From Promethearchaeota archaeon (GTDB lineage: Archaea; Asgardarchaeota; Lokiarchaeia; Sigyniarchaeales; SOKP01), in the NCBI GenBank assembly GCA_048938005.1, contig JBHLMQ010000002.1, positions 1 to 64,000 on the forward strand: a stretch of 64,000 bases of DNA, read 5' to 3'. The notes beneath the pieces are model-generated. The model worked only from the letters and a program-made list of their open reading frames with translations, had not been told where the DNA came from and did not search any database. Positions within the stretch are counted from its first letter, which is position 1; each line of letters opens with the position of its first letter. Positions 1 to 64,000 of this stretch are shown here, one piece after another. The translations under genes and the position numbers were made by a program.

Positions 1-564
1 GATAATTGTAGATTCCATTGTTCCATATTTAACTACGCCGATGCCTGCTTTTCCTGGAGTTGCAATAAAGCCTCCTACACATGAAGTTTTAAAACTAGTT
101 GGGAAAGTTTTTGGTTCAAGTCCATAATCAGATAGCGCTTCTATTAAATTTAGCCAAGAAATTCCACTTCCTACTTTTACTGTCATTTTCTCTTGATTTA
201 TTTCATGAACTTTATTTAATCTACGTATATCTATAATTACTCCCCCCATTGAAGGTGTTGCTGAGGAAAAACATGAAGTCCCAGCGGCTCGAATCGTTAT
301 TGGGACACTTAGTTCTCTGCATTTTTTTATGGCTAGTGATAATTCATTAGTGCTAGCTGGACGTATAACATAACTAGCTAAATATTTTTTCTTAAATTTA
401 TAATGATATGCTGGTAGAGAAGTAAGATCTGCTGAGGCAGATTCGAGTTCAAAAGGATTTGTGCTCACATGATAAGGAGATATAAATTCTAAAAATTGAT
501 GCTCAAGATCTTTATCTCTACCTTTCTTAGTATTACTTTTCATATTATTATTAGATTGGACCAT
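1..564 (-). CDS. FAD-linked oxidoreductase (GlcD/D-lactate dehydrogenase-like), N-terminal part; runs off the window start
   Basis: Manual translation from ATG at 564 with GGTGG SD upstream: MVQSNNN...VIRPASTNEL...PITIRAAGTSCFSSATPSMGGVIIDIRRLNKV...VKVGSGISW...SCVGGFIAT...KYG. This is the FAD_binding_4 pattern. Not in the ORF track. Confidence 0.85.
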   Translation of the reverse strand, partial: MVQSNNNMKSNTKKGRDKDLEHQFLEFISPYHVSTNPFELESASADLTSLPAYHYKFKKKYLASYVIRPASTNELSLAIKKCRELSVPITIRAAGTSCFSSATPSMGGVIIDIRRLNKVHEINQEKMTVKVGSGISWLNLIEALSDYGLEPKTFPTSFKTSCVGGFIATPGKAGIGVVKYGTMESTII

Positions 565-586
565 TTTGAAACACCACCTAAAATTA

Positions 587-1459
587 TTAAATTAAAAATA
601 AATTGGAGTTTAGAAAATAACCTAGTAAGAAAGCACCCCACCAACTAACTAAAGTTATATATCCTGTGATTTTTGCTTGTTTTCTCTCAGCTGCAATTCC
701 AAACAGCATACTTAAAAAACCAGTTATTAACCCAATCGATCCAAGGATTATATGAGGTAGATGATAAACTAAATCATAGCCCCCAAGCCAAGCTTCCGCA
801 GGTATTTTTATTATGGCAAGAACTACATTAATAACTGTTAAAATCCATGACCCACCAGCGAGTATACCATGAACTTTTACAAATTTATTTTCATTAACCA
901 AAACTAGGACAGTTGCAATAGAAACCATTAATAAGGCTGGTAATCCTAAATATAAACCTAAATGGTCAAATATAATAGACCAATCAAATCCACGAGGCGC
1001 GACACCTCCAACATTGATTATAATTTCTTGATAAGCAAAATTTATTTGTCCATGCGCGTCATTTCCAGCGATTATAAAAATTGTATATTCTTCATTATCT
1101 GCCGGGGTTGTTACATTAAAAGAAACTAGAATTGAATTAGGATTTGGATCGAAGTCATATATTGAAGTTTCATTAATTCTTTCTGTTGTAGGTGATATTA
1201 CAAATTTATCATTATCTTTAGCTCCAGGGATTGCTTGAACAAATAAATTTAACCCAGTAGCAGTTATGTTAAAAGTAATGTTAGAGGAGGCATTAGCTTG
1301 AATCACACTTGGAGCAGAAGTTCCAATAGTATATCCTGTTGAATTATGGCATGTATCATGCGTATCTCCAAAACCTGGTCTTCCAGTTCCATAAATAAGA
1401 ATTGATATAATCATCAAACCTATAATACAAGTCAAAAAAATAGGAATTTTCTTTCTCAT
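587..1459 (-). CDS. Exported beta-domain protein with HxxCH motif and C-terminal 4-TM His-containing (cytochrome b-like) domain
   Basis: Signal peptide, then RPGFGDTHDTCHN, a beta-rich domain, and about 4 TM helices with His in FDHL, KVHG and YHLPHII. Confidence 0.6.
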   Translation of the reverse strand: MRKKIPIFLTCIIGLMIISILIYGTGRPGFGDTHDTCHNSTGYTIGTSAPSVIQANASSNITFNITATGLNLFVQAIPGAKDNDKFVISPTTERINETSIYDFDPNPNSILVSFNVTTPADNEEYTIFIIAGNDAHGQINFAYQEIIINVGGVAPRGFDWSIIFDHLGLYLGLPALLMVSIATVLVLVNENKFVKVHGILAGGSWILTVINVVLAIIKIPAEAWLGGYDLVYHLPHIILGSIGLITGFLSMLFGIAAERKQAKITGYITLVSWWGAFLLGYFLNSNLFLI

Positions 1460-1656
1460 GATTACTAATATCCCCGATTTGAAATATTTTTATTACTCTA
1501 TGAGTAATTATTTTTATATCTTCTTTATATAATTTAAAAATCATAAGTTTTTTAAAAGAATATAGCAAAAATTGCACCTAATTTCTGCGTATATGTTTTA
1601 ATTTTAAAAATCTTTATTAAAATTCTTAAATAATAAATTCTAGGTGTTTTTTTTTA

Positions 1657-3351
1657 ATGTTTAGTAATATATCTATAAAAAAGACTGTCGCTATTAATTT
1701 GAGCTTAATTTTTATCTTTATAATTATAATACCTCTATTACTCAATTTAATAGAATTAAGTTATAGAATTATTTTTATATCGTTTCTAGGTACCTTTTTA
1801 ATCATTTTTCTAATTATAATAGTGATCTTAGACCTTATTCTATTAATTGTTAAAAAAAGAAATGCTTACTTTTTATCAGTTTTATCTATGAGTTTCTCGT
1901 TGATTTTGTTTTTACTTATGGTTTATAGTTTTTTAAATAATATATATAAGATTATATATGTGTGGAGTTTTAGCAATAATACCCTTCCTATAGTTTATAA
2001 AATTGTTGCTGTTTGGGCTGGTGAAGAAGGATCCATCATGACTTGGATGCTATTTAATACAATAATAATTAATTTATTTAGAATGGGGAATAGAAATAAA
2101 GAAGATCTTATCTTTATTCGATCTGCTATTATGTCATCAATAATTCTATCCGTTTTTTTGATAATATTATTGTATTTGAACCCTTTTAAACTCCAATCTT
2201 CTTCTCCTTCTGATGGATTAGGTTTAAGTCCACTTTTAATATCTCCCTTTATGATTTGGCATCCATTTTTCACATTTATTGCATATGGTATTTTTCTCAT
2301 TCCATTTACAATTACTATCGCAGAAATTTTGTCAAGAAATACAACTCCTTTAGGGCCATTTCAACAAAATTTTTATAAATTTACTTTAAAGTTTGGATGG
2401 TTAGTTCTTACATTAAGTATTGGATTAGGCGCATATTGGGCTAAAATTGCCTTAACTCCATGGGGTAGATATTGGGGTTGGGATCAGGTTGAGACGGTTT
2501 CGCTTATTCCATGGTTTTTTATTACTGCTTACTTTCATACGATGCCATTTCAAAAGAAAAATCCAAATCTAGTGAAAATAAATTTGGTATTAATATTTAT
2601 TGCTATTATTTTCTCTACACTAATTACAAGAGCAGGAATATCACCCATCCATTCTTTTACCGGAGTATCTGAATTAATTATCTGGTTAACTATAATCGGA
2701 TTAATTTTAACAGTTTTTTCTCTCTATGTAATATACATTGTTCTTGATTATGTATTACAGGAATATAGAAAAACGAAACTTCTCTTTGATTACTTGAGTT
2801 ACATATTTTTATTTAGTTTATCGTTTGTATGCATTTTTGGGCTTTTTGTTACACCTTTAACAATTATGCTATCATATTTTTTTCCCATAAACATAATTTA
2901 TATAGGGCCAGATTTTTTTATGATAACTACATTAATATTAGCTATTTGTTTGGCTTTATCATTAACATTTTGTAATACTTACGGAAAAATTGGGACAAAA
3001 TTAATAATATACTTAATAATTATAGTCTTTGCTATTCAATCAATATTCTCAATCATATTATTAATTTATCTTGATGTTTGGATAAACCCTTTAATAGCAA
3101 TATTTTTTACGGCACTAATAGTCTCGATTTGGTCTATCATAAAAAATTTAAATTTTAAGAAAGGAATCAAACATTTTTTCAAAATAAATTCTAAAACAAT
3201 AATTCATGCTGGAATCTCATTTATCTTAATAGGATTTTTAATAAATCAGAATTATTGGATTTTTCAAGATATTTTTTATATCACAGGATTTATTTTTCTA
3301 TTGAGCGGGATAATTCCATCAATCATAATGACCCTTTTTGTTAAGCACTGA
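1657..3351 (+). CDS. ccmF: Cytochrome c maturation heme lyase CcmF (short form)
   Basis: Motifs WAGEEGS, GLSPLL..WHPFF, LGAYWA..WGRYWGWDQVE (WWD), AYFH, ITRAG..IHSF and IIHAG. Confidence 0.93.
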   Translation: MFSNISIKKTVAINLSLIFIFIIIIPLLLNLIELSYRIIFISFLGTFLIIFLIIIVILDLILLIVKKRNAYFLSVLSMSFSLILFLLMVYSFLNNIYKIIYVWSFSNNTLPIVYKIVAVWAGEEGSIMTWMLFNTIIINLFRMGNRNKEDLIFIRSAIMSSIILSVFLIILLYLNPFKLQSSSPSDGLGLSPLLISPFMIWHPFFTFIAYGIFLIPFTITIAEILSRNTTPLGPFQQNFYKFTLKFGWLVLTLSIGLGAYWAKIALTPWGRYWGWDQVETVSLIPWFFITAYFHTMPFQKKNPNLVKINLVLIFIAIIFSTLITRAGISPIHSFTGVSELIIWLTIIGLILTVFSLYVIYIVLDYVLQEYRKTKLLFDYLSYIFLFSLSFVCIFGLFVTPLTIMLSYFFPINIIYIGPDFFMITTLILAICLALSLTFCNTYGKIGTKLIIYLIIIVFAIQSIFSIILLIYLDVWINPLIAIFFTALIVSIWSIIKNLNFKKGIKHFFKINSKTIIHAGISFILIGFLINQNYWIFQDIFYITGFIFLLSGIIPSIIMTLFVKH

Positions 3352-3537
3352 ATTTCAAATCACAGATCATACTCCGATGGTTTTAAATTATAACTATTGA
3401 TGAAATCTCTCTCCAATTCATGTTAATAAAAAGAATATCCAAATTTAGAAGAAAAACTAAATAGCAATTATTTTTTTACTTTTAATTCCTTCAAATTATT
3501 ATAATTTTTAATTTTCATAATAAATAGGATTCAAATT

Positions 3538-4251
3538 ATGGTTAAATCCGATAAAATTTTAATAAATTGTATTAACCTATCAAAACAATATGGATATTTT
3601 TTTGCCCTCAAAAATAATTCTTTTAATATTAAAAAGGGTACAATATTTGGGATCGCTGGAGCGAATGGAGCGGGAAAAACAACCCTTATTAAAATTTTAT
3701 CAGGATTAGTTAAACCTACTTTGGGAAGTGTTGAAATAGGGGGCATGAATTATGAAGATAATTCAACAATTATACATCAAAATATTGGTATTACAACAGA
3801 TGAGTCTTTTCTATATGAGGAATTAACCATCTTTGAAAATTTAAAATTCTATTGCAATTTACATTTAATTTTTGAAAAAAGAGAAATTAAGCAGAAAATT
3901 GACGAATTAGTCGAAAAATTCAACCTTACAGATTGGATTAATGAACCTGTAAAAAATCTATCCCATGGAATGAAACAAAAGGTAGAATTGATAAGAACAG
4001 TAATCCATAGTCCAATGATATTATTCTTAGATGAACCTTTTTCTGGTTTAGATTATGTTGCAACAGATAAGCTAATTAAATTTATTAAAGAAAAAAATCA
4101 AAAAAATAATGTTACAATAATTCTTACTACTCATAAAATTGAATTATTTCAACAAATATGCAATGATTTGATAATCCTAAGAAAAGGTAAAATTGTAAAG
4201 ACTATAAAAGATAAAGAATTTAATGAAATTGAAATTGAGTCGCTATTTTAA
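3538..4251 (+). CDS. ccmA: ABC ATPase CcmA
   Basis: Walker A GANGAGKTT, signature LSHGMKQK, Walker B LFLDEPF; lies between ccmF and ccmB. Confidence 0.85.
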   Translation: MVKSDKILINCINLSKQYGYFFALKNNSFNIKKGTIFGIAGANGAGKTTLIKILSGLVKPTLGSVEIGGMNYEDNSTIIHQNIGITTDESFLYEELTIFENLKFYCNLHLIFEKREIKQKIDELVEKFNLTDWINEPVKNLSHGMKQKVELIRTVIHSPMILFLDEPFSGLDYVATDKLIKFIKEKNQKNNVTIILTTHKIELFQQICNDLIILRKGKIVKTIKDKEFNEIEIESLF

Positions 4252-4263
4252 AGAGGTGCTTTT

Positions 4264-4989
4264 TTGAAATCAGAAAAAATATCGGTAAAATTAAGATTGA
4301 AACAATTTAGAACTATACTAGTGAAAGATATTAAATCTGAAGTTCGACAATTGAGTGATCTGTTATCCGTAATTCTTTTTAATATAATCTCAATTTTTAT
4401 ATTTTCATCTGTTTATAATTTTGGTACCCAATATCAGAATATGCCTTTAGAAATTTTTGTGATACAAAATTGGTTAATTATCTTTTTTACTCTTATCTAT
4501 ATTATGGCAAAATTATTCATTAAAGAAAAGGAGTCCGGCACAATTGGTGGCTTAACTTCATCTCCAATCTCTCCAAATTTAATTCTTTTCAGTAAAACTA
4601 TATACTGTTTAATTTTATTGATTTCGATAGAGTCAATTCTCTATCTATTTAGTTTTTTTTTATCTGCACCGTTAGTTGGCAATATAAATTCTCTTCAAGT
4701 ATTAACCTATATAATTTTAGGAATCGTTTTACCTAGTTTTGATTTATCTATATGCGGAAGTTTGGTTTCAGCTTTATCAATGTATGCTAAAAATAAGTCT
4801 TTTGTCTTACCGATTTTATTATTTCCTTTAATTATTCCTATTACTACTCCAATAGTTTCATTAAATATAAAATTATTAGAAGGCGTATTGATATCTGCCC
4901 TAATTTATGAAATAGGATTTTTGTTTGCTCATATAATCCTTATGATTTCACTCTTGACTTTAATTTCTCATATACTTTTATATGACTAA
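4264..4989 (+). CDS. ccmB: Heme exporter membrane protein CcmB
   Basis: KDIKSEVR, LFIKEKESGT and LPILLFPLIIP motifs; about 6 TM helices. Confidence 0.88.
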   Translation: MKSEKISVKLRLKQFRTILVKDIKSEVRQLSDLLSVILFNIISIFIFSSVYNFGTQYQNMPLEIFVIQNWLIIFFTLIYIMAKLFIKEKESGTIGGLTSSPISPNLILFSKTIYCLILLISIESILYLFSFFLSAPLVGNINSLQVLTYIILGIVLPSFDLSICGSLVSALSMYAKNKSFVLPILLFPLIIPITTPIVSLNIKLLEGVLISALIYEIGFLFAHIILMISLLTLISHILLYD

Positions 4990-4994
4990 AATCT

Positions 4995-5333
4995 CTAACT
5001 ACACTGGGTAAGAATCTGTTCTGCCACTAAAATTAGGTTAGAACTAAACAGCCCTATTACAACAACTTCAATTCCATTTTTTAGCGCACTAGGAGGAGTA
5101 ATACCATTAATATCAATAAAAATACTATAATCGCCTTCAGTTAAATTAAAATCATTGTTGATGAATCCCTCAACAATACCGATAACTTGAATTTCTTTAT
5201 TATGATATTGAGCAGGATTTGACGCTACTTGAGATACTTTAAGGTAGGGACGTGTGTTTATTGACACTAATGCAATTATAACACTAATAGAAATAACTAC
5301 ACCAACAATTGCTATGATTTTAGATTTTTTCAA
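4995..5333 (-). CDS. ccmE: Heme chaperone CcmE, Cys type, C-terminally truncated
   Basis: N-terminal TM, YLKVSQV, IQVIGIV, G.EVVVIG and AEQILTQCS-stop (Cys-type CcmE normally ends about A..IL.KCPSKY). Confidence 0.85.
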   Translation of the reverse strand: MKKSKIIAIVGVVISISVIIALVSINTRPYLKVSQVASNPAQYHNKEIQVIGIVEGFINNDFNLTEGDYSIFIDINGITPPSALKNGIEVVVIGLFSSNLILVAEQILTQCS

Positions 5334-5347
5334 ATTTTACACCTGCC

Positions 5348-5494
5348 TTATAAGTTTTCTAAACTTTTAATACTTTTTTTAACTTTTTTTAACTTTAGCT
5401 TTGGATATAAAATTAGGATGATTAAAATAGCCCAGAATAACAAATAACTTATACCTATTGTTATTAAATCCTGACTCAGATATTCTATTGACAT
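5348..5494 (-). CDS. ccmD: CcmD-like 48-aa single-TM protein
   Basis: Manual translation MSIEYLSQDLITIGISYLLFWAILIILILYPKLKLKKVKKSIKSLENL. It sits exactly between ccmC and ccmE, with a Y..FW TM segment and a basic tail. Below the ORF-track cutoff. Confidence 0.8.
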   Translation of the reverse strand: MSIEYLSQDLITIGISYLLFWAILIILILYPKLKLKKVKKSIKSLENL

Positions 5495-5500
5495 TTTTAA

Positions 5501-6307
5501 TTATTCCCTCAATAAACGAATTTGTTTAATTTTTTCTAATTCTTCTCTTTTATCATCTAATAAAACAAGTTCTTTTACAATATACACAAATAAGATCGTC
5601 ATTGCAATTAAATTGAAAAATAACATAAACAATTTCAAAGGATCCCAATAAATATTTCCAGGTTCCCCAGGATTTGGATTAATTAAAGGATGTAAACTTG
5701 TAAAAACTATTGCTGAAATGTAGCTTAATGGAACTGTTGGAAATAACACAATACCTAATATAGCTGTTATTCTCGCTTTTTTTTCCTTATCTTCAATCAT
5801 TTTACCAAATATCAAATAAGATAAATAAGAAATGAATAATACTAATGTCATAGTCTGTCGCGCATCACCCCATTGCCAAAAAATATTATTATAATCTCCC
5901 GATGTAGCATTGAACCAGAGCGATCCTGTTATAAGAGTAAATCCAGAAAAAAAAACTCCAACAAGAACACTATTTTTACCCCAGTGAATCCAATTAGTTT
6001 TACGAGACTTTAAGTATAGAATATGAAAAATAAAACTAATTCCAAATGAAAAATATGAAAGCCATGCTCCAGATACATGGTAAAAAAAAATAGCATAGAC
6101 AATTCGATTAGGTGACCCCCATATAATTAGGTTAAATGAAGTTAATAACAAAATTAATGATAAATTTATAATTAGCATTACAAGTGAAATTATTAACAAT
6201 AAATGATCCTTAAGGATATTCAATAAATTTGATTGATTTTTCTTATCTAACTCCATTATATTCCTTAAGTTTGCATTATATTTTTTCAGTTCATTTATTT
6301 TAGACAT
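5501..6307 (-). CDS. ccmC: Heme translocase CcmC
   Basis: IFFYHVSGAW, ITGSLW...WQWGDARQT (variant WWD) and SLHP; about 6 TM helices. Confidence 0.9.
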   Translation of the reverse strand: MSKINELKKYNANLRNIMELDKKNQSNLLNILKDHLLLIISLVMLIINLSLILLLTSFNLIIWGSPNRIVYAIFFYHVSGAWLSYFSFGISFIFHILYLKSRKTNWIHWGKNSVLVGVFFSGFTLITGSLWFNATSGDYNNIFWQWGDARQTMTLVLFISYLSYLIFGKMIEDKEKKARITAILGIVLFPTVPLSYISAIVFTSLHPLINPNPGEPGNIYWDPLKLFMLFFNLIAMTILFVYIVKELVLLDDKREELEKIKQIRLLRE

Positions 6308-6391
6308 TTAAAACATTTATTTTTTTATTTAAAATTTTAAGGTTTATAAAAAAAAAATTGTAATTAATTTTTTAAATTCAATTATTTTTGG

Positions 6392-7060
6392 TTATTTTTT
6401 TCTATGTTTAACCACAAAAATGATTATCCCAAAACCAAACAACCCAAAAGCTACGTAAAGAAAAATATTATTAATGGGATATATCATTGTGAGAGACACT
6501 ATTGTTAAACTTCCATCTGTTACCATGACTGAGATTGTAGTAGCCAAATAAATAATAGGCTCCGAACCGCTTGTAATATTTGCAGCATTTATAACAGCAA
6601 CAACTAAATCATATGTTCCATCTGCTTCAGGAGCCAAGACTCTAAATCTCAACGGATTAACTGTATTTCCGTTTGAATCTAAGGCAATTTCCCATATACC
6701 AATACCCCAATAATCAGTTACGCCATTAACTGTATTCTGATCCATTCCTAGTCCAAATTCCTTATTATCACCAAGTTCATAGGGAATTCCGATAGAAAAT
6801 GTTCCCGATCTATTATTTGATGGAAGCGCATCTGTAAATCCTTGTATTGAAGCAATAAGTGTAATTAATTTGCCAGAAGTAGAAGATGATACTTCAAGTG
6901 TTCCGCTAGAAGCAACTCCACTCGAATTGTGACAACCAGGCGCACTATGCGATGCTCCTTCAAACTCAATGATGTAAGAAGGACGTGCAATTGTATATCC
7001 TATTATTCCCAGCATCATTGTAGTCAAAACAACAAATATAATCATTTTACTTTTCTTCAA
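6392..7060 (-). CDS. Exported membrane-anchored protein with Hx4CH motif
   Basis: Signal peptide ending TIA, then RPSY...ASHSAPGCHN, GDN.EF, VLAP..DG.Y and a C-terminal TM with basic tail. Confidence 0.65.
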   Translation of the reverse strand: MKKSKMIIFVVLTTMMLGIIGYTIARPSYIIEFEGASHSAPGCHNSSGVASSGTLEVSSSTSGKLITLIASIQGFTDALPSNNRSGTFSIGIPYELGDNKEFGLGMDQNTVNGVTDYWGIGIWEIALDSNGNTVNPLRFRVLAPEADGTYDLVVAVINAANITSGSEPIIYLATTISVMVTDGSLTIVSLTMIYPINNIFLYVAFGLFGFGIIIFVVKHRKK

Positions 7061-7736
7061 TTGTACTCAACTCCCTTTGTTTTTTTCTTTTACGAATTGT
7101 GATAATCATGACAAGAACAGTAGTAATAAATCCTATAGAAATAATGAAGAAAATGTTGAATCCTGGAATATCGCCACCAGCTGTAGATTTAACTGTAACT
7201 GTTATTTCTGTTTTAATATAATTGAATTCATGTACATCACCAAATGATTCTCCACCTTCTACTGCAACTAAAATTAAAGTATGAGACCCTCCTGTGACTG
7301 GGGCATAAACTATAAGAGTTACTGTATTATTTGCATTCCCAGAGCCATCTAATCCAACTTCAAATATGGTAGAAGCAAATTCACCAGTTAAATTATGAAC
7401 TCCAAAAAAAAATCCATGGTTATCCCCAATTCGAGCTGATACACCTACAGTTACATGCATATTTGCTGCTACTGTAAAACCCGTTATGTCTAAGGTTACA
7501 TTAAATTGTGTCCCTGGCTCTAAGATAACTGATGTAGTATTTGCTGGTGTAACAGTAGCGGATAATGTACCTGCGGCTTCTGTATATGTTCCTGCATGAC
7601 AATTGGCTCCGCCATGGTCAGTTTCTTCCCATTCAGTTAGATAATCAGGCCAAGCACTAACAGTTCCTACAATTGCAAAAATAAAGAAGGATAGAATGAA
7701 CAATTGCAAAAATTTCTTGTTCATATTCTTAATCAC
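7047..7736 (-). CDS. Exported protein with Hx4CH motif and IPGF (PGF/Loki-CTERM-type) sorting signal
   Basis: Signal peptide ending VSA, then WPDY...TDHGGANCHAG, GDN.GF, VYAP..GG and DIPGF-TM-RKRKK. The real start may be the second Met. Confidence 0.68.
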   Translation of the reverse strand: MIKNMNKKFLQLFILSFFIFAIVGTVSAWPDYLTEWEETDHGGANCHAGTYTEAAGTLSATVTPANTTSVILEPGTQFNVTLDITGFTVAANMHVTVGVSARIGDNHGFFFGVHNLTGEFASTIFEVGLDGSGNANNTVTLIVYAPVTGGSHTLILVAVEGGESFGDVHEFNYIKTEITVTVKSTAGGDIPGFNIFFIISIGFITTVLVMIITIRKRKKQRELSTIEEK

Positions 7737-8065
7737 TTTCTAATTTTTAGATTTTTATTTTTTTTAAAAAGATTACTTTAAACTTAAAAAAAAATAGCTT
7801 ACTTATAAGCATTACTTAATTTGAATAATTTAAACTTCAGAAATAAGTCTTGTTTCAAATAGCGACAATTTTAAGTAAAAAGTTTAAATATGAAACACGG
7901 ATTTCACTCTTTTATTATTATTTAACCATTAATTTTTTTAATTTATCCTAAAATCATATAGATTCTTATGTAAAAGTTCAAATTTTTATCCTTTAAAGAG
8001 AAATAGGAAAGAAAATAACCAAAATATTTGGTGGATGTAAATTTAATTAGGATTTAATTCTAATT

Positions 8066-8629
8066 TTAAAAATTACCACAACCATTGCATTCTCCATCGA
8101 GAAATGCCGTACAATCATTACAAATGTTCCCACATTTATTTTCTTTGCTTATACCGCTAAAAAGATTAAGGGGAAGAAATTGAGGTATTAGGATTTCGGA
8201 TGTGAACATTACCATAGAGTGTAATATTCCTTTTTTATTTGTAGGTCCGCAATAATTGATATATCGATGAATTACATCAATACTTTGTCCTAAAATACCA
8301 AATACCAAATTATATTGCCCCGTAACTTGAGCAAGTAAGAATACTCTTGGACATTCCGAATAAGCTTCAACCATTTTTTTCAGTTCTTCATAATTTTCCA
8401 TCTCAATTAAGATAAATGCGATAAAGTAGTTTAAATTCTTAATGTTAATATTTCCTTGTATTTTAAGTATACGTTCTTCTTCTAATTTTGAAATTCGTTT
8501 TGCTATACCAGCATGACTCATTGTTTCTTTATTTGATTTTAAAACGTTTAAACTCAAAGAACTTAAGCTTTCTCGACCATTTTCATATAAAAATTTTAAA
8601 ATTTGTTTATCAATTTGATCTAAAGACAT
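8066..8629 (-). CDS. Lrp/AsnC-family regulator with Cys-rich C-terminal tail
   Basis: LDQIDKQIL..L...GR HTH, RISKLE, VTGQYNL RAM domain, tail CGNICNDCTAFLDGECNGCGNF. Confidence 0.88.
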   Translation of the reverse strand: MSLDQIDKQILKFLYENGRESLSSLSLNVLKSNKETMSHAGIAKRISKLEEERILKIQGNINIKNLNYFIAFILIEMENYEELKKMVEAYSECPRVFLLAQVTGQYNLVFGILGQSIDVIHRYINYCGPTNKKGILHSMVMFTSEILIPQFLPLNLFSGISKENKCGNICNDCTAFLDGECNGCGNF

Positions 8630-9034
8630 AATTATATTATTAGAAATGGTTATATATAAAAAGAATGATTCTCTATAAGGATTTAGGAAAATGTAAACAG
8701 TATATTGCTTTTTACTTTCATTCTACAACAAAAATCCATAAAAAATTTCAATTTGAAAGCTGAAAATTTATATAATAATAAAAATCAATAACCGGATACT
8801 TTTTTTTTAAATAAAGATGTGAAAATTATTACTAATCATTAAGAATGATGAATACAAACAAAAAGTTGCCGAGATATTTCAAGAATATTCTAGGAGCGAT
8901 GGAACTGTTAATATAAAAGAATAATCTGCTTATTTAATCATTAAATATATTAGCAAACTGAATTTTTATAATCAACAAATTTTAAAAACTAGTAATAAAG
9001 TTATAATTAATTAAAATAGTCTCAATTTGTAAAA

Positions 9035-9598
9035 ATGCTATTAGATAATATTGATCGACAAATTATAGCTGAATTGTTTAAAGAAGGTCGTCAAAGCCTA
9101 ACAAATTTAGAAAAAGTAATTTATAAATTTGGTGATGAAACTATGAGTCATACAGGAATAGCAAAACGAATTTCAAAATTAGAGGAATCTGAAGTACTCA
9201 AGGTTCAAGCTAACTTAAACCTTAACAAACTAAAATATAAAGCTCTTTTCATATTAATCGAAATGAGTAATTTTGATGAAGTACAAAATATTATTAAAGC
9301 CTATTCTGAGTGCCCAAGAGTTTTTCTGCTTGCTCAAGTTACGGGACAATATAATTTGATATTAGGAATCATCGGGCAAAATGTTGAAGTGCTTCATCGA
9401 TATATCAATTATTGCGGACCTACAAATAAAAAAGGGATACTTCACTCTGCTGTAATATTTGTATCCGATCTCATCAATCCAAGATTTTTACCAATTAATT
9501 TATTCAGCCAAAAAAGTCAAGAAGAGAAATGTGGGAATATATGTAATGATTGTGCAGCATTTCTTGATGGAAAATGCAATGGTTGTGGTAACTTTTAA
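9035..9598 (+). CDS. Lrp/AsnC-family regulator with Cys-rich tail, close paralog of 8066..8629
   Basis: Same length (187 aa). Shares identical blocks AYSECPRVFLLAQVTGQYNL, HRYINYCGPTNKKGILHS and KCGNICNDC.AFLDG.CNGCGNF. Confidence 0.88.
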   Translation: MLLDNIDRQIIAELFKEGRQSLTNLEKVIYKFGDETMSHTGIAKRISKLEESEVLKVQANLNLNKLKYKALFILIEMSNFDEVQNIIKAYSECPRVFLLAQVTGQYNLILGIIGQNVEVLHRYINYCGPTNKKGILHSAVIFVSDLINPRFLPINLFSQKSQEEKCGNICNDCAAFLDGKCNGCGNF

Positions 9599-10174
9599 GT
9601 TTATACTCTAAATGGTATTCCTAATTTTTAAATCAAAATATTATAGGCTTGGCATCTTGGTTTTCAATTCTTTTTAAATATATATATTTTTAAAGGAATA
9701 ATAAGCTATTTAGGTTCAAAATGTATATAATTTAAAAGATTTAGTTTTTCTTTTGTCATTTAATTTTTGAATAAACATTCGATATTTCAAATAGATGAAA
9801 ATTATAATTGGATTTTGAATCCTTAGCTTTAATTTAGCATCTTTGACTATTTTTTAAAATTAAAACCTTTAATTAACTTTTACCTACAATATTTTTTAGT
9901 AATAGTAAGATGAATATTGATCAGATTAATACAAAATTTTATTATTTGTTTAAATAAAAATTTAACTTCTAATTTGATAAAAGAAAGCGTTCTATAAGAG
10001 TCAATAAAATATTTTGAATATTTATTCATATTCATTAATTTAAATAAATATAACTAAATTTTAGATTAATCAGAAGTTTTTAATAAAGTTATGAATAAAT
10101 AAACTCAACTAATTAATTTATTACAAATTAGCTAACTTAATTATATAAAAAATACAATAAAAAATTGATAAAAA

Positions 10175-11497
10175 ATGGCTGTAAAAGTAGCATTCGTACA
10201 AAATTCTGATTGCTGGGGCTGTCATCAGAGTTTGCTTAATTTGCATTTAGGTTTACTCAATGTTCTCCCAGCATTAGAGATTGTCTATTGGCCAGCTGTA
10301 GTAGATTTCAAGTATGATTCGTTGAAAGCAAGAGAAGATGGTGAGATTCTGGTAGGTTTTATTGAAGGAAGTTTACGAACTAAACATGATGTTGCTCAGA
10401 CGAAACTACTCCGACAAAAAAGTGCTTTAATTATCGCATTTGGTAGTTGTGCATGTTATGGGAATGTGCATGGATTAGCTAACCAATGGAGTAAAGATGA
10501 ATTAGTCAAACGCAAATTTTCTGAGGTTGAAAGTATAGCTGATGAGAGCGGAGGAGAACCGATGATTAATACTCCCGGATTTACAGATAAGATAGTACCT
10601 GTGGATGAAATTATAAAAGTTGATGCTTACATGTCTGGATGTCCTCCAAAACCAGAAGCTATTGCTAGTGCAGTTGTTTTCTTATTAGGGCAAAAACCAT
10701 TTCCAATGAATGATTTAGCATTTTGTAACGATTGTAGTATCAAAGATAATTGTTTATTGGATAAAGGGACATTATGTTTTGGGTCAATTACTAGTATCGG
10801 TTGCAGTTTAAAATGTACAAGTGATGGTACGCCTTGTGTTGGTTGTTTTGGTCCTGCTAAGACTGTTGATTCTAGAGCTGAAAAGCTAAATAATATGGCA
10901 AATAATCTTGGAGCTCTCGATTCAGGGGATAAAAAAAGTCTTTACGAATTTTTACCTTTATTTTTAAATGTTCCTCTTATGGCTGGATTTGATCTTGCGG
11001 GTGATATTTTAAAACAAATAAAAAGGCGTGGTTCTCCTGAAACTCCTTTAGCGAATCTTCCTCCTACGACTGAAGAAATAGCTGGAAAGTTAATGGGATT
11101 CCTTAGAGATAATCGAGATTTCACAGAAAAATCAAATGTTTGTGACACTTGTCCAAGAATAATTGGAAGTAAATCAACAATGACAAGAGTTAAGCGTGAT
11201 TACGAAGGTCTTCCAAATATGGAGGATTGTTTTATAGAGCAAGGTTATATCTGTATGGGACCTGTTACTAATGCTGGTTGCGGTGGAATGTGTATAAAGG
11301 TTAATTCACCCTGTACTGGTTGTTTTGGTCAAACAGAATGGGGTGTTAATCAAGCAGAGCGATTTGCAGATACAGTGATTAAAGGATTTAATGTGAGTTT
11401 ATCAAAAGATGAATTATTGAGTCAAGTGAAAGATCATATAGGTACATTTGAGAAATTTACTTTAGCAGCAAATAGAAACTTTAAAGGAGGCGAATAA
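10175..11497 (+). CDS. mvhG: Group 3c hydrogenase small subunit (MvhG/VhuG) with duplicated C-terminal Fe-S module
   Basis: DCWGC, FIEGS, AFGSCACYG and GCPP motifs, then two CxxC..C..C.G..T..GC...C....PCxGCFG modules. Confidence 0.9.
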   Translation: MAVKVAFVQNSDCWGCHQSLLNLHLGLLNVLPALEIVYWPAVVDFKYDSLKAREDGEILVGFIEGSLRTKHDVAQTKLLRQKSALIIAFGSCACYGNVHGLANQWSKDELVKRKFSEVESIADESGGEPMINTPGFTDKIVPVDEIIKVDAYMSGCPPKPEAIASAVVFLLGQKPFPMNDLAFCNDCSIKDNCLLDKGTLCFGSITSIGCSLKCTSDGTPCVGCFGPAKTVDSRAEKLNNMANNLGALDSGDKKSLYEFLPLFLNVPLMAGFDLAGDILKQIKRRGSPETPLANLPPTTEEIAGKLMGFLRDNRDFTEKSNVCDTCPRIIGSKSTMTRVKRDYEGLPNMEDCFIEQGYICMGPVTNAGCGGMCIKVNSPCTGCFGQTEWGVNQAERFADTVIKGFNVSLSKDELLSQVKDHIGTFEKFTLAANRNFKGGE

Positions 11498-11500
11498 AAA

Positions 11501-12808
11501 ATGGGAAAAGAAATAGTTGTAGAACCTGTTACAAGATTAGAAGGGCATAATATGCTTAAAGTTATTCTTGGAGACGACGGAAATGTGCAAGATGTTCAAT
11601 TTAGTATTACTACTACAAGATTTTTTGAGAAATTTCTAGAAGGTCGTTATTGTGAACATATTCCAAGAATCACACCAAGAATTTGTGGAATTTGTCCAAT
11701 ACCACATCACCTAACACCTACAAAAGCAGTAGAAGATGCTTGGGGTGTTCAAATACCTCCTGCGGCATATAAACTACGTGAATTGTTACAGAACGCAAAA
11801 CAATATTCATCACATGCTTTACATTTCTATGCATTAGCGGCTCCTGACTTCTTATTAGGACCTTTTGCTGATCCTGCTTTAAGAAATGTAGTGCATGTAA
11901 TCAATCAGATGCCAGATGTGGGTGCTATGGCTTTAAAGATGATGGATTTTGGCCAAAAACTATGTGAGGCTGTTGGTGGTAAATCAGTTCATCCTATTTC
12001 TGCCATTGTTGGTGGTATGAAAAAGCCCTTGGATGAAGATGTACGTGATTTGTTCTTAAAACAAATTGAGGATCAGGTTGAATGGTCAAAAAAAACGGTT
12101 GAGATTGGATTAAAAGTTGTTGAAGATTACTGGGATGTTGTAGCAAACGTAGGAGTTGTTCCCACATATTATGTTGGTATGACTAAAAATGGAGTTCATG
12201 ATATTTATGATGGAGATATTCGTGTTGTATCCCCTAATGGAGAAAAATTTGATTATCCGCCACAAAAATATCTAGACGCCTTAGGAGAACATATACCAAA
12301 GCATTCTTATGCAACACACATGTATTATAAACCCGCTGGATATCCTGAAGGGATATATCGAGCAAATACATTAGCTATGATAAATTGTGCTGATAAAATG
12401 GCTACACCCTTAGCTGATGAAGCTCTACGGGCAATGAGAGAGAAAGTAGGTACAAATGTTATTCATCATACGTTTGCTTATCATTGGGCTCGATTAATTG
12501 AATTAGTTGAGTCTATTGAAATGATAGCAACACTCCTTCAAGATGATGATGTTGTTAATCCAGATTGCAAAACATTAGATGTACAACCTAGAGAAGGTAA
12601 TGGAGTAGGAATCACTGAAGCTCCACGTGGATTGCTTTTGTATAATATATGGTCAGATGCAGAAGGAATATGCAAAAAGGCAAATCTTTTAGTCGCAACG
12701 AACCATAATATTGCCGGGATTGAAAAGACATTAATGCATGTTGCTAAACAAGTATTTGAAGACAAGGCACTTGATGGTTTAAAATTACCAGACCCATGGA
12801 TTAAATAA
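11501..12808 (+). CDS. vhuA: Group 3c hydrogenase large subunit lacking the C-terminal Ni motif (VhuA-type)
   Basis: EPVTRLEGH, RFFEKFL.GR, RICGICPIPH (L1) and EAPRGLL; ends LPDPWIK with no DPCxxC. Confidence 0.92.
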   Translation: MGKEIVVEPVTRLEGHNMLKVILGDDGNVQDVQFSITTTRFFEKFLEGRYCEHIPRITPRICGICPIPHHLTPTKAVEDAWGVQIPPAAYKLRELLQNAKQYSSHALHFYALAAPDFLLGPFADPALRNVVHVINQMPDVGAMALKMMDFGQKLCEAVGGKSVHPISAIVGGMKKPLDEDVRDLFLKQIEDQVEWSKKTVEIGLKVVEDYWDVVANVGVVPTYYVGMTKNGVHDIYDGDIRVVSPNGEKFDYPPQKYLDALGEHIPKHSYATHMYYKPAGYPEGIYRANTLAMINCADKMATPLADEALRAMREKVGTNVIHHTFAYHWARLIELVESIEMIATLLQDDDVVNPDCKTLDVQPREGNGVGITEAPRGLLLYNIWSDAEGICKKANLLVATNHNIAGIEKTLMHVAKQVFEDKALDGLKLPDPWIK

Positions 12809-12850
12809 ATTAAAAATATAGAAAATTAAAGAAAAAAGTGAACAAAAAAG

Positions 12851-13000
12851 ATGAGTGATGTACCAGAAGGTATGGTAAATCTCTTAGAAATGGTAGTTCG
12901 CTGTTTTGACTGTTGACTATCATGTGCTGCTCACATCACAGTTGTTGATGAAGAGGGCACTGAGATTTACTCTCGAAAGATGAACGTAGGCTTAGGATGA
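12851..13000 (+). CDS. vhuU: VhuU selenopeptide carrying the hydrogenase L2 motif; UGA at 12914-12916 read as Sec
   Basis: Manual translation MSDVPEGMVNLLEMVVRCFDC-U-LSCAAHITVVDEEGTEIYSRKMNVGLG*. The TGA falls exactly at the Ni-ligand position of the DP(C/U)xxCxxH motif missing from the upstream gene. Confidence 0.92.
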
Positions 13001-13060
13001 ATATCCAATAAAAATAATAGAAATTGGATATAACTGCCCCTTGCGTGGGGTAAAAGCCTA
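12987..13060 (+). promoter_or_regulatory. Candidate SECIS element overlapping the vhuU stop codon
   Basis: TAGGCTT(12987-93) pairs with AAGCCTA(13054-60). ATGA precedes the stem ATATCCAAT(13001-09)/ATTGGATAT(13023-31) with an A-rich loop. There is an extra hairpin TGCCCC/GGGGTA. The 3' GA of the canonical core is not evident. Confidence 0.5.
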
Positions 13061-13107
13061 TAATTATAAATAATCATTCAAAAAATAAGAAAAAAAGTGG
13101 AAAAAAT

Positions 13108-13614
13108 ATGGAAGCGAATTTTGAATTTAGGAAACAAGTAATGGATTATCATATTGGGCCTGATGTAATTAAATACTGTTATCAATGTAGTAGATGTGCT
13201 GATAATTGTCCTGTAACTGCAGTAACACAAGATTTTTACACAACTACAGGATATAATCCGAGAAATAATATATTAGCAGCATTGTTGGGATATAAAGATC
13301 TGCTCCTTGGTGCGGATGAATTAACAATTTGGGGCTGTACTGTCTGTGATACCTGTGATGAGGTTTGTCCACAAAAAATTGAGCTCACAGAAATTTTTAC
13401 GTTTCTAAAGAATCAAAGTATTTCTCAAGGCCAGGGACCAGAATTTATTTATTCTCAAGCTAAGATGGTTTTCGATAATGCCAAAGCAATTCCCTCACAG
13501 CCTGCGATTGAAAGGCGAAGAGAACAGTTAGGTTTACCGGCTGTCGTAACACCAGATGTAAATGAAGTTCAAACCTTAATGAAAAATATAGGAGCCGAAT
13601 CCAAATTAAAATAA
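13108..13614 (+). CDS. hdrC: Heterodisulfide reductase subunit C
   Basis: CYQCSRCADNCP and WGCTVCDTCDEVCP (two [4Fe-4S] motifs); upstream of hdrB. Confidence 0.9.
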   Translation: MEANFEFRKQVMDYHIGPDVIKYCYQCSRCADNCPVTAVTQDFYTTTGYNPRNNILAALLGYKDLLLGADELTIWGCTVCDTCDEVCPQKIELTEIFTFLKNQSISQGQGPEFIYSQAKMVFDNAKAIPSQPAIERRREQLGLPAVVTPDVNEVQTLMKNIGAESKLK

Positions 13615-13631
13615 TTCGAGGGTAAGAAAAA

Positions 13632-14510
13632 ATGACAGAATATAAAATGTTTGAAGGATGTACGATTGGTAATAGAATTCCCTTTATTGAGGCTGCTTCA
13701 AGAAAAGTTTTTGATAAACTTGGTGTTGAAACTTCGCAAGCACCCTTTTCTTGTTGCCCAGATCCTACGGGTATAAAAAGCTTTGATAATGATGCTTGGT
13801 TAGCAATTGGTGCTAGAAATCTTTGTTTAGCAGAATCGGAAGGAAAAGATATTATATCACTGTGTAACGGATGTGCTAATACTTTAAGAGGAGTACAACA
13901 TCAATTAAAACATGATAGTTTAAAGAAAAAGAAAATCAACTCAGAACTTGCAAAAATCGGAAAAGAATTCAAGGGCTCTATAGACGTAAAGCATTTTGTC
14001 GATGTTTTAAAAGATGAAGTAGGTGTGGATAAAATTAAAGGCGCTATTACAAAACCCTTAACTGGTCTAAAAGTGGCTTGCCATCCTGGATGCCATTATA
14101 TGCGACCAGCAGAATGGATGGAATCTGATGATCCGTTGCGACCAGAAAATTTAAAAAACATGGTGGCTGCTTCTGGTGCTACAGTAGTAGATTATGAAGA
14201 ATTAGCACTTTGTTGCGGTTCAGCTGTAACTAATGCTTATGAAGAGCATGGAATGGCAAACTTAAAGAAAAAAATGGATAGTATTAAAAAGGCAGGAGCA
14301 GATGTAATTGTAGTAAATTGTCCTGCTTGTTTTCAACAATTTGATACAAAACAGAGAGATCTATCAAAGATGTTTGAAATTGAATATGGTATCCCTATTC
14401 TATATCTAACCGAATTATATGCTTTAGCAATGGGATTTAGTCCTGATGAATTAGGATTAAAATTTCATCGTACGAGATTATCTGAAGTATTAGAAAAGCT
14501 TGGTTTATAG
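13632..14510 (+). CDS. hdrB: Heterodisulfide reductase subunit B
   Basis: Two CCG domains: FEGC..SCCP..ARNL..CNGC and HPGCH..CCG..CPACFQQFD. Confidence 0.93.
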   Translation: MTEYKMFEGCTIGNRIPFIEAASRKVFDKLGVETSQAPFSCCPDPTGIKSFDNDAWLAIGARNLCLAESEGKDIISLCNGCANTLRGVQHQLKHDSLKKKKINSELAKIGKEFKGSIDVKHFVDVLKDEVGVDKIKGAITKPLTGLKVACHPGCHYMRPAEWMESDDPLRPENLKNMVAASGATVVDYEELALCCGSAVTNAYEEHGMANLKKKMDSIKKAGADVIVVNCPACFQQFDTKQRDLSKMFEIEYGIPILYLTELYALAMGFSPDELGLKFHRTRLSEVLEKLGL

Positions 14511-14530
14511 ATACTTGAAAATTTTAAAAA

Positions 14531-14564
14531 TTTTATTTTTTTTATTTTCTTTTTATTTATTTTT
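14531..14564 (+). terminator. Oligo-T tract after hdrB, probable archaeal terminator
   Basis: TTTTATTTTTTTTATTTTCTTTTT about 20 nt after the stop codon. Weak evidence given the high AT content. Confidence 0.4.
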
Positions 14565-14809
14565 ACTAATTTTAAGATTAAGTGTGATTTTCATCTGAAT
14601 CTGAAATTTATAAATCTTTTTTTAATCTAATATTTTATCATATTGAGAATTATTTGAAATTACTCAATAGAGTCTTTAAAAATTAAAAATTCTAAATATA
14701 AAACTATTAAAAATGTGAGTTTTAAAACATATGAGAATTAAATACAAATCTTTTATTTTCTTCTGAATATTTTTATATAATATTTAGAATTCTTTCTTAT
14801 TGAGCGCCT

Positions 14810-15094
14810 ATGTGTGATTCAGACGATGATTTTAATACTGATGCTTGGGAGTATTATGATAAAGTAAAGGATGCCCTTTACGGGTTATTTGAAGTTTTAA
14901 ATATAGCATTAGACCCTGAGAGTGTCTACTATCAATGTGGGGTGGATAATTTAGAAGCTCTAAAGAGTAGTTTAATAGATTTACTTATGAAAGATTATGA
15001 TACCTTAGATCTACAAGATACTCTGCGAAAGATTGAGTTCAAGGTGAAAAAGTCTTTATTTTTTGAGTCCTCTCCAAAAAAAAAGAAACAATAA
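14810..15094 (+). CDS. Hypothetical protein
   Basis: 94-aa ORF with protein-like helical composition; no recognised motif. Confidence 0.6.
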   Translation: MCDSDDDFNTDAWEYYDKVKDALYGLFEVLNIALDPESVYYQCGVDNLEALKSSLIDLLMKDYDTLDLQDTLRKIEFKVKKSLFFESSPKKKKQ

Positions 15095-15289
15095 AATCAA
15101 GATAAAAAAAAACTCTAAAATGATATTATAAATATTTTTATATCAATTGCAATAATTTTACCAATCGAATTCTTATTCTATAAGATTTAAATAATAAAGA
15201 GACATTAAATAATTTGGAATGTCTCTATTGTATTTATCTAAGGGATTAATATAAAGTAAAAGAAAAAAAAATGTGGAGTTAAAATACTA

Positions 15290-16081
15290 ATGTTTAATTT
15301 AAATCGTGATGTTCCTTGGTTTTTCCAATACTTGGAAAATTATTATCACTTATTTCTTAATGTAAGATTTAACAATGGCACAGATACTAAAAAAAGTATA
15401 GATTTTTTGGTAGAATTGGGTCTCCAAGGATTTGAAGGATTAATATTCTATATGTACAAACCAGATTTGAAAAAGATCAAATTTGATTTATATAAACATT
15501 CGATAGATCAAACTCATAAAATTAGTGACCTTAACTTTACTTTAAATAATAAATCAATAAATACATTGGATTTTGTTATTATACCTTTTGGGTATTTTAA
15601 AGATGAGCATAAGTTTAATTTGGACATAAGAAGTAAAGAATTAGAATCAAGTTTTGACATTTATGCATGGGCACCCTCAAATCTATATAGACATATAAAA
15701 TCTGTGATTAAAATTGATAACAAATATTCCGAATTAATCCCTTTGGATGATTACAAAGGGTATTACTTCCAATTTCAAAGCTCATTTAAAGGAAATGAAA
15801 CTGGAAGATTATTTGATTTAATTAATCTTCTTGTAGATTTGGATAAAACTTTAGACGAATTAGATAATACACCTATCTTTGAACCTATGGATTCAGAAAT
15901 TAAGTCTTTAATATCGAAAAGTAATGAGTTCTTATTTGAACTTTGTCAGACTTCAGTGCCATTAGATGTAAAAAATATAGTAAGAGAATTAGAACGACTG
16001 AAGTTTAATATTGACAATCTTACAAAAGAAGAAATCTTCAATTGGCTTGATGATTTAATAGATTTTTATTCGGAAAAGTGA
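15290..16081 (+). CDS. Hypothetical protein
   Basis: 263-aa ORF with an upstream GGAG; no recognised motif. Confidence 0.65.
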   Translation: MFNLNRDVPWFFQYLENYYHLFLNVRFNNGTDTKKSIDFLVELGLQGFEGLIFYMYKPDLKKIKFDLYKHSIDQTHKISDLNFTLNNKSINTLDFVIIPFGYFKDEHKFNLDIRSKELESSFDIYAWAPSNLYRHIKSVIKIDNKYSELIPLDDYKGYYFQFQSSFKGNETGRLFDLINLLVDLDKTLDELDNTPIFEPMDSEIKSLISKSNEFLFELCQTSVPLDVKNIVRELERLKFNIDNLTKEEIFNWLDDLIDFYSEK

Positions 16082-16292
16082 ATAAAGCGTTTTTTAAATA
16101 ATTTCAATGATTAGATTTATGTTTCCGTCTTTTTCCTTTGAATTAGAACGAGGATATTGTTAATTAATCAAAACTTTAAACTATTATTCTTTTTGTATTA
16201 TATAAAACTAATAGTTTTAATTTAAAGGGAAAATCAATAATATTCTATAATATTTTATAAAATAATAGATTGAGAAGATACTGAAAAATATT

Positions 16293-16535
16293 ATGTGTCT
16301 TGCGATACCAGGTAAAATCTTAGAAATGGAAGGGAATACTGCATTAGTAGACTTTGATGGGATTAAACAAAAAGTTATCATAGCTTTAATTCAAAATCCA
16401 GAAGTAGGTAAATATGTAATTGTTCATGCTGGCTATGCAATTGAAATTATGGATGAAAAAGAAGCCCAAGATGCAATAAATCAATGGAAAGAGCTCGCAG
16501 AAGATCAAGATTTAGATCTTTCAGATATGATATAA
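16293..16535 (+). CDS. hypC: Hydrogenase maturation chaperone HypC
   Basis: MCLAIPGKI...ALVDFDG...VGKYVIVHAGYAI. Confidence 0.96.
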   Translation: MCLAIPGKILEMEGNTALVDFDGIKQKVIIALIQNPEVGKYVIVHAGYAIEIMDEKEAQDAINQWKELAEDQDLDLSDMI

Positions 16536-16739
16536 TATCAGAATTTAATTTTAGATTAATTTAAAAATTAAATCTAGAAAAAGATAATTTATATTGACCA
16601 AGAACATGCAATATAAATTAAAAGGCATAGTGAAATTAATCACTTTAAATTTTTATTATAGAATTAAATTATCACATAAACATTAAATAAAAACTACTAA
16701 TTTCTAATATAATCCAAAACATTTTTATGCGCAGTTTAA

Positions 16740-18089
16740 ATGAAAAATAAAAAGAGCTATTTAATGATAATTATTTTAATCTTTAGCCATAATTTAATTA
16801 TACAAGAAAAAAACTCTCCTTTTAATGGACACAATAATAATAATATGAATAATTTACCTTATTTATCTACAATTGATAATGTTGCATTTGGATGGAATCG
16901 TACATGGGATGGGAGTAACGCTGATTACGGTTATGGAGTTGCACTGGATTCTTTAAATAATATTTATATCGTTGGAGATATATGGAATTCTGGGACAGGG
17001 TCTTATGATATGGTTTTGGTAAAATATGATAGTTTTGGTGTATACCAATGGAATCGTACTTGGGGTGGAGCTGATGATGATGAGGGTTTTGGAGTAGCAA
17101 TAGATTCCTCAGATAATATATACCTTACTGGAGCAACAAATAGTTATGGAACAGAAGGGTCGCTTGATATACTTCTCGTAAAATATGATAATTCTGGAAT
17201 ATATCAATGGAATCGCACATGGGGTGGAAATAATACAGATGTGAGCTTTGAAATTTCAATAGATTCTTCAGATAATATTTATCTTGTTGGATATATATGG
17301 AGTTTCGTGACTGGCTCTTATGATATAGTGTTGGTTAAATATGACAGTTCTGGAGTATACCTGTGGAATCGGACATGGGGTGGGAGTAATGCTGATTGTG
17401 GTTATGGAGTTGCACTTGATTCTTCAAACAATATTTATCTTGCTGGATACATGTGGAGTTCCGTGACGGGGTCTTATGATATAGTTTTGGTAAAATATGA
17501 CAGTTATGGTGTATACCAATGGAATCGTACTTGGGGTGGAAATAATTTTGATGAGGGCTTAGGAATTGCAATAGATTCATTAAATAATATCTACATCACT
17601 GGAGGTACAGAAAGTTTTAGCATGGGAGGTTATGATATAGTTCTAGTAAAATGGAACAGTTCTGGTGTATTGCAATGGAATTATACATGGGGTGGAGCTG
17701 ATTATGACGAAGGTTTTGGAGTAGCAATAGATTCCTTAGACAATATATTCCTTATTGGATCAACTAGCAAAGGAGAGGGAGATCGTGATGTTGTTCTGGT
17801 AAAATATAATAATGGTGGGATTCCCCAATGGAATCATACATGGGGAGGAATTAATGATGAGGAGGGTTCAGGAATAGCAATAGATTCATTAAATAATCTC
17901 TACATTACTGGAACTACAGAAAGATTTGGGTCGGGAAATTATGATATATTTCTGTTGAGATATAATAAATTAGGGAAAGAACAACCAGCAATTCTTATCG
18001 AGATGATTATCTTAATCTCAATTATTACTGGAGGAGCAGTGATAGGGTTAGCAAGTGTATTATTAATAAGAAGAAAGAGAATAAAATAG
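16740..18089 (+). CDS. Surface beta-propeller (SBBP-like repeat) protein with C-terminal TM anchor
   Basis: Seven repeats of about 52 aa, WNRTWGG..D.G.GVAIDS..NIY..G.....D..LVKYD, then TM plus RRKRIK. Confidence 0.85.
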   Translation: MKNKKSYLMIIILIFSHNLIIQEKNSPFNGHNNNNMNNLPYLSTIDNVAFGWNRTWDGSNADYGYGVALDSLNNIYIVGDIWNSGTGSYDMVLVKYDSFGVYQWNRTWGGADDDEGFGVAIDSSDNIYLTGATNSYGTEGSLDILLVKYDNSGIYQWNRTWGGNNTDVSFEISIDSSDNIYLVGYIWSFVTGSYDIVLVKYDSSGVYLWNRTWGGSNADCGYGVALDSSNNIYLAGYMWSSVTGSYDIVLVKYDSYGVYQWNRTWGGNNFDEGLGIAIDSLNNIYITGGTESFSMGGYDIVLVKWNSSGVLQWNYTWGGADYDEGFGVAIDSLDNIFLIGSTSKGEGDRDVVLVKYNNGGIPQWNHTWGGINDEEGSGIAIDSLNNLYITGTTERFGSGNYDIFLLRYNKLGKEQPAILIEMIILISIITGGAVIGLASVLLIRRKRIK

Positions 18090-18097
18090 TTATAATC

Positions 18098-18901
18098 TTA
18101 TAAATCAAATAATTCTTCTTTTAATATTTTTAATTGGCTATAAAGGCTTTTAATTGCATTAATTCCATTAGAATTTTGATTAAAATCTATAGGGGATTCT
18201 CCATTTAGATCTGCTTTTCCGATTTCTGAATCGAATGGAATTGAGTTATAGAGTGGAACCTCCCAATCCTTAATTCGCTGTTTAATAACATCTAATTGTG
18301 AATCATCAATTATCTTATTCGCTATTAAGTAAATATTGATAATACCTAATTTTTTAGATAATTCTACTATTTTTTCACATAAATCTAAGGATTTTTGGGA
18401 TGGCTCAGTTATAACTAACATGATATCTATTCCTTTCGCGGTACCTCTTCCCAAATGTTCCAATCCCGCTTCAAAGTCAACTATTATAACTTCGTCTCTT
18501 TTTACAAAAAGGTGGTATAATAACGTCCTAATTAAGGCATTTTCAGGACAGAGACAACCGGTTGCAGGTTCTTCAATCGAGCCGAGTACCAATAATTGTA
18601 ATCCGTCTGGTCCTGAAACTTTATATCTATCAGGAATATCAGAAACTTTAGGATTAATATTATAAATCCCTGGTCCTCCTCCTTTAACAGAAGTTCTTTC
18701 TTCGATTAATCTTTTCATTTCAGAGATAGGAATGATTTCTTCTTTTTTCTTTTTATCAATTCCTAATGTATAACTCAAATTCATAGCAGAATCATTATCG
18801 ATTGCTAAAACTTTAAACCCATCCTTGGCAAAAAATCTTGCCAGAGTTCCGGCGATTAATGTCTTTCCAACTCCACCCTTTCCACTAACTGCGATTTTCA
18901 T
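18098..18901 (-). CDS. cooC: CooC/AcsF-family nickel-insertion ATPase
   Basis: MKIAVSGKGGVGKT, GCLCPEN and DFEAGLEHLGRGT. Confidence 0.9.
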   Translation of the reverse strand: MKIAVSGKGGVGKTLIAGTLARFFAKDGFKVLAIDNDSAMNLSYTLGIDKKKKEEIIPISEMKRLIEERTSVKGGGPGIYNINPKVSDIPDRYKVSGPDGLQLLVLGSIEEPATGCLCPENALIRTLLYHLFVKRDEVIIVDFEAGLEHLGRGTAKGIDIMLVITEPSQKSLDLCEKIVELSKKLGIINIYLIANKIIDDSQLDVIKQRIKDWEVPLYNSIPFDSEIGKADLNGESPIDFNQNSNGINAIKSLYSQLKILKEELFDL

Positions 18902-19019
18902 TTGAGTTAAATAATAATTTGAAATAAATTAAATTTTTTATTTATAAGTATAAACAAATTAGGATAAAATACAAAACTAGAATAATATTAAGCCATCTGA
19001 ATTAAATAATACATAGGAT

Positions 19020-19781
19020 TTGCATATTTATATAATTATAATGCCAACTATTCAAGAGTTACTAAGAGATAATTATTCATTTAAACAAGCAGAGTCTATT
19101 CAAATCAAATATCAAAATTTAATTAGTCAATTACCAAAAAATAATTATTTTATGAGTATAGAGTCAATTAAAACTGTTGTTGGAGTAGATATATCATACT
19201 ATAAAAGAAAAAATTATGAATATGGAGTCGCTTGTGCAGTAATATGGGATTTAAATCAAGATAAAAAAGAAGCTCATTATTTTTCCCATGATCGTATTAA
19301 TTTCTCTTATAAACCAGGATTTTTAGGATTTCGGGAATGTAAACTCTTAGCAAAAGTAATTTCAAGAATTCCAAGAAGACCAGATCTTATAATGTGTGAT
19401 GGTCATGGAAAAATACACCCAAGAAGATTTGGAGAAGCAACCCATCTTGGTTTTGCTCTAGATATTCCTAGTATAGGGATAGCTAAAAATCCATTTATTG
19501 GATATTCAAAATGGGATAGAATTGAAAAAATTATGGGTAATAAAGCCCCTATATGGGCAATCGATCCAAAAAATACAAATAAAGAGCAATCAAATGAACT
19601 GCTAGGATACGCTGTTTGCCTCAACGACGGTTCAAAGCCCATTTTTATAAGTGAAGGGTATAAAATTACACTTGATAATGCCATAAAAATCTGTTTAAAT
19701 ACTGGTAAAGGACATCGCCAGCCAGAACCACTTTATTTAGCTGACTTTCTTTCAAAAAAAGAAGTAAATGAACATTTTTAG
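19020..19781 (+). CDS. nfi: Endonuclease V (likely start ATG at 19041)
   Basis: GVDISY, Y.PGFLGFRE, DGHGKIHPRRFG.ATHLG, GIAK and R.PEPLYLAD. Confidence 0.92.
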   Translation: MHIYIIIMPTIQELLRDNYSFKQAESIQIKYQNLISQLPKNNYFMSIESIKTVVGVDISYYKRKNYEYGVACAVIWDLNQDKKEAHYFSHDRINFSYKPGFLGFRECKLLAKVISRIPRRPDLIMCDGHGKIHPRRFGEATHLGFALDIPSIGIAKNPFIGYSKWDRIEKIMGNKAPIWAIDPKNTNKEQSNELLGYAVCLNDGSKPIFISEGYKITLDNAIKICLNTGKGHRQPEPLYLADFLSKKEVNEHF

Positions 19782-20041
19782 ATAGGTTTTCCCATCTCTT
19801 GCATTTTTTTAGAAATCTGCATTAATTCATTGAAAATCTTCACATTTTCTTCAGGTTCTATTGCTTTTAACAATTTTTCATTAAGATTTTTCATTTTTAA
19901 TGTCAATTCAATAAATTCTTGTGGTGGTTCTATTCGATATTGGTATTTCCTCCTTCCATCTTTAGTTATCTCAACATATACCCATTTTTCTGCCTTTTGT
20001 GACCAATTCCATCTATTCGGTGTAAATAACCTTCTTCCCAT
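19778..20041 (-). CDS. Hypothetical protein
   Basis: 87-aa ORF, Trp-rich N-terminus and helical C-terminus; convergent 4-nt overlap with nfi. Confidence 0.6.
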   Translation of the reverse strand: MGRRLFTPNRWNWSQKAEKWVYVEITKDGRRKYQYRIEPPQEFIELTLKMKNLNEKLLKAIEPEENVKIFNELMQISKKMQEMGKPI

Positions 20042-20139
20042 GGTTTAGAATCCTGTTATGAAAGATATCCATATAAATTTAAAGTATCATAATTTATGAA
20101 TAAGTCTATTTTCTATATCATATTTGTAAAATTAATTTG

Positions 20140-21507
20140 TTATAAGCATAGATCATCTAAAATTCTTAAAGCAAGCTCTCTAACGTCTACATCAATATCC
20201 TCAGTGAATTTTTTAAATAAGGGCTTTAATTCATCAGTTTTCTTTTCATATTTACTAAGAGCTTTGATAATACTATATCTAACTAACCAATCTTTATCAT
20301 CAAGCATTCTAAGAAAAGCATCATAAACTTTATTGTTTTTTATTACACTTAATATTCTTATTGCATTTCTCTTAGTCTCATTATTATTACTCTGTAGGTC
20401 CTGAATTAGCGAATCTACTATTTTTATTTTCTTATCTTCATCAAGTAAATTATACATTCTATAAAAAAGAGAGAGATGAAGCATTTTTGGAAGATTTTGC
20501 TCTATCTCTATTTTTCCAATTTCTTTACTTGATAGTCTTTGTTTTAATTCGCTTAAAATTTCATTGAGGGCGTTATTATCTTTTTGAGACTTTATTAATT
20601 TGGATTTAACATCATCTAATTCATCTTTCATCTCTGCAAATTGTAATGTATCTTCGGTAGTGATTATTGTAGGTTCACTGGATTCAACTAATTGTTCTTG
20701 TAAAAATCTCACTTGAGCTTCATAATCTTCTAATTCTGATGTTAACGTGTCAATTGTACCATTTGCCAATTCTAATTTTTCCGCATTTATAGTTTTAAGT
20801 TCTTCTAATTTTGATTTTAATGATTCTATTTCTGATGTTAAAATTGCAATTTTTTTATTGGCTGCCTCTAATTCTTCTGAATCTAATTCATCTATGCGTT
20901 CTTGCAATTTAGCTTTTAGTGATTCTATCTCCACACGTAATAAACCATTTTCTTCCATTAATTGAAAGTTCAGCCTTTTAACATTTATTAATTCTTCATT
21001 TATTTCATTTTTAACAGTATCTTCAATAAGATCTTCAACATTACCTTGTTTCGATTGGATCTCTTCAATTTGAGTTTGTAATAGTTCTATTTGATTTCTA
21101 TATTGATCGATCTCATCAGTTAATTGGACAATCAAGTCTTGTGCGTTAAGAAATTCTTGATTATCATTTGTTCCGAAATTAACTGTTTCCTTATCACCAT
21201 AAGATAGAGCCAATTCTTCAATTTTTTCATGTAATTTGTCAATTTCATCTTCCTTTTGGCTTAAATCTTGTCGTTGTGAAATTATCATATCTTTTAAGAC
21301 ATCATATTCACTAGGTAATTCACTTTTTTCAATTTGTTCATCTTTCATTTGACTTTTGAGATTTTCAATTAAGGTCTTCTGTTCTTTTACTGTAAATTCC
21401 AATCGATTTATTTCTTCTTTTAGAGAATGAATTTCTTTTTCTATTTCGGCCTGTGATTGTGTCTCCTTTTCAACTGTATTAATTAAGTCTTTCAAATCTT
21501 TGCTCAT
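20140..21507 (-). CDS. Long coiled-coil protein with C-terminal HEAT repeats
   Basis: About 330 aa of heptad E/K/L-rich sequence, then L.D.DWLVRYSIIKAL and D.DVDVRELALRIL HEAT-like repeats. Confidence 0.8.
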   Translation of the reverse strand: MSKDLKDLINTVEKETQSQAEIEKEIHSLKEEINRLEFTVKEQKTLIENLKSQMKDEQIEKSELPSEYDVLKDMIISQRQDLSQKEDEIDKLHEKIEELALSYGDKETVNFGTNDNQEFLNAQDLIVQLTDEIDQYRNQIELLQTQIEEIQSKQGNVEDLIEDTVKNEINEELINVKRLNFQLMEENGLLRVEIESLKAKLQERIDELDSEELEAANKKIAILTSEIESLKSKLEELKTINAEKLELANGTIDTLTSELEDYEAQVRFLQEQLVESSEPTIITTEDTLQFAEMKDELDDVKSKLIKSQKDNNALNEILSELKQRLSSKEIGKIEIEQNLPKMLHLSLFYRMYNLLDEDKKIKIVDSLIQDLQSNNNETKRNAIRILSVIKNNKVYDAFLRMLDDKDWLVRYSIIKALSKYEKKTDELKPLFKKFTEDIDVDVRELALRILDDLCL

Positions 21508-21713
21508 GATCTATATTTCCAATTAATCTAATCTCTATAGAAAATATTCATCAATCTATCTTTATAATGTTAATTATCTCTATAAATTTTTAGTATTATC
21601 TTTAAATATCGTATAGCGAAAAAATCAACTATTTTACTATCTGGAATTCTTCAATTATTATTTTTAATTAAAAAGAAGGTATAAACAAGAGATTTCCATC
21701 CAATTTAATTATT

Positions 21714-22190
21714 TTATAATATTTTTATTCGAAGAATCTTATCCCCTTGTACGATTGAATTAACTATGGTTTGATCTGATTCACGGATTACTTCCCCAAA
21801 AATAGTGTGTTTATTATTAAGGTGCGGGGTGGGGACATGAGTAATAAAAAACTGAGAACCATTTGTATTTGAACCTGCATTTGCCATTGCTAAAATTCCG
21901 GGTTTTTCAAATTTTTTTCCACTTTGAAATTCATCTTGGAAGGGATACTCTACATTCCGACCTTTATAAGGAAATGAAGTAAAGCCTTTATCCTTTGGAC
22001 CTCCATAACCTTTACCCAAAGGATCTCCTCCTTGTATCATGAAATCTTCAATAACTCTATGGAAAATTATTCCATTATAAAACCCATTTTTTGCTAAATA
22101 TAGAAAGCTAGCGACGGTCATTGGAGCATCATCATCAAATAAATTGAGGTTAATTTCGCCTTTATTTGTTTCTAGAACAATTCTCGTCAT
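21714..22190 (-). CDS. Cyclophilin-type peptidyl-prolyl isomerase
   Basis: [32 protein letters not shown] and HTIFGEV. Confidence 0.96.
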
Positions 22191-22340
22191 AGAAGATGAA
22201 AAGATGAAATATTTTTAATTATTATGTTTTTGAGATCCAATTCTAGAAATGCATTTTTAATCAATGAAAAATTTAAAAATAATTACAGTAATAAAATTTT
22301 ATACAAGCTTTAGAATATATATTTAATCTCAAATACAAAA

Positions 22341-24491
22341 ATGGCTAATATAGATATCTCATTTTTCTTCAGTCCTAAGAGCATAGCAATTGTTGGTGCA
22401 AGTGATACTAAGGGTAAAGTAGGTAATACTGTAATAAATAATATTATTAACTCAGGCTATAAAGGAAAAATTTTTCCTATAAATCCTAAAGTTGATGAAA
22501 TTTGTGGGCTTTCAAGTTATGATAGTGTTTTGAATGTACCAGATGATATTGATATAGCTATTTTTGTTATACCAGGAAAATTCGTGAATAAAGTAGCAGA
22601 AGAATGTGGTAAAAAAAGGGTAAAAGGACTAATTATCATTTCAGCAGGTTTTAAAGAGATCGGTGGTGAAGGTGTTGAAAGAGAAGAGCAGCTTATCAAG
22701 ATATGTAAAAAGTATAACTTAAGAATTTTGGGCCCAAATTGCCTAGGATTTATTGGCCTAAATTACAATGGTTCATTTGCTGCAGAAACCCCTAAAAAAG
22801 GAGATATTGCTATGATATCACAATCAGGTGCTATGCTTACAGGTATGATGGATTACAGTATGACACAGGCTTTTGGATTCTCTTGTAATATTAGTTTAGG
22901 GAATAAGGCAGACTTAGGCGCGGTAGATTTTATAGAGTATTTAGCTGATGATGAAAATACTAAAGTAATTTTATGTTATTTGGAAAGTATTAAAGATGGA
23001 CAAAAATTTTTAGAGATTCTCCCTAATGCCACCAAAAAAAAACCAATTATCATATTGAAATCTGGAGTAAGTGATGCTGGTGCTAGGGCAGCTTCAAGTC
23101 ATACAGGGGCATTAGCAGGAGCGGATATTGCTTACGATTTAGCATTTGAGAAATGTGGAGTGATTAGGGCAAAAACAACTGAAGATTTATTCGATTATGG
23201 AGAAATCTTTCTTTATCAGCCAGTTCCTAAAGATAATTCTTTTACGATAATTACAAATGCTGGAGGTCCTGGAATTGTAGCAACTGATGCATTTGAAAGA
23301 GAAAAGTTAAAGTTTGCAAGTTTATCAGAGCCAATTCTTCACACTTTAAGAGCAAATTTACCTTTAGAAGCATCAATCTTTAACCCAATAGATATTGTAG
23401 GAGATGCTTCTCCAGACCGGTATGATTTTACAATAAAAACTGTTTTTGGGTTAAATTCAGGACAAGATTTTGGTGAAATTACAACCCAAGGTGCTTTAAT
23501 AATTGTAACACCACAAGCTCAAACAAAACCTACTGAAGTTGCCAAACTCATTTATAATATATCTAAGAATCATTTAAATGAAAAACCGATTGTATGTTCT
23601 TTCATAGGCGGCAAAAACATTTCTGAAGGCGCAGATTATTTAAGGCAAAATCAGATTCCGTGTTATCACTTTCCAGACAGAGCCGCTCATTCGTTAAGAA
23701 CATTAATACAACGGCGTGAATATTTGAATAGTATTCCTATCGATGAGCTTGAAATTCAATCATTCAAAGTAGATAAAAAAAAGGTAAAAGAGATTTTCTC
23801 TAAAGTCCGTGAAGATGGTAGGGTGGTTCTATTAAGTTATGAAACTAGTGAAGTTTTTGATTGTTATGGTATTAAATCTCCAAAATCACGTTTGGCTCAA
23901 ACTCCAAAAGAAGCAATGATTTTACAATCTGAAATCGGTAAATCTGTCATGAAAATAGTTAGCCCCAATATCATACACAAAACAGATATTGGAGGAATTT
24001 TATTAAATATTGAAACAGAGCAAGATGCTTTTGAGGCTTATATACAAATTTTAAATAATGCAAAAAAATTTGGGCCTCAAAATGCAAAAATTTATGGTGT
24101 AGAGGTGCAAGAAATGATTGATTTTAAAAGTGAGCCGAAAGTAAACGAAATAATCATTGGAATGTCTAGAGATCCTCAATTTGGACCACTTCTTATGTTT
24201 GGTACTGGTGGAATTTATGCAAATTTCATGCAAGATGTAGCTTTTGCTTTAGCTTATAAATTTACTAAAGATGATGCAAAAAAATTAATAGAAAATACTA
24301 AAATTTACACTCTTCTCCATGGTGTCAGAGGAGAAGCCCCATCTGACATTGAAGCGATCATTGACGTGTTATTAAGACTTTCACAGTTAGTTAATGATTT
24401 TCCTGATATTGTCGAGTTAGATATTAATCCACTATTAGCTTTTGTTAAAGGGTATAGTGCGGTTGATATAAAAATTACCATAAAAAGATAA
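22341..24491 (+). CDS. acd: ADP-forming acetyl/acyl-CoA synthetase, fused alpha-beta
   Basis: SIAIVGAS, GPNCLG, SQSGA, ASSHTGALAG (phospho-His), HKTDIGG and ELDINPL. Confidence 0.93.
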   Translation: MANIDISFFFSPKSIAIVGASDTKGKVGNTVINNIINSGYKGKIFPINPKVDEICGLSSYDSVLNVPDDIDIAIFVIPGKFVNKVAEECGKKRVKGLIIISAGFKEIGGEGVEREEQLIKICKKYNLRILGPNCLGFIGLNYNGSFAAETPKKGDIAMISQSGAMLTGMMDYSMTQAFGFSCNISLGNKADLGAVDFIEYLADDENTKVILCYLESIKDGQKFLEILPNATKKKPIIILKSGVSDAGARAASSHTGALAGADIAYDLAFEKCGVIRAKTTEDLFDYGEIFLYQPVPKDNSFTIITNAGGPGIVATDAFEREKLKFASLSEPILHTLRANLPLEASIFNPIDIVGDASPDRYDFTIKTVFGLNSGQDFGEITTQGALIIVTPQAQTKPTEVAKLIYNISKNHLNEKPIVCSFIGGKNISEGADYLRQNQIPCYHFPDRAAHSLRTLIQRREYLNSIPIDELEIQSFKVDKKKVKEIFSKVREDGRVVLLSYETSEVFDCYGIKSPKSRLAQTPKEAMILQSEIGKSVMKIVSPNIIHKTDIGGILLNIETEQDAFEAYIQILNNAKKFGPQNAKIYGVEVQEMIDFKSEPKVNEIIIGMSRDPQFGPLLMFGTGGIYANFMQDVAFALAYKFTKDDAKKLIENTKIYTLLHGVRGEAPSDIEAIIDVLLRLSQLVNDFPDIVELDINPLLAFVKGYSAVDIKITIKR

Positions 24492-24509
24492 TAAAAAATT
24501 AGAAAAAAA

Positions 24510-25580
24510 GTGAAAAGAATGGTAAAAGCTTTCTATTTAAGTTCCTTAAAAGAACGTGCTGGAAAGAGTTTTCTTTCAATAGGTTTTATCCAAAAATTAA
24601 AGAAAGAAGGAAAAAAATTTGTATATTTTAAGCCAATTGGTGTTCCTAAAGGCGCTTTTACAAATAAAGCAGATCCTGATGTCGGTTTTATCTTAAATAC
24701 AGTATATCAAACAGATCATCCATATGATTTTATTTCCCCTGTGTCAATTCCAGATGCCTATTATATTGATTTAATTGATGCAATTAAAAAGGAAGAATAT
24801 TTACAAAAGATTAAAAAAGCTTATGATAAAATTACTAAAGATGTGGAATATATAGTTATTGAAGGCAATCCAAGTATTAGAAAGTTTATTAGAGTAGGAA
24901 TCGATGATGTCAGTATCGCACAAACTCTAGGGATAAATGAATTGATATTTGTTTCTACAGAATCATCAGATCGATGTATAGATAACTTCTTTTTCACTAA
25001 GAATTATTTTGAATTCCGCAAAGTCAGTATTTTGGGTATTCTTTTTAATAAAATAGATTATGAATACATAGCAAGAATTAAAGAGCTAACAGAAGATCAT
25101 ATAAATAGATATAATATCCCAGTGTTAGGTATCATAGAAAAAAGTTTAGAATTATTTTCACCTCGAGTTAATGAAATGAAAGAACAAATCGGAGGAGAAT
25201 TAATAAATGAACAAGCGTCATCTGGTTTAAATAATCTAGTAGAAACATACCTTATAGGAGCTATGAATGCACAAGCTGCCTTAAAATATTTAAGACAAGT
25301 TAAACGAGCAGCATTTATTACGGGGGGTGATCGAACTGATTTAGCCATGGCAGCATTAGATCAAGATGTTTCTACACTAATTTTAACAGGTTTTATTCAC
25401 CCCGACATGGGTGTAATTACTGCTGCGAATGAGAAGGGTATACCTATTATATTAAGCCCTTCTGACACTTACACTACCATGAGAAATTTAGAAAGGTTAA
25501 AACCCGGAATTCAAGAAGATGAAATTGAAAAAGTTTTAAATTTGATTGAAAAAGAAATTGATTGGAATTTATTATTATAA
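24510..25580 (+). CDS. Phosphotransacetylase N-terminal-like (BioD-like plus DRTGG domain) protein
   Basis: AGKSFLS, YFKPIG, GAM, ITGGDRTD and LILTG; the usual neighbour of acd. Confidence 0.87.
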   Translation: MKRMVKAFYLSSLKERAGKSFLSIGFIQKLKKEGKKFVYFKPIGVPKGAFTNKADPDVGFILNTVYQTDHPYDFISPVSIPDAYYIDLIDAIKKEEYLQKIKKAYDKITKDVEYIVIEGNPSIRKFIRVGIDDVSIAQTLGINELIFVSTESSDRCIDNFFFTKNYFEFRKVSILGILFNKIDYEYIARIKELTEDHINRYNIPVLGIIEKSLELFSPRVNEMKEQIGGELINEQASSGLNNLVETYLIGAMNAQAALKYLRQVKRAAFITGGDRTDLAMAALDQDVSTLILTGFIHPDMGVITAANEKGIPIILSPSDTYTTMRNLERLKPGIQEDEIEKVLNLIEKEIDWNLLL

Positions 25581-25853
25581 TAAATTATTTTTATTTAGTT
25601 TGATTTTTAAAGTATTTTATTCTATATTTTATTTTATTTTTCTATTTGATTTAATATTTTGAATATAAACTTAATAGTAAATTATTACACATAATAAACT
25701 TTTAATATCAGCTTTCTATCTTATTGAAAAATATAATTCCCCAATAATCAGAAATCTTTAAATATTATAGAGAAACAATATATAACTAGCAACAATAGAA
25801 ATTCAAAAAAAAATAAATTATAAAAATAAATATAAAAAAAAAGGTTTTTAAAT

Positions 25854-26273
25854 ATGGCAATAAAAGATAAAGCATGGCTTATTACTTTAGTAGGAAGCGT
25901 TCTTTCCTTGATTGGGTGGTGCACACCATATATATGGGTCCAGATGGGGTCAGTATATGCTATGACATGGTCATGGGGATTAATAGTAACATCTATGGGG
26001 TCAGGGTTTTCAGTTGACTTGATGATTGGAGGAATCCTTATTATAATCGGCGCAATTTTAGGAATAGCAACTGGTTATTTAGCTAAGTCGCGTGAAAATT
26101 TAAAAACAATGGCAATAGCTTGGCTAGTAAGTGGGATTTTAGTACTTGTAGGAGTGATTATACCCGTAGCAATGATGGGTATGGCTGTTGGCTTAAGTAT
26201 TGGTTTTTTCCTACCATTAATTGGTTCAATTCTTGCGATTATTGCTGGAATACTTCCCCTTGCTATTAAATAA
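25854..26273 (+). CDS. Small multi-pass membrane protein
   Basis: About four hydrophobic Gly-rich helices; TP.IW...WSWG motif near the N-terminus. Confidence 0.7.
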   Translation: MAIKDKAWLITLVGSVLSLIGWCTPYIWVQMGSVYAMTWSWGLIVTSMGSGFSVDLMIGGILIIIGAILGIATGYLAKSRENLKTMAIAWLVSGILVLVGVIIPVAMMGMAVGLSIGFFLPLIGSILAIIAGILPLAIK

Positions 26274-26447
26274 ATGGTATAAAAGATAATTAAATTATTT
26301 AAATTATTTTTTTTTTTATTGTACTAATACTTTTGTTCATAATCTAAGATAAATAGAATTGAAAAATTCTTCTTTAATTTCATAACCTTTTTATAGGTTT
26401 ATTAGATAATAAAAAAATAACGAAACTCAATTTTGATTTGAAAAACT

Positions 26448-27170
26448 ATGACAGAAATAAGAAATTATATTTGGGTATTTCCAATTGTCGCTGGAGTTCT
26501 CACAATAGCCTCACTTTTGGCTCCAGCACTTTCTAATAGTTATTTTGGTTATATTTCAACAAATCTTTGGTTTTGGGGTTTGTACAGTTATAATTTTCTT
26601 ACTATCTATACAGGTACAGTATTTGTTACAGAAACGATGGTTCTAGTTTTCTCCCTTATTACAACGGGTATACTCGCAACAGGTGGAATTTTAATGCTAT
26701 TATCTGGTATGGCTAATAAATCAGGGAGATTTGAACTAGAAACTGTTAGAAATTTGTCATTATTATGTGGCGTTTTATTTATTATTTCTGATATTTTATG
26801 GCTTATCATGGTACCCATGAATTTTCCAATAGACACATATTTTCCAAATCCTGATCCTATTACATTTACTATAACTTTTTGGAATTTGAGTTCTATGGGC
26901 GTTTCTATTCCGCTTCATAATGTGGGATTTGGAGTTATTGGAGTGATTTTATCAGCAACTATAGCTTTTGGTAGTACGGGGGCAGCTCATTATTATTTAA
27001 AAGAGCGCCCAGTGAAAATCCCTGAAAAGAAAGAAGTTATAGCACCCACTAAAGAACCAAGCCCTCCGGTAAAGACAAAATTTGATTTTTGTCCAGAATG
27101 TGGAGCAAAAATTGAAGACCCTAGTACCAAATTTTGTGGAAAGTGTGGATTTGAATTTAAAATCCCTTAA
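26448..27170 (+). CDS. Membrane protein with C-terminal zinc ribbon
   Basis: 4 TM helices, Pro/Lys linker, FCPECGAK...KFCGKCG. Confidence 0.8.
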   Translation: MTEIRNYIWVFPIVAGVLTIASLLAPALSNSYFGYISTNLWFWGLYSYNFLTIYTGTVFVTETMVLVFSLITTGILATGGILMLLSGMANKSGRFELETVRNLSLLCGVLFIISDILWLIMVPMNFPIDTYFPNPDPITFTITFWNLSSMGVSIPLHNVGFGVIGVILSATIAFGSTGAAHYYLKERPVKIPEKKEVIAPTKEPSPPVKTKFDFCPECGAKIEDPSTKFCGKCGFEFKIP

Positions 27171-27453
27171 CTCGATCAATTTTAAATTACTTTTTTTTTC
27201 TTTTATAAGAATGAGTTTATCTTTTAAAATTATATAATTCTTTTCATTAGTTATATCCTTACAAATTAAGCATAATAAATTGAAGAATTATCTATTTATC
27301 CCAATCATATATATAATCATTCTCTAAATAATTTTATTTGGAAAGAGAAATATTATTGATTTTTAATTAGATAACAAACTTAATTAATTTTATATGACAA
27401 TTCCAATCATAAGATATTTTAATACTTACAAGTTTTCTAATAAGTGAATTGGA

Positions 27454-28638
27454 ATGGTTACTAAGAGAGTAAATGAGATTGAATATGCCATTAGAGAGAT
27501 TGCTGCTGTTGCTGATAAAGTTGCTAAAAGTGGAATAGAAATTTTTCACCTAAATATAGGTGACCCAGTAATTTATGATTTTAATACTCCAAAATATATC
27601 TCTCAAGCTGTCGCGGATGCTACGTTTAAAGGAAAGAATTATTATGTTAATTCACTAGGTGCTCCTGAACTTCGTGAAGAATTAAGTAAGTATATAACAA
27701 AAATTAACAACATTAATATTGATGCAGATGATGTTTTAGTTACCACAGGAGTGACTGAAGCGATTTTTTTTATACTCGCTAGTTATATAGAAAATAAAAA
27801 CGAACTTCTTATTCCTGGACCAAGCTATCCATTATATATTAATTACACTAAATTTTTTAACGGAATTCCTGTAGAATATGAATTAGATGAATTTAATGAT
27901 TGGGAACCTAATACTGATGATTTAAGAAGCAAAATATCAGATAAAACAAGGGCAATTTTAATTTGTTCTCCAAATAATCCTACAGGTGTAATGTATAGCG
28001 AAAGGATGATAAAAGAAATAATTAATATTGCCGGAGAATTTAATTTACCAATTATATCTGATGAGATTTATGATCAAATTATATATGAAAAACCCTTCAC
28101 TTCTCCTGCAACGCTGAGCAAGGATGTTCCAATAATTGGCTTGAATGGCTTTTCTAAATCTCACCTTGCTACTGGTTGGAGATTAGGGTATATGTATTAT
28201 CATGATCCTGAAAATAAACTTGAAGATTTAAAAGCGGGTATCGCAAAATTAGCAAGAGCAAGACTTTCTGCGAGTTCAATTGCCCAATATGCTGCCATCG
28301 AAATATTAAAAAATCCTGGAACTCATACGAAGGAAATGGTAAAAGCATTAAAAGAACGTCGAGACTTTTCATACAATAGATTAAGGAAAATCGAAGGAAT
28401 AACATGTGTAAAGCCAAATGGAGCATTTTATCTTTTTCCTAAACTTGATTTAAAAGAGTTAAAAAAATGGAAAGATGATAAAGATTTTACCATAAATTTA
28501 TTGGAAACAACTGGGATCTGCGGTGTATATGGTTCGGGATTTGGAAACTACGGAAAAGACCATATAAGATTTACTTTCTTACCAGATTTAGAAATATTAG
28601 ATACTGTGTATAATCTTTTAGAAGATTTTTTAAAATAA
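27454..28638 (+). CDS. Class I/II PLP aminotransferase (AlaA-like alanine aminotransferase)
   Basis: IEYAIR, LNIGDP, SPNNPTG, SDEIYD and NGFSKSHLATGWRLG (PLP Lys). Confidence 0.9.
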   Translation: MVTKRVNEIEYAIREIAAVADKVAKSGIEIFHLNIGDPVIYDFNTPKYISQAVADATFKGKNYYVNSLGAPELREELSKYITKINNINIDADDVLVTTGVTEAIFFILASYIENKNELLIPGPSYPLYINYTKFFNGIPVEYELDEFNDWEPNTDDLRSKISDKTRAILICSPNNPTGVMYSERMIKEIINIAGEFNLPIISDEIYDQIIYEKPFTSPATLSKDVPIIGLNGFSKSHLATGWRLGYMYYHDPENKLEDLKAGIAKLARARLSASSIAQYAAIEILKNPGTHTKEMVKALKERRDFSYNRLRKIEGITCVKPNGAFYLFPKLDLKELKKWKDDKDFTINLLETTGICGVYGSGFGNYGKDHIRFTFLPDLEILDTVYNLLEDFLK

Positions 28639-28654
28639 ACTATTTAAGCAAATT

Positions 28655-28945
28655 GTGGTGGAACTCATACGAAAAAGTGAAGAAAAAAATCTTCGAATAA
28701 GTATTTATTTTGACTGTATATGTGGTTCTATTTCAGCAATAATATCTTTAAGTTGTATTATCTTTTTTGCCATAGTAGAAGGGATTGAATCACCGGGCTG
28801 GTTCACAGTGGGTCTTACATTTTGGATTTCTTGGTTAATTTTCTCGATCTTCCTGATTAGCTTAGGTATTTATACCTATCTTCAAGAAAAACATTTTGAT
28901 GAAAAAAAACAAAAAAAAAAATTAAAAGCACCAATAGTATCATAA
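28655..28945 (+). CDS. Small 2-TM membrane protein
   Basis: Two hydrophobic helices and a basic tail. Confidence 0.6.
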   Translation: MVELIRKSEEKNLRISIYFDCICGSISAIISLSCIIFFAIVEGIESPGWFTVGLTFWISWLIFSIFLISLGIYTYLQEKHFDEKKQKKKLKAPIVS

Positions 28946-29088
28946 TTTTACTTATTGTAATTAAAATTTATTAAACGAAATTTAAGATAATTTCAGCAGA
29001 TTTGAATTTATGATCTTAAAATACATATGAATAACGCTTTTTAAAATCTGAAGATAAGTTTTATATACATATTTGTCTTAATAATGTA

Positions 29089-29287
29089 ATGCAGGAAACA
29101 ATTCATTCTTTATTGAAAAGGGGTGATATATAGAACAATACGTATATACAATGTACCGAAAAAGCTAATGCATACATTAGGCTCATAAGTAAGTACATTC
29201 AATACAAAAACAGGAAAATACATTTATTCCTTTAAAAAAAATCTATATACACCCCACATTTTAAAAATTCTTTTCTGCTTTTTTTTT
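29089..29287 (+). ncRNA. Candidate structured non-coding RNA
   Basis: TATA-like TTTTATATA at 29059, outer inverted repeat 29120-29134/29242-29255, nested stems, and a poly-T at about 29279-29287; no ORF of 60 aa or more. Confidence 0.3.
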
Positions 29288-29677
29288 ATCCCTAGCTTTC
29301 TTAAGAAAAGTTGATTTTCCATAAGAATAATTAAAAACAAAATCTACCTTTTTTCATAATTTTCTTGATTGAATATAATCTAAAATGTAAAAATGTCGAA
29401 GTTTTTCATTAGATTCTTTCCTTTTTGAAAGAAAATGATATCTATATATTATATAAGAAAATAAAATAGCTAGAAAATTTAATATTAGGATATCACAAGA
29501 ATTTTTACACACAAAATATTTTCATTAAAGATTAAAGATTTATACATATATTGGGTTGAAAAATTAATAAGAAACTGATTTGTGCGAAATATCATCACAC
29601 AAAATTGATAAAATATATGGGCTTAAAAATAAGTTTTAAGTTTAAATAAATAGATTGTTAGAAAAAGCTAGGAAAAG

Positions 29678-29992
29678 ATGGAAATTAATAGCAATAGTGA
29701 AGATTTTGAATTAGACTATTATTTGAAAATACTTAATTATTTTCAAGATAATAAGATTAGTCGGGAGAAAAAGGAAATTTGGAAAAATCGATCAATAATA
29801 GAACTAATGAATTTGTTAGAACGGACTCAAAATCGAACTTTCGTAACAAATGCCCTTATTTTAATACTCTCTCTATTTGAGGATATCCCTCCTGATACTT
29901 ACAATAATCGTGGCGTTAATATCGCCCGTATTTCTGAAAAGGATAAAAAATTTTTAATTAAAGAATTAAAGGAAGAATTCTTACCAAATTAA
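29678..29992 (+). CDS. Hypothetical protein
   Basis: 104-aa helical ORF. Confidence 0.6.
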   Translation: MEINSNSEDFELDYYLKILNYFQDNKISREKKEIWKNRSIIELMNLLERTQNRTFVTNALILILSLFEDIPPDTYNNRGVNIARISEKDKKFLIKELKEEFLPN

Positions 29993-30177
29993 AATTAAAA
30001 TTTAATCTAATTTTTATTGCGATAGATCCTCTTTTTCATATTTTACTTTTATTATAAACCTTACAAACTCTACGTAGCATTCATTTAAATTTATGAAATA
30101 TTATTTTTATTACATAAGAATATATATTGTTTTCTTATATTAATCGGGATATTATTGAATAAAACCTATAATTAGAT

Positions 30178-33100
30178 GTGTTTTTTATGATGAAATCTAA
30201 AACTTGTAAAAATAAAAGAGTTCTCTTTGTATTAGTTATTTTAATCTTCCTATCATCTAATATATTTTTAATAAATTTAAATAAAAATCAAAATTTAGAT
30301 ATCAGCAATCAAAATTCTAATACTAACATAGATTTTCAAAATAAAGATTTAAAGATTCAAGATTTAGCTTCCGACAATACGTATACTGGGATAGGCGCCC
30401 CTTGGAATGTAACTCATTGGGCTAATCGAACGGACAGTGATTTAACAGTAAGTTTTACGAATGATTCATATGACATTGTAGAAATGCCATTAGGGAGTGG
30501 TTGGGAAGGATATAAGTTAAATTCTTATATAAGAGACTTATATGAAACACGCAATTGGAATAATGGGAGTTTTAGTTTCGGAGACGATGACACAACTTAT
30601 ACTGCTGGTGAAGATGATACGGATGATGTAATAAATAACTTTCAAAATTGGACATTCGGTTATTATGATGCAGAATATTTACAACCCGCTTTTAGTGGAA
30701 ATTATCTAGACGAATCAGCAGCAGATAGTGGAGGTCATGACTGCTTAGAATTAAGAATAGATGGAGATTCTTTTGCTAGTGATTATTGGTATGATACAGG
30801 AGACTCATGTTGGTGGAATAGTTCTGTTACAATTCCAAGAGGGCGAGTTATTGATAGTGAATTGCAATTTGATGTGAGACCTTATCATTTGATGGATTTT
30901 AATGATTTTGAATTGAGATTTTATTTTAATGATATTTTAATTTATACTATTGGTGCTTTTAATATGAAACAACAATTTGAAGATTCATGGGGTAGTTATA
31001 AAATACCTCAAGGGCTTTGGATTAATACTTCTCATATCTTTACAAATCCAGTAGAAAATTCAGCATTAAAAATTAATGTATCATTATATGATATAATTGG
31101 TGCTGGTTATGGTAGTGGGTTTGAAAATTGTGAGTATCAACAACTTTTTATAGATAATATAAAACTAATAACAAAAACAGAAGTGAAACCCTCTCAAATT
31201 AATTTAAAAACAAATTCTACATATGTTGATGATATTGAATGGGGTAAAGGTACTGCTGAAATAGAAGGTAATTGGCAATCTAATAAGGTTTATATTAATT
31301 TTAGTAGTGAGGCTGTTGTATCAGATATTTATAACTCCGAATATTTCAATGTCGAAAATTCAAGCTACAAAATCGATTTGAAAACAGATCTGAACCTTTA
31401 TGCATTAAAAAATACTCCAGAAACGAATTATGAAACAAATGTTGGGTCATTAGGAACTAGTTTCTCAATAATTAATAGTAGTCCCGTAAATTGGGAGCTT
31501 TATTCATATTTTTCTGTTCCAAATGGATATGAAGAAACAGAAATGAGGCTTGATTTTACTCCAGATGTAAACATAACATGGGTATCTGAGCCTCAAGATC
31601 CAAGTATGAATAGATTGAATTTAACTGATTATTCAACTCCAGGTCTTCTTATAATTCCAGTAGAAACCATCTCTACTACCCCTGATGGTTTTTGGAAGTT
31701 CGAAGCAATATCACCAAATTATTGTGAGCAATTAGATATACGTAATAATGCTACAGGAACATGGAACCTTGATAATGAATTTCTAAGTGGAGATTATATT
31801 AATATTACGGCGAAAATTACGGATTCACCATTGATCTCTGGGCATATCCTACAAACTAAAGCTCAACTTAATATAAGATTTCCTAATGGTACACTTTGGT
31901 CTGCGCAAAGCCAATTAAAAACACCTGATATTAATGGTTTTGTCTATTTTGATTATTTTCAGATACCTACTTCACCACCCAATTATGAAGTAGGAGAATA
32001 TGAAGCAATAGTAACATGGAATAACTCTTATTCTACTTATGGGTTGAATGAAACAGGAATTATATATAAAAAGTTTATTATAATCCATGAGTCAATATTG
32101 ACTCCTGATGAAAACTACTACGAAGATATTTCTGAAGGTGAAGTAATAAATTTAAAAGTATCATTTAACGATTTGGAAAATTTTGATGCAATACAAGATG
32201 CTGAATTATATCTAGATAATTTTCTTGATTCGAGACAGTTTTTTAGTGAGATAAGTCCTGGTTATTACTTTATTGAATTTAATACTACTGGTGGAATTGC
32301 TGGCATTAACACATTAACAATTTATGCTAATTCTTCTTTATATACTAATACGCAAGTAAATATTAGTGTTGAATTAATTCTTGAGTTAATCGTCCAACCA
32401 ATTGGCTTTGAAGATACAATTGATGCCGAAATGGGCGAAACGATAATTATTCAATTACAATTACTAGATCCTAATACAAATAATAGTATTGAAAATGCAT
32501 CTATAACTTATTCATGGAGATATGGAGTAGACTCAATTAATCAAACTAGTCCTGGTATGTATCAAGCAGTTATAATTTTACCTGATAATGTAAAAGGGAA
32601 TTACAAATTTGAACTTACAATAATTCCTGAAAATTCAACATATCGAACAACACAATATTCTTTCATTGTTGTAATTAGTGAACCCATTGTTGTTGAAGAC
32701 CCGTTTCCAAGCTTTCTATTATGGATAATAATAGGGGTTTTAGTAATTATTGTAAGTGCTTTAGGTTTTGTAAGCTTAAGAACTTATGTATTTATGCCAC
32801 GAAAACGTAGAAAAGAATCAGAGTTGCTATCAAAAACTCAACGATTTAAGGACATCAATAATATACAAGCTATTGTAGTAATTCATAAATTAAGTGGGAT
32901 ACCCCTTTACTCAAAGAGTTATTCAATTCTAGAGAAACATAAAAAAGAACTATTCTCAGGATTTATTCAGGCCATTACAACAATTGGCGAAGAGTTTTCT
33001 GAAAAAGAAATAACTGAAATAGAACCTACTGAATTAGAAAAAAGTTATGGTGCTGAAAAAGTTATTGAACTGGATTTTAAACAATTCTATTGTCTTATTA

Positions 33101-33531
33101 CAGATATAGAAGATATTCGGGTTGTATTTATTCTTAAGGAAAAATCCTCCGAAAGATTGAAAAGTCAAGTTTCTAATCTTGCATTAGCTCTAAATCTAAA
33201 ATTATCTAAAGAGTTAGAAATGTGGAATGGAGCTTTAGATGATTTTGAAATGATAATTCCAAAAATATTAAATGAGTATTTTGAGCTATATTATAAGGAT
33301 TCATTTAAATTAGTGGGTAGTCTAAACCTAATAAAGTTGAAGAAAGAAAGAGCCTTATCAAAAATGGAAATGCGTGTAATAAATGTAGTTCAATCCATGT
33401 CAAAAGATACTAATATTATTGTTAACTTAAATAACATAGTTGAATTAATAAGTGAAGAAAATAAAGATTTAGTTATTGAAGCTATTGAATCATTAATCAG
33501 GCAAAATATTATAATATCTACTAACGATTAG
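30178..33531 (+). CDS. Large single-pass protein: extracellular beta domains, TM, cytoplasmic longin-like domain and wHTH-like tail
   Basis: Signal anchor, about 800 aa N/T/S/Y-rich with many NxS/T sequons, TM FLLWIIIGVLVIIVS, then IVVIHKLSGIPLYSK..LFSGFIQAITT. Confidence 0.75.
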   Translation: MFFMMKSKTCKNKRVLFVLVILIFLSSNIFLINLNKNQNLDISNQNSNTNIDFQNKDLKIQDLASDNTYTGIGAPWNVTHWANRTDSDLTVSFTNDSYDIVEMPLGSGWEGYKLNSYIRDLYETRNWNNGSFSFGDDDTTYTAGEDDTDDVINNFQNWTFGYYDAEYLQPAFSGNYLDESAADSGGHDCLELRIDGDSFASDYWYDTGDSCWWNSSVTIPRGRVIDSELQFDVRPYHLMDFNDFELRFYFNDILIYTIGAFNMKQQFEDSWGSYKIPQGLWINTSHIFTNPVENSALKINVSLYDIIGAGYGSGFENCEYQQLFIDNIKLITKTEVKPSQINLKTNSTYVDDIEWGKGTAEIEGNWQSNKVYINFSSEAVVSDIYNSEYFNVENSSYKIDLKTDLNLYALKNTPETNYETNVGSLGTSFSIINSSPVNWELYSYFSVPNGYEETEMRLDFTPDVNITWVSEPQDPSMNRLNLTDYSTPGLLIIPVETISTTPDGFWKFEAISPNYCEQLDIRNNATGTWNLDNEFLSGDYINITAKITDSPLISGHILQTKAQLNIRFPNGTLWSAQSQLKTPDINGFVYFDYFQIPTSPPNYEVGEYEAIVTWNNSYSTYGLNETGIIYKKFIIIHESILTPDENYYEDISEGEVINLKVSFNDLENFDAIQDAELYLDNFLDSRQFFSEISPGYYFIEFNTTGGIAGINTLTIYANSSLYTNTQVNISVELILELIVQPIGFEDTIDAEMGETIIIQLQLLDPNTNNSIENASITYSWRYGVDSINQTSPGMYQAVIILPDNVKGNYKFELTIIPENSTYRTTQYSFIVVISEPIVVEDPFPSFLLWIIIGVLVIIVSALGFVSLRTYVFMPRKRRKESELLSKTQRFKDINNIQAIVVIHKLSGIPLYSKSYSILEKHKKELFSGFIQAITTIGEEFSEKEITEIEPTELEKSYGAEKVIELDFKQFYCLITDIEDIRVVFILKEKSSERLKSQVSNLALALNLKLSKELEMWNGALDDFEMIIPKILNEYFELYYKDSFKLVGSLNLIKLKKERALSKMEMRVINVVQSMSKDTNIIVNLNNIVELISEENKDLVIEAIESLIRQNIIISTND

Positions 33532-33584
33532 GGATCATCAAAGTATCAATTTCCAATTTTTTTTTCACTTTTTATATTAACGAT

Positions 33585-34196
33585 ATGAAAAGTCTAAGGT
33601 TTTCTTGTATTAGATGTGGTAATTGCTGTACTGATAAGAATACATTAGTAAATCTTACATATTTAGATATATTAAGAATTAAGAATGGTTTAAATTTAGA
33701 CATTGATGAGATTCTCGATATAATAGGATTTTATATTTTTAATAAACCTTTAACTAAAGAAGATAAAAAGAGAATGATAATAACTCCTATGGAAACCGAA
33801 AGAGGTTTAGCTTTTATAGGGCTTCTCAAAAATAGTTTAGGAGGATGTTATTTCTATGATTCAAAAAATAAAAAGTGTTTAATTTATGAATTGAGACCAA
33901 TGTTTTGTCAAACATTTCCATTTTCGTTTAAGCTGTTGGATGAGAATAAAGATCTAACTAATAACAATATAAATATATTCTACGCGGAAAAAGGCAAACA
34001 ATATTGTCCTGGAATTAAAAATGAAGCACCTCTTATTAATAATGATTATTGGATTAGAATAGGCAGAAGAACTTTAAAAGATCTCAAACAGAATTACAAA
34101 GTAATAAAAAAATGGAATGATTCAGTCAGAAAGGGAAAAATAAAACCGACTACAAAAAAATTTCTTACTACAATTTTTGATTTAAATAATTTTTAG
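33585..34196 (+). CDS. YkgJ family (CxxCxxCC) cysteine-cluster protein
   Basis: FSCIRCGNCC, C.FYD...C.IYE.RP.FC.TFPF and CPG. Confidence 0.88.
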   Translation: MKSLRFSCIRCGNCCTDKNTLVNLTYLDILRIKNGLNLDIDEILDIIGFYIFNKPLTKEDKKRMIITPMETERGLAFIGLLKNSLGGCYFYDSKNKKCLIYELRPMFCQTFPFSFKLLDENKDLTNNNINIFYAEKGKQYCPGIKNEAPLINNDYWIRIGRRTLKDLKQNYKVIKKWNDSVRKGKIKPTTKKFLTTIFDLNNF

Positions 34197-34216
34197 TACT
34201 TTCCTCTTTAAATTAT

Positions 34217-35860
34217 TTAAAAATTCATAGAGGCATATAAGGAACTTGCTAATAATGCCCAATATAACATCTTTAACTCTATTTTATAACCCAGTATATC
34301 TTTACGCCAATTAAAATCATTATCAAGATTTTCCATACTGAAAAAGCTTGTTGAATTTATAATGAAATTTAATAAATTACTGCATAGTTCGGGTTCCTCT
34401 TCCTTTAAATTTAGCAAATCTAAAATTAATAATACTTGTGCTGATTCTGTTATTAAATCACCTACAGAGTTGTTTGGAGTTATTAACTTTTTTATCTCTT
34501 TAATATAAGTTGTTTTAAACTCAATGAGATTTGCTTCTTTTTTCAACAGCTTTATTGATGTTAAATGGTTATATATGTCTAAGGGTGGATTAAATTTATC
34601 CAGCTTTAATAAATTTAAACTAAAAATGATTTTTAAAATAGAATTTTTATCTAAGGTAACCTTTTGCTTTTTTGCTATTAGTTTTAAACTAAGTAGTGAA
34701 TATAAATTCAATTCTAATTTTTCTGGAATGAAATATTCTAAATTTGATTTGAGAAAGTTTTCAATAACGGGAAGATCAATTAAATCGGTATTGTTTAATA
34801 AATCCAACTCTGAAAGAATCGCTAGTCCAAAAAAGATATTTTTTGGATCTGGCATATTGACTTTTGATGAACTAAATATTTTTCCAAAGACAAAATTCTT
34901 TAAAATTTCAAATATTTCTGTATTAGTAAAAGGAAATTCAATATTTAACATTTTTAGGATAGAAACAAAAAAATACAGATTCTCTAAATCAAAAAAATTT
35001 TGGTTTACTACTTTTGAGTTTATTAAATTCACCTTATCAATTTTGAATTGATCACTTATACTTGTTTGAATGGGTGTAAATTGTCCGAAATAATCAAGGA
35101 AAGTGTCAGTCTCAGTTTCAATGGGGGCCTGTTCACCTTTCTGAGGTATAATTTTAGTTTGAGAAGCTATTTCTTTTGAAATCAATTCTCTATCTAGATC
35201 TACTATTGACGATTTTAATAGATCTTTCTTAGGTGTTTTTAATGTTTCAATTATATCTTGTTTAGCTTCCCGTAATTCTGTTAATATATTCAATTCTGAA
35301 ATTTTTTTTTTTGATTCAATAGTTAAATCCGTGAAATTAATATAATTATCATAATTTAGTTGTTTGAACATTTCTTTATTGTTTGGAACAGTAAAATACT
35401 TCTTTTTAAACTCATTTAGTTTTGAAATAAAATTCGGTGGTATTAATTCAAATAAATTTACATTCTCTAGTTTTTTAGTATCAATATCAAGGAGATATTC
35501 AAATAGAATTTCGAATAGTATTTTATTCACATTATTCTTTAAGTAAACCTCAAAATAAGAATTATAATTTTGATATTCTGTTGTATCTTTACTCAAAGAG
35601 TTTATAAAATTATTTTGATTTTCATTTAATATATCTATTGGTACACCAATAGTGTTTAAGCCTGTTTTAATTGCTTTTAGCATCTTATCAAGAGAGCTTT
35701 TTAAATGCTTTTTACTTTCTTTTTGAGTCTTTTTGTTTAAATCAATTTTTTTGTAGGCAATAAGATCTTTTAAGTAGGAATAACTTTTTTCGTAATAATC
35801 TAAAATCTCATTTCTCAACGTTGCTAAAAAATCAGTTAGAATATCTGCAATCTCTTTCAT
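34217..35860 (-). CDS. Hypothetical all-helical protein; C-terminal half possibly a degenerate alpha-alpha toroid
   Basis: 547-aa ORF with recurring helix repeats (e.g. PKNIFFGLAILSELDLL, TESAQVLLILDLL); family assignment uncertain. Confidence 0.6.
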   Translation of the reverse strand: MKEIADILTDFLATLRNEILDYYEKSYSYLKDLIAYKKIDLNKKTQKESKKHLKSSLDKMLKAIKTGLNTIGVPIDILNENQNNFINSLSKDTTEYQNYNSYFEVYLKNNVNKILFEILFEYLLDIDTKKLENVNLFELIPPNFISKLNEFKKKYFTVPNNKEMFKQLNYDNYINFTDLTIESKKKISELNILTELREAKQDIIETLKTPKKDLLKSSIVDLDRELISKEIASQTKIIPQKGEQAPIETETDTFLDYFGQFTPIQTSISDQFKIDKVNLINSKVVNQNFFDLENLYFFVSILKMLNIEFPFTNTEIFEILKNFVFGKIFSSSKVNMPDPKNIFFGLAILSELDLLNNTDLIDLPVIENFLKSNLEYFIPEKLELNLYSLLSLKLIAKKQKVTLDKNSILKIIFSLNLLKLDKFNPPLDIYNHLTSIKLLKKEANLIEFKTTYIKEIKKLITPNNSVGDLITESAQVLLILDLLNLKEEEPELCSNLLNFIINSTSFFSMENLDNDFNWRKDILGYKIELKMLYWALLASSLYASMNF

Positions 35861-35882
35861 GTCTTAAAAATTTTATTGTATT

Positions 35883-35934
35883 CAATAATATATATTGAAA
35901 GTTATATCCAATAATATATATTGAAAGTTATATA
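35883..35934. repeat. 26-bp tandem duplication in a divergent intergenic region
   Basis: CAATAATATATATTGAAAGTTATAT(C/A) occurs twice, at 35883-35908 and 35909-35934. Confidence 0.9.
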
Positions 35935-35966
35935 TCAATATTATTATTTATATTATAACGAATATT

Positions 35967-36731
35967 ATGAGTTTTTGTTTCATGGACAAGTGGTCTAACT
36001 TTAATCATATTGCAGAAGATTACCATTCGAAACGAAAAAAACCATGGCGACCGCTTGAGTTTTTTTTAAAACATTTAAAGAATAGGGGTTATATTTTTAA
36101 GGGGATTATTTTAGATTTGGGGTGCGCTAATGGGAGAAATTTTGAATTAATCAGTATACCTCCTAATAAATTAATAGGAATAGATCTCTCTTTTGAATTA
36201 TTAAAGATAGCTAGATCAAATTTAAAGTATAATTCGCAATATTCTCAATTTGAATCTAACTTTATTCAACTTATACTTGGAGACATAGTTAATCTTCCTA
36301 TAAGAAAAAGATCAATGGATACCATTTTCTCAATTGCAACAATACATCATATAAAGAAAAAATCTGAGAGAGAAAGAGTAATAGCTCAAATACATGAACT
36401 ATTAAGGGAAAATGGGAGTCTTATTCTTACAGTATGGCGCAAGTGGCAAAAAAAATTTAGAAGCTATTTCATTTTAGAATGGTTTAAAAGAAACTTTTCT
36501 ATTAAATTTAAAAAACAGCAAAAACTTATTGGTCTAGAAGAATTTGGGGATAAATTTGTCCCTTGGACACTCTCAAAAGAACGTAAAACATATAACAGGT
36601 TCTATCACTTTTTTTCTAAATATGAACTTAAAAAACTGTTGAAGGCTTTTAATATTATCGAGTTGCATATAACAGGTGGTCCTAATAATAGAGATAACTT
36701 TTTTATTTTTGCTCGTAAATCCATAAATTAA
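35967..36731 (+). CDS. Class I SAM methyltransferase, Trm9/ALKBH8-like tRNA wobble-U carboxymethyltransferase
   Basis: IAEDY..KR.KPW, LDLGCANGRN, SIATIHH, LTVW, D.FVPW and RFYHFF match the Trm9 family pattern. Confidence 0.75.
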   Translation: MSFCFMDKWSNFNHIAEDYHSKRKKPWRPLEFFLKHLKNRGYIFKGIILDLGCANGRNFELISIPPNKLIGIDLSFELLKIARSNLKYNSQYSQFESNFIQLILGDIVNLPIRKRSMDTIFSIATIHHIKKKSERERVIAQIHELLRENGSLILTVWRKWQKKFRSYFILEWFKRNFSIKFKKQQKLIGLEEFGDKFVPWTLSKERKTYNRFYHFFSKYELKKLLKAFNIIELHITGGPNNRDNFFIFARKSIN

Positions 36732-37219
36732 TGGCATACTATTGAATTATAAGAATTCAATATATATGGTTTAAAATCTTCGTACTTATCATCAATTACT
36801 GACGCATGAATGTTAAAGAGCCTCTCAGTAATGTCGCAATAGAATATACAATGTATTACTTTTTCATGATAATATCTTTTTCTTATCATTTTATTTCGAT
36901 GACCGTACCAAAATGTTATTTCATGGCTCATTAACCAATCTCTCTCCTTTTTTGTAACAACAATATTAATGGCATTATATGTTGCGATACTACTTTCAAC
37001 TTCTTTATAATAAAAAAGACTTGCTCTCTCTTTTTTTTCCCAGCTCACTTCCAATTTTGAATTTGATCCCCATATCTCGTCATACTCGTCTTGTGAATGT
37101 AAAATAATAAACCCTTGACTCTCATTGCCATTATATTCTATCTCTCGATACCAAATTGGCATTTTATTAATTATGATTCCACATTCTGGTTTATTATAGA
37201 CGAAATAATTATATTCCAT
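36728..37219 (-). CDS. Hypothetical protein
   Basis: 163-aa alpha/beta ORF; no confident family. Confidence 0.6.
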   Translation of the reverse strand: MEYNYFVYNKPECGIIINKMPIWYREIEYNGNESQGFIILHSQDEYDEIWGSNSKLEVSWEKKERASLFYYKEVESSIATYNAINIVVTKKERDWLMSHEITFWYGHRNKMIRKRYYHEKVIHCIFYCDITERLFNIHASVIDDKYEDFKPYILNSYNSIVCH

Positions 37220-37364
37220 ATCATTTCCCGCTTGCGTATTTTTATTTCAAGAAATCGAATTATTTCTAAAATAAATTTATTGTTTATAAAATTTCTGTTC
37301 AAACGAAATTTATTTTAAGCTAATTTCCAATTGTTTAAAAGAGAATTCTTAAGAAGTTAGAAAT

Positions 37365-37952
37365 TTATTTTATTAATTCTTTTCCTTCATCAATCCATTT
37401 TTGTAGTCTTTGTAGAGATACACCTGTTATTAATGCTGCTAATTCTTCAGGATTTTCTTTGCATAATTCTTCTACGTTGTTAACCCCAAGTTGAATAAAT
37501 TTTTTCGCTGTTGTAGCTCCTAATCCAGATAATTCTGTTAGAGGGATGCCTGCAGCTTCTAGCTTAACTTTTTCTATTTTTGTTGGTTTTACTTTTTGTT
37601 TCTTTTTATGTTTTGGAACAGGTTTAGCTGGAGCTACTTTAGGTTTTACTACTCTTTTTACTTTTGGTTTTTCTACTTTTGGTTTAAATGGTGTTTTCTT
37701 TTTCTCTTTTTTAACAAATGGTTCTCTTTTTTTACTCTTTTTCTTTGGAACTTCAATTGGTTTTAATTTTTCAATGTTTTCAGCATAAATTGATTTTCTG
37801 AAATAATCGATTTTAATATTCAAATTCTCTAAGAATTTAATTGTCTTTCCAGCTTGTTTAATTTCATTTAGGGAAAACCCTTCACCTTCTCTTAAATGAG
37901 CATCTTTAGAGGGACTTTTTACCATAGCAATAAGTTTTTGTTTACTCTCCAT
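37365..37952 (-). CDS. Ribosomal protein eL13-like domain fused through a Lys/Pro linker to a helix-hairpin-helix domain
   Basis: A.VKSP...REGEGFSLNEIKQAG...IDYFRKS..ENIEKL (eL13 pattern), then LTELSGLGATTAKKF..LGV..VEEL and GVS..RL.KWI. Confidence 0.7.
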   Translation of the reverse strand: MESKQKLIAMVKSPSKDAHLREGEGFSLNEIKQAGKTIKFLENLNIKIDYFRKSIYAENIEKLKPIEVPKKKSKKREPFVKKEKKKTPFKPKVEKPKVKRVVKPKVAPAKPVPKHKKKQKVKPTKIEKVKLEAAGIPLTELSGLGATTAKKFIQLGVNNVEELCKENPEELAALITGVSLQRLQKWIDEGKELIK

Positions 37953-38055
37953 GATAAAATCATCTAAAATTTAAAATGTAATTTTGATAAATCTCTAACG
38001 CATTTATTTTTTTCTATTTAGAGATAGGGAGAGTCTAATTTTTATAAATTGGCTC

Positions 38056-38763
38056 TTAAATTTTTATAATATCAAGCTGCTCTAACTTTTTTAAAATATC
38101 ATTTATTTCAATACGTTTTCTACTAAGATTTCTGGAAATTTTTAAAGGAGAATTCTTGGCATTGCATTGTAAAGCTACCTGGAAATCAAAATCTGTTATC
38201 ATTCCCATAGATAGAACTTTTTCTAACACACTTTTGACTACCAATAATTTTGGGAAAACTTCAGCTATGCGCCCTCCAATTGTAAGATTTTCAATATCTG
38301 CAACTAATGTATGAAATCTACTTTTATCAGTAGTAGCTCTGAAAGTTTTAAGATCAGATTGATGTTTTTTCCAAAAACGATTTGCAATTTTATGAATTAT
38401 TTCTTCAATTTTATCAGAGTTATCGTCCGCATCTGAAATAGAGCAGAAGAGTATCCTTGATAAAGGATGATAATAAATAAAAATAATTGAATCTTCAGAC
38501 TCTAAAACTCTATCCATCTCATCTACCCTTCTTCCTTTAGACATCGCCTCTTGAATTACATCAATTGTTGTATTAATTGCATTAAAAAACCCAGTTAAAA
38601 TATCGTCTTGAATTTTCTTTAATTCTCTGAATGTTGATTCTAAAATAGATATCCCGTTATCTGCATCTATGAGAAAAATCTTATATATAATGTATATCCC
38701 CAACCTACTGTTTTCATGAAATAATATACGTTTCTTTTTAATAAAAAAATAAAAATATATCAA
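38056..38763 (-). CDS. Longin-like domain protein with C-terminal wHTH (start probably TTG near 38703)
   Basis: IFLIDADNGISILE...ILTGFFNAI pattern; C-terminal ISRNLS....INDILKKLEQLDII. Confidence 0.65.
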   Translation of the reverse strand: MIYFYFFIKKKRILFHENSRLGIYIIYKIFLIDADNGISILESTFRELKKIQDDILTGFFNAINTTIDVIQEAMSKGRRVDEMDRVLESEDSIIFIYYHPLSRILFCSISDADDNSDKIEEIIHKIANRFWKKHQSDLKTFRATTDKSRFHTLVADIENLTIGGRIAEVFPKLLVVKSVLEKVLSMGMITDFDFQVALQCNAKNSPLKISRNLSRKRIEINDILKKLEQLDIIKI

Positions 38764-38814
38764 AATAAAACTATGTAAAATTTAATTTATGAATATGATA
38801 ATAATAAATTATAA

Positions 38815-39402
38815 GTGATGAGGTCATCCCAGCCAAGAAAGATCATTTTGAAAGTACCAAGGTTCCAAAGGATAAAAAATAATTTGAGAACCATTCTCAG
38901 ATTGGCTTATTTGGACGAACATAAAAGCCTTTCAAATAAAATAGATTTTTATCAAAAAAAGTATATTCAAAATAATTGTTGGCTTACTCCATCTCAGCTT
39001 AAAAGGAAAATATTTATTACCCATGCTTACACTAGCCTTGGTTAAGAATGTCAGAAATCGATTTTAGTTTGTTCTAGAGAGGTAGCATGCCTATCATATA
39101 AAAAAATGGTAAGCAAAGGAGTAATAGAACCTTCTGACCGACCGATCAACCTTAATATGGTATGGGTTCCTCATAATAGTGCCTGGTATTGTACAGAATG
39201 TTATGAATGATATTATAAAGTAAAAGTATGTGAGCAATGCTATAAATTTGATGAAAATTCAGTAGAGATTTTGGAATGTTATATATGCAATAGATATCTA
39301 TGTGGATCCTGTCAAAAATTTTGCCCTGATTGTAGAGAATCATATTGTTATCAAAGTTATTTCGACCATCTAGATAATAAGAAATGTCGTTTTAAAGATT
39401 AA
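38815..39402 (+). pseudogene. Disrupted Cys-rich (multi-CxxC) zinc-binding protein
   Basis: One frame continues through TAA (39043) and TGA (39208): ...NMVWVPHNSAWYCTECYE*YYKVKVCEQC...CYIC...CGSC..FCPDC...KD*. Confidence 0.7.
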
Positions 39403-39508
39403 AATTCATGCTTTTGAATTCTTATATTACTTTTTCTTAATGGTTAAAATTAAAAATAGAGATTTTTATTTCTAATGCAAATAATATTAAAGTTCTATGG
39501 TTTGAAAT

Positions 39509-40762
39509 ATGAAAATTAAAGTTGCTTTTGTTTTTTTGTACTTTCTTATTTTTCCATCCATTAATACAATAGGTATGACTCTGCTCACACCACCTAATGC
39601 AATTATAGCGTATCCTAATTTATCCCTTTCTGGTGAAGGCGTTTCTAATTACAATATTTCCCAGAGTGTAACTTATGAAGTAGTAATCAATTTTACTCTA
39701 ACTCATAAATCCGGGGTAGGATTATATTGCTTTAAATTTGCAAGACTCAATACTCGCATGCCAAATTCATCATTAACCCAGTATTGTCCACCTTATCAAG
39801 AGAGTGTATGTAATTTTAGTAAAATAACCAATAATATACCTGGTCAAATTAAAGAAGGCCATCATGATAAATTTAACAATACATATGATTCGTTTAATGC
39901 TTCTCTCTCGATTGATGCAAGTGTCACATATGACATAAAATATTATGTAAAGTTGAATAGCATTTACTTTCAAGATATTGAGGATACGGATATTGGCGTG
40001 TATAACACTTCTGATGAGATTTTTAATTTATATTGTAACAACTCTGAACCTTATTATGAACGAGATGATGCATCATTAATTAGTCAATCTAATAGTATTG
40101 TAAGTCCTAGTGATAATCCTGTTGAAAAAGCTGAAAAGATTTGTAATTGGGTTTCAAATTATTTAACATATAATAAAACTATGCCTATTCAAGAAAAAGG
40201 AGCTCTATGGGCTTACAATCATCAGCAAGGTGATTGCAGTGAATATTCAAGTTTAATGGTTACCCTATTACGAATTCAAGGGATACCTGCTCGTAAAGTT
40301 ACTGGATTCTTAGTATCAGATGATCCCACAATTAGGCCTAAACCAGGAGATTCTTGGAATTTCTATACGAATAATTTGATTACAACAATATTAGGGCATG
40401 CATGGATCGAGTATTATGTCGCTGATATCGGTTGGATTGCGTGTGATCCTACTTGGAATAAAATAACAAATTACTTTAATAGAATTGATTTTATTAGATT
40501 TAATTTAAATGTAGGGGCAAACTTCTTTTTTCCACCTTCTGATACTGTGAGTGAATTCGGGAATCCTATTATTGGATATATATATGGTGATACATATCTC
40601 TATAATTATAATGTAAAAATAACTGTTCTTGAATCAAATCTAGCTCCTTTAAGTCCATTTCCTATATTTTTTGTTATTTTTATTGTAGCAGGTTCAGCTG
40701 TTATTTTAATTGCGGTTGTTCTATTATTGAAAAGGGGAAGTAAAAAAAAAATTTCTTATTAA
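39509..40762 (+). CDS. Exported membrane-anchored transglutaminase-like protein
   Basis: Catalytic triad GDCSEYS, HAWIEYY and W..CDPT; signal peptide and C-terminal TM with basic tail. Confidence 0.88.
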   Translation: MKIKVAFVFLYFLIFPSINTIGMTLLTPPNAIIAYPNLSLSGEGVSNYNISQSVTYEVVINFTLTHKSGVGLYCFKFARLNTRMPNSSLTQYCPPYQESVCNFSKITNNIPGQIKEGHHDKFNNTYDSFNASLSIDASVTYDIKYYVKLNSIYFQDIEDTDIGVYNTSDEIFNLYCNNSEPYYERDDASLISQSNSIVSPSDNPVEKAEKICNWVSNYLTYNKTMPIQEKGALWAYNHQQGDCSEYSSLMVTLLRIQGIPARKVTGFLVSDDPTIRPKPGDSWNFYTNNLITTILGHAWIEYYVADIGWIACDPTWNKITNYFNRIDFIRFNLNVGANFFFPPSDTVSEFGNPIIGYIYGDTYLYNYNVKITVLESNLAPLSPFPIFFVIFIVAGSAVILIAVVLLLKRGSKKKISY

Positions 40763-40798
40763 AATTAAAAATTCTTACTTTTTTTCTATCTTTAAATT

Positions 40799-42262
40799 TC
40801 ATATGTAAGTATGAATTAAATCAATGAGGTTCTTGGAGAAGTTAGGTAAATTTTTCTCAATTTTATCAATTTCTAAAGATTTCTCCAGAAATAGAAGTAA
40901 ATACAAATTGTATTTCTCAACAGTTATTTTTTTAAAGATAACTTTTTTAGACTCCTCAGAAATTCCGGAAGATACTATAAAATCTTGTTCTAACAATTTA
41001 AATTCTTTAAAAGTAGAATATAAATTTTTAAAATATGGGGCTGAAATTTCAAAAACTTTTCCAGAAATATCGGTTTTTGAGAAATTAGATAATATTATGC
41101 CATTTTCATTAAGTAACAATATAGCATCTGAATTTGTTTTTTTAGCAAACTTTTTTAATTGATTTCTAAATAATTCACGATTAGGACTTAATTGAGATAA
41201 ACCAAAAGAATATGCTGAAATAAGGCTCCAATGATCAAAGATACTTGTCTGGAAAATTTTAATAAAAAATCTCTCAGTATTTTTATTGATTTCATCTGCA
41301 ATTACTTCTAAGTTTTTGAAAATCTCTTTAGATCCTTTAAGATCAGGATCAAATTTATGTAGACAAAGTACAATAGGAGGGAATTCATCTAATTCTATTA
41401 AGGAGTTTAAAATTGTACCAAATAAATTTAAAGCTTCATCTATTCTTTCTAGATCTTGAATATCAATGAAAAAAAACAACAAATCAATATTATATAAATA
41501 AATTTTACTTTGTTCAAGAAATTTTTCTCGATATTTTTCTTGTCCACCTATATCCCATATCGAAATGGTTGTGTTTTGCTCTTCAAAAATATTTTCTTCT
41601 TTTCTGTCTACACCCTTAGTTGGTAAGACTTTTATGATTTCGGAATATTTTTTTTGGATTCCTAAAAAAAAACTTGATTTCCCTGCCCTATCTAATCCTG
41701 TTAGCAGGATTTTAATTTGTCGTCTGGTTGAAAGTGGATCTTTTAATTCTTTTGTAAATTCAAATAATTCCTCTCTTAATTCATCCATAATATTTTTTCG
41801 TTCACTATGACTCTTGTTAAGTTGAATTTGCGAAGCAGCTTTATCAATTATGATTCTTAAATATTTCATATTTTCATAGAAAAAGACCCTATCACTCTCA
41901 TCAATTAACACTGTAATAGTTGCTGCTAAAGCTTTACCACGAGCTTTTGGATCAGGTATAAGGAAAAAATAAGTTAATCCATTTAATTTTATGTCAGGAA
42001 AAGGTAATATTCCAAAATAATTTACACCCTCTGTTCCTACACCATTTTGATATTTACTATCTCCCATCAAAAGTGAAATTGTCTTCATAGCGATAAGGAG
42101 CCCTGCGTTTTCATCTAAATCATTTGGCCAAAAAATCTTTGGTACAGGTCCATTTTCATCAAAAATGCTTAAAACGATTGCTTTGATAATATCTGATTTG
42201 AACTCCCCTATTTTTTCTTCAGTTGGTTTATTTTTCTTTGGTTTAGCTTTTGTTTTTGTCAA
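40799..42262 (-). CDS. Longin/uDENN-like domain plus Arf/Rag-like small GTPase plus roadblock-like domain
   Basis: LSIFDENGPVP; G1 GLDRAGKS, G2 PTKG, G3 WDIGGQ, G4 HKFD, G5 TSI; C-terminal AILLLNENGIILS. Confidence 0.85.
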   Translation of the reverse strand: MTKTKAKPKKNKPTEEKIGEFKSDIIKAIVLSIFDENGPVPKIFWPNDLDENAGLLIAMKTISLLMGDSKYQNGVGTEGVNYFGILPFPDIKLNGLTYFFLIPDPKARGKALAATITVLIDESDRVFFYENMKYLRIIIDKAASQIQLNKSHSERKNIMDELREELFEFTKELKDPLSTRRQIKILLTGLDRAGKSSFFLGIQKKYSEIIKVLPTKGVDRKEENIFEEQNTTISIWDIGGQEKYREKFLEQSKIYLYNIDLLFFFIDIQDLERIDEALNLFGTILNSLIELDEFPPIVLCLHKFDPDLKGSKEIFKNLEVIADEINKNTERFFIKIFQTSIFDHWSLISAYSFGLSQLSPNRELFRNQLKKFAKKTNSDAILLLNENGIILSNFSKTDISGKVFEISAPYFKNLYSTFKEFKLLEQDFIVSSGISEESKKVIFKKITVEKYNLYLLLFLEKSLEIDKIEKNLPNFSKNLIDLIHTYI

Positions 42263-42422
42263 AGAATCCCCATTTTTTTAGTTGGAAGCTTTTAATATAT
42301 TAAAAGTTCAATATAACTTTTATTTAGAAATAATATAAAATCTTAATATTACTTTACTATATTCAAAAAAATCATTATTATTAAATACTTTTTTTACCAA
42401 AATTCTAAAGAATTTCCAGAAT

Positions 42423-44276
42423 TTAAGAATAGAACTTCAAACGTGATATACTTGAACCTTTACAAATATCTCTTATAAAATCTTTGATAGTTAAATTGCT
42501 AAATTTTAAGTCTTTTAAGGAAATAAATTCAATTGCTCCCTCATGTATGAATCTATGGAAATCTCCCTGAATTTTTATCCTAGTTAATAAGTCGATCTTC
42601 ACATCATCCCGATAATGAACAGAGTTAGTATAAGTTTGATGATTAGATAATAATCTAATATCTTTCGGGAAATGTTTTAGGTCTAATTTGGTAAATCTAT
42701 CGATTGCTTTTTTTGAAAAGTTTTCGCTTAGAATAAATTTTTTATTACATTTTTCCGATAATTCTGAACATATTTTATTTATTTGATTTAATGTTTTCAT
42801 ACTAAGTTTGATTGATTCTGAATTTTCATGAAGTTCATAATTAGTTAAATACTTCATTGATTCATTTAATCCAACTAAACTAATGGATAATCCTTGATCT
42901 TCCAATTTAAGTAATGGTTTTCCGTCGATGACCCCCCCACAAAAAGGTAAATGATGTGACCTAATTCTCCTTCTTATTATATCATATTTTTTTAATAAAA
43001 TTTTTGAACATAATTTTATTTTCGAATTTAATAATTCAAAAAATGAATCTTCATTTTTGCTAAGATATGCATACCTTGGTAAGTTAAGACTAACATTTTG
43101 AAGGATTCCAACATTCGCGTAATTTTTATTAGAAATTTGTTTGATAATTTTATCTTTATAGATATCTAAACATAAATTTACAAAATAAAAAGAGCTTATT
43201 ATCCCTATCTCATTCCAAAAATTCGAATAAATATTTTCAATTTCCCTTATTAACTTATTATCTAATATTAATTGAAGTTCTGGTGTTGTTATGGGATTAT
43301 TATCATACCCTTCTTTGTAAACGTGGATAAGAGCTTTAAATAATTTTATACCTTCATCTTGATAATTTCCATAAACATTTTCGATTTTTCCACTAGGTCC
43401 AACAGAAGGAACCTCTGAAAACACTTCAAAAATAGATTGAGATGAAGATATTGATGTTTGTGAGATTCCATGTCCAATTATAATAGGTAATTGATTAATC
43501 TCATAAATAAAGTTCCGAATCTCTCGAATTAGTTTTTCTTCAGAGAAATCTTGTACATATGGTGCTAAAAAAGAAGTGATATATTTAAAACCTTGATTTC
43601 CATAAAATTCACTTTGAGTCATACCCCGCCATTTGGAGAGATGATATAGAGCAGAAATAAGATCTTTTGCTGGTTCTTGTTTAATATATCCCGAAGAGTA
43701 ACCTATTGGAGGAAGACCATTTTTTAAAATTAATCGAGGATCCCATATTTGACTAAATGGTCTTAAATCAAAATAATTTAATCCATTAATATGAATATCA
43801 CCGGCTAGATGTGCTTTAGATTCCTCATTATCTAATATTCTTAAATGAGCATATTCTTCAGCTATTTGGTCTGCTGCCCAATGATGAATTTTTTCAGGAT
43901 TTATCCGCTCATATGGTTTATCACTTGGACCTTTTTCAAGAATTTCTTCATAATCCATCAACGGCATTCCAATTCGGGTATACAGCTTACGTTCATTTTC
44001 GAAGTGTTGTTCTGAAAGTATAGAACAGACTATTTCTCTAATATGTGGACCAGAAAGAAATTTAATACCCGAACTGATTATTCTTCTTACCACTAATTCA
44101 GTTATATGGTTTGCATCGGTTTCATTCATTCCTGTCTCTTTCAATATACTGTCAAAAATCTTGGATGGATCGAATTTTGCAATATTCCCTTCAGTTCTAA
44201 ATACTTTAGGTAATAAATCCATTATTATCTTCTTAAATGATTTGTATTTAGTTTTGTAATATTTTGTATTAATCAA
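42423..44276 (-). CDS. ATP-cone plus degenerate class III ribonucleotide reductase (NrdD-like) barrel, no glycyl-radical domain
   Basis: ATP cone FDPSKI..SI.KE...IREIV...L; AHLAGDIHI, SLNLPR, SLVGLNE and YTNS; ends without a Zn site or R(V/I)xGY loop. Confidence 0.75.
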   Translation of the reverse strand: MINTKYYKTKYKSFKKIIMDLLPKVFRTEGNIAKFDPSKIFDSILKETGMNETDANHITELVVRRIISSGIKFLSGPHIREIVCSILSEQHFENERKLYTRIGMPLMDYEEILEKGPSDKPYERINPEKIHHWAADQIAEEYAHLRILDNEESKAHLAGDIHINGLNYFDLRPFSQIWDPRLILKNGLPPIGYSSGYIKQEPAKDLISALYHLSKWRGMTQSEFYGNQGFKYITSFLAPYVQDFSEEKLIREIRNFIYEINQLPIIIGHGISQTSISSSQSIFEVFSEVPSVGPSGKIENVYGNYQDEGIKLFKALIHVYKEGYDNNPITTPELQLILDNKLIREIENIYSNFWNEIGIISSFYFVNLCLDIYKDKIIKQISNKNYANVGILQNVSLNLPRYAYLSKNEDSFFELLNSKIKLCSKILLKKYDIIRRRIRSHHLPFCGGVIDGKPLLKLEDQGLSISLVGLNESMKYLTNYELHENSESIKLSMKTLNQINKICSELSEKCNKKFILSENFSKKAIDRFTKLDLKHFPKDIRLLSNHQTYTNSVHYRDDVKIDLLTRIKIQGDFHRFIHEGAIEFISLKDLKFSNLTIKDFIRDICKGSSISRLKFYS

Positions 44277-44502
44277 TAATATTATAGAAACTTTAAAAAA
44301 AAAAATTATTATGGGATTAAATTTAAAGAATTGCTATTATAAAGGAACAAGAGGAAGATTTAATTCTAGCAAAACTTTTCAATTTTTTTTGCTTTTGACA
44401 TTCACCTATTTTAAATCTTATTATCTGAAATTCCTCTAATTAAGCTTTCAGAATTTTCATACACTCTTTCTTTTATTTTAATAGATCGGTTTATATGAAA
44501 TC

Positions 44503-45297
44503 ATGAAATTATGCACCGACTCATTATTGAAACAGTTTTTTGCTGAGATTTATTCAATATTAAAGGAGACAGATACAAATGTCATTGATATCTGGTGGGA
44601 AGTTTCAGAAATTCCAATTCTTAATCATTTTAATCATTTTGAGCTAAGAGACTTTTTGGGGAATTTCAATTTTGTTTCACTTCAAAAAGGAAACTATCTT
44701 CACTATATTGTTATAAATAAGATCTTGTTCATTATGGAAGCTATCACTATATTAAAATTGGATATTAGGCAAATTTCGGAGATATTAGATTATGATGGTT
44801 TTGAATCCTTAATAAAAGAAATTCTCTCAAAAAACAACTATATAACTATAAAAAATTTTAGATTTACAGATAAATCAAATTTTAAATCTAAGACTTCCCA
44901 AAAAAGATATGAAATTGATATTATTGGAATTCATTTAAAATATATATTACTTATAGATGCAAAACAATGGAGGCGTAAGGATTCATATCTTTCTCTCAGT
45001 AAAGCAGCAGATTTACAATTTCGTCGAGCCATTGCTTTAAAAAAAAATCCTGAAATCTTTTTTCGCCTTATCCATAAATTAATTGGCTCAAAATTCAATT
45101 TAAAAAAGCGATTACCATTTATAATTATCCCTGTCATGGCAACCTTAGAGGATAACAGTATTAAGATAAATGCCAATCAAATTCCTCTTGTTTCTATAAA
45201 CGAATTAAACTCGTTTCTCCAAGAATTACAAAACAACTTACAATATTTTAGAATAGTCAAAATTAATAGGATAATTCAACAGAAAAGAATAGCTTGA
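44503..45297 (+). CDS. PD-(D/E)xK nuclease-fold protein (Mrr/NERD-like)
   Basis: FESLIKEIL...Y, YEIDIIG and LLIDAKQW. Confidence 0.75.
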   Translation: MKLCTDSLLKQFFAEIYSILKETDTNVIDIWWEVSEIPILNHFNHFELRDFLGNFNFVSLQKGNYLHYIVINKILFIMEAITILKLDIRQISEILDYDGFESLIKEILSKNNYITIKNFRFTDKSNFKSKTSQKRYEIDIIGIHLKYILLIDAKQWRRKDSYLSLSKAADLQFRRAIALKKNPEIFFRLIHKLIGSKFNLKKRLPFIIIPVMATLEDNSIKINANQIPLVSINELNSFLQELQNNLQYFRIVKINRIIQQKRIA

Positions 45298-45334
45298 ATA
45301 AAAAATAAACTCAATGCATACTTTTATAATATCC

Positions 45335-46390
45335 CTATTTTTCTAATCCTAAATACTCCTTTAATTGCTTTTTTACTATATTCAAAGCAAAAGAGATTAT
45401 TCCACTTTTAACCTTAGGATGTGAAAATAATACTAATATCATATCTTTAATACTTGGATTTTCTCTATCTATCGGGGCAAGATCCAAAACTCCATCTGTT
45501 CCTCTTACTGATATAGATTTTAATACGCCAGCATCTAATCCTTCTATGATATCAGTTCCAATCATTGAAAGATTCATTCCTATGGTTGCAAATAAAGAAT
45601 CAGAAATTCTACTTGATATTGCCGATGCCAATATTGTTCCATCTGTTTTGATGATTGCTGAAGCTTCAATATTTAAATCTAACGTTAATAACCGCGTTAA
45701 AATTTCATTCATACTGGAGGGTGGTATTTTCCCTTCGATTTCTTTTTTTTTTATTGTTTTCACTTTGGGTATTTCTAGTTTCTTAACAGAAATTTTTTTT
45801 GAAAGAAATCCTAGCACCTCAGTCATATCCTTTTCTAGTCTTTTTTGTTTTAAAACAGACTCATCGCTTTCTGTAGTTTCTAATGGAATGGGAGAAATTG
45901 AAATTTCTTGTTTCCCATTTTGATCTTCTAAAACTGAATTTTTAAGCTCCTTAAAAGCATCCGAAATTACATCCCTAGATCTAGAAGATGGAGTTGGAGG
46001 AGAAGGAGGAGTCCTTATGCTATTACCGGAATCTATAATAGATCCTTTATATGGTTGAGCTGGAATTTCTTGCAGAACTTCTGAATTATTTACATCAGAT
46101 ACTGCTCTACCATCCATAGGAACCTCATTTTCAAATTCTTCTTTCTTAGGTAAAGGAATTTCATGCAATTCAATTGGTTCGCTAGTTACTTTCTGTTCTT
46201 TTGGAATTTCTTCTAATTCCAATTTTTTTTCCAGTTCAATAGGTTTCTGTTCTTTTTTTTTTTCTCTGTCAATTCTAGAACCCCGTGATCGAGATCGTTT
46301 AGAAGAAACGGGTAGTAGAGCGCCACATTTCCTACATGTGTGACTAACGGCTTCATTATTTGTAGTACCACAGTTTTGACATATAATCAA
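45335..46390 (-). CDS. Zinc ribbon, disordered linker and roadblock/LC7 domain protein
   Basis: CQNCG...CRKCG at the N-terminus; IEASAIIKTDGTILAS...ISVRGTDG at the C-terminus. Confidence 0.8.
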   Translation of the reverse strand: MIICQNCGTTNNEAVSHTCRKCGALLPVSSKRSRSRGSRIDREKKKEQKPIELEKKLELEEIPKEQKVTSEPIELHEIPLPKKEEFENEVPMDGRAVSDVNNSEVLQEIPAQPYKGSIIDSGNSIRTPPSPPTPSSRSRDVISDAFKELKNSVLEDQNGKQEISISPIPLETTESDESVLKQKRLEKDMTEVLGFLSKKISVKKLEIPKVKTIKKKEIEGKIPPSSMNEILTRLLTLDLNIEASAIIKTDGTILASAISSRISDSLFATIGMNLSMIGTDIIEGLDAGVLKSISVRGTDGVLDLAPIDRENPSIKDMILVLFSHPKVKSGIISFALNIVKKQLKEYLGLEK

Positions 46391-46577
46391 TAAAATTTTT
46401 CAACTCTTTGATTACTTTAATTAATTTCCTAAACCTTTAAGGTTTATTGCTCTAAATTTTGTAATTTTTTTAGTTTTTACTATACAATTTATGAATAAAA
46501 ATTTAATTTTATTAATGTTAGTGATAATAAAATAAATTAGAATGCTCTTAAAATAGAATAAATTCAATTAGAATAAC

Positions 46578-47552
46578 CTATTTATATAGAATCTCTTTTA
46601 ATAAATTTGCAAAAGATTCAAGATCTTCTTTATGGAAAACAGGATCTTCTTTAAGAAGCAATAAATAATATGGAGATGAATCCTTTTTCAAAGTAATCTC
46701 TTTAAATATGAAATTTTTACCGAATCTTTGTACTATCATTCGAGTTTCATAACTTTCTTCCAATACACCAGTGTATTGAAATGAATCGTGCAAAGTTAAA
46801 AAATATGGGGTCGAAGCTGTCAGTAGATGCTTGATTTCATCATCTTTATAATAGGAACCAATTATAAGTGAATTGTCGTCAATAACTACAACTCCTTGTG
46901 AATCAACTTTTTTTGCAAATTCTACAATTGTTTTCTCAATCAATTCTGATTTTGGATAGAGCCTTAAAAGAATTTCAGACATGGCAGTAATAATTGAACC
47001 AAAATCATAAATTGAGGTTTCATAGTAATATAATTTTTTATAATCTGTAGCATTTCTTATTTTATCCTTTAAATCTATTACTAAGGCTTCCATTTCATTT
47101 TGAGCACTTCTCCTTAAAGCAGGATCATATTTATGAAGAAAAATATATATCGGAGGTTCGATCTCTAATTTTTTAAATTGTTTTATTACATCTTTAAAAT
47201 AACTAATAGCTTCTGGTATTCTAGCTTTATTTTGGGCATCGATTACATAAATAGCAATTTCTGTGCCTTCAAAATATTTTCCTGGATTTTTCAAATATGC
47301 AATTCGGTAAGCCGCTTGTCCACCTAGATCCCATTCTGAGATTTCTTTACCCAGAAAATCGAATATTCTTCTTTGAGCCCCCCTTGTTGGAGATAAAATG
47401 GCGATTTTAGAAAATTCTCTTTGAAGAGCCAATATTATACTTGTTTTACCTGCGTCGTCTAAACCTGTAAAAAGAACCTTATTTGGAGCAACTACTACTT
47501 CTGGTTCTTCCTTTCTAAGGTACAATATTGATTGTTTAAGATCTTTTTCCAA
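46578..47552 (-). CDS. Arf/Rag-like small GTPase fused to a roadblock-like domain
   Basis: GLDDAGKTS, PTRG, WDLGGQ, HKYD and TSIYD; C-terminal GVVVIDDNSLIIG. Confidence 0.87.
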   Translation of the reverse strand: MEKDLKQSILYLRKEEPEVVVAPNKVLFTGLDDAGKTSIILALQREFSKIAILSPTRGAQRRIFDFLGKEISEWDLGGQAAYRIAYLKNPGKYFEGTEIAIYVIDAQNKARIPEAISYFKDVIKQFKKLEIEPPIYIFLHKYDPALRRSAQNEMEALVIDLKDKIRNATDYKKLYYYETSIYDFGSIITAMSEILLRLYPKSELIEKTIVEFAKKVDSQGVVVIDDNSLIIGSYYKDDEIKHLLTASTPYFLTLHDSFQYTGVLEESYETRMIVQRFGKNFIFKEITLKKDSSPYYLLLLKEDPVFHKEDLESFANLLKEILYK

Positions 47553-47805
47553 AGTTAAATTTCACCTTTAATGTTACATGAATAAAATTTCAAATATATT
47601 CTTTTGTAAGATAAAAAATTATATAATACTTTATTTAGATTTCGCATTTAAAATTATTTTATATAAATAATTTGAAGTCTTAATATCTTTGAATTTCCAC
47701 AGGAATGGGAATTTCACTTTTGGTTTGAATCATTTTTAATTTTTTAGCTAATTCTGGTTTACCAATTGTTTGAATTAATTCCTTTATAATTAAAAATAAA
47801 GCTAT

Positions 47806-48327
47806 TTATCTTTTTAATAATTCCTTTAATTTCTCTATTGCTTCATGGGGAGTTTCTACTCCATAAATCATATCATATCTTCTATCATCTAATTTTTGAT
47901 TTGCTATCTTTGAGGACCATCCTTTGACACTAGACAACGCAACAATAGGTTTTTGATATATCCAAGCAAAACAAATCTCAGATAATGTACCAGCTTTACC
48001 ACTAATAGCTAAACAAGCATCACCACTGAGAACGACAACAATATTTCTCGCTTGTGAAAATGGGCAAGGAATAACGATATCAACATATTTGTTAGCAGTA
48101 GATTTATCTATGTGAGGGATTATTCCAATTGTTAATCCATTTTCTTCTTTTGCCCCTTTGCATACAGCCTCCATAACGCCAGTAAGACCTCCACAAGCTA
48201 TAACAAATTTATTTTGAGCAAGTAATCGTCCTATTTCAAATGTTATTTCTTCTGTTTTTTTATCAATTTCACTTGATCCTATTATTGATACAATGCCATT
48301 AAACTGATCTTTATAATTAAAATTCAT
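47806..48327 (-). CDS. LOG/SLOG-family nucleotide-binding protein (TIGR00725-like)
   Basis: SIIGS, CGGLTGVMEAVCKGA, TIGIIP, ARN and GTLSE. Confidence 0.88.
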   Translation of the reverse strand: MNFNYKDQFNGIVSIIGSSEIDKKTEEITFEIGRLLAQNKFVIACGGLTGVMEAVCKGAKEENGLTIGIIPHIDKSTANKYVDIVIPCPFSQARNIVVVLSGDACLAISGKAGTLSEICFAWIYQKPIVALSSVKGWSSKIANQKLDDRRYDMIYGVETPHEAIEKLKELLKR

Positions 48328-48372
48328 ACACTTCAGGCTCTTATATTTTTATTTTTAATAAACTCAAAATCT

Positions 48373-49335
48373 CTAAAATCTAAGTACATCAATCGATTCT
48401 GATCCATCATTTAATTTCAAGAGATTTTTATCTTCAATGATTTTACCTATAATTTCTGCATGTAATCCATGCTTTTCAAATAGTTCAATCAACTCTTTAC
48501 AATTTTTATCTGTAGCAGTCAATATAAACGATGTAGTTAAATACATCTTGATATAAGTTGCCAAATCATATTTATTCTTTACTAAAATAGGAGGAATTGT
48601 TATTTTGGTAACATTTATATCTGCACCTCCTTCTGAATACTTTATCATTTGTAAAATTGTTCCAAAAATCCCCCCGTTTGAAATATCTTTCGAAGCATTT
48701 GCTAAATGTTTTTTAGCAACTAAATTCATAGCTTTCCTACTATTAAGAATTTCTTCTGAGGTTTTAAATGTAGTTGTATCATAGTATAGTTTACTAGCTT
48801 TTCCAATTCTTCCATTGAAATCAACAGCTAAAATTATTTTATCATTTTTTTGAGCATTACCAGCAGAAATATAATCATCCTTTTTAATTTCTCCTATCAT
48901 TGTAGAACTTAACTCATAGCATTTACTATGAATGTTTGTATGGCCTCTTATAATTGGTACTTGAAATTTATTTGAGCCTTCACAAATTCCTCTTAATAAT
49001 TCATTACAAGTTCTAAGATCCTTTACAGAAATGATTATACTTGCTGCTAATGGGGTACCTCCACACGCATAAATGTCATCAACACTAACTAAAATAGAAC
49101 TAAAACCCGCTCCATAAGGAAATTGTTCAATAAATTCAGTCCTTATTCTATCAGTGGTAATTAATATTAACTTTTCATTATTTCGCAGAGTCGCAGAGTC
49201 TTCACCAATGTCAGTAAAAATTCTATTAGTTTTAAAAGCGTTTTTATAAATATATTCAACTATAGGATTAATCTCTTTTTTTTCAATGATATATTGATTA
49301 TTTCTAATGCTTTCAGCGATCTTTTTAAGAATCAT
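48373..49335 (-). CDS. AIR synthase (PurM-like) related protein, methanogenesis marker 2/sll0787-like
   Basis: GEDSA, AGF..ILV.VDDIYACGG.P, GHT and KDISNGGIFGT. Confidence 0.78.
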   Translation of the reverse strand: MILKKIAESIRNNQYIIEKKEINPIVEYIYKNAFKTNRIFTDIGEDSATLRNNEKLILITTDRIRTEFIEQFPYGAGFSSILVSVDDIYACGGTPLAASIIISVKDLRTCNELLRGICEGSNKFQVPIIRGHTNIHSKCYELSSTMIGEIKKDDYISAGNAQKNDKIILAVDFNGRIGKASKLYYDTTTFKTSEEILNSRKAMNLVAKKHLANASKDISNGGIFGTILQMIKYSEGGADINVTKITIPPILVKNKYDLATYIKMYLTTSFILTATDKNCKELIELFEKHGLHAEIIGKIIEDKNLLKLNDGSESIDVLRF

Positions 49336-49429
49336 CTATGATTTAAATATAAAGCTATTAATAATTAAATTTGCTTAAAATAAATTAAGAAATTTAAAAC
49401 TTAATATAAATAAATTACTATTTAAAACA

Positions 49430-50932
49430 ATGGAAGAATTATTGAAATCTTCAATTGTTAAGGGATTCGTATTTAGTATTTACGGTGAATTAGGACCAAC
49501 TCCAATTTATTGTTTCCCTAATTTCGTTAATGAGAAAGAATTGGAGGAGCTTATCAAAAAGCCAGAAAAACAAGATGGTCTTATTCTAACATATCGAGAT
49601 ATAACTCAAATTTCTATTAAAAATTTAAGTTTATTTATTACCGATAAGATAATTTCTGAACAAAAAGATCTTCAAAAAATTCAATATTTTGCGATTCTAC
49701 CCTATCCAGATTTTAATACAACCTCACTTACGTATTTTCATTATATTTATACAAATTTTTCTGAATTTCCTGTAGCAACAGCTTTTTCAATTTTAGTAGA
49801 AGAAAATAGACGAAGTTATTTGTATAATAATATTAATAGAATTAAACCAGTAGTAATTGATTTTTTCAAAAATTTTCATAAAGAACTATTTGATGCTTAC
49901 CCTCCACGTGAATATGTTGAAGATTTTTTTCGTGAACTTTTATTGAAATTAATAGAAATCGAACAAAGTCCTTCAACACCTATTACTAGTCATAGAAAGA
50001 TGAAAATCTTGTTCGCTGGTTTAGATGATAGTGGCAAAACAAGTTTTTTACTTTCTGTAGATCGAAAATATAGTAAATTAATTGGATTAAAACCAACTAC
50101 AGGAGCAAGCATTAAATCTATTGAAGCCTTAGGAGCGACAATATTTTTATGGGATTTAGGTGGTCAGAGAAGGTTTAGAGAAAAATATATTGATAAGGCA
50201 GAAATTTACTTGTATGAAGCGGATTTGTTATTCTATTTTATTGATATTAGAAATAAAATAAGGTTTGAAGAAAGTATCGAATATCTTCAAAATCTAAAAG
50301 CTGTTCTGAAAGATTTTAATCAAAATACTCCAATAATATATATCCTTTCAAAAGGAGATGCTGATATTCTGAATTCAGTAGAAATTAAAGAAAACATTGA
50401 ATATATCAATAAAAAGTTAATTAATATTACACTTGATGAGCCATTAGAAATATATACTACAAGTATTTTTCAGATTTTTACAATTTTAAGAGCTTTCTCA
50501 TCAGGTATATCCAAATTAAGTCCTAATAGAGATTTAATAAATCATAACCTTAGGAATTTTTCTTTAAAGACTTATACTTATTTAACATTGTTATTAAGTC
50601 TTGATGGGTTAGTGTTAGCAGATTTTTATAGTAATGAAGTATTGCGATTAACAAACATTCCCAAATCAGAAGTGATAAATGTTTTTGAAGTCTCTGCGCC
50701 CCAATTTGCTATGTTATTCAAAATTTTTGCTAAATTTAAGGCTTTACAAAAAGATGAGGCTATATTTAAAGTTGCTAACTCAGTGATTCTTTTTAAAAGA
50801 ATCCAAATTGAAGACAATGCAATGTTTCTTCTTTTTTTAGTAGAGGATGAGAAGAAAAAAAAATTGATTAATAAGGAATTATCACGTTTCTTAAATCAAA
50901 CCAATGACTTACTCTTAAGGTATATTGCTTAA
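49430..50932 (+). CDS. Longin/uDENN-like domain plus Arf/Rag-like GTPase plus roadblock-like domain; paralog of 40799..42262
   Basis: FSIYGELGPTP, YFAILPYPD, GLDDSGKTS, PTTG, WDLGGQ, SKGD, TSIF and KLSPNRDL. Confidence 0.85.
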   Translation: MEELLKSSIVKGFVFSIYGELGPTPIYCFPNFVNEKELEELIKKPEKQDGLILTYRDITQISIKNLSLFITDKIISEQKDLQKIQYFAILPYPDFNTTSLTYFHYIYTNFSEFPVATAFSILVEENRRSYLYNNINRIKPVVIDFFKNFHKELFDAYPPREYVEDFFRELLLKLIEIEQSPSTPITSHRKMKILFAGLDDSGKTSFLLSVDRKYSKLIGLKPTTGASIKSIEALGATIFLWDLGGQRRFREKYIDKAEIYLYEADLLFYFIDIRNKIRFEESIEYLQNLKAVLKDFNQNTPIIYILSKGDADILNSVEIKENIEYINKKLINITLDEPLEIYTTSIFQIFTILRAFSSGISKLSPNRDLINHNLRNFSLKTYTYLTLLLSLDGLVLADFYSNEVLRLTNIPKSEVINVFEVSAPQFAMLFKIFAKFKALQKDEAIFKVANSVILFKRIQIEDNAMFLLFLVEDEKKKKLINKELSRFLNQTNDLLLRYIA

Positions 50933-51831
50933 AAAATAACTTTTAAAGGATTACGTTCTGAAATTTTATGTCTATTCACTCTCTTTTGATAATATGAATT
51001 AACACCAGAAATAAGAGCAATTGCAGGCACTATACACTTAACAAATTTTATTGGCCCAAATAATATGAAATCACTAGGAGCAGCAGCACAATACGCCATA
51101 ATTGAGGCAATAGCGCCACATCGTGCGTTCTCACCATACTTTTTTCCAAAATTCCATCCATATATTGCATTAGCAGGAGCAAATCCAGCTGGTAGCCCCA
51201 AATCGGTTTTAACTAATCTTGTTGATTCAAAATTGATGGAAATTGATGGCAAATCTAAAACTGCTGTATCAACAATAATATTCTCAATTTGTGCCTTTTG
51301 AGCTTTAGGAATTAATGTTTCTTTTAAAAAATTTATTTTCTGTTTTGGAAATATATATTTATTTCCAAATGTTAATAATACAGCATTTTTAACTCCAATG
51401 TCTTTTAGTTTATCTAAATTTTCATCGTTAGTATTTTCATCAATACTGTTTATTATAGCTCTGTTTAATAATCCGATTTCATGCAATCCTTTCATTGCAG
51501 GGATCCTAGAAGTATCATTTAACCCGTCAACTAAAAAGGGATATTCTACGGTATCTGCAATAAACTCACACTCTCTTATAAGCGCATCTGGATATGAGCC
51601 TACAACATCTATTATTCCCTGTAATTGTGTATCTTCAATAATTTCAGTAAATATATTTAACTCTTGTTCAACAATATTTTTGTCAATTTTACCTGTTTTT
51701 TCGTCCAATAAAGCTGCATGTTTAGCATAAAAAACAGTTCCTATCATTACAATTGGATTTTCTCCTGGCTGGCCGCCAATTGAAACATTCCCAATTTGTA
51801 CGATCTTTTGTTCAGTTTCAAAATTTAGCAC
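50929..51831 (-). CDS. mtrH: MtrH/MtgA-family pterin methyltransferase
   Basis: Q..V.IG.V.IGGQPGENP, GTVFY, PFLVD, NSI, DTAV, G.APANA and F.LFGPI. Confidence 0.85.
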   Translation of the reverse strand: MLNFETEQKIVQIGNVSIGGQPGENPIVMIGTVFYAKHAALLDEKTGKIDKNIVEQELNIFTEIIEDTQLQGIIDVVGSYPDALIRECEFIADTVEYPFLVDGLNDTSRIPAMKGLHEIGLLNRAIINSIDENTNDENLDKLKDIGVKNAVLLTFGNKYIFPKQKINFLKETLIPKAQKAQIENIIVDTAVLDLPSISINFESTRLVKTDLGLPAGFAPANAIYGWNFGKKYGENARCGAIASIMAYCAAAPSDFILFGPIKFVKCIVPAIALISGVNSYYQKRVNRHKISERNPLKVIF

Positions 51832-51887
51832 ATTTCATTAACTCCTTAGTTTTTATATTTGATAAATAAAGAGATTACATAACTATT

Positions 51888-52799
51888 TTACTTTTCTATC
51901 TTAGTTCCAGAACTTTCTATGCTAAATGGTTTATCTAGCATTAACAATTCTATAAAATTTGATACTTTTGTATCCGGAATAACCAAATTATCTTCTTCAA
52001 TTGTATATCCAAACTTTTCAGCCCATTCAGAAATTTTTTCAGAATAATTTTTTCTTTCCATCCTTAAAACTTTACGCATCAGGTTTAATTTAACTTGATT
52101 TGAACTTTCTACAGTTATTTTTATCTGTTCCTTCCTTTTTTTCTTTATTGGTTCACTTACTAGTGTTCCAATATAAATTATTGATAATATAAATTCAGGA
52201 ATCCATTTATGCATCAAAAGTACAATTATTGCCGCAATAAAAGAACTTGCAGCACTTATAGAGAAATGGATATCCTCCCAAGCATACCCTATGTAATATA
52301 GATCAATTTGAATAACCATTCGTATGATATTTACAACATAAAAGATAACAGATGATACAATAAGGGATTTTGTTTTACGCCATATGATATCTTCTTTTGT
52401 AGTTGGATCTTGACTGTGAGGGATGAAAACGATAATTCCTACGAAAACACATATTGCTTGTATACCTGTACAAAAAGTTTCAAAATATATTGGATTTTTA
52501 CCTGGAATAAAAAATCTCCAATCATAGATACCACTTGGTGCAAATTGTGCTTCTGCTCCCATATTGAATAATAAATTTAAAAAATAAACTGTTTGCTTTA
52601 CTACAATTTCATGCAACCAGTAATTGATTCTCAAATCAAAGAATAAATAAATAAGATATGCTGAAATTGGTGCTCCAATGGCGAATAAAACTAGAGATTT
52701 GAAAGAAAAAATATACTTTCTTTCATTATATTCGATAATAGGCTTTTTAATTTTGCTCCAATCCTTAAGTTTTTGCATCTGTTTTTTCCTCTTCTTCAT
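51888..52799 (-). CDS. Archaeosortase/exosortase family transpeptidase with extra C-terminal domain
   Basis: Cys-Arg-His triad in FCTGIQ, NIIRM and EDIH; multiple TM helices. Confidence 0.82.
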   Translation of the reverse strand: MKKRKKQMQKLKDWSKIKKPIIEYNERKYIFSFKSLVLFAIGAPISAYLIYLFFDLRINYWLHEIVVKQTVYFLNLLFNMGAEAQFAPSGIYDWRFFIPGKNPIYFETFCTGIQAICVFVGIIVFIPHSQDPTTKEDIIWRKTKSLIVSSVIFYVVNIIRMVIQIDLYYIGYAWEDIHFSISAASSFIAAIIVLLMHKWIPEFILSIIYIGTLVSEPIKKKRKEQIKITVESSNQVKLNLMRKVLRMERKNYSEKISEWAEKFGYTIEEDNLVIPDTKVSNFIELLMLDKPFSIESSGTKIEK

Positions 52800-53034
52800 T
52801 TGTATGTTTAAGATAGTAGTGAAACCTATCTATTATTATATAATTAAGAATAATTAGTAATGGTATCATTACAAATCCAAGATTAAAAGAATTCTCTGAT
52901 CTTAATAATGGGATTGATAAACCAATTACAAATGCAAATAATAAGTTAATTGTTAGCATTAACCAGATATATATTTTCTTTTTGATCAATTGATTCATAA
53001 TAAAGAATTTTAAAACTCTAGTATAAGGGAACAA
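52765..53034 (-). CDS. Small 2-TM membrane protein overlapping the archaeosortase start
   Basis: Two hydrophobic helices; same strand as and overlapping the next gene. Confidence 0.6.
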   Translation of the reverse strand: MFPYTRVLKFFIMNQLIKKKIYIWLMLTINLLFAFVIGLSIPLLRSENSFNLGFVMIPLLIILNYIIIDRFHYYLKHTNEEEEKTDAKT

Positions 53035-53311
53035 ATCAACCTTTATTAAAAATTTTTATTAGGAAGGGTAAAGCTTAATTCTATTTAACTTTATTTTTTG
53101 TTTAATTTTAATAAATAGTTCAAAAAGACGAGATCTCACCTTTAAGTTAATTATTTTTAATAATTCCATCTCTATCATACTCCGTTTTAGCGAAAAAGCA
53201 GAAATTGAAGATTTTTTTGTATATTAAGTTGAAAAATTAGAATTAAATAGAATGCAAACTTAATAATTAAATGTTAAAATTTAGGAGTTAGAAAAATTTA
53301 GGAGTCCATTA

Positions 53312-53911
53312 ATGGTTCTTGATTTAACGCCAGAAGACGAATTTAGAAGCTTAACGTATTCTATCCAAAACATTGTTGTTAAAACGTCGTTAAATATTGG
53401 GGAAGATCTTGTTTTAAAAAATATTAATGTTAAATTAAGCAACACTGAATATAATCCAGAACATTTTCCAGGTCTTTTCATAAGATTCAAATATCCAAAA
53501 TGTGTAATCATCATTTTCAGAAATGGAAAAATAATTATAACAGGATTAAAATCATTTAATCAAATTAAATTAGCTTTAAAGCGATTGATTCTAAATCTTA
53601 ATGATATAATTAAGATTAAAATTGATAGAAATTCAATAGATCCGAAAATAGTGAATATTGTAATTACAGCTAACTACTATAAGAAAATTAATTTGGATTT
53701 AGCTGCTTTAAAATTGGACAATACTATTTATGAACCAGAGGTTTTTCCAGGTTTAATTTATCATTCATTTAATCCAGTAAAATCTGTTTTCTTGATATTT
53801 AGCACAGGTAAAATAGTTTTTACAGGTGTACGTGAGAAAAAAGTAATTGAACCAGCGCTAGTAAGTCTTGGACGATTATTGAATGATGAAAAACTGTTTA
53901 TGACATCATAA
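53312..53911 (+). CDS. tbp: TATA-binding protein (possibly a divergent paralog)
   Basis: Two repeats: IQNIV..YNPEHFPGL..IFRNGKIIITG and IVNIV..YEPEVFPGL..IFSTGKIVFTG. Confidence 0.92.
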   Translation: MVLDLTPEDEFRSLTYSIQNIVVKTSLNIGEDLVLKNINVKLSNTEYNPEHFPGLFIRFKYPKCVIIIFRNGKIIITGLKSFNQIKLALKRLILNLNDIIKIKIDRNSIDPKIVNIVITANYYKKINLDLAALKLDNTIYEPEVFPGLIYHSFNPVKSVFLIFSTGKIVFTGVREKKVIEPALVSLGRLLNDEKLFMTS

Positions 53912-54028
53912 AAAAGTAAAATATTTTTTTGAGAATAAAATAAAATTTTTTTTCTATATTGAATTCTTCTTTTCAAATAGATTTCACAATAATATATCTT
54001 CATGAATATATATTAAGTGAGTGTTTAA

Positions 54029-54742
54029 ATGGTAGATGAAGAAAAAGAAAATCAAACTTCAGAAGTAAAGGAAGATAAAAAAGAAGAAGATAGTGAAAAA
54101 GAAAAGCCTAAAGCAAAATTTACTTTTAAATGCACTAAATGTGATGAATGTTGTCTTTCACGTGGTCCAATTCCTATAACATTTTGGGATTTAGAGATGT
54201 GGGCAAGAAATGGAGTCGTGGCTAACTTTATGCCCTATTTAGACATATACAACAAGCCTGACGGTGGGATTGATTTAATATTAAAACCTTTACCACCACC
54301 CAAAAAAGAAGATGAAGAAAAAACAGAGACAAAGGATCCCTTTGCTACTGTCCCCATAGAAGAATTGCTTAGTGTTAAATGTCCTCTATATAATAAGGAT
54401 GATAAAAAGTGCTTAGTTTATGATAATCGTCCATTAAGCTGTCGTACATATCCACTTGAATTTGACGGAAAAAACTATATTGTTGTTGATGCTGATTGTC
54501 CAGGTGTTGGTGAAGAAGGAATGACTCCTGAAGAATTAAAAGAGATGCGAGAAACGGCAAAAATAATGCATTATGAATTAACTCGAATGAGAATTGCATT
54601 ACCAGTATTAAATCAAATGATTTCACAGAAAATTATGATGGATTTAATGCGGCAAAATATAGAAGCTATGAGTAAAATGAGCGATGAGGATAAAGCCAGA
54701 TTAGATGAAATCTTTAAAAAGAGCCGTGAAACTCCGGAGTAA
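54029..54742 (+). CDS. YkgJ family (CxxCxxCC) protein
   Basis: FKCTKCDECC, CPLY, C.VYDNRPLSCRTYP and CPG. Confidence 0.88.
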   Translation: MVDEEKENQTSEVKEDKKEEDSEKEKPKAKFTFKCTKCDECCLSRGPIPITFWDLEMWARNGVVANFMPYLDIYNKPDGGIDLILKPLPPPKKEDEEKTETKDPFATVPIEELLSVKCPLYNKDDKKCLVYDNRPLSCRTYPLEFDGKNYIVVDADCPGVGEEGMTPEELKEMRETAKIMHYELTRMRIALPVLNQMISQKIMMDLMRQNIEAMSKMSDEDKARLDEIFKKSRETPE

Positions 54743-54755
54743 TTTGGTGATATCT

Positions 54756-55274
54756 ATGGAAGAATTGAATATAAAGAATTCCAAAATTAAATTGGTTCAA
54801 GGAGATATAACTGAATTAGATACAGATGTTATTGTAAACGCTGCGAATGCTCAACTAATTTTGGGAGGTGGTGTTGCTGGAGCAATTAGAAAAAAAGGTG
54901 GCCCAACAATTCAAGAAGAATGCAATAAAATAGGTGGTACTTATGTTGGAGGTGCTGTTATTACAAACGGAGGTAATCTGAAGGCAAGACATGTAATTCA
55001 TGCCGTTGGACCACGAATGGGTGAAGGGAATGAGGATGAAAAATTAAGAAATGCCACTCTTAACAGTCTTAAATTAATGGATGAGCACAAATTAAAAACA
55101 ATAGCATTTCCTGCTATATCAACAGGAATCTTTGGGTATCCAATCGACAGGTGTTCAGAAATCATGATTTCTACAGCGAAAGAATATTTAAGTGGTAACA
55201 CTCAAATTGCTGAGGTTATTTTCTGCCTTTATACTGCTTCAGATTTTGGCATCTTTTTTGAAAAGTTAAAATAA
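54756..55274 (+). CDS. Macro domain (ADP-ribose binding/hydrolase) protein
   Basis: GDIT, IVNAAN, GGGVAGAI, VIHAVGP and AFPAISTGIFGYP. Start moved to ATG 54756, which follows a GGTGA SD. Confidence 0.93.
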   Translation: MEELNIKNSKIKLVQGDITELDTDVIVNAANAQLILGGGVAGAIRKKGGPTIQEECNKIGGTYVGGAVITNGGNLKARHVIHAVGPRMGEGNEDEKLRNATLNSLKLMDEHKLKTIAFPAISTGIFGYPIDRCSEIMISTAKEYLSGNTQIAEVIFCLYTASDFGIFFEKLK

Positions 55275-55385
55275 ACAATTTTTGACGTTACTTTTTTTAT
55301 TAACGTTTAATTTATAATTAGAAGAATATTAATAATTATTTGAGAAAATCTCATAATTACGATTGTTTATGGGTTTCTCTTTAAG

Positions 55386-58298
55386 ATGAGTGATTATAGA
55401 TATATTAAGTTCTTTGAAAACTTAAGAGTTAACGACGTACCTCTTGTAGGGGGAAAGAACGCTTCACTTGGAGAATTATTGAGTTTCGGAATAGCTGTTC
55501 CACTTGGTTTTGCTGTAACTTCAGCTGCTTTTGATTATGTTTTAGATACTAATTTTTATACTATAAAAGAGAAAGAGGTATCACTTCGAGAATTGATTGC
55601 GAGGGACATTAAGAAGATTTCTAATGAATTGAAATCAGAAGATATTAAGGCTGTAGAAAAAGTGGATAAAATATGTGCAAATATTCGTTATATAATTGAA
55701 CAATCAAAAATTCCTGATTCTCTTGCAGATGAAATCTTAGATGCATATAATAATTTGATTGAAAAGATTGGGGAAGAATCCACATTTGCCGTAAGAAGTT
55801 CTGCTACGGCAGAGGATTTGCCAGATGCGTCATTTGCAGGACAACAGGATACTCATTTAAATATTGTTGGAGAAAAACAAATATTAGAATATATTTTAAA
55901 GGATATGGCATCTGTTTTCACTACCAGAGCAACAATGTACCGTGAACGAGCAGGATTTGATCATTTCGCTGTAAAACTCTCAGTTGGAGTCCAAGAAATG
56001 GCTGGTGGTAAAGATGGGGTTAAAGCTTCAGGTGTGATGTTTACAGAGTGTCCAGATAGTGGTAATAGTAATGTTATTGTAATTAGAGGAACTTGGGGGC
56101 TCGGAGAATTAATTGTTCAGGGTGTTGAAAAAGGAGATGAATTTATTGTTTTTAAACATGATCCGAGGAAACTCCAAATTATTCGTCGTGAATTAGTAAG
56201 AAAAGAAAAAATGATGATTTTCGCTCAAAGTCCTGATAAACTTGGTACTGAAGTTATACTTGTTCCTGAAAATGAACAATTGCAATATTGTTTAACTGAT
56301 GAGGAGATTTTAATCCTAGCAGATTACGCACAAAAAATTAGAGAACATTATGGGCGAAGAATGGACATTGAATGGGCTGTTGGAAATAATGGAAAGGTTT
56401 ACATTGTCCAAGCTCGTCCTGAAACGGTACATAGTATTAAAGGGGATGTAGAGGAAATATTTTATCTACTTGAGGATCCCGAGAAATTAACTGAAGAAAA
56501 ATTATTAGTTGAAAATTCAGGTATCGCTATTGGGCGTAGAATTGGATTTGGGAAAGTTAAAGTTATAGAATCCATAAATAATGCGCATTTATTGAAGGAA
56601 GGGGATATACTTATCACCGAAGAAACTAATCCTGATTGGACATCTTATATGCAAAACTTAGGTGGTGTAATAACAGAGCGAGGTGGACCCACCTGTCACG
56701 CAGCTATTGTTTCAAGAGAACTGAATATAGCCTCAATTGTAGGCGCAGATAATATAGTGCAAATAATGAAAGAACAGCAACGTGAGGGGATTGAATATGT
56801 CACTATTGATTGCAGTGAGGGTGAACCAAGGATATGGTTAAAAGATGTTGAATATGATTTTGACACAATTGAATTTGCTAAACTCCCTCAAACAAAAACT
56901 AAAGTACTAGTGAATTTAGGAATACCTAAAGGAGCTCTATCTTCAGGAAAATATCCTGATGGAACAGGGTTAGCAAGATTAGAATTTATAATTAACGACG
57001 AGATACAAATTCATCCAAATGCATTAATTGATTTTGAAGCCTTAGTTATGAGATATGATATTTTACTCGATCAAAGAAAAAAAATTGAAAATATTAAAAA
57101 GAGTGATTTATATCACAAAGATCCTTTCAATAAAGAAATATTTCAATTAAAACAAACTTTGGATAAAATAAGAGAATTAACAGTTGGTTATGAAGATAAA
57201 GAAGAATTTTATGTGGATAAATTAGCAGAAGGAATTGCGACTATTGCGGCAGGTGTATGGAAAGTACTACCTGATGGGAGTATTGCTGAATGTGTTGTCA
57301 GACTTTCAGATTTCAAAACTAATGAATACGCAAATCTAATTGGTGGGTGGATTTATGAGGGTGAGGAAAATAATCCTATGCTTGGATTTCGAGGATGCTC
57401 CCGGTACGTACATGATGAATTTCAAAATGCATTTATATTAGAATTAAGAGCGATTAAAAAAGCCAGAGATTGGGGTTTAATAAATATTATACCTATGTTA
57501 CCATTTTGTAGAAGTCCTGAAGAAGCCCAAAAGATAATTAATATTATGGAGAGCGAAGGATTAATAAGAGGACAAGATGGATTAAAGGTATATGTCATGG
57601 CAGAAATACCATCAAATATAATTTGTGCAGATATATTTAGTCAATTTTTTGATGGATTTAGTATAGGTTCGAATGACCTGACACAGCTTACGTATGGAGT
57701 AGGACGAGACAACGAAAAAATGATTCCCTTAATGAACTATTACAATTATAATACAAATAGTGAAGCAATAAGGAGATCAATTAGTCATTTAATAAAAACC
57801 GCTCACAATTATGAGAGAAAAGTAGGGATTTGCGGACAAGCCCCTAGTGATGATCCCGAATTTCTTAGGTTTTTAGTACGAGAAGGGATCGATTCACTTT
57901 CTTTAAATTTTGATACTTTTGCTAGAGGAAGAATAAATACATGGAGAACAGAAATAATTGAAGCAAAACTAGACGATGACAACAAAGCTGAATCTTATAA
58001 CTTTCTAAATGACTGTGATAGTTTAATTGAAAAAATTCGAATCCCTCGTGGTAAACTTCGAAACATGATACGAAAGCAGGGTAAAAAACTAAATCAAAAA
58101 CTATTGGCATCCACTGAACAATTTGATCAAATATTTAGTGCTATCCAACAAATCTCTTATGATTTTGTAAAAGAAATTGATGGTGGGGAAATTAAGAAAT
58201 TCCACAATTTTTTTAATAATTATCAAAACCACATAAAGGAATTTGGAGAAAACATTCCCAGGTTAAAACGAGAAATTCGTGAATTTGGTATTTACTAA
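55386..58298 (+). CDS. ppsA: Phosphoenolpyruvate synthase (pyruvate, water dikinase) with C-terminal extension
   Basis: VGGKNASLGE, AVRSSATAED, SFAGQQDT, GG.TCHAAIVSRE (phospho-His), FSIGSNDLTQ and GICGQAPSD. Confidence 0.95.
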   Translation: MSDYRYIKFFENLRVNDVPLVGGKNASLGELLSFGIAVPLGFAVTSAAFDYVLDTNFYTIKEKEVSLRELIARDIKKISNELKSEDIKAVEKVDKICANIRYIIEQSKIPDSLADEILDAYNNLIEKIGEESTFAVRSSATAEDLPDASFAGQQDTHLNIVGEKQILEYILKDMASVFTTRATMYRERAGFDHFAVKLSVGVQEMAGGKDGVKASGVMFTECPDSGNSNVIVIRGTWGLGELIVQGVEKGDEFIVFKHDPRKLQIIRRELVRKEKMMIFAQSPDKLGTEVILVPENEQLQYCLTDEEILILADYAQKIREHYGRRMDIEWAVGNNGKVYIVQARPETVHSIKGDVEEIFYLLEDPEKLTEEKLLVENSGIAIGRRIGFGKVKVIESINNAHLLKEGDILITEETNPDWTSYMQNLGGVITERGGPTCHAAIVSRELNIASIVGADNIVQIMKEQQREGIEYVTIDCSEGEPRIWLKDVEYDFDTIEFAKLPQTKTKVLVNLGIPKGALSSGKYPDGTGLARLEFIINDEIQIHPNALIDFEALVMRYDILLDQRKKIENIKKSDLYHKDPFNKEIFQLKQTLDKIRELTVGYEDKEEFYVDKLAEGIATIAAGVWKVLPDGSIAECVVRLSDFKTNEYANLIGGWIYEGEENNPMLGFRGCSRYVHDEFQNAFILELRAIKKARDWGLINIIPMLPFCRSPEEAQKIINIMESEGLIRGQDGLKVYVMAEIPSNIICADIFSQFFDGFSIGSNDLTQLTYGVGRDNEKMIPLMNYYNYNTNSEAIRRSISHLIKTAHNYERKVGICGQAPSDDPEFLRFLVREGIDSLSLNFDTFARGRINTWRTEIIEAKLDDDNKAESYNFLNDCDSLIEKIRIPRGKLRNMIRKQGKKLNQKLLASTEQFDQIFSAIQQISYDFVKEIDGGEIKKFHNFFNNYQNHIKEFGENIPRLKREIREFGIY

Positions 58299-58378
58299 AA
58301 CTTCTTTCAAAATCAAAAAAATTATATTTCAAAAAAAATTTCTCTTTTTAAACTTCTTACCTAATAATAACACTTTTT

Positions 58379-58669
58379 TTGGTGATTTTTTCAATGCCAC
58401 GAGCATTAAAAAACGAAGAAAAAGAAGCCTTTGAAAATGTTGAACAACTTTTAAATGATATGATAAATGACCGTAGCGTGCCGCGAAATATAAAAAGAAT
58501 TGCTCAAAGAAGTATTAACCAATTACATAGAGAAGATGAAACCCCAGGCGTAATAGCCAGTAACGTAATGTATATGGTTGATGATCTGGCTCAAGATGCT
58601 AACATTCCTTTTCATGCGCGTACAACGGTATATAGAATTATTTCTATTTTGGAGAAGGTTAAAGATTAA
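58379..58669 (+). CDS. UPF0147 family protein (likely start ATG at 58394)
   Basis: D.SVPRNI.R.A and D.NIP.HART...IIS.LE. Confidence 0.88.
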   Translation: MVIFSMPRALKNEEKEAFENVEQLLNDMINDRSVPRNIKRIAQRSINQLHREDETPGVIASNVMYMVDDLAQDANIPFHARTTVYRIISILEKVKD

Positions 58670-58770
58670 TTTTATTTTAAAAAGATTTTTATACATTTAC
58701 TTTTGTTTCCTTGATAAATGAAAATTATTATCAAAGTTGGTTTATTCTATTAGATCGATTTTTCCTTAAA

Positions 58771-58844
58771 GGGAAGGTAGTCTAGCTTGGTATGATTCTT
58801 GGTCCGGGGCCAAGGGGTCGGGGGTTCAAATCCCTCCTTTCCCA
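58771..58844 (+). tRNA. tRNA-Pro (anticodon CGG), no encoded CCA
   Basis: Acceptor stem GGGAAGG/CTTTCCC, D arm with TAGC..GG, anticodon stem CTTGG/CCAAG with loop TC-CGG-GG, T arm GGGGG-TTCAAAT-CCCTC. Confidence 0.92.
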
Positions 58845-58942
58845 TTAAACCTATTATTTATTAAACTAAAAGATCATATAATTAATTAATAACAAATTCT
58901 TTATCCAATGAAAAAAAGAATAAAATGTGGTGAATATTAAAT

Positions 58943-59647
58943 TTGTCCTTGGATATAAATGGTTGGATTGATGGAATCACTGCCTCAGGTGTAGTGATAT
59001 TTGGTATAATATTTGGTTTATTTTTTATTTATAGGGGAAAGAAAACCAATGCTAATTTGCTAATATATTTAGGTTTGGCTAATATGCTTGCTGGTCTTAT
59101 GTTCTTAGGTGTATTTATAGATTTCCTGTCTGTCATTATAATACAACAAAATATCCCAAATAATGGTATTGTCGCTATTCTATCTTATATTTGGTTTGCT
59201 CCAGTAATAATGACTGCAATGTATATAGGTGCAGAATTATTAATTCCTAAAATAAAAATACATATTATAATCCTTATCGAAATTGTTTCAATAATCTTTG
59301 AAATCGTTATATTCATAAATCCATTAGGTTCTTTTAATTTTATCCCTGATCCGCCAACGCCTCCTCCTGTAAACTTGATTGATTATAATGTTAATTTAAT
59401 AACATTAGCTGGAATGCTTATGGGTGGTATGTTATTAACAGTTCTAATCTTTTTAGGATTTGGATTTTTATATAAAGGTTTTAAATCTTCAGGAATTATA
59501 CGTAAAAATTTCTTATTATTATCTGTTGGCTCATTGTGTTTCTGCGTTTTTGGATTATTAGAAGGTTTGACTGTGCCAGGATATTTAGTGATTTTGGTAA
59601 GAATTGGATACTTAAGTAGCTTCTGGTTCATGTATTTTGGACTATAA
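58943..59647 (+). CDS. Multi-pass (about 7 TM) membrane protein, paralog of 63076..64000
   Basis: Shared pattern GW.......G..F.Y.G.KT...LL.Y.GLA, YIGA.L..PK, FI.PLGS, G.G.LYK and YFGL. Confidence 0.75.
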   Translation: MSLDINGWIDGITASGVVIFGIIFGLFFIYRGKKTNANLLIYLGLANMLAGLMFLGVFIDFLSVIIIQQNIPNNGIVAILSYIWFAPVIMTAMYIGAELLIPKIKIHIIILIEIVSIIFEIVIFINPLGSFNFIPDPPTPPPVNLIDYNVNLITLAGMLMGGMLLTVLIFLGFGFLYKGFKSSGIIRKNFLLLSVGSLCFCVFGLLEGLTVPGYLVILVRIGYLSSFWFMYFGL

Positions 59648-59770
59648 GAATAGATTTTGAAATCTTTTTTTTTTCCCTACGATTATTATTTATATAAAAA
59701 GATTTTATTATTAGTTAAAAGCGATATATTACGGTTTATTAAAGTAGAATTACTTCATTAAAAAGAATTT

Positions 59771-60823
59771 TTGGTAATCATGAAGCGGGAAATAATTACA
59801 GGGATTGTATACATTGAAATGAATGATGAGATCGGTCCAAATCCAGTTGCGTGGCTTCCCACTAAATTTACACAAATGGATCTAATCCACATAAGCATTA
59901 AAGCATTAACTATTCTCTCTGGAGAAAAAGGGCTCATCCCAGAATCTTTAGTTATACTCCCATTTCCTTCGATGAATTTAAAGGGTTTAATTAAATATAT
60001 TAAATGGGATGATCCATCAAGGCGAGGAAGTATCGGTCAATCTGCCATCGTATTACTATTCCCAGAGATGGATGATGTAATTTTCTATAAATATATTGAT
60101 GAATTATCTATTCCTTTCAATAATCTCTCTCCAGAAATAATAAATTTAGAAAAAACTGAAGGGTCTAGAGAAGATTTTATTAAGGTATTAGAACATCTTG
60201 AGTTTAATACAACCGCTCTTCTGGAAGAATTAAAACTTCAAGAAATCGCTAAACAAGAGAGTGAAGAATTCCCTGTACAGAAAATTAAAGATCGAAGCCT
60301 GATAGATTATCAATTTAAAGTAATTATAGTTGGAGACCCTAATGTTGGAAAGACGTCATTAATACTTAGATATACTGATAATGCGTTTAGGAGAAATTAT
60401 GTGCCCACATTAGGAGTAATGGTTAGTGACAAGATTTTCAAAATCGAAGATTTTGTGGTGCAATTAACACTTTGGGATATTGGTGGCCAGCAGAAATTTC
60501 AGACTATGAGGCAGCAATTTTATCGCGGTTCTGATGCAGTCTTCCTTGTATTTGATTTAACGAGGCCAGAATCGTTCAATAATATTCCCAAATGGTATGC
60601 TGATGTTCTCGATCAATTAAAAGATCGATCTGAGGAATTAATAGGTTTTATCATTGGGAATAAAAACGATTTAGGAGATCAGAGAAAAATAACCGACGAA
60701 ATGGCAAATCAGTTAGCAAGTCAATTAGAACTAGAATTTATCGATACATCGGCACTATTAGGAGGGAACGTAGATTATGCTTTTTCTAAAATAGCTAAAT
60801 ATTTATTGAAATCACGTATGTAA
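59771..60823 (+). CDS. Longin/uDENN-like domain fused to a Rab-like GTPase
   Basis: YIEMNDEIGPNP and ILPFP; then FKVIIVGDPNVGKTSL, PTLGV, WDIGGQQKF, GNKND and TSAL; no C-terminal prenylation Cys. Confidence 0.88.
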   Translation: MVIMKREIITGIVYIEMNDEIGPNPVAWLPTKFTQMDLIHISIKALTILSGEKGLIPESLVILPFPSMNLKGLIKYIKWDDPSRRGSIGQSAIVLLFPEMDDVIFYKYIDELSIPFNNLSPEIINLEKTEGSREDFIKVLEHLEFNTTALLEELKLQEIAKQESEEFPVQKIKDRSLIDYQFKVIIVGDPNVGKTSLILRYTDNAFRRNYVPTLGVMVSDKIFKIEDFVVQLTLWDIGGQQKFQTMRQQFYRGSDAVFLVFDLTRPESFNNIPKWYADVLDQLKDRSEELIGFIIGNKNDLGDQRKITDEMANQLASQLELEFIDTSALLGGNVDYAFSKIAKYLLKSRM

Positions 60824-61189
60824 TTACAGTACAAAAATTCATTGAAATTGAGTTTTATTTAATTTTGGTATCAGCTTTATACTAATTTTATAACACCATA
60901 GAAATGTCTAAATATTACTCTAATATGTATGTTATTTCGTAAAAGTTCGGTTTCACGAATTATTGGATTAGATATTATACTTTCATCTTAAAAAGAAAGA
61001 TTTTTCTTGCATTTTAATTAGATAAGTTCCTTATTCCTTTTCTTTTTGCACCATAAAGCTAAATCTAGTATTGATTAAGGGTATTATTTTGACAAATAAA
61101 TAATCAAGCAACTTACAATATACGACGAAAATTAGTAAAAACAATACTCTGTATTAATTTAAATATAAATATCACAATATAACTTTACT

Positions 61190-61687
61190 ATGAAAGATGA
61201 GAGTATAGAAACTTTTAATACATCTATTATAAAAATAGATGGTAGCAATAATTTTAAAAAATGTTCTAAATGTAAGCAAACTTATCCTGCTATTCCTGAA
61301 TTTTTCTATAAGCATAGTAATAGAAAAGATGGTCTTGATCCATGGTGTAAAGAGTGTAAGAAAGAATATGATAAAACATATCATAAATTTAAGAAGTTCA
61401 ATATCTCATTAAAACAGTATAAGAAAATGTTTATAGAGCAAGACAGTCGGTGTCTTATATGTGGAAGATATTTCGATGATATTTATAGAAATCTGAAACA
61501 AAATCATGTGTATTATACACCCAGAATTGATCACGACCACAAATCAGGAAAAGTAAGAGGTATTTTATGTCACCATTGTAATACTGCTTTAGGAAGTTTT
61601 AATGAAAATCCTTTCATTTTAGTTAGGGCATTAAAATATTTAAAAGAGAACAAAAAGAAGAAATCCGATTTTAAACTTAAATTTTAA
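61190..61687 (+). CDS. Endonuclease VII-like (His-Me finger) protein with N-terminal Zn finger
   Basis: KCSKC...FY...DGL..WCKEC, then Q...CLICG...IDHDHKSGKVRGILCHHCNTALG. Confidence 0.87.
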   Translation: MKDESIETFNTSIIKIDGSNNFKKCSKCKQTYPAIPEFFYKHSNRKDGLDPWCKECKKEYDKTYHKFKKFNISLKQYKKMFIEQDSRCLICGRYFDDIYRNLKQNHVYYTPRIDHDHKSGKVRGILCHHCNTALGSFNENPFILVRALKYLKENKKKKSDFKLKF

Positions 61688-61870
61688 TATTTTTGAATTA
61701 TTTGGTAAAGAAACAAGTATTTTTTATAATATTTGAGGATATAGATTTTATACTAAATTTGAGTTTCATGAATTTCTATTTATAAGTATGAAAACCATCA
61801 TATTTACAAATTTTTGTTAATTTTAAATTTATAATTAAATCAAGATAATAAAGGTAGGTTTGAATAAAGA

Positions 61871-62446
61871 ATGAATTTAGAAGATATTATTTATAAAAGA
61901 AGAACAATCAGAAGATTCAAACAAGATCCTATCTCATTAGATATCTTAAAAAAGTTAATTGATTTTGCCCGTTTAGCTCCTACGGCTATCAATATTCAAA
62001 GTTTAGAATTTATAATAGTTGAGAATGCTGATATACGAGAAAAACTTTTCCATTTAGTAAATTTTGCATCTTTACTTCCACAAGATCAAAGAACTCCTGA
62101 AAAAGGAAGAGAACCTACCGCTTACATAATTGTACTTGTAAATACAAAAATTAGAATTGTACTTGTTGATTTTAATGTTGGTGCTGCTGTTGAAAATATT
62201 TTGCTTGGAGCCGTTAATTTTGGGATAGGGAGTTGCTGGATGGCTAATATCAATAGAAATAAAATTCGAGAATTATTTGAAATTCCGGAATATTACGACA
62301 TAAAACATGTTATTAGCTTAGGGTATCCAGATGAAGAATCTGTCGTGGAGCCCTATCAAGACTCTTTTAAATATTGGAAAGACGATGATGGGCGTATGCA
62401 CATACCAAAAAGAGCTTTGGATGATATTATATTTAAAATATATTAA
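61871..62446 (+). CDS. Nitroreductase family protein
   Basis: RRTIRRF, ARLAPTA.N.Q, G.A.ENI.L.A...GIGSCW and LGYP. Confidence 0.92.
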   Translation: MNLEDIIYKRRTIRRFKQDPISLDILKKLIDFARLAPTAINIQSLEFIIVENADIREKLFHLVNFASLLPQDQRTPEKGREPTAYIIVLVNTKIRIVLVDFNVGAAVENILLGAVNFGIGSCWMANINRNKIRELFEIPEYYDIKHVISLGYPDEESVVEPYQDSFKYWKDDDGRMHIPKRALDDIIFKIY

Positions 62447-62653
62447 GATTAAGTAAATAAATAGAACGATCCATGTTTTTGTTTACGCAATACCCAATAT
62501 TTTTAGGGTTATGATTATATGATAAAAAAATTTTTTATTTAAACTTTTTTTCATTCTTTAAACTACCTTTAATTAATTATACATAATATTAATTAATTCT
62601 TTAAACTCTATATTAATTAAAAACAAAATAAAAACAAATGGAGGAAACTAATA

Positions 62654-62884
62654 ATGACCGCAAGTGAACAGAAAATAATTCCCATTTTAAAAGAATTCCC
62701 TAAATACGAGATTTTAGATAAAATAGAAAAAGAATTGAAAAAAGAGGTAAAATTAGTTACTACAGTAGAGCGTGTTTTTGACCCTATTCAAAAACGAAGA
62801 GATGAAAAAAAGTGGAAGCAAACTTTGGGATATTATCTTCTACATCCAGAAAAATTTAAGTTTGGATTAAGAGATTTAAAATAA
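62654..62884 (+). CDS. Hypothetical protein
   Basis: 76-aa ORF with a strong GGAGG SD and a downstream T-tract. Confidence 0.65.
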   Translation: MTASEQKIIPILKEFPKYEILDKIEKELKKEVKLVTTVERVFDPIQKRRDEKKWKQTLGYYLLHPEKFKFGLRDLK

Positions 62885-63075
62885 TAAAATTTGTATTTTT
62901 TTTTTCTTTTTTTTTTAAAATTCGTAAGTTAACTAAAATCTAGTTAAATTTAATATTGAAGCTCTTAATAAAATATTTATATAATACCATCTAATAACTA
63001 ACTTGATTGAATTCAATTATATGAATATTATTCAATAAAAATTAAAATTTGATATTTATTTGGGTGAAATTGTAA

Positions 63076-64000
63076 ATGCTATCTGATGTAGGTTGGCTTA
63101 ATGTTATCTCAATAATGGGAATTCTTATTTTTGGTTGTTCAATTGGAATATTCTTTATGTACAAAGGGAGAAAAACAAAGGTTAAACTCCTCTTTTATAT
63201 GGGTTTGGCTATTTTTTTCAATGGATTATGGTATTGGGGAAATTTTTGGGAAAGCTTTTCAATTCTTATTACAGGGAATAACTTCGAAATAGGTGTCTCA
63301 TACGAATTGCAGGCTATAATGAGCTTTATGTGGGTTGGGCCATCAACATTTTTTGCATGGTATGTCGGTGCTACTCTAGTAATGCCGAAACAAAAATGGT
63401 ATTTTATTAGTTTTGGTCTAATTCTAGGGATTTTATATGAATTATTTCTTTTTATAGATCCACTAGGCTCTATTTATATTTACGTTCCAGTACCCGCAAA
63501 TTCAGATTTAGTTGATGAAAATCTTATTCCTAACACACCTTTATCTATTATAGTGACTCTATACATAACATTTGGTGTAACTTTTATAGGTTTAGGCTAT
63601 TTGTATAAAAGTATTCAATCGAAAGATGTCTTAAAAAAAAAATATCTTTATTTGTCAGCAGGTTATATTTTTGTAGTCTTATTCTCAACAATAGAAGGCT
63701 TCGGCGCTGTTGGGATTACTTTATTTTTTTCTAGGGTGGGTATTATTGTAAGTTTTGGGTTTAATTATTTTGGTTTAAGAGAAGAGCCTATTAAAATTGA
63801 AAAAATAACTACTAAAAAAGAATTTGAAGTTGAAGATTCAATATTTAGAATTGCAAAAAGACCTGCTCGAATAACCGAGGAGGAAGTAACTTATTACAGA
63901 GAGCAGAAAATATGTTTGATGTGTAAAGGAAAAGCAGGAGGATTCAATACTTATATTTGTACCGAGTGTGATGCTATATATCATGAAGATTGTGCACGTG
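63076..64000 (+). CDS. About 7-TM membrane protein with cytoplasmic RING/PHD-like Zn finger; runs off the window end
   Basis: Manual translation from ATG 63076 after GGTGA: MLSDVGWLNVISIMG...YFGLREEP...KRPARITEEEVTYYREQKICLMCKGKAGGFNTYICTECDAIYHEDCAR. Confidence 0.8.
   Translation, partial: MLSDVGWLNVISIMGILIFGCSIGIFFMYKGRKTKVKLLFYMGLAIFFNGLWYWGNFWESFSILITGNNFEIGVSYELQAIMSFMWVGPSTFFAWYVGATLVMPKQKWYFISFGLILGILYELFLFIDPLGSIYIYVPVPANSDLVDENLIPNTPLSIIVTLYITFGVTFIGLGYLYKSIQSKDVLKKKYLYLSAGYIFVVLFSTIEGFGAVGITLFFSRVGIIVSFGFNYFGLREEPIKIEKITTKKEFEVEDSIFRIAKRPARITEEEVTYYREQKICLMCKGKAGGFNTYICTECDAIYHEDCAR

Follow-up and report, generated by a model that had tools for sequence, protein, structure and literature searches.

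Three exported proteins, P1, P2 and P3, encoded around the ccm genes of a Promethearchaeota archaeon (Lokiarchaeia; Sigyniarchaeales) are, on balance, probably Ccm-matured extracytoplasmic monoheme cytochrome c-type proteins in which His replaces the first Cys of the heme motif, leaving a single thioether. CxxCH is the universal heme motif of cytochrome c, and the presence of HxxCH in its place in the sole plausible Ccm clients points to an undescribed mode of heme fixation. The window analyzed comprises 64,000 nucleotides (NCBI assembly GCA_048938005.1, contig JBHLMQ010000002.1, positions 1 to 64,000) of a 3.72-Mb genome in 101 contigs, with an estimated completeness of 95% and contamination of 7%.

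The ccm locus and its three exported proteins

A preliminary description of the window had placed three exported proteins at the flanks of ccmF-A-B and ccmC-D-E. Open reading frames are present for all three, and Pfam searches back the ccm assignments:

1..564, minus strand: 5' part (188 codons) of a gene for a GlcD-like FAD-linked oxidase (PF01565 FAD_binding_4, 4.8e-27)
587-1459, minus strand: P1, 290 aa
1346..1360, minus strand: P1 motif HDTCH
1657-3351, plus strand: ccmF (heme lyase), 564 aa (PF01578, 1.1e-23)
3538-4251, plus strand: ccmA-like ABC ATPase (PF00005 ABC_tran, 1.6e-32)
4264-4989, plus strand: ccmB-like ABC permease (PF03379, 6.3e-10)
4995-5333, minus strand: ccmE variant (PF03100, 2.5e-8)
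5348-5494, minus strand: ccmD-like ORF, 48 aa, single TM (assigned by ccmD position and size only)
5501-6307, minus strand: ccmC (PF01578, 5.8e-14)
6392-7060, minus strand: P2, 222 aa
7047-7736, minus strand: P3, 229 aa
8066-8629 (minus strand) and 9035-9598 (plus strand): two divergent Lrp/AsnC-like regulator genes, both with a C-terminal Cys-rich tail

P3, P2, ccmC, the ccmD-like ORF and ccmE lie head to tail on one strand, with an overlap of 14 nt between P3 and P2 and subsequent gaps of 84, 6 and 14 nt. The position of ccmA is kept across 24 related loci, and at least one LrpCys gene is found at 17 of 27 related loci as a conserved neighbor of the ccm cluster. Contigs from four runs in four studies cover the region, and long independent contig pieces over all three motifs contain no differences.

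In P1, a signal or anchor segment at the N-terminus is followed by an extracytoplasmic Ig-like domain, which opens with H34-D-T-C37-H38, and by a four-helix membrane module at the C-terminus. In P2, a signal peptide precedes H38-SAPG-C43-H44 and an Ig-like domain, and the protein ends in a TM anchor whose tail is basic. P3 likewise starts with a signal peptide (VSA|WP), followed by H41-GGAN-C46-H47 and an Ig-like domain, and ends in a Loki-CTERM-like tail, which scores 14.2 bits, below the cut-off of 19.9; weak Loki-CTERM matches recur in 12 of 41 P3 family members. A Pfam search matched none of the three to a family, and the leads to the Ig-like fold come from an atlas search only. In all sequences compared from the three families (32/32, 26/26 and 108/108), the N-terminus is signal-like and a [small]-x-P site lies at a constant spacing from the Cys. 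The 131-aa P1 N-domain is enriched in N-glycosylation sequons, with six N-x-S/T, versus 0.65 per 100 aa genome-wide. Both features fit an extracytoplasmic location.

The P1 motif is encoded by CAT GAT ACA TGC CAT (1360..1346), and HSAPGCH of P2 and HGGANCH of P3 lie at 6949..6929 and 7616..7596, all on the minus strand. As previously noted for the upstream His codon of P1, which is CAT and not a hidden TGA, the His codons of all three motifs are CAT or CAC, with no recoded stop. P2 and P3 contain one Cys each and the second Cys of P1 (C11) lies inside the N-terminal hydrophobic segment, in agreement with the claim that each mature region has a single Cys, located in H-x(2 or 4)-CH. The proposed homology of the three proteins also holds: by BLASTP, P2 matches P3 (E = 2e-16) and P1 matches P2 across the motif (E = 2e-4), P1 against P3 is not significant pairwise (0.19), and the three families align in register, with DN..F and later motifs common to all. 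Among real ORFs of the 3.72-Mb genome, only P1-P3 have both a hydrophobic N-terminus and H-x(1-6)-CH within the first 90 residues. Four further matches to this pattern are ORFs of 63-94 aa that were judged spurious. H-x2/4-CH at any position occurs in 28 of 3,471 ORFs of at least 100 aa, mostly as cytoplasmic CCG-domain HDPCH/HYGCH sites.

Conservation of the motif and linkage to ccm genes

The H-x(2 or 4)-CH motif is retained in 170 of the 175 N-terminally complete homologues among the listed relatives of P1, P2 and P3, and CxxCH is found in none of the listed members. For P1, the 120 listed of 217 matches comprise 80 with H-x2-CH, 34 with H-x4-CH, one with H-x-CH, one with Y-x-CH and four fragments that lack the N-terminus, leaving 116 complete sequences. 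The listed P3 family (33 members) has 30 x2, one x3 and one x4 spacing and one fragment, and the listed P2 family (27 members) has 23 x2 and four x4. Conservation of the upstream His and the CH is thereby borne out, as is the motif itself; of the spacings first described (x2 to x4), the x4 of P2 and P3 in the window is a minority form of a family consensus that reads HxxCH (or Hx4CH). Synonymous codons vary across the 61 His-type genes in named loci (upstream His: CAT 56, CAC 5; motif Cys: TGT 41, TGC 20; candidate axial His: CAT 54, CAC 7). No conserved Met or second His was seen as a distal ligand in the merged alignment, which we count against the preferred reading.

The anticipated linkage to ccm genes is consistent. 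Full P1 is encoded at 25 of 27 named Asgard genome loci, at which all N-domain proteins are His-type, and ccmF is adjacent to P1 in 24 of the 24 loci that have upstream DNA; the usual order is ccmC-E-B-A-(large N-domain protein, 12 loci)-ccmF-P1-FADox-FeS. Within the window's family, the P1 N-domain, PF01578 ccmC/F and ccmE are found in the identical 16 of 69 genomes, including the window's own. The ccm genes are absent from the other 53, and no genome of the family keeps ccm alone. This co-occurrence is partly the inheritance of one linked cluster among related genomes, and the events are not independent.

Only 36 of 5,790 ORFs of at least 60 aa in the window's genome contain CxxCH, none with a signal-like N-terminus by inspection. 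When 23,330 frames were scanned for CxxCH, Cx3-4CH or CxxCK regardless of start codon, no exported candidate emerged, and all 71 genomes of the window's family tested negative for PF13442. P1-P3 thus appear to be the only plausible clients of the ccm genes in this one Asgard (Loki-type) lineage. Every computational check that the preliminary description had proposed (homologue conservation, ccm linkage and the whole-genome count of exported CxxCH proteins) was favorable; its interpretation is partly supported.

Cys-type homologues and the Ccm machinery

A sister family (f9) provided homologues at 30 loci in 13 genomes, 29 of them distinct. Of these 29, 26 have C-x(2-4)-CH at the aligned site, two have C-x5-CH, one has C-x-CH and none is His-type. 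P1 matches a 399-aa protein of this family by BLASTP over both the TM module (6e-12) and the N-domain (2e-9), with its CH aligned to the second Cys and the His of CSDCH, and a P2/P3 profile matches a 192-aa CGNCH protein (hhalign, 95% probability, E = 2e-8). Because sister-family homologues carry CxxCH or Cx4CH at the aligned position, comparison indicates that P1-P3 carry a cytochrome c domain in which His has taken the place of the first Cys.

A profile search over 1.84 billion representatives gave 235 proteins at E <= 1e-3, from which 147 new proteins were listed: 70 His-type, 26 Cys-type, 34 whose CH has a different upstream residue or none, and 17 siteless. Natural members with Tyr or without C/H/Y upstream of CH exist, and these likewise adjoin ccmF. 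At one metagenomic locus (L113), a His-type and a Cys-type gene lie side by side, suggesting that an altered CcmE may be unnecessary for handling His-type proteins. The lineage of the CxxCH homologues also encodes multiheme cytochromes.

CcmC and CcmF retain all their heme-handling residues. CcmF keeps the WWD motif and four His aligned with E. coli H173, H261, H303 and H491, and CcmC keeps the His aligned with E. coli H60 and H184. CcmF of the His lineage lacks a C-terminal extracytoplasmic segment of ~120 residues (564 aa in the window versus 685 aa in the sister family). The heme-binding Cys of CcmE (C111, aligned with E. coli H130) is retained in a protein that ends LTQCS, without xxxY; this C-terminus is QCS or QCST in 16/16 genomes of the window's family (f1) and reads C(P/S)SKY in 13/13 sister-family genomes. 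The Cys-to-His switch co-varies with the CcmE ending.

Proposed function and alternative readings

Within the non-canonical Ccm reading first put forward, the His-for-Cys site now has a comparative basis; heme binding, its covalent nature and bond type, the direction of electron flow and the partners of P1-P3 are what we infer from sequence. An archaeal-type System I (CcmABC, the CcmD-like ORF, CcmE and CcmF) would export heme and link it to P1-P3 by a single thioether, formed by the lone Cys and presumably the heme 4-vinyl, with the following His as axial ligand; the upstream His may position the heme, aid its release from the Cys-type CcmE, or bond the heme itself. Gene order and domain content suggest a redox function for the P1 module: together with the cytoplasmic GlcD-like FAD dehydrogenase and an HdrD/GlcF/TmcB-like CCG iron-sulfur protein, P1 would form a transmembrane electron-transfer module, with P2, P3 and large surface proteins of relatives (800-1,500 aa, single N-terminal motif domain, 12/27 loci) as surface-anchored redox partners.

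The contig breaks off within the GlcD-like gene directly downstream of P1; the remainder of this gene is on contig C40 of that genome, with a gene for a CCG/4Fe-4S protein after it. The end of C40 and the start of C9 share 77 identical bases, and the reading frame runs through the join. A same-genus genome has a full-length orthologue of the GlcD-like gene, and the next gene encodes two CCG domains and a 4Fe-4S dicluster domain. In the membrane module, H166, H197, H233 and H236 show no variation in either family, whether the module is fused or stand-alone, and are not all kept in a sister clade of P1-like proteins. By hydropathy, three of the four seem to sit close to the outer face, and no classical two-heme b arrangement is therefore apparent. 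HemB, HemC and AhbA/B were not found in the genome (95% estimated completeness), nor were cytochrome bd and NarI/HdrE, and the best AhbD-like match is far below the cut-off; lacking heme synthesis markers, the organism would need to scavenge heme. HemB was found in 0 of 68 genomes of the window's family, but it is rare in ccm-positive Cys-type lineages too (f9, 1/76; f24, 1/21) and so weighs little against the His lineage specifically.

A doubtful sub-variant of the single-thioether reading adds a His-vinyl bond from the upstream residue and, if true, would represent a new type of heme c linkage. Such bonds are known in E. coli CcmE (His130) and cyanobacterial GlbN (His117), although examples are scarce and form in different ways. 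The upstream His falls exactly on the first-Cys position, with the x2/x4 spacings of the Cys-type homologues, it is kept at x2 or x4 in 114 of the 116 complete listed P1 homologues, far beyond expectation for a dispensable position, and loss of the CcmE Tyr accompanies the switch; however, the ccmF-adjacent members with Tyr or without C/H/Y before CH indicate that a second bond is not obligatory. It is unlikely that covalent heme was lost altogether, with HxxCH serving as a Cu, Zn or Fe site or structural remnant and ccm put to another use or decaying. His, Cys and His do make a good metal-binding set, P1-P3 lack Pfam matches, heme synthesis markers, cytochrome bd and NarI/HdrE are missing, and the predicted mature P2 homologues start with His in 17 of 26 cases (A|H-P), recalling histidine-brace Cu sites. 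P3 has Trp at the corresponding position, though, and P1 no fixed residue, giving no conserved brace, and the shared spacing rule, the retention of ccm and P1 genes in the same 16 genomes, and the intact CcmC/CcmF residues, contrary to decay, all argue for heme.

Two further explanations concern what the ccm genes serve. Surface Ig-like proteins could bind environmental heme and pass it to CcmE, CcmF or CcmC at the outer face, by analogy with NEAT-domain receptors of Gram-positive bacteria. The retention of a heme-handling machine without HemB fits this proposal, as do the tentative Ig-like fold and the motif domain at the putative distal tip of the large relatives, a layout that suits capture over wiring; it is nevertheless very unlikely, given the homology to ordinary CxxCH proteins of a lineage with multiheme cytochromes and the fusion of P1 to a membrane module encoded with a dehydrogenase, which speaks for redox. 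The fragmented assembly leaves ~5% of the genome in which ordinary CxxCH cytochromes might be encoded, making P1-P3 mere neighbors of ccm. This we regard as extremely improbable in view of the empty genome-wide scan, the absence of PF13442 throughout the family, the P1-ccmF synteny and the tight packing of P3 and P2 with ccmC, the ccmD-like ORF and ccmE.

One study in E. coli describes single-Cys (XXXCH or CXXXH) cytochromes as very poor Ccm substrates that trap a CcmE-heme-cytochrome adduct, which we count against the preferred reading, and reports that a second nucleophile is required to resolve this intermediate, a role that the His could fill in the two-bond variant (PMC3268396). In the His lineage, CcmE stops one or two residues past the Cys that binds heme, the Tyr of the sister family having been lost, and the H-x2-CH and H-x4-CH motifs of this lineage mirror the CxxCH and Cx4CH motifs of the Cys-type homologues.

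Gene layout and conservation of the motif

The three predicted exported proteins that flank the ccm genes of the window each carry a His upstream of a Cys-His pair: H34-DT-C37-H38 in P1 (HDTCH), H38-SAPG-C43-H44 in P2 (HSAPGCH) and H41-GGAN-C46-H47 in P3 (HGGANCH). The motif His codons are ordinary CAT or CAC, and none of the three proteins contains a classical heme motif (CxxCH, Cx3-4CH or CxxCK). We refer to H-x(n)-CH at this site as His-type, and to C-x(n)-CH at the aligned site of relatives as Cys-type. The genome has 3.72 Mb in 101 contigs and 29.8% G+C, and is estimated as 95% complete and 7% contaminated; close homologues occur in metagenome-assembled genomes labelled Promethearchaeota, Lokiarchaeia and similar, Promethearchaeota being the phylum name of the Asgard archaea in NCBI naming. 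ORF calls bore out the layout that the preliminary description gives for the ccm genes and P1-P3, listed here together with neighbouring genes:

587-1459, minus strand, P1 (ORF)
1657-3351, plus strand, ccmF (ORF, Pfam support)
3538-4251, plus strand, ccmA (ORF, Pfam support)
4264-4989, plus strand, ccmB (ORF, Pfam support)
4995-5333, minus strand, ccmE (ORF, Pfam support)
5348-5494, minus strand, ccmD-like single-TM ORF of 48 aa
5501-6307, minus strand, ccmC (ORF, Pfam support)
6392-7060, minus strand, P2 (ORF)
7047-7736, minus strand, P3 (ORF)
8066-8629, minus strand, Lrp/AsnC-like regulator paralogue, 187 aa, Cys-rich tail
9035-9598, plus strand, Lrp/AsnC-like regulator paralogue, 187 aa, Cys-rich tail, divergent from its partner
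C40:40396-41739 (contig C40), minus strand, FeS gene (CCG/4Fe-4S protein), 447 aa, following the FAD oxidase gene across a contig join

On the minus strand, P3, P2, ccmC, the ccmD-like ORF and ccmE follow one another in the same direction; P3 and P2 overlap by 14 nt, and the successive gaps after them are 84, 6 and 14 nt. P1 and ccmF are divergently oriented. The ccmA, B, C, E and F genes, recognized through Pfam, together form the gene set of an archaeal System I, and their order recurs in related loci; inspection of the ORFs of the window's cluster revealed no ccmH or ccmG. The window opens contig C9, and the gene for a GlcD-like FAD oxidase that lies downstream of P1 is interrupted there, at base 1. 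Contig C40 ends in 77 bases that recur without a difference as the opening 77 of C9 (L106), and the oxidase frame continues through the join, which indicates that the two contigs are neighbours. A scan of 1-10200 gave numbers of promoter-like (76, against 70.6 expected) and terminator-like signals (6, against 3.3) that are uninformative; the signals scanned for were, moreover, bacterial.

The tails of the two Lrp/AsnC-like proteins share the pattern …CGNICNDC.AFLDG.CNGCGNF, and at least one copy of such a gene lies next to the cluster in 17 of 27 related loci; these proteins may be redox-, metal- or heme-sensing regulators. We also considered them as the siroheme decarboxylase AhbA/B and rejected this assignment, as PF17805 was not found and their best matches are LysM/Lrp/AsnC regulators. 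Just past the regulators lie genes for an MvhG/MvhA-type [NiFe] hydrogenase (10175-11497 and 11501-12808), the MvhG-like gene keeping the same position in 9 of the 27 related loci, and further on one for an HdrB-like CCG protein (13632-14510).

P2 and P3 are clear paralogues (E = 2e-16) and the pairwise match of P1 to P2 is weaker (2e-4); the three families align in register, from the motif through DN..F and D..N, P and Y/H-T-L blocks. Among real ORFs of the whole genome, only P1, P2 and P3 have both a hydrophobic N-terminus and an H-x(1-6)-CH close to the start. H-x2/4-CH at any position occurs in 28 of the 3,471 ORFs that reach 100 aa, mostly at cytoplasmic CCG-domain sites. Contigs from four runs of four studies of sediment and mangrove metagenomes carry the identical sequence, with 0 differences over pieces that cover all three motifs. 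For the P1 family, the 120 homologues listed of 217 comprise 80 with H-x2-CH, 34 with H-x4-CH, one with H-x-CH, one with Y-x-CH and four fragments without the N-terminus. The 33 listed members of the P3 family include 30 with the x2 spacing (mostly HGSCH), one with x3, one with x4 (from the window's own cluster) and one fragment, and the 27 listed for P2 include 23 with x2 and four with x4. CxxCH appears in none of the 180 listed homologues. The family consensus is HxxCH, with Hx4CH in a minority, so that the spacings match those known for heme c motifs, CxxCH and Cx4CH. In 61 His-type genes of named loci, the upstream His is encoded by CAT (56) or CAC (5), the Cys by TGT (41) or TGC (20) and the axial His by CAT (54) or CAC (7), a synonymous variation which argues that the residues are held by selection on the protein.

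We compared 27 named loci from species representatives, 25 of which contain a full P1. The gene ccmF adjoins P1 in all 24 loci with upstream DNA, the FAD oxidase and CCG protein follow P1 in 25 of 25, and the usual order is (Lrp-like)-P3-P2-ccmC-E-B-A-ccmF-P1-FADox-FeS. Every protein in these loci that bears the N-domain, the motif-bearing, predicted outer domain of P1, is His-type. Twelve of the 27 (L081-L083, L085, L087, L095-L097, L099, L100, L102 and L104) insert between ccmA and P1 a surface protein of 800-1,500 aa, which is absent from the window's own cluster. This protein has a signal peptide, starts with a single His-type domain, and continues with Ig/PKD-like repeats and a C-terminal anchor.

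Within the window's family (68 genomes and the window's own), an N-domain-bearing P1 occurs in 16 genomes, seven of genus g1 and nine of genus g4, and the same 16 hold ccmC/F (PF01578) and ccmE; four more genomes have only a stand-alone paralogue of the P1 membrane module, and no ccm. In the sister family, 38 of 38 genomes with P1-like matches fall among the 40 that bear ccm. Because the genomes are related and the genes are physically clustered, this co-occurrence represents joint inheritance and loss and not 16 independent events. A metagenome scan with an alignment of a sister clade of P1-like proteins (A7) yielded only eight short loci, none extending to ccmE; here 'xxxCH' members (…DELGCH) and a CNSCH member also adjoin ccmF. 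In one low-GC metagenomic locus (L113, 1897-5311), the gene of a 751-aa HTGNCH surface protein lies beside that of a 338-aa CNSCH P1-like protein, which indicates that His-type and Cys-type members can share a genome; HdrB/C-like genes flank this pair. These comparisons confirm the motif noted in the preliminary description and show that it belongs to a gene cluster conserved across two genera of a single Asgard family. Two of the checks proposed there thus came out in its favour: H-x(n)-CH is kept among homologues (HxxCH/Hx4CH dominates the listed members of all three families), and these genes are linked to ccm.

Cys-type relatives and other candidate clients

A P1 profile search over 301 genomes of the phylum gave matches in three families: the window's own, its sister family (f9) and a further family (f2). 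The f9 homologues lie inside ccm clusters, which also contain genes for GlcD-like and CCG proteins, for a DUF2231 protein and for the membrane module as a stand-alone protein. At the aligned motif site, the 29 distinct f9 proteins (30 loci, 13 genomes) have C-x(2-4)-CH (26), C-x5-CH (2) or C-x-CH (1), and none has His. In BLASTP, a 399-aa f9 protein (CSDCH) aligned with P1 over the N-domain (2e-9, with CH on CH) and over the membrane module (6e-12), and hhalign matched a 192-aa CGNCH protein to the P2/P3 profile with a probability of 95%. P1-P3 are therefore homologous, at the motif site itself, to proteins with a canonical motif, as c-type cytochromes would be. Given that the f9 homologues are canonical at the aligned site, the alignments identify the domain of P1-P3 as a cytochrome c domain, with His in the window's lineage where the sister lineage has the first Cys. 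One f9 cluster also encodes a 463-aa protein with seven CxxCH motifs and Cytochrome_C554/C552 Pfam matches (L014, 1803-3194), and another a DUF2231 membrane protein beside a small CGNCH protein (L013, 10995-11495).

A wider profile search of 1.84 billion representatives returned 235 relatives at E <= 1e-3. The 147 new relatives listed comprise 70 His-type and 26 Cys-type members, 34 that have CH with another or no upstream residue (C-x-CH, Y-x-CH or none) and 17 others, in which the site is absent or the protein is long and multidomain. We constructed a domain tree that excludes the motif, from 121 rows (7 of 128, which lacked CH, were dropped). It divides into two halves, one with the P1 type and f9 (C 32, H 13, X 10, Y 4) and the other with the P2/P3 type (H 51, X 7, C 4). 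At least five changes of the His state are required on well-supported branches, and at least 25 when all states are counted. By this analysis, CH is nearly invariant and the first motif position has switched repeatedly; the Tyr forms fit a two-step codon path, TGY to TAY to CAY.

An ordinary exported CxxCH protein elsewhere in the genome, which the preliminary description had named as a competing explanation for the ccm genes, was found in neither ORF nor frame scans. CxxCH occurs in 36 of the 5,790 ORFs that reach 60 aa; all have cytoplasmic-looking N-termini by inspection, and they encode hydrogenase small subunits, Fe-S and zinc-finger proteins and radical SAM enzymes. A start-agnostic scan of 23,330 frames gave 49 matches in frames that also hold a hydrophobic 17-mer, and inspection of these for a motif following an N-terminal signal revealed no exported CxxCH, Cx3-4CH or CxxCK protein. 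None of the 71 genomes searched in the window's family gave a match to PF13442 (class I cytochrome c), and cytochrome bd, a NarI/HdrE-type cytochrome b and a marker of the futalosine pathway were not found in the window's genome. It thus seems very improbable that the ccm set serves a CxxCH client that was missed.

The N-termini of P1-P3 are, by inspection, hydrophobic with a [small]-x-P site, and N-x-S/T sequons are enriched. The spacing from this [small]-x-Pro to the Cys is constant in 32 of 32 P3, 26 of 26 P2 and 108 of 108 P1 homologues, where the site is always present, and in only 69 of 125 of the wider representatives. The merged P1/P2/P3 alignment contains no conserved Met or further His. 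The N-domain looks Ig-like. P1, P2 and P3 match no Pfam family and the 128 superfamily members no consistent one, and a PDB sequence search with the three-family profile gave only antibody-type Ig noise (best E 0.0024). The choice-of-anchor V model NF041895 aligns P1 residues 32-138 with profile positions 25-136 at 20.8 bits, under its 42-bit cut-off; such weak matches, which begin at the motif, occur in 37 of the 128 members (best E 5e-10), and individually scanned Cys-type members match the same region at no more than 25 bits (cut-off 42). A loose search of the genome with this model gave no match, though it missed even the weak one of P1, and the searchable literature on choice-of-anchor domains yielded nothing about domain V. 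At the C-terminus of P3, Loki-CTERM (NF033507) scores 14.2 bits, under the 19.9 cut-off, with weak matches in 12 of 41 P2/P3 family members (best E 8.8e-5). Ten of the 41 also weakly match TIGR04186 ('putative ATP-grasp-modified RiPP', a name that one source gives to a homologue); this match, in a Thr/Ser-rich beta-strand region, is probably spurious.

Maturation machinery, membrane module and heme supply

The Ccm proteins of the window are retained but altered. CcmF keeps WWD and four His that align with E. coli K-12 H173, H261, H303 and H491, and CcmC keeps both His that align with H60 and H184; the E. coli proteins do have His at each of these positions. CcmE Cys111 aligns with E. coli His130, and the protein ends in ...LTQCS, so that the Cys is kept and the Tyr of CxxxY is missing. 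All 16 CcmE-bearing genomes of the family share such C-termini (QCS 15, QCST 1), whereas f9 has C(P/S)SKY in 13 of 13 and the single sequence from another family, f24, has CLSKF. CcmF is likewise shorter in the window's family (564 aa) than in f9 (685 aa), with a C-terminal extracytoplasmic stretch of about 120 residues missing. The proteins pass Pfam gathering thresholds and score below NCBIfam cut-offs (CcmF/NrfE TIGR00353, 134 bits against 569; CcmC TIGR01191, 66.7 against 186; CcmE NF009727, 33.7 against 126), which marks them as divergent members. The co-variation of substrate motif and CcmE is the strongest hint that the transfer chemistry differs. It covers two lineages only (the window's family and f9), and at L113 both gene types coexist. 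In the accessible text of a study of Methanosarcina acetivorans (PMC9084895), CxxxY is described as universal in archaeal CcmE and the Cys is shown to be required.

The C-terminal module of P1 has four helices by hydropathy and four His, which are invariant in P1 of the window's family, in the stand-alone copies of that type and of f9, and in the f9 fusions. Three of these His seem to be placed toward the outer side of the membrane and the fourth toward the inner side; for this reason we go no further than a probable binding of at least one heme b. The module matches no Pfam family, cytochrome b families included, and PF02665 was not found in the genome. Support for a cytochrome b comes only from the four invariant His and from look-alikes in the atlas (DUF420, CopD, DUF2231 and b561-like four-helix bundles), which are leads only. 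In the A7 sister clade (P0213, P0226 and relatives), some members lack two or three of the module His and have long inserts in the cytoplasmic loop.

The FeS orthologue has two CCG domains (6.5e-32) and Fer4 domains with a 4Fe-4S dicluster, and its best sub-threshold NCBIfam matches are TfrB, LdhH, GlpC, GlcF, TmcB, HmcF and DsrK. A CCG iron-sulfur subunit is thus encoded with a membrane subunit, in the manner of Hdr/Tmc/Dsr-type complexes, in 25 of 25 loci and, for the window, on contig C40. Stand-alone four-His modules without ccm occur at L103 and L105 and in the genomes G071, G141, G264 and G270; at L103, the module is followed by the same FAD oxidase and CCG genes, which indicates that module and dehydrogenase genes also exist without the cytochrome-type domain. 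In such an arrangement, electrons would pass from a cytoplasmic dehydrogenase to a cytochrome that faces outward, by way of heme in the membrane module. P2 and P3, with their C-terminal, partly Loki-CTERM-like anchors, may be partners of the P1 module.

Searches of the genome found no HemB, HemC or AhbA/B, and for AhbD the best match reached 199 bits where the cut-off is 500. HemB occurs in 18 of the 301 genomes of the phylum (0 of 68 in the window's family, 1 of 76 in f9 and 1 of 21 in f24), and ccm is present in 40 f9 and 17 f24 genomes. With the markers of heme synthesis missing, these archaea would have to scavenge heme, and the cytochrome-bearing Asgard lineages appear to be heme auxotrophs. 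A preprint on Asgard oxygen metabolism (10.1101/2024.07.04.601786) assigns heme biosynthesis and respiratory complexes to Heimdallarchaeia, and its accessible text makes no mention of ccm in lineages of Loki type.

Readings of the motif and comparison with known systems

As far as comparative genomics reaches, it strongly supports the interpretation in the preliminary description, and we consider the reading of P1-P3 as Ccm-matured single-thioether cytochromes reasonably probable overall. In such proteins, a thioether would form from the single Cys and the following His would ligate the iron, and the upstream His would either aid release from the Cys-type, Tyr-less CcmE or bond the other vinyl itself. 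This last variant, in which heme is held additionally by a His-vinyl bond, is rather unlikely. A non-heme site at the motif is also unlikely. Missing heme synthesis leaves room for a role in heme capture; the same defect in the Cys-type lineages means that the His-type proteins are not singled out by it, and we judge this role improbable.

From E. coli, the accessible text of PMC3268396 describes heme carried covalently on CcmE and single-Cys cytochromes as very poor substrates of Ccm, which trap a CcmE-heme-cytochrome adduct. The trapped adduct suggests that a second nucleophile helps to resolve the intermediate. A fuller model, which we offer with little confidence, is that the Loki-type lineage has re-tooled System I, with a Tyr-less CcmE and a His offered in place of the first Cys. 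The product would be a thioether plus a His-vinyl bond, a new linkage, or else the His would serve as a leaving-group catalyst in the release of heme by CcmE. Both versions would give a hitherto unseen, outward-facing electron-transfer module in heme-auxotrophic, hydrogen-metabolising archaea, fed by a cytoplasmic 2-hydroxyacid-type dehydrogenase.

Cytochromes c are commonly found in genomes by counting CxxCH. Proteins of the P1-P3 type escape such counts, so that Loki-type Asgard archaea would be scored as cytochrome-free, though some carry a complete maturation system. We found no description of such HxxCH proteins in the searchable literature (supplements and subscription journals being outside its scope), where work on ccm, CcmE, c-type cytochromes or heme biosynthesis in Asgard archaea or Lokiarchaeia likewise offered nothing pertinent. 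If heme is bound, these proteins would be a natural exception, with an adapted CcmE, to the rule that System I needs two cysteines, and would offer a way to resolve how heme leaves CcmE; the conserved first-position His would raise the possibility of a new covalent heme bond. They would also place a surface-exposed redox module in some relatives of the archaeal ancestor of eukaryotes, which are usually modelled as hydrogen or formate syntrophs, and so bear on electron exchange with partners.

Cytochrome f is a membrane-anchored cytochrome c of beta-sandwich fold. Its motif lies close to the N-terminus, which is Tyr1-Pro2 and whose amino group is the sixth ligand. The P1-P3 families resemble it in their beta-rich, predicted exported domain, in a motif 10-15 residues past the conserved [small]|x-Pro site of putative signal cleavage and, for P2 and P3, in a C-terminal membrane anchor; that the mature N-terminus is an iron ligand here as well is a conjecture by analogy. 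In HdrDE, TmcABCD and DsrMK(JOP), a membrane cytochrome b carries a CCG iron-sulfur subunit on its cytoplasmic side, and in some cases a periplasmic cytochrome c is present as well. P1 likewise brings a His-rich membrane module and a predicted outward-facing heme-type domain, with the FeS gene downstream, but its four-helix module matches no cytochrome b family and its c-type domain is fused and His-type. Among the closest systems are the f9 homologues (L013-L016, L049-L078). These have the same domain with the site at the same position, fused likewise to a four-His membrane module and with ccm, GlcD-like and CCG genes as neighbours, and differ in their canonical first Cys, the C(P/S)SKY of CcmE, the longer CcmF and multiheme cytochromes nearby.

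The archaeal System I described in the accessible text on M. acetivorans (CcmABCEF, no CcmH; PMC9084895) has the same ccmA, B, C, E and F set and a CcmE that uses Cys and not His. In the window, however, CcmE stops one or two residues past this Cys, without the Tyr of CxxxY, a ccmD-like ORF is present and the presumed substrates are HxxCH and not CxxCH. The engineered single-Cys cytochromes of the E. coli work, in the part accessible (PMC3268396), belong to the same XXXCH class presented to System I, whereas the motif of the window is natural and conserved, is the state in which all candidate substrates occur, and goes together with a changed CcmE. The mitochondrial cytochromes c and c1 of Euglenozoa, (A/F)xxCH, as described in the accessible text of PMC8262978, also have the first Cys replaced and CH kept, which implies one thioether, as proposed for P1-P3. 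The replacement in Euglenozoa is Ala or Phe and maturation is by a different, non-Ccm route, whereas the window's proteins have a conserved His, an apparent Ig-like sandwich and genes that lie inside a System I cluster.
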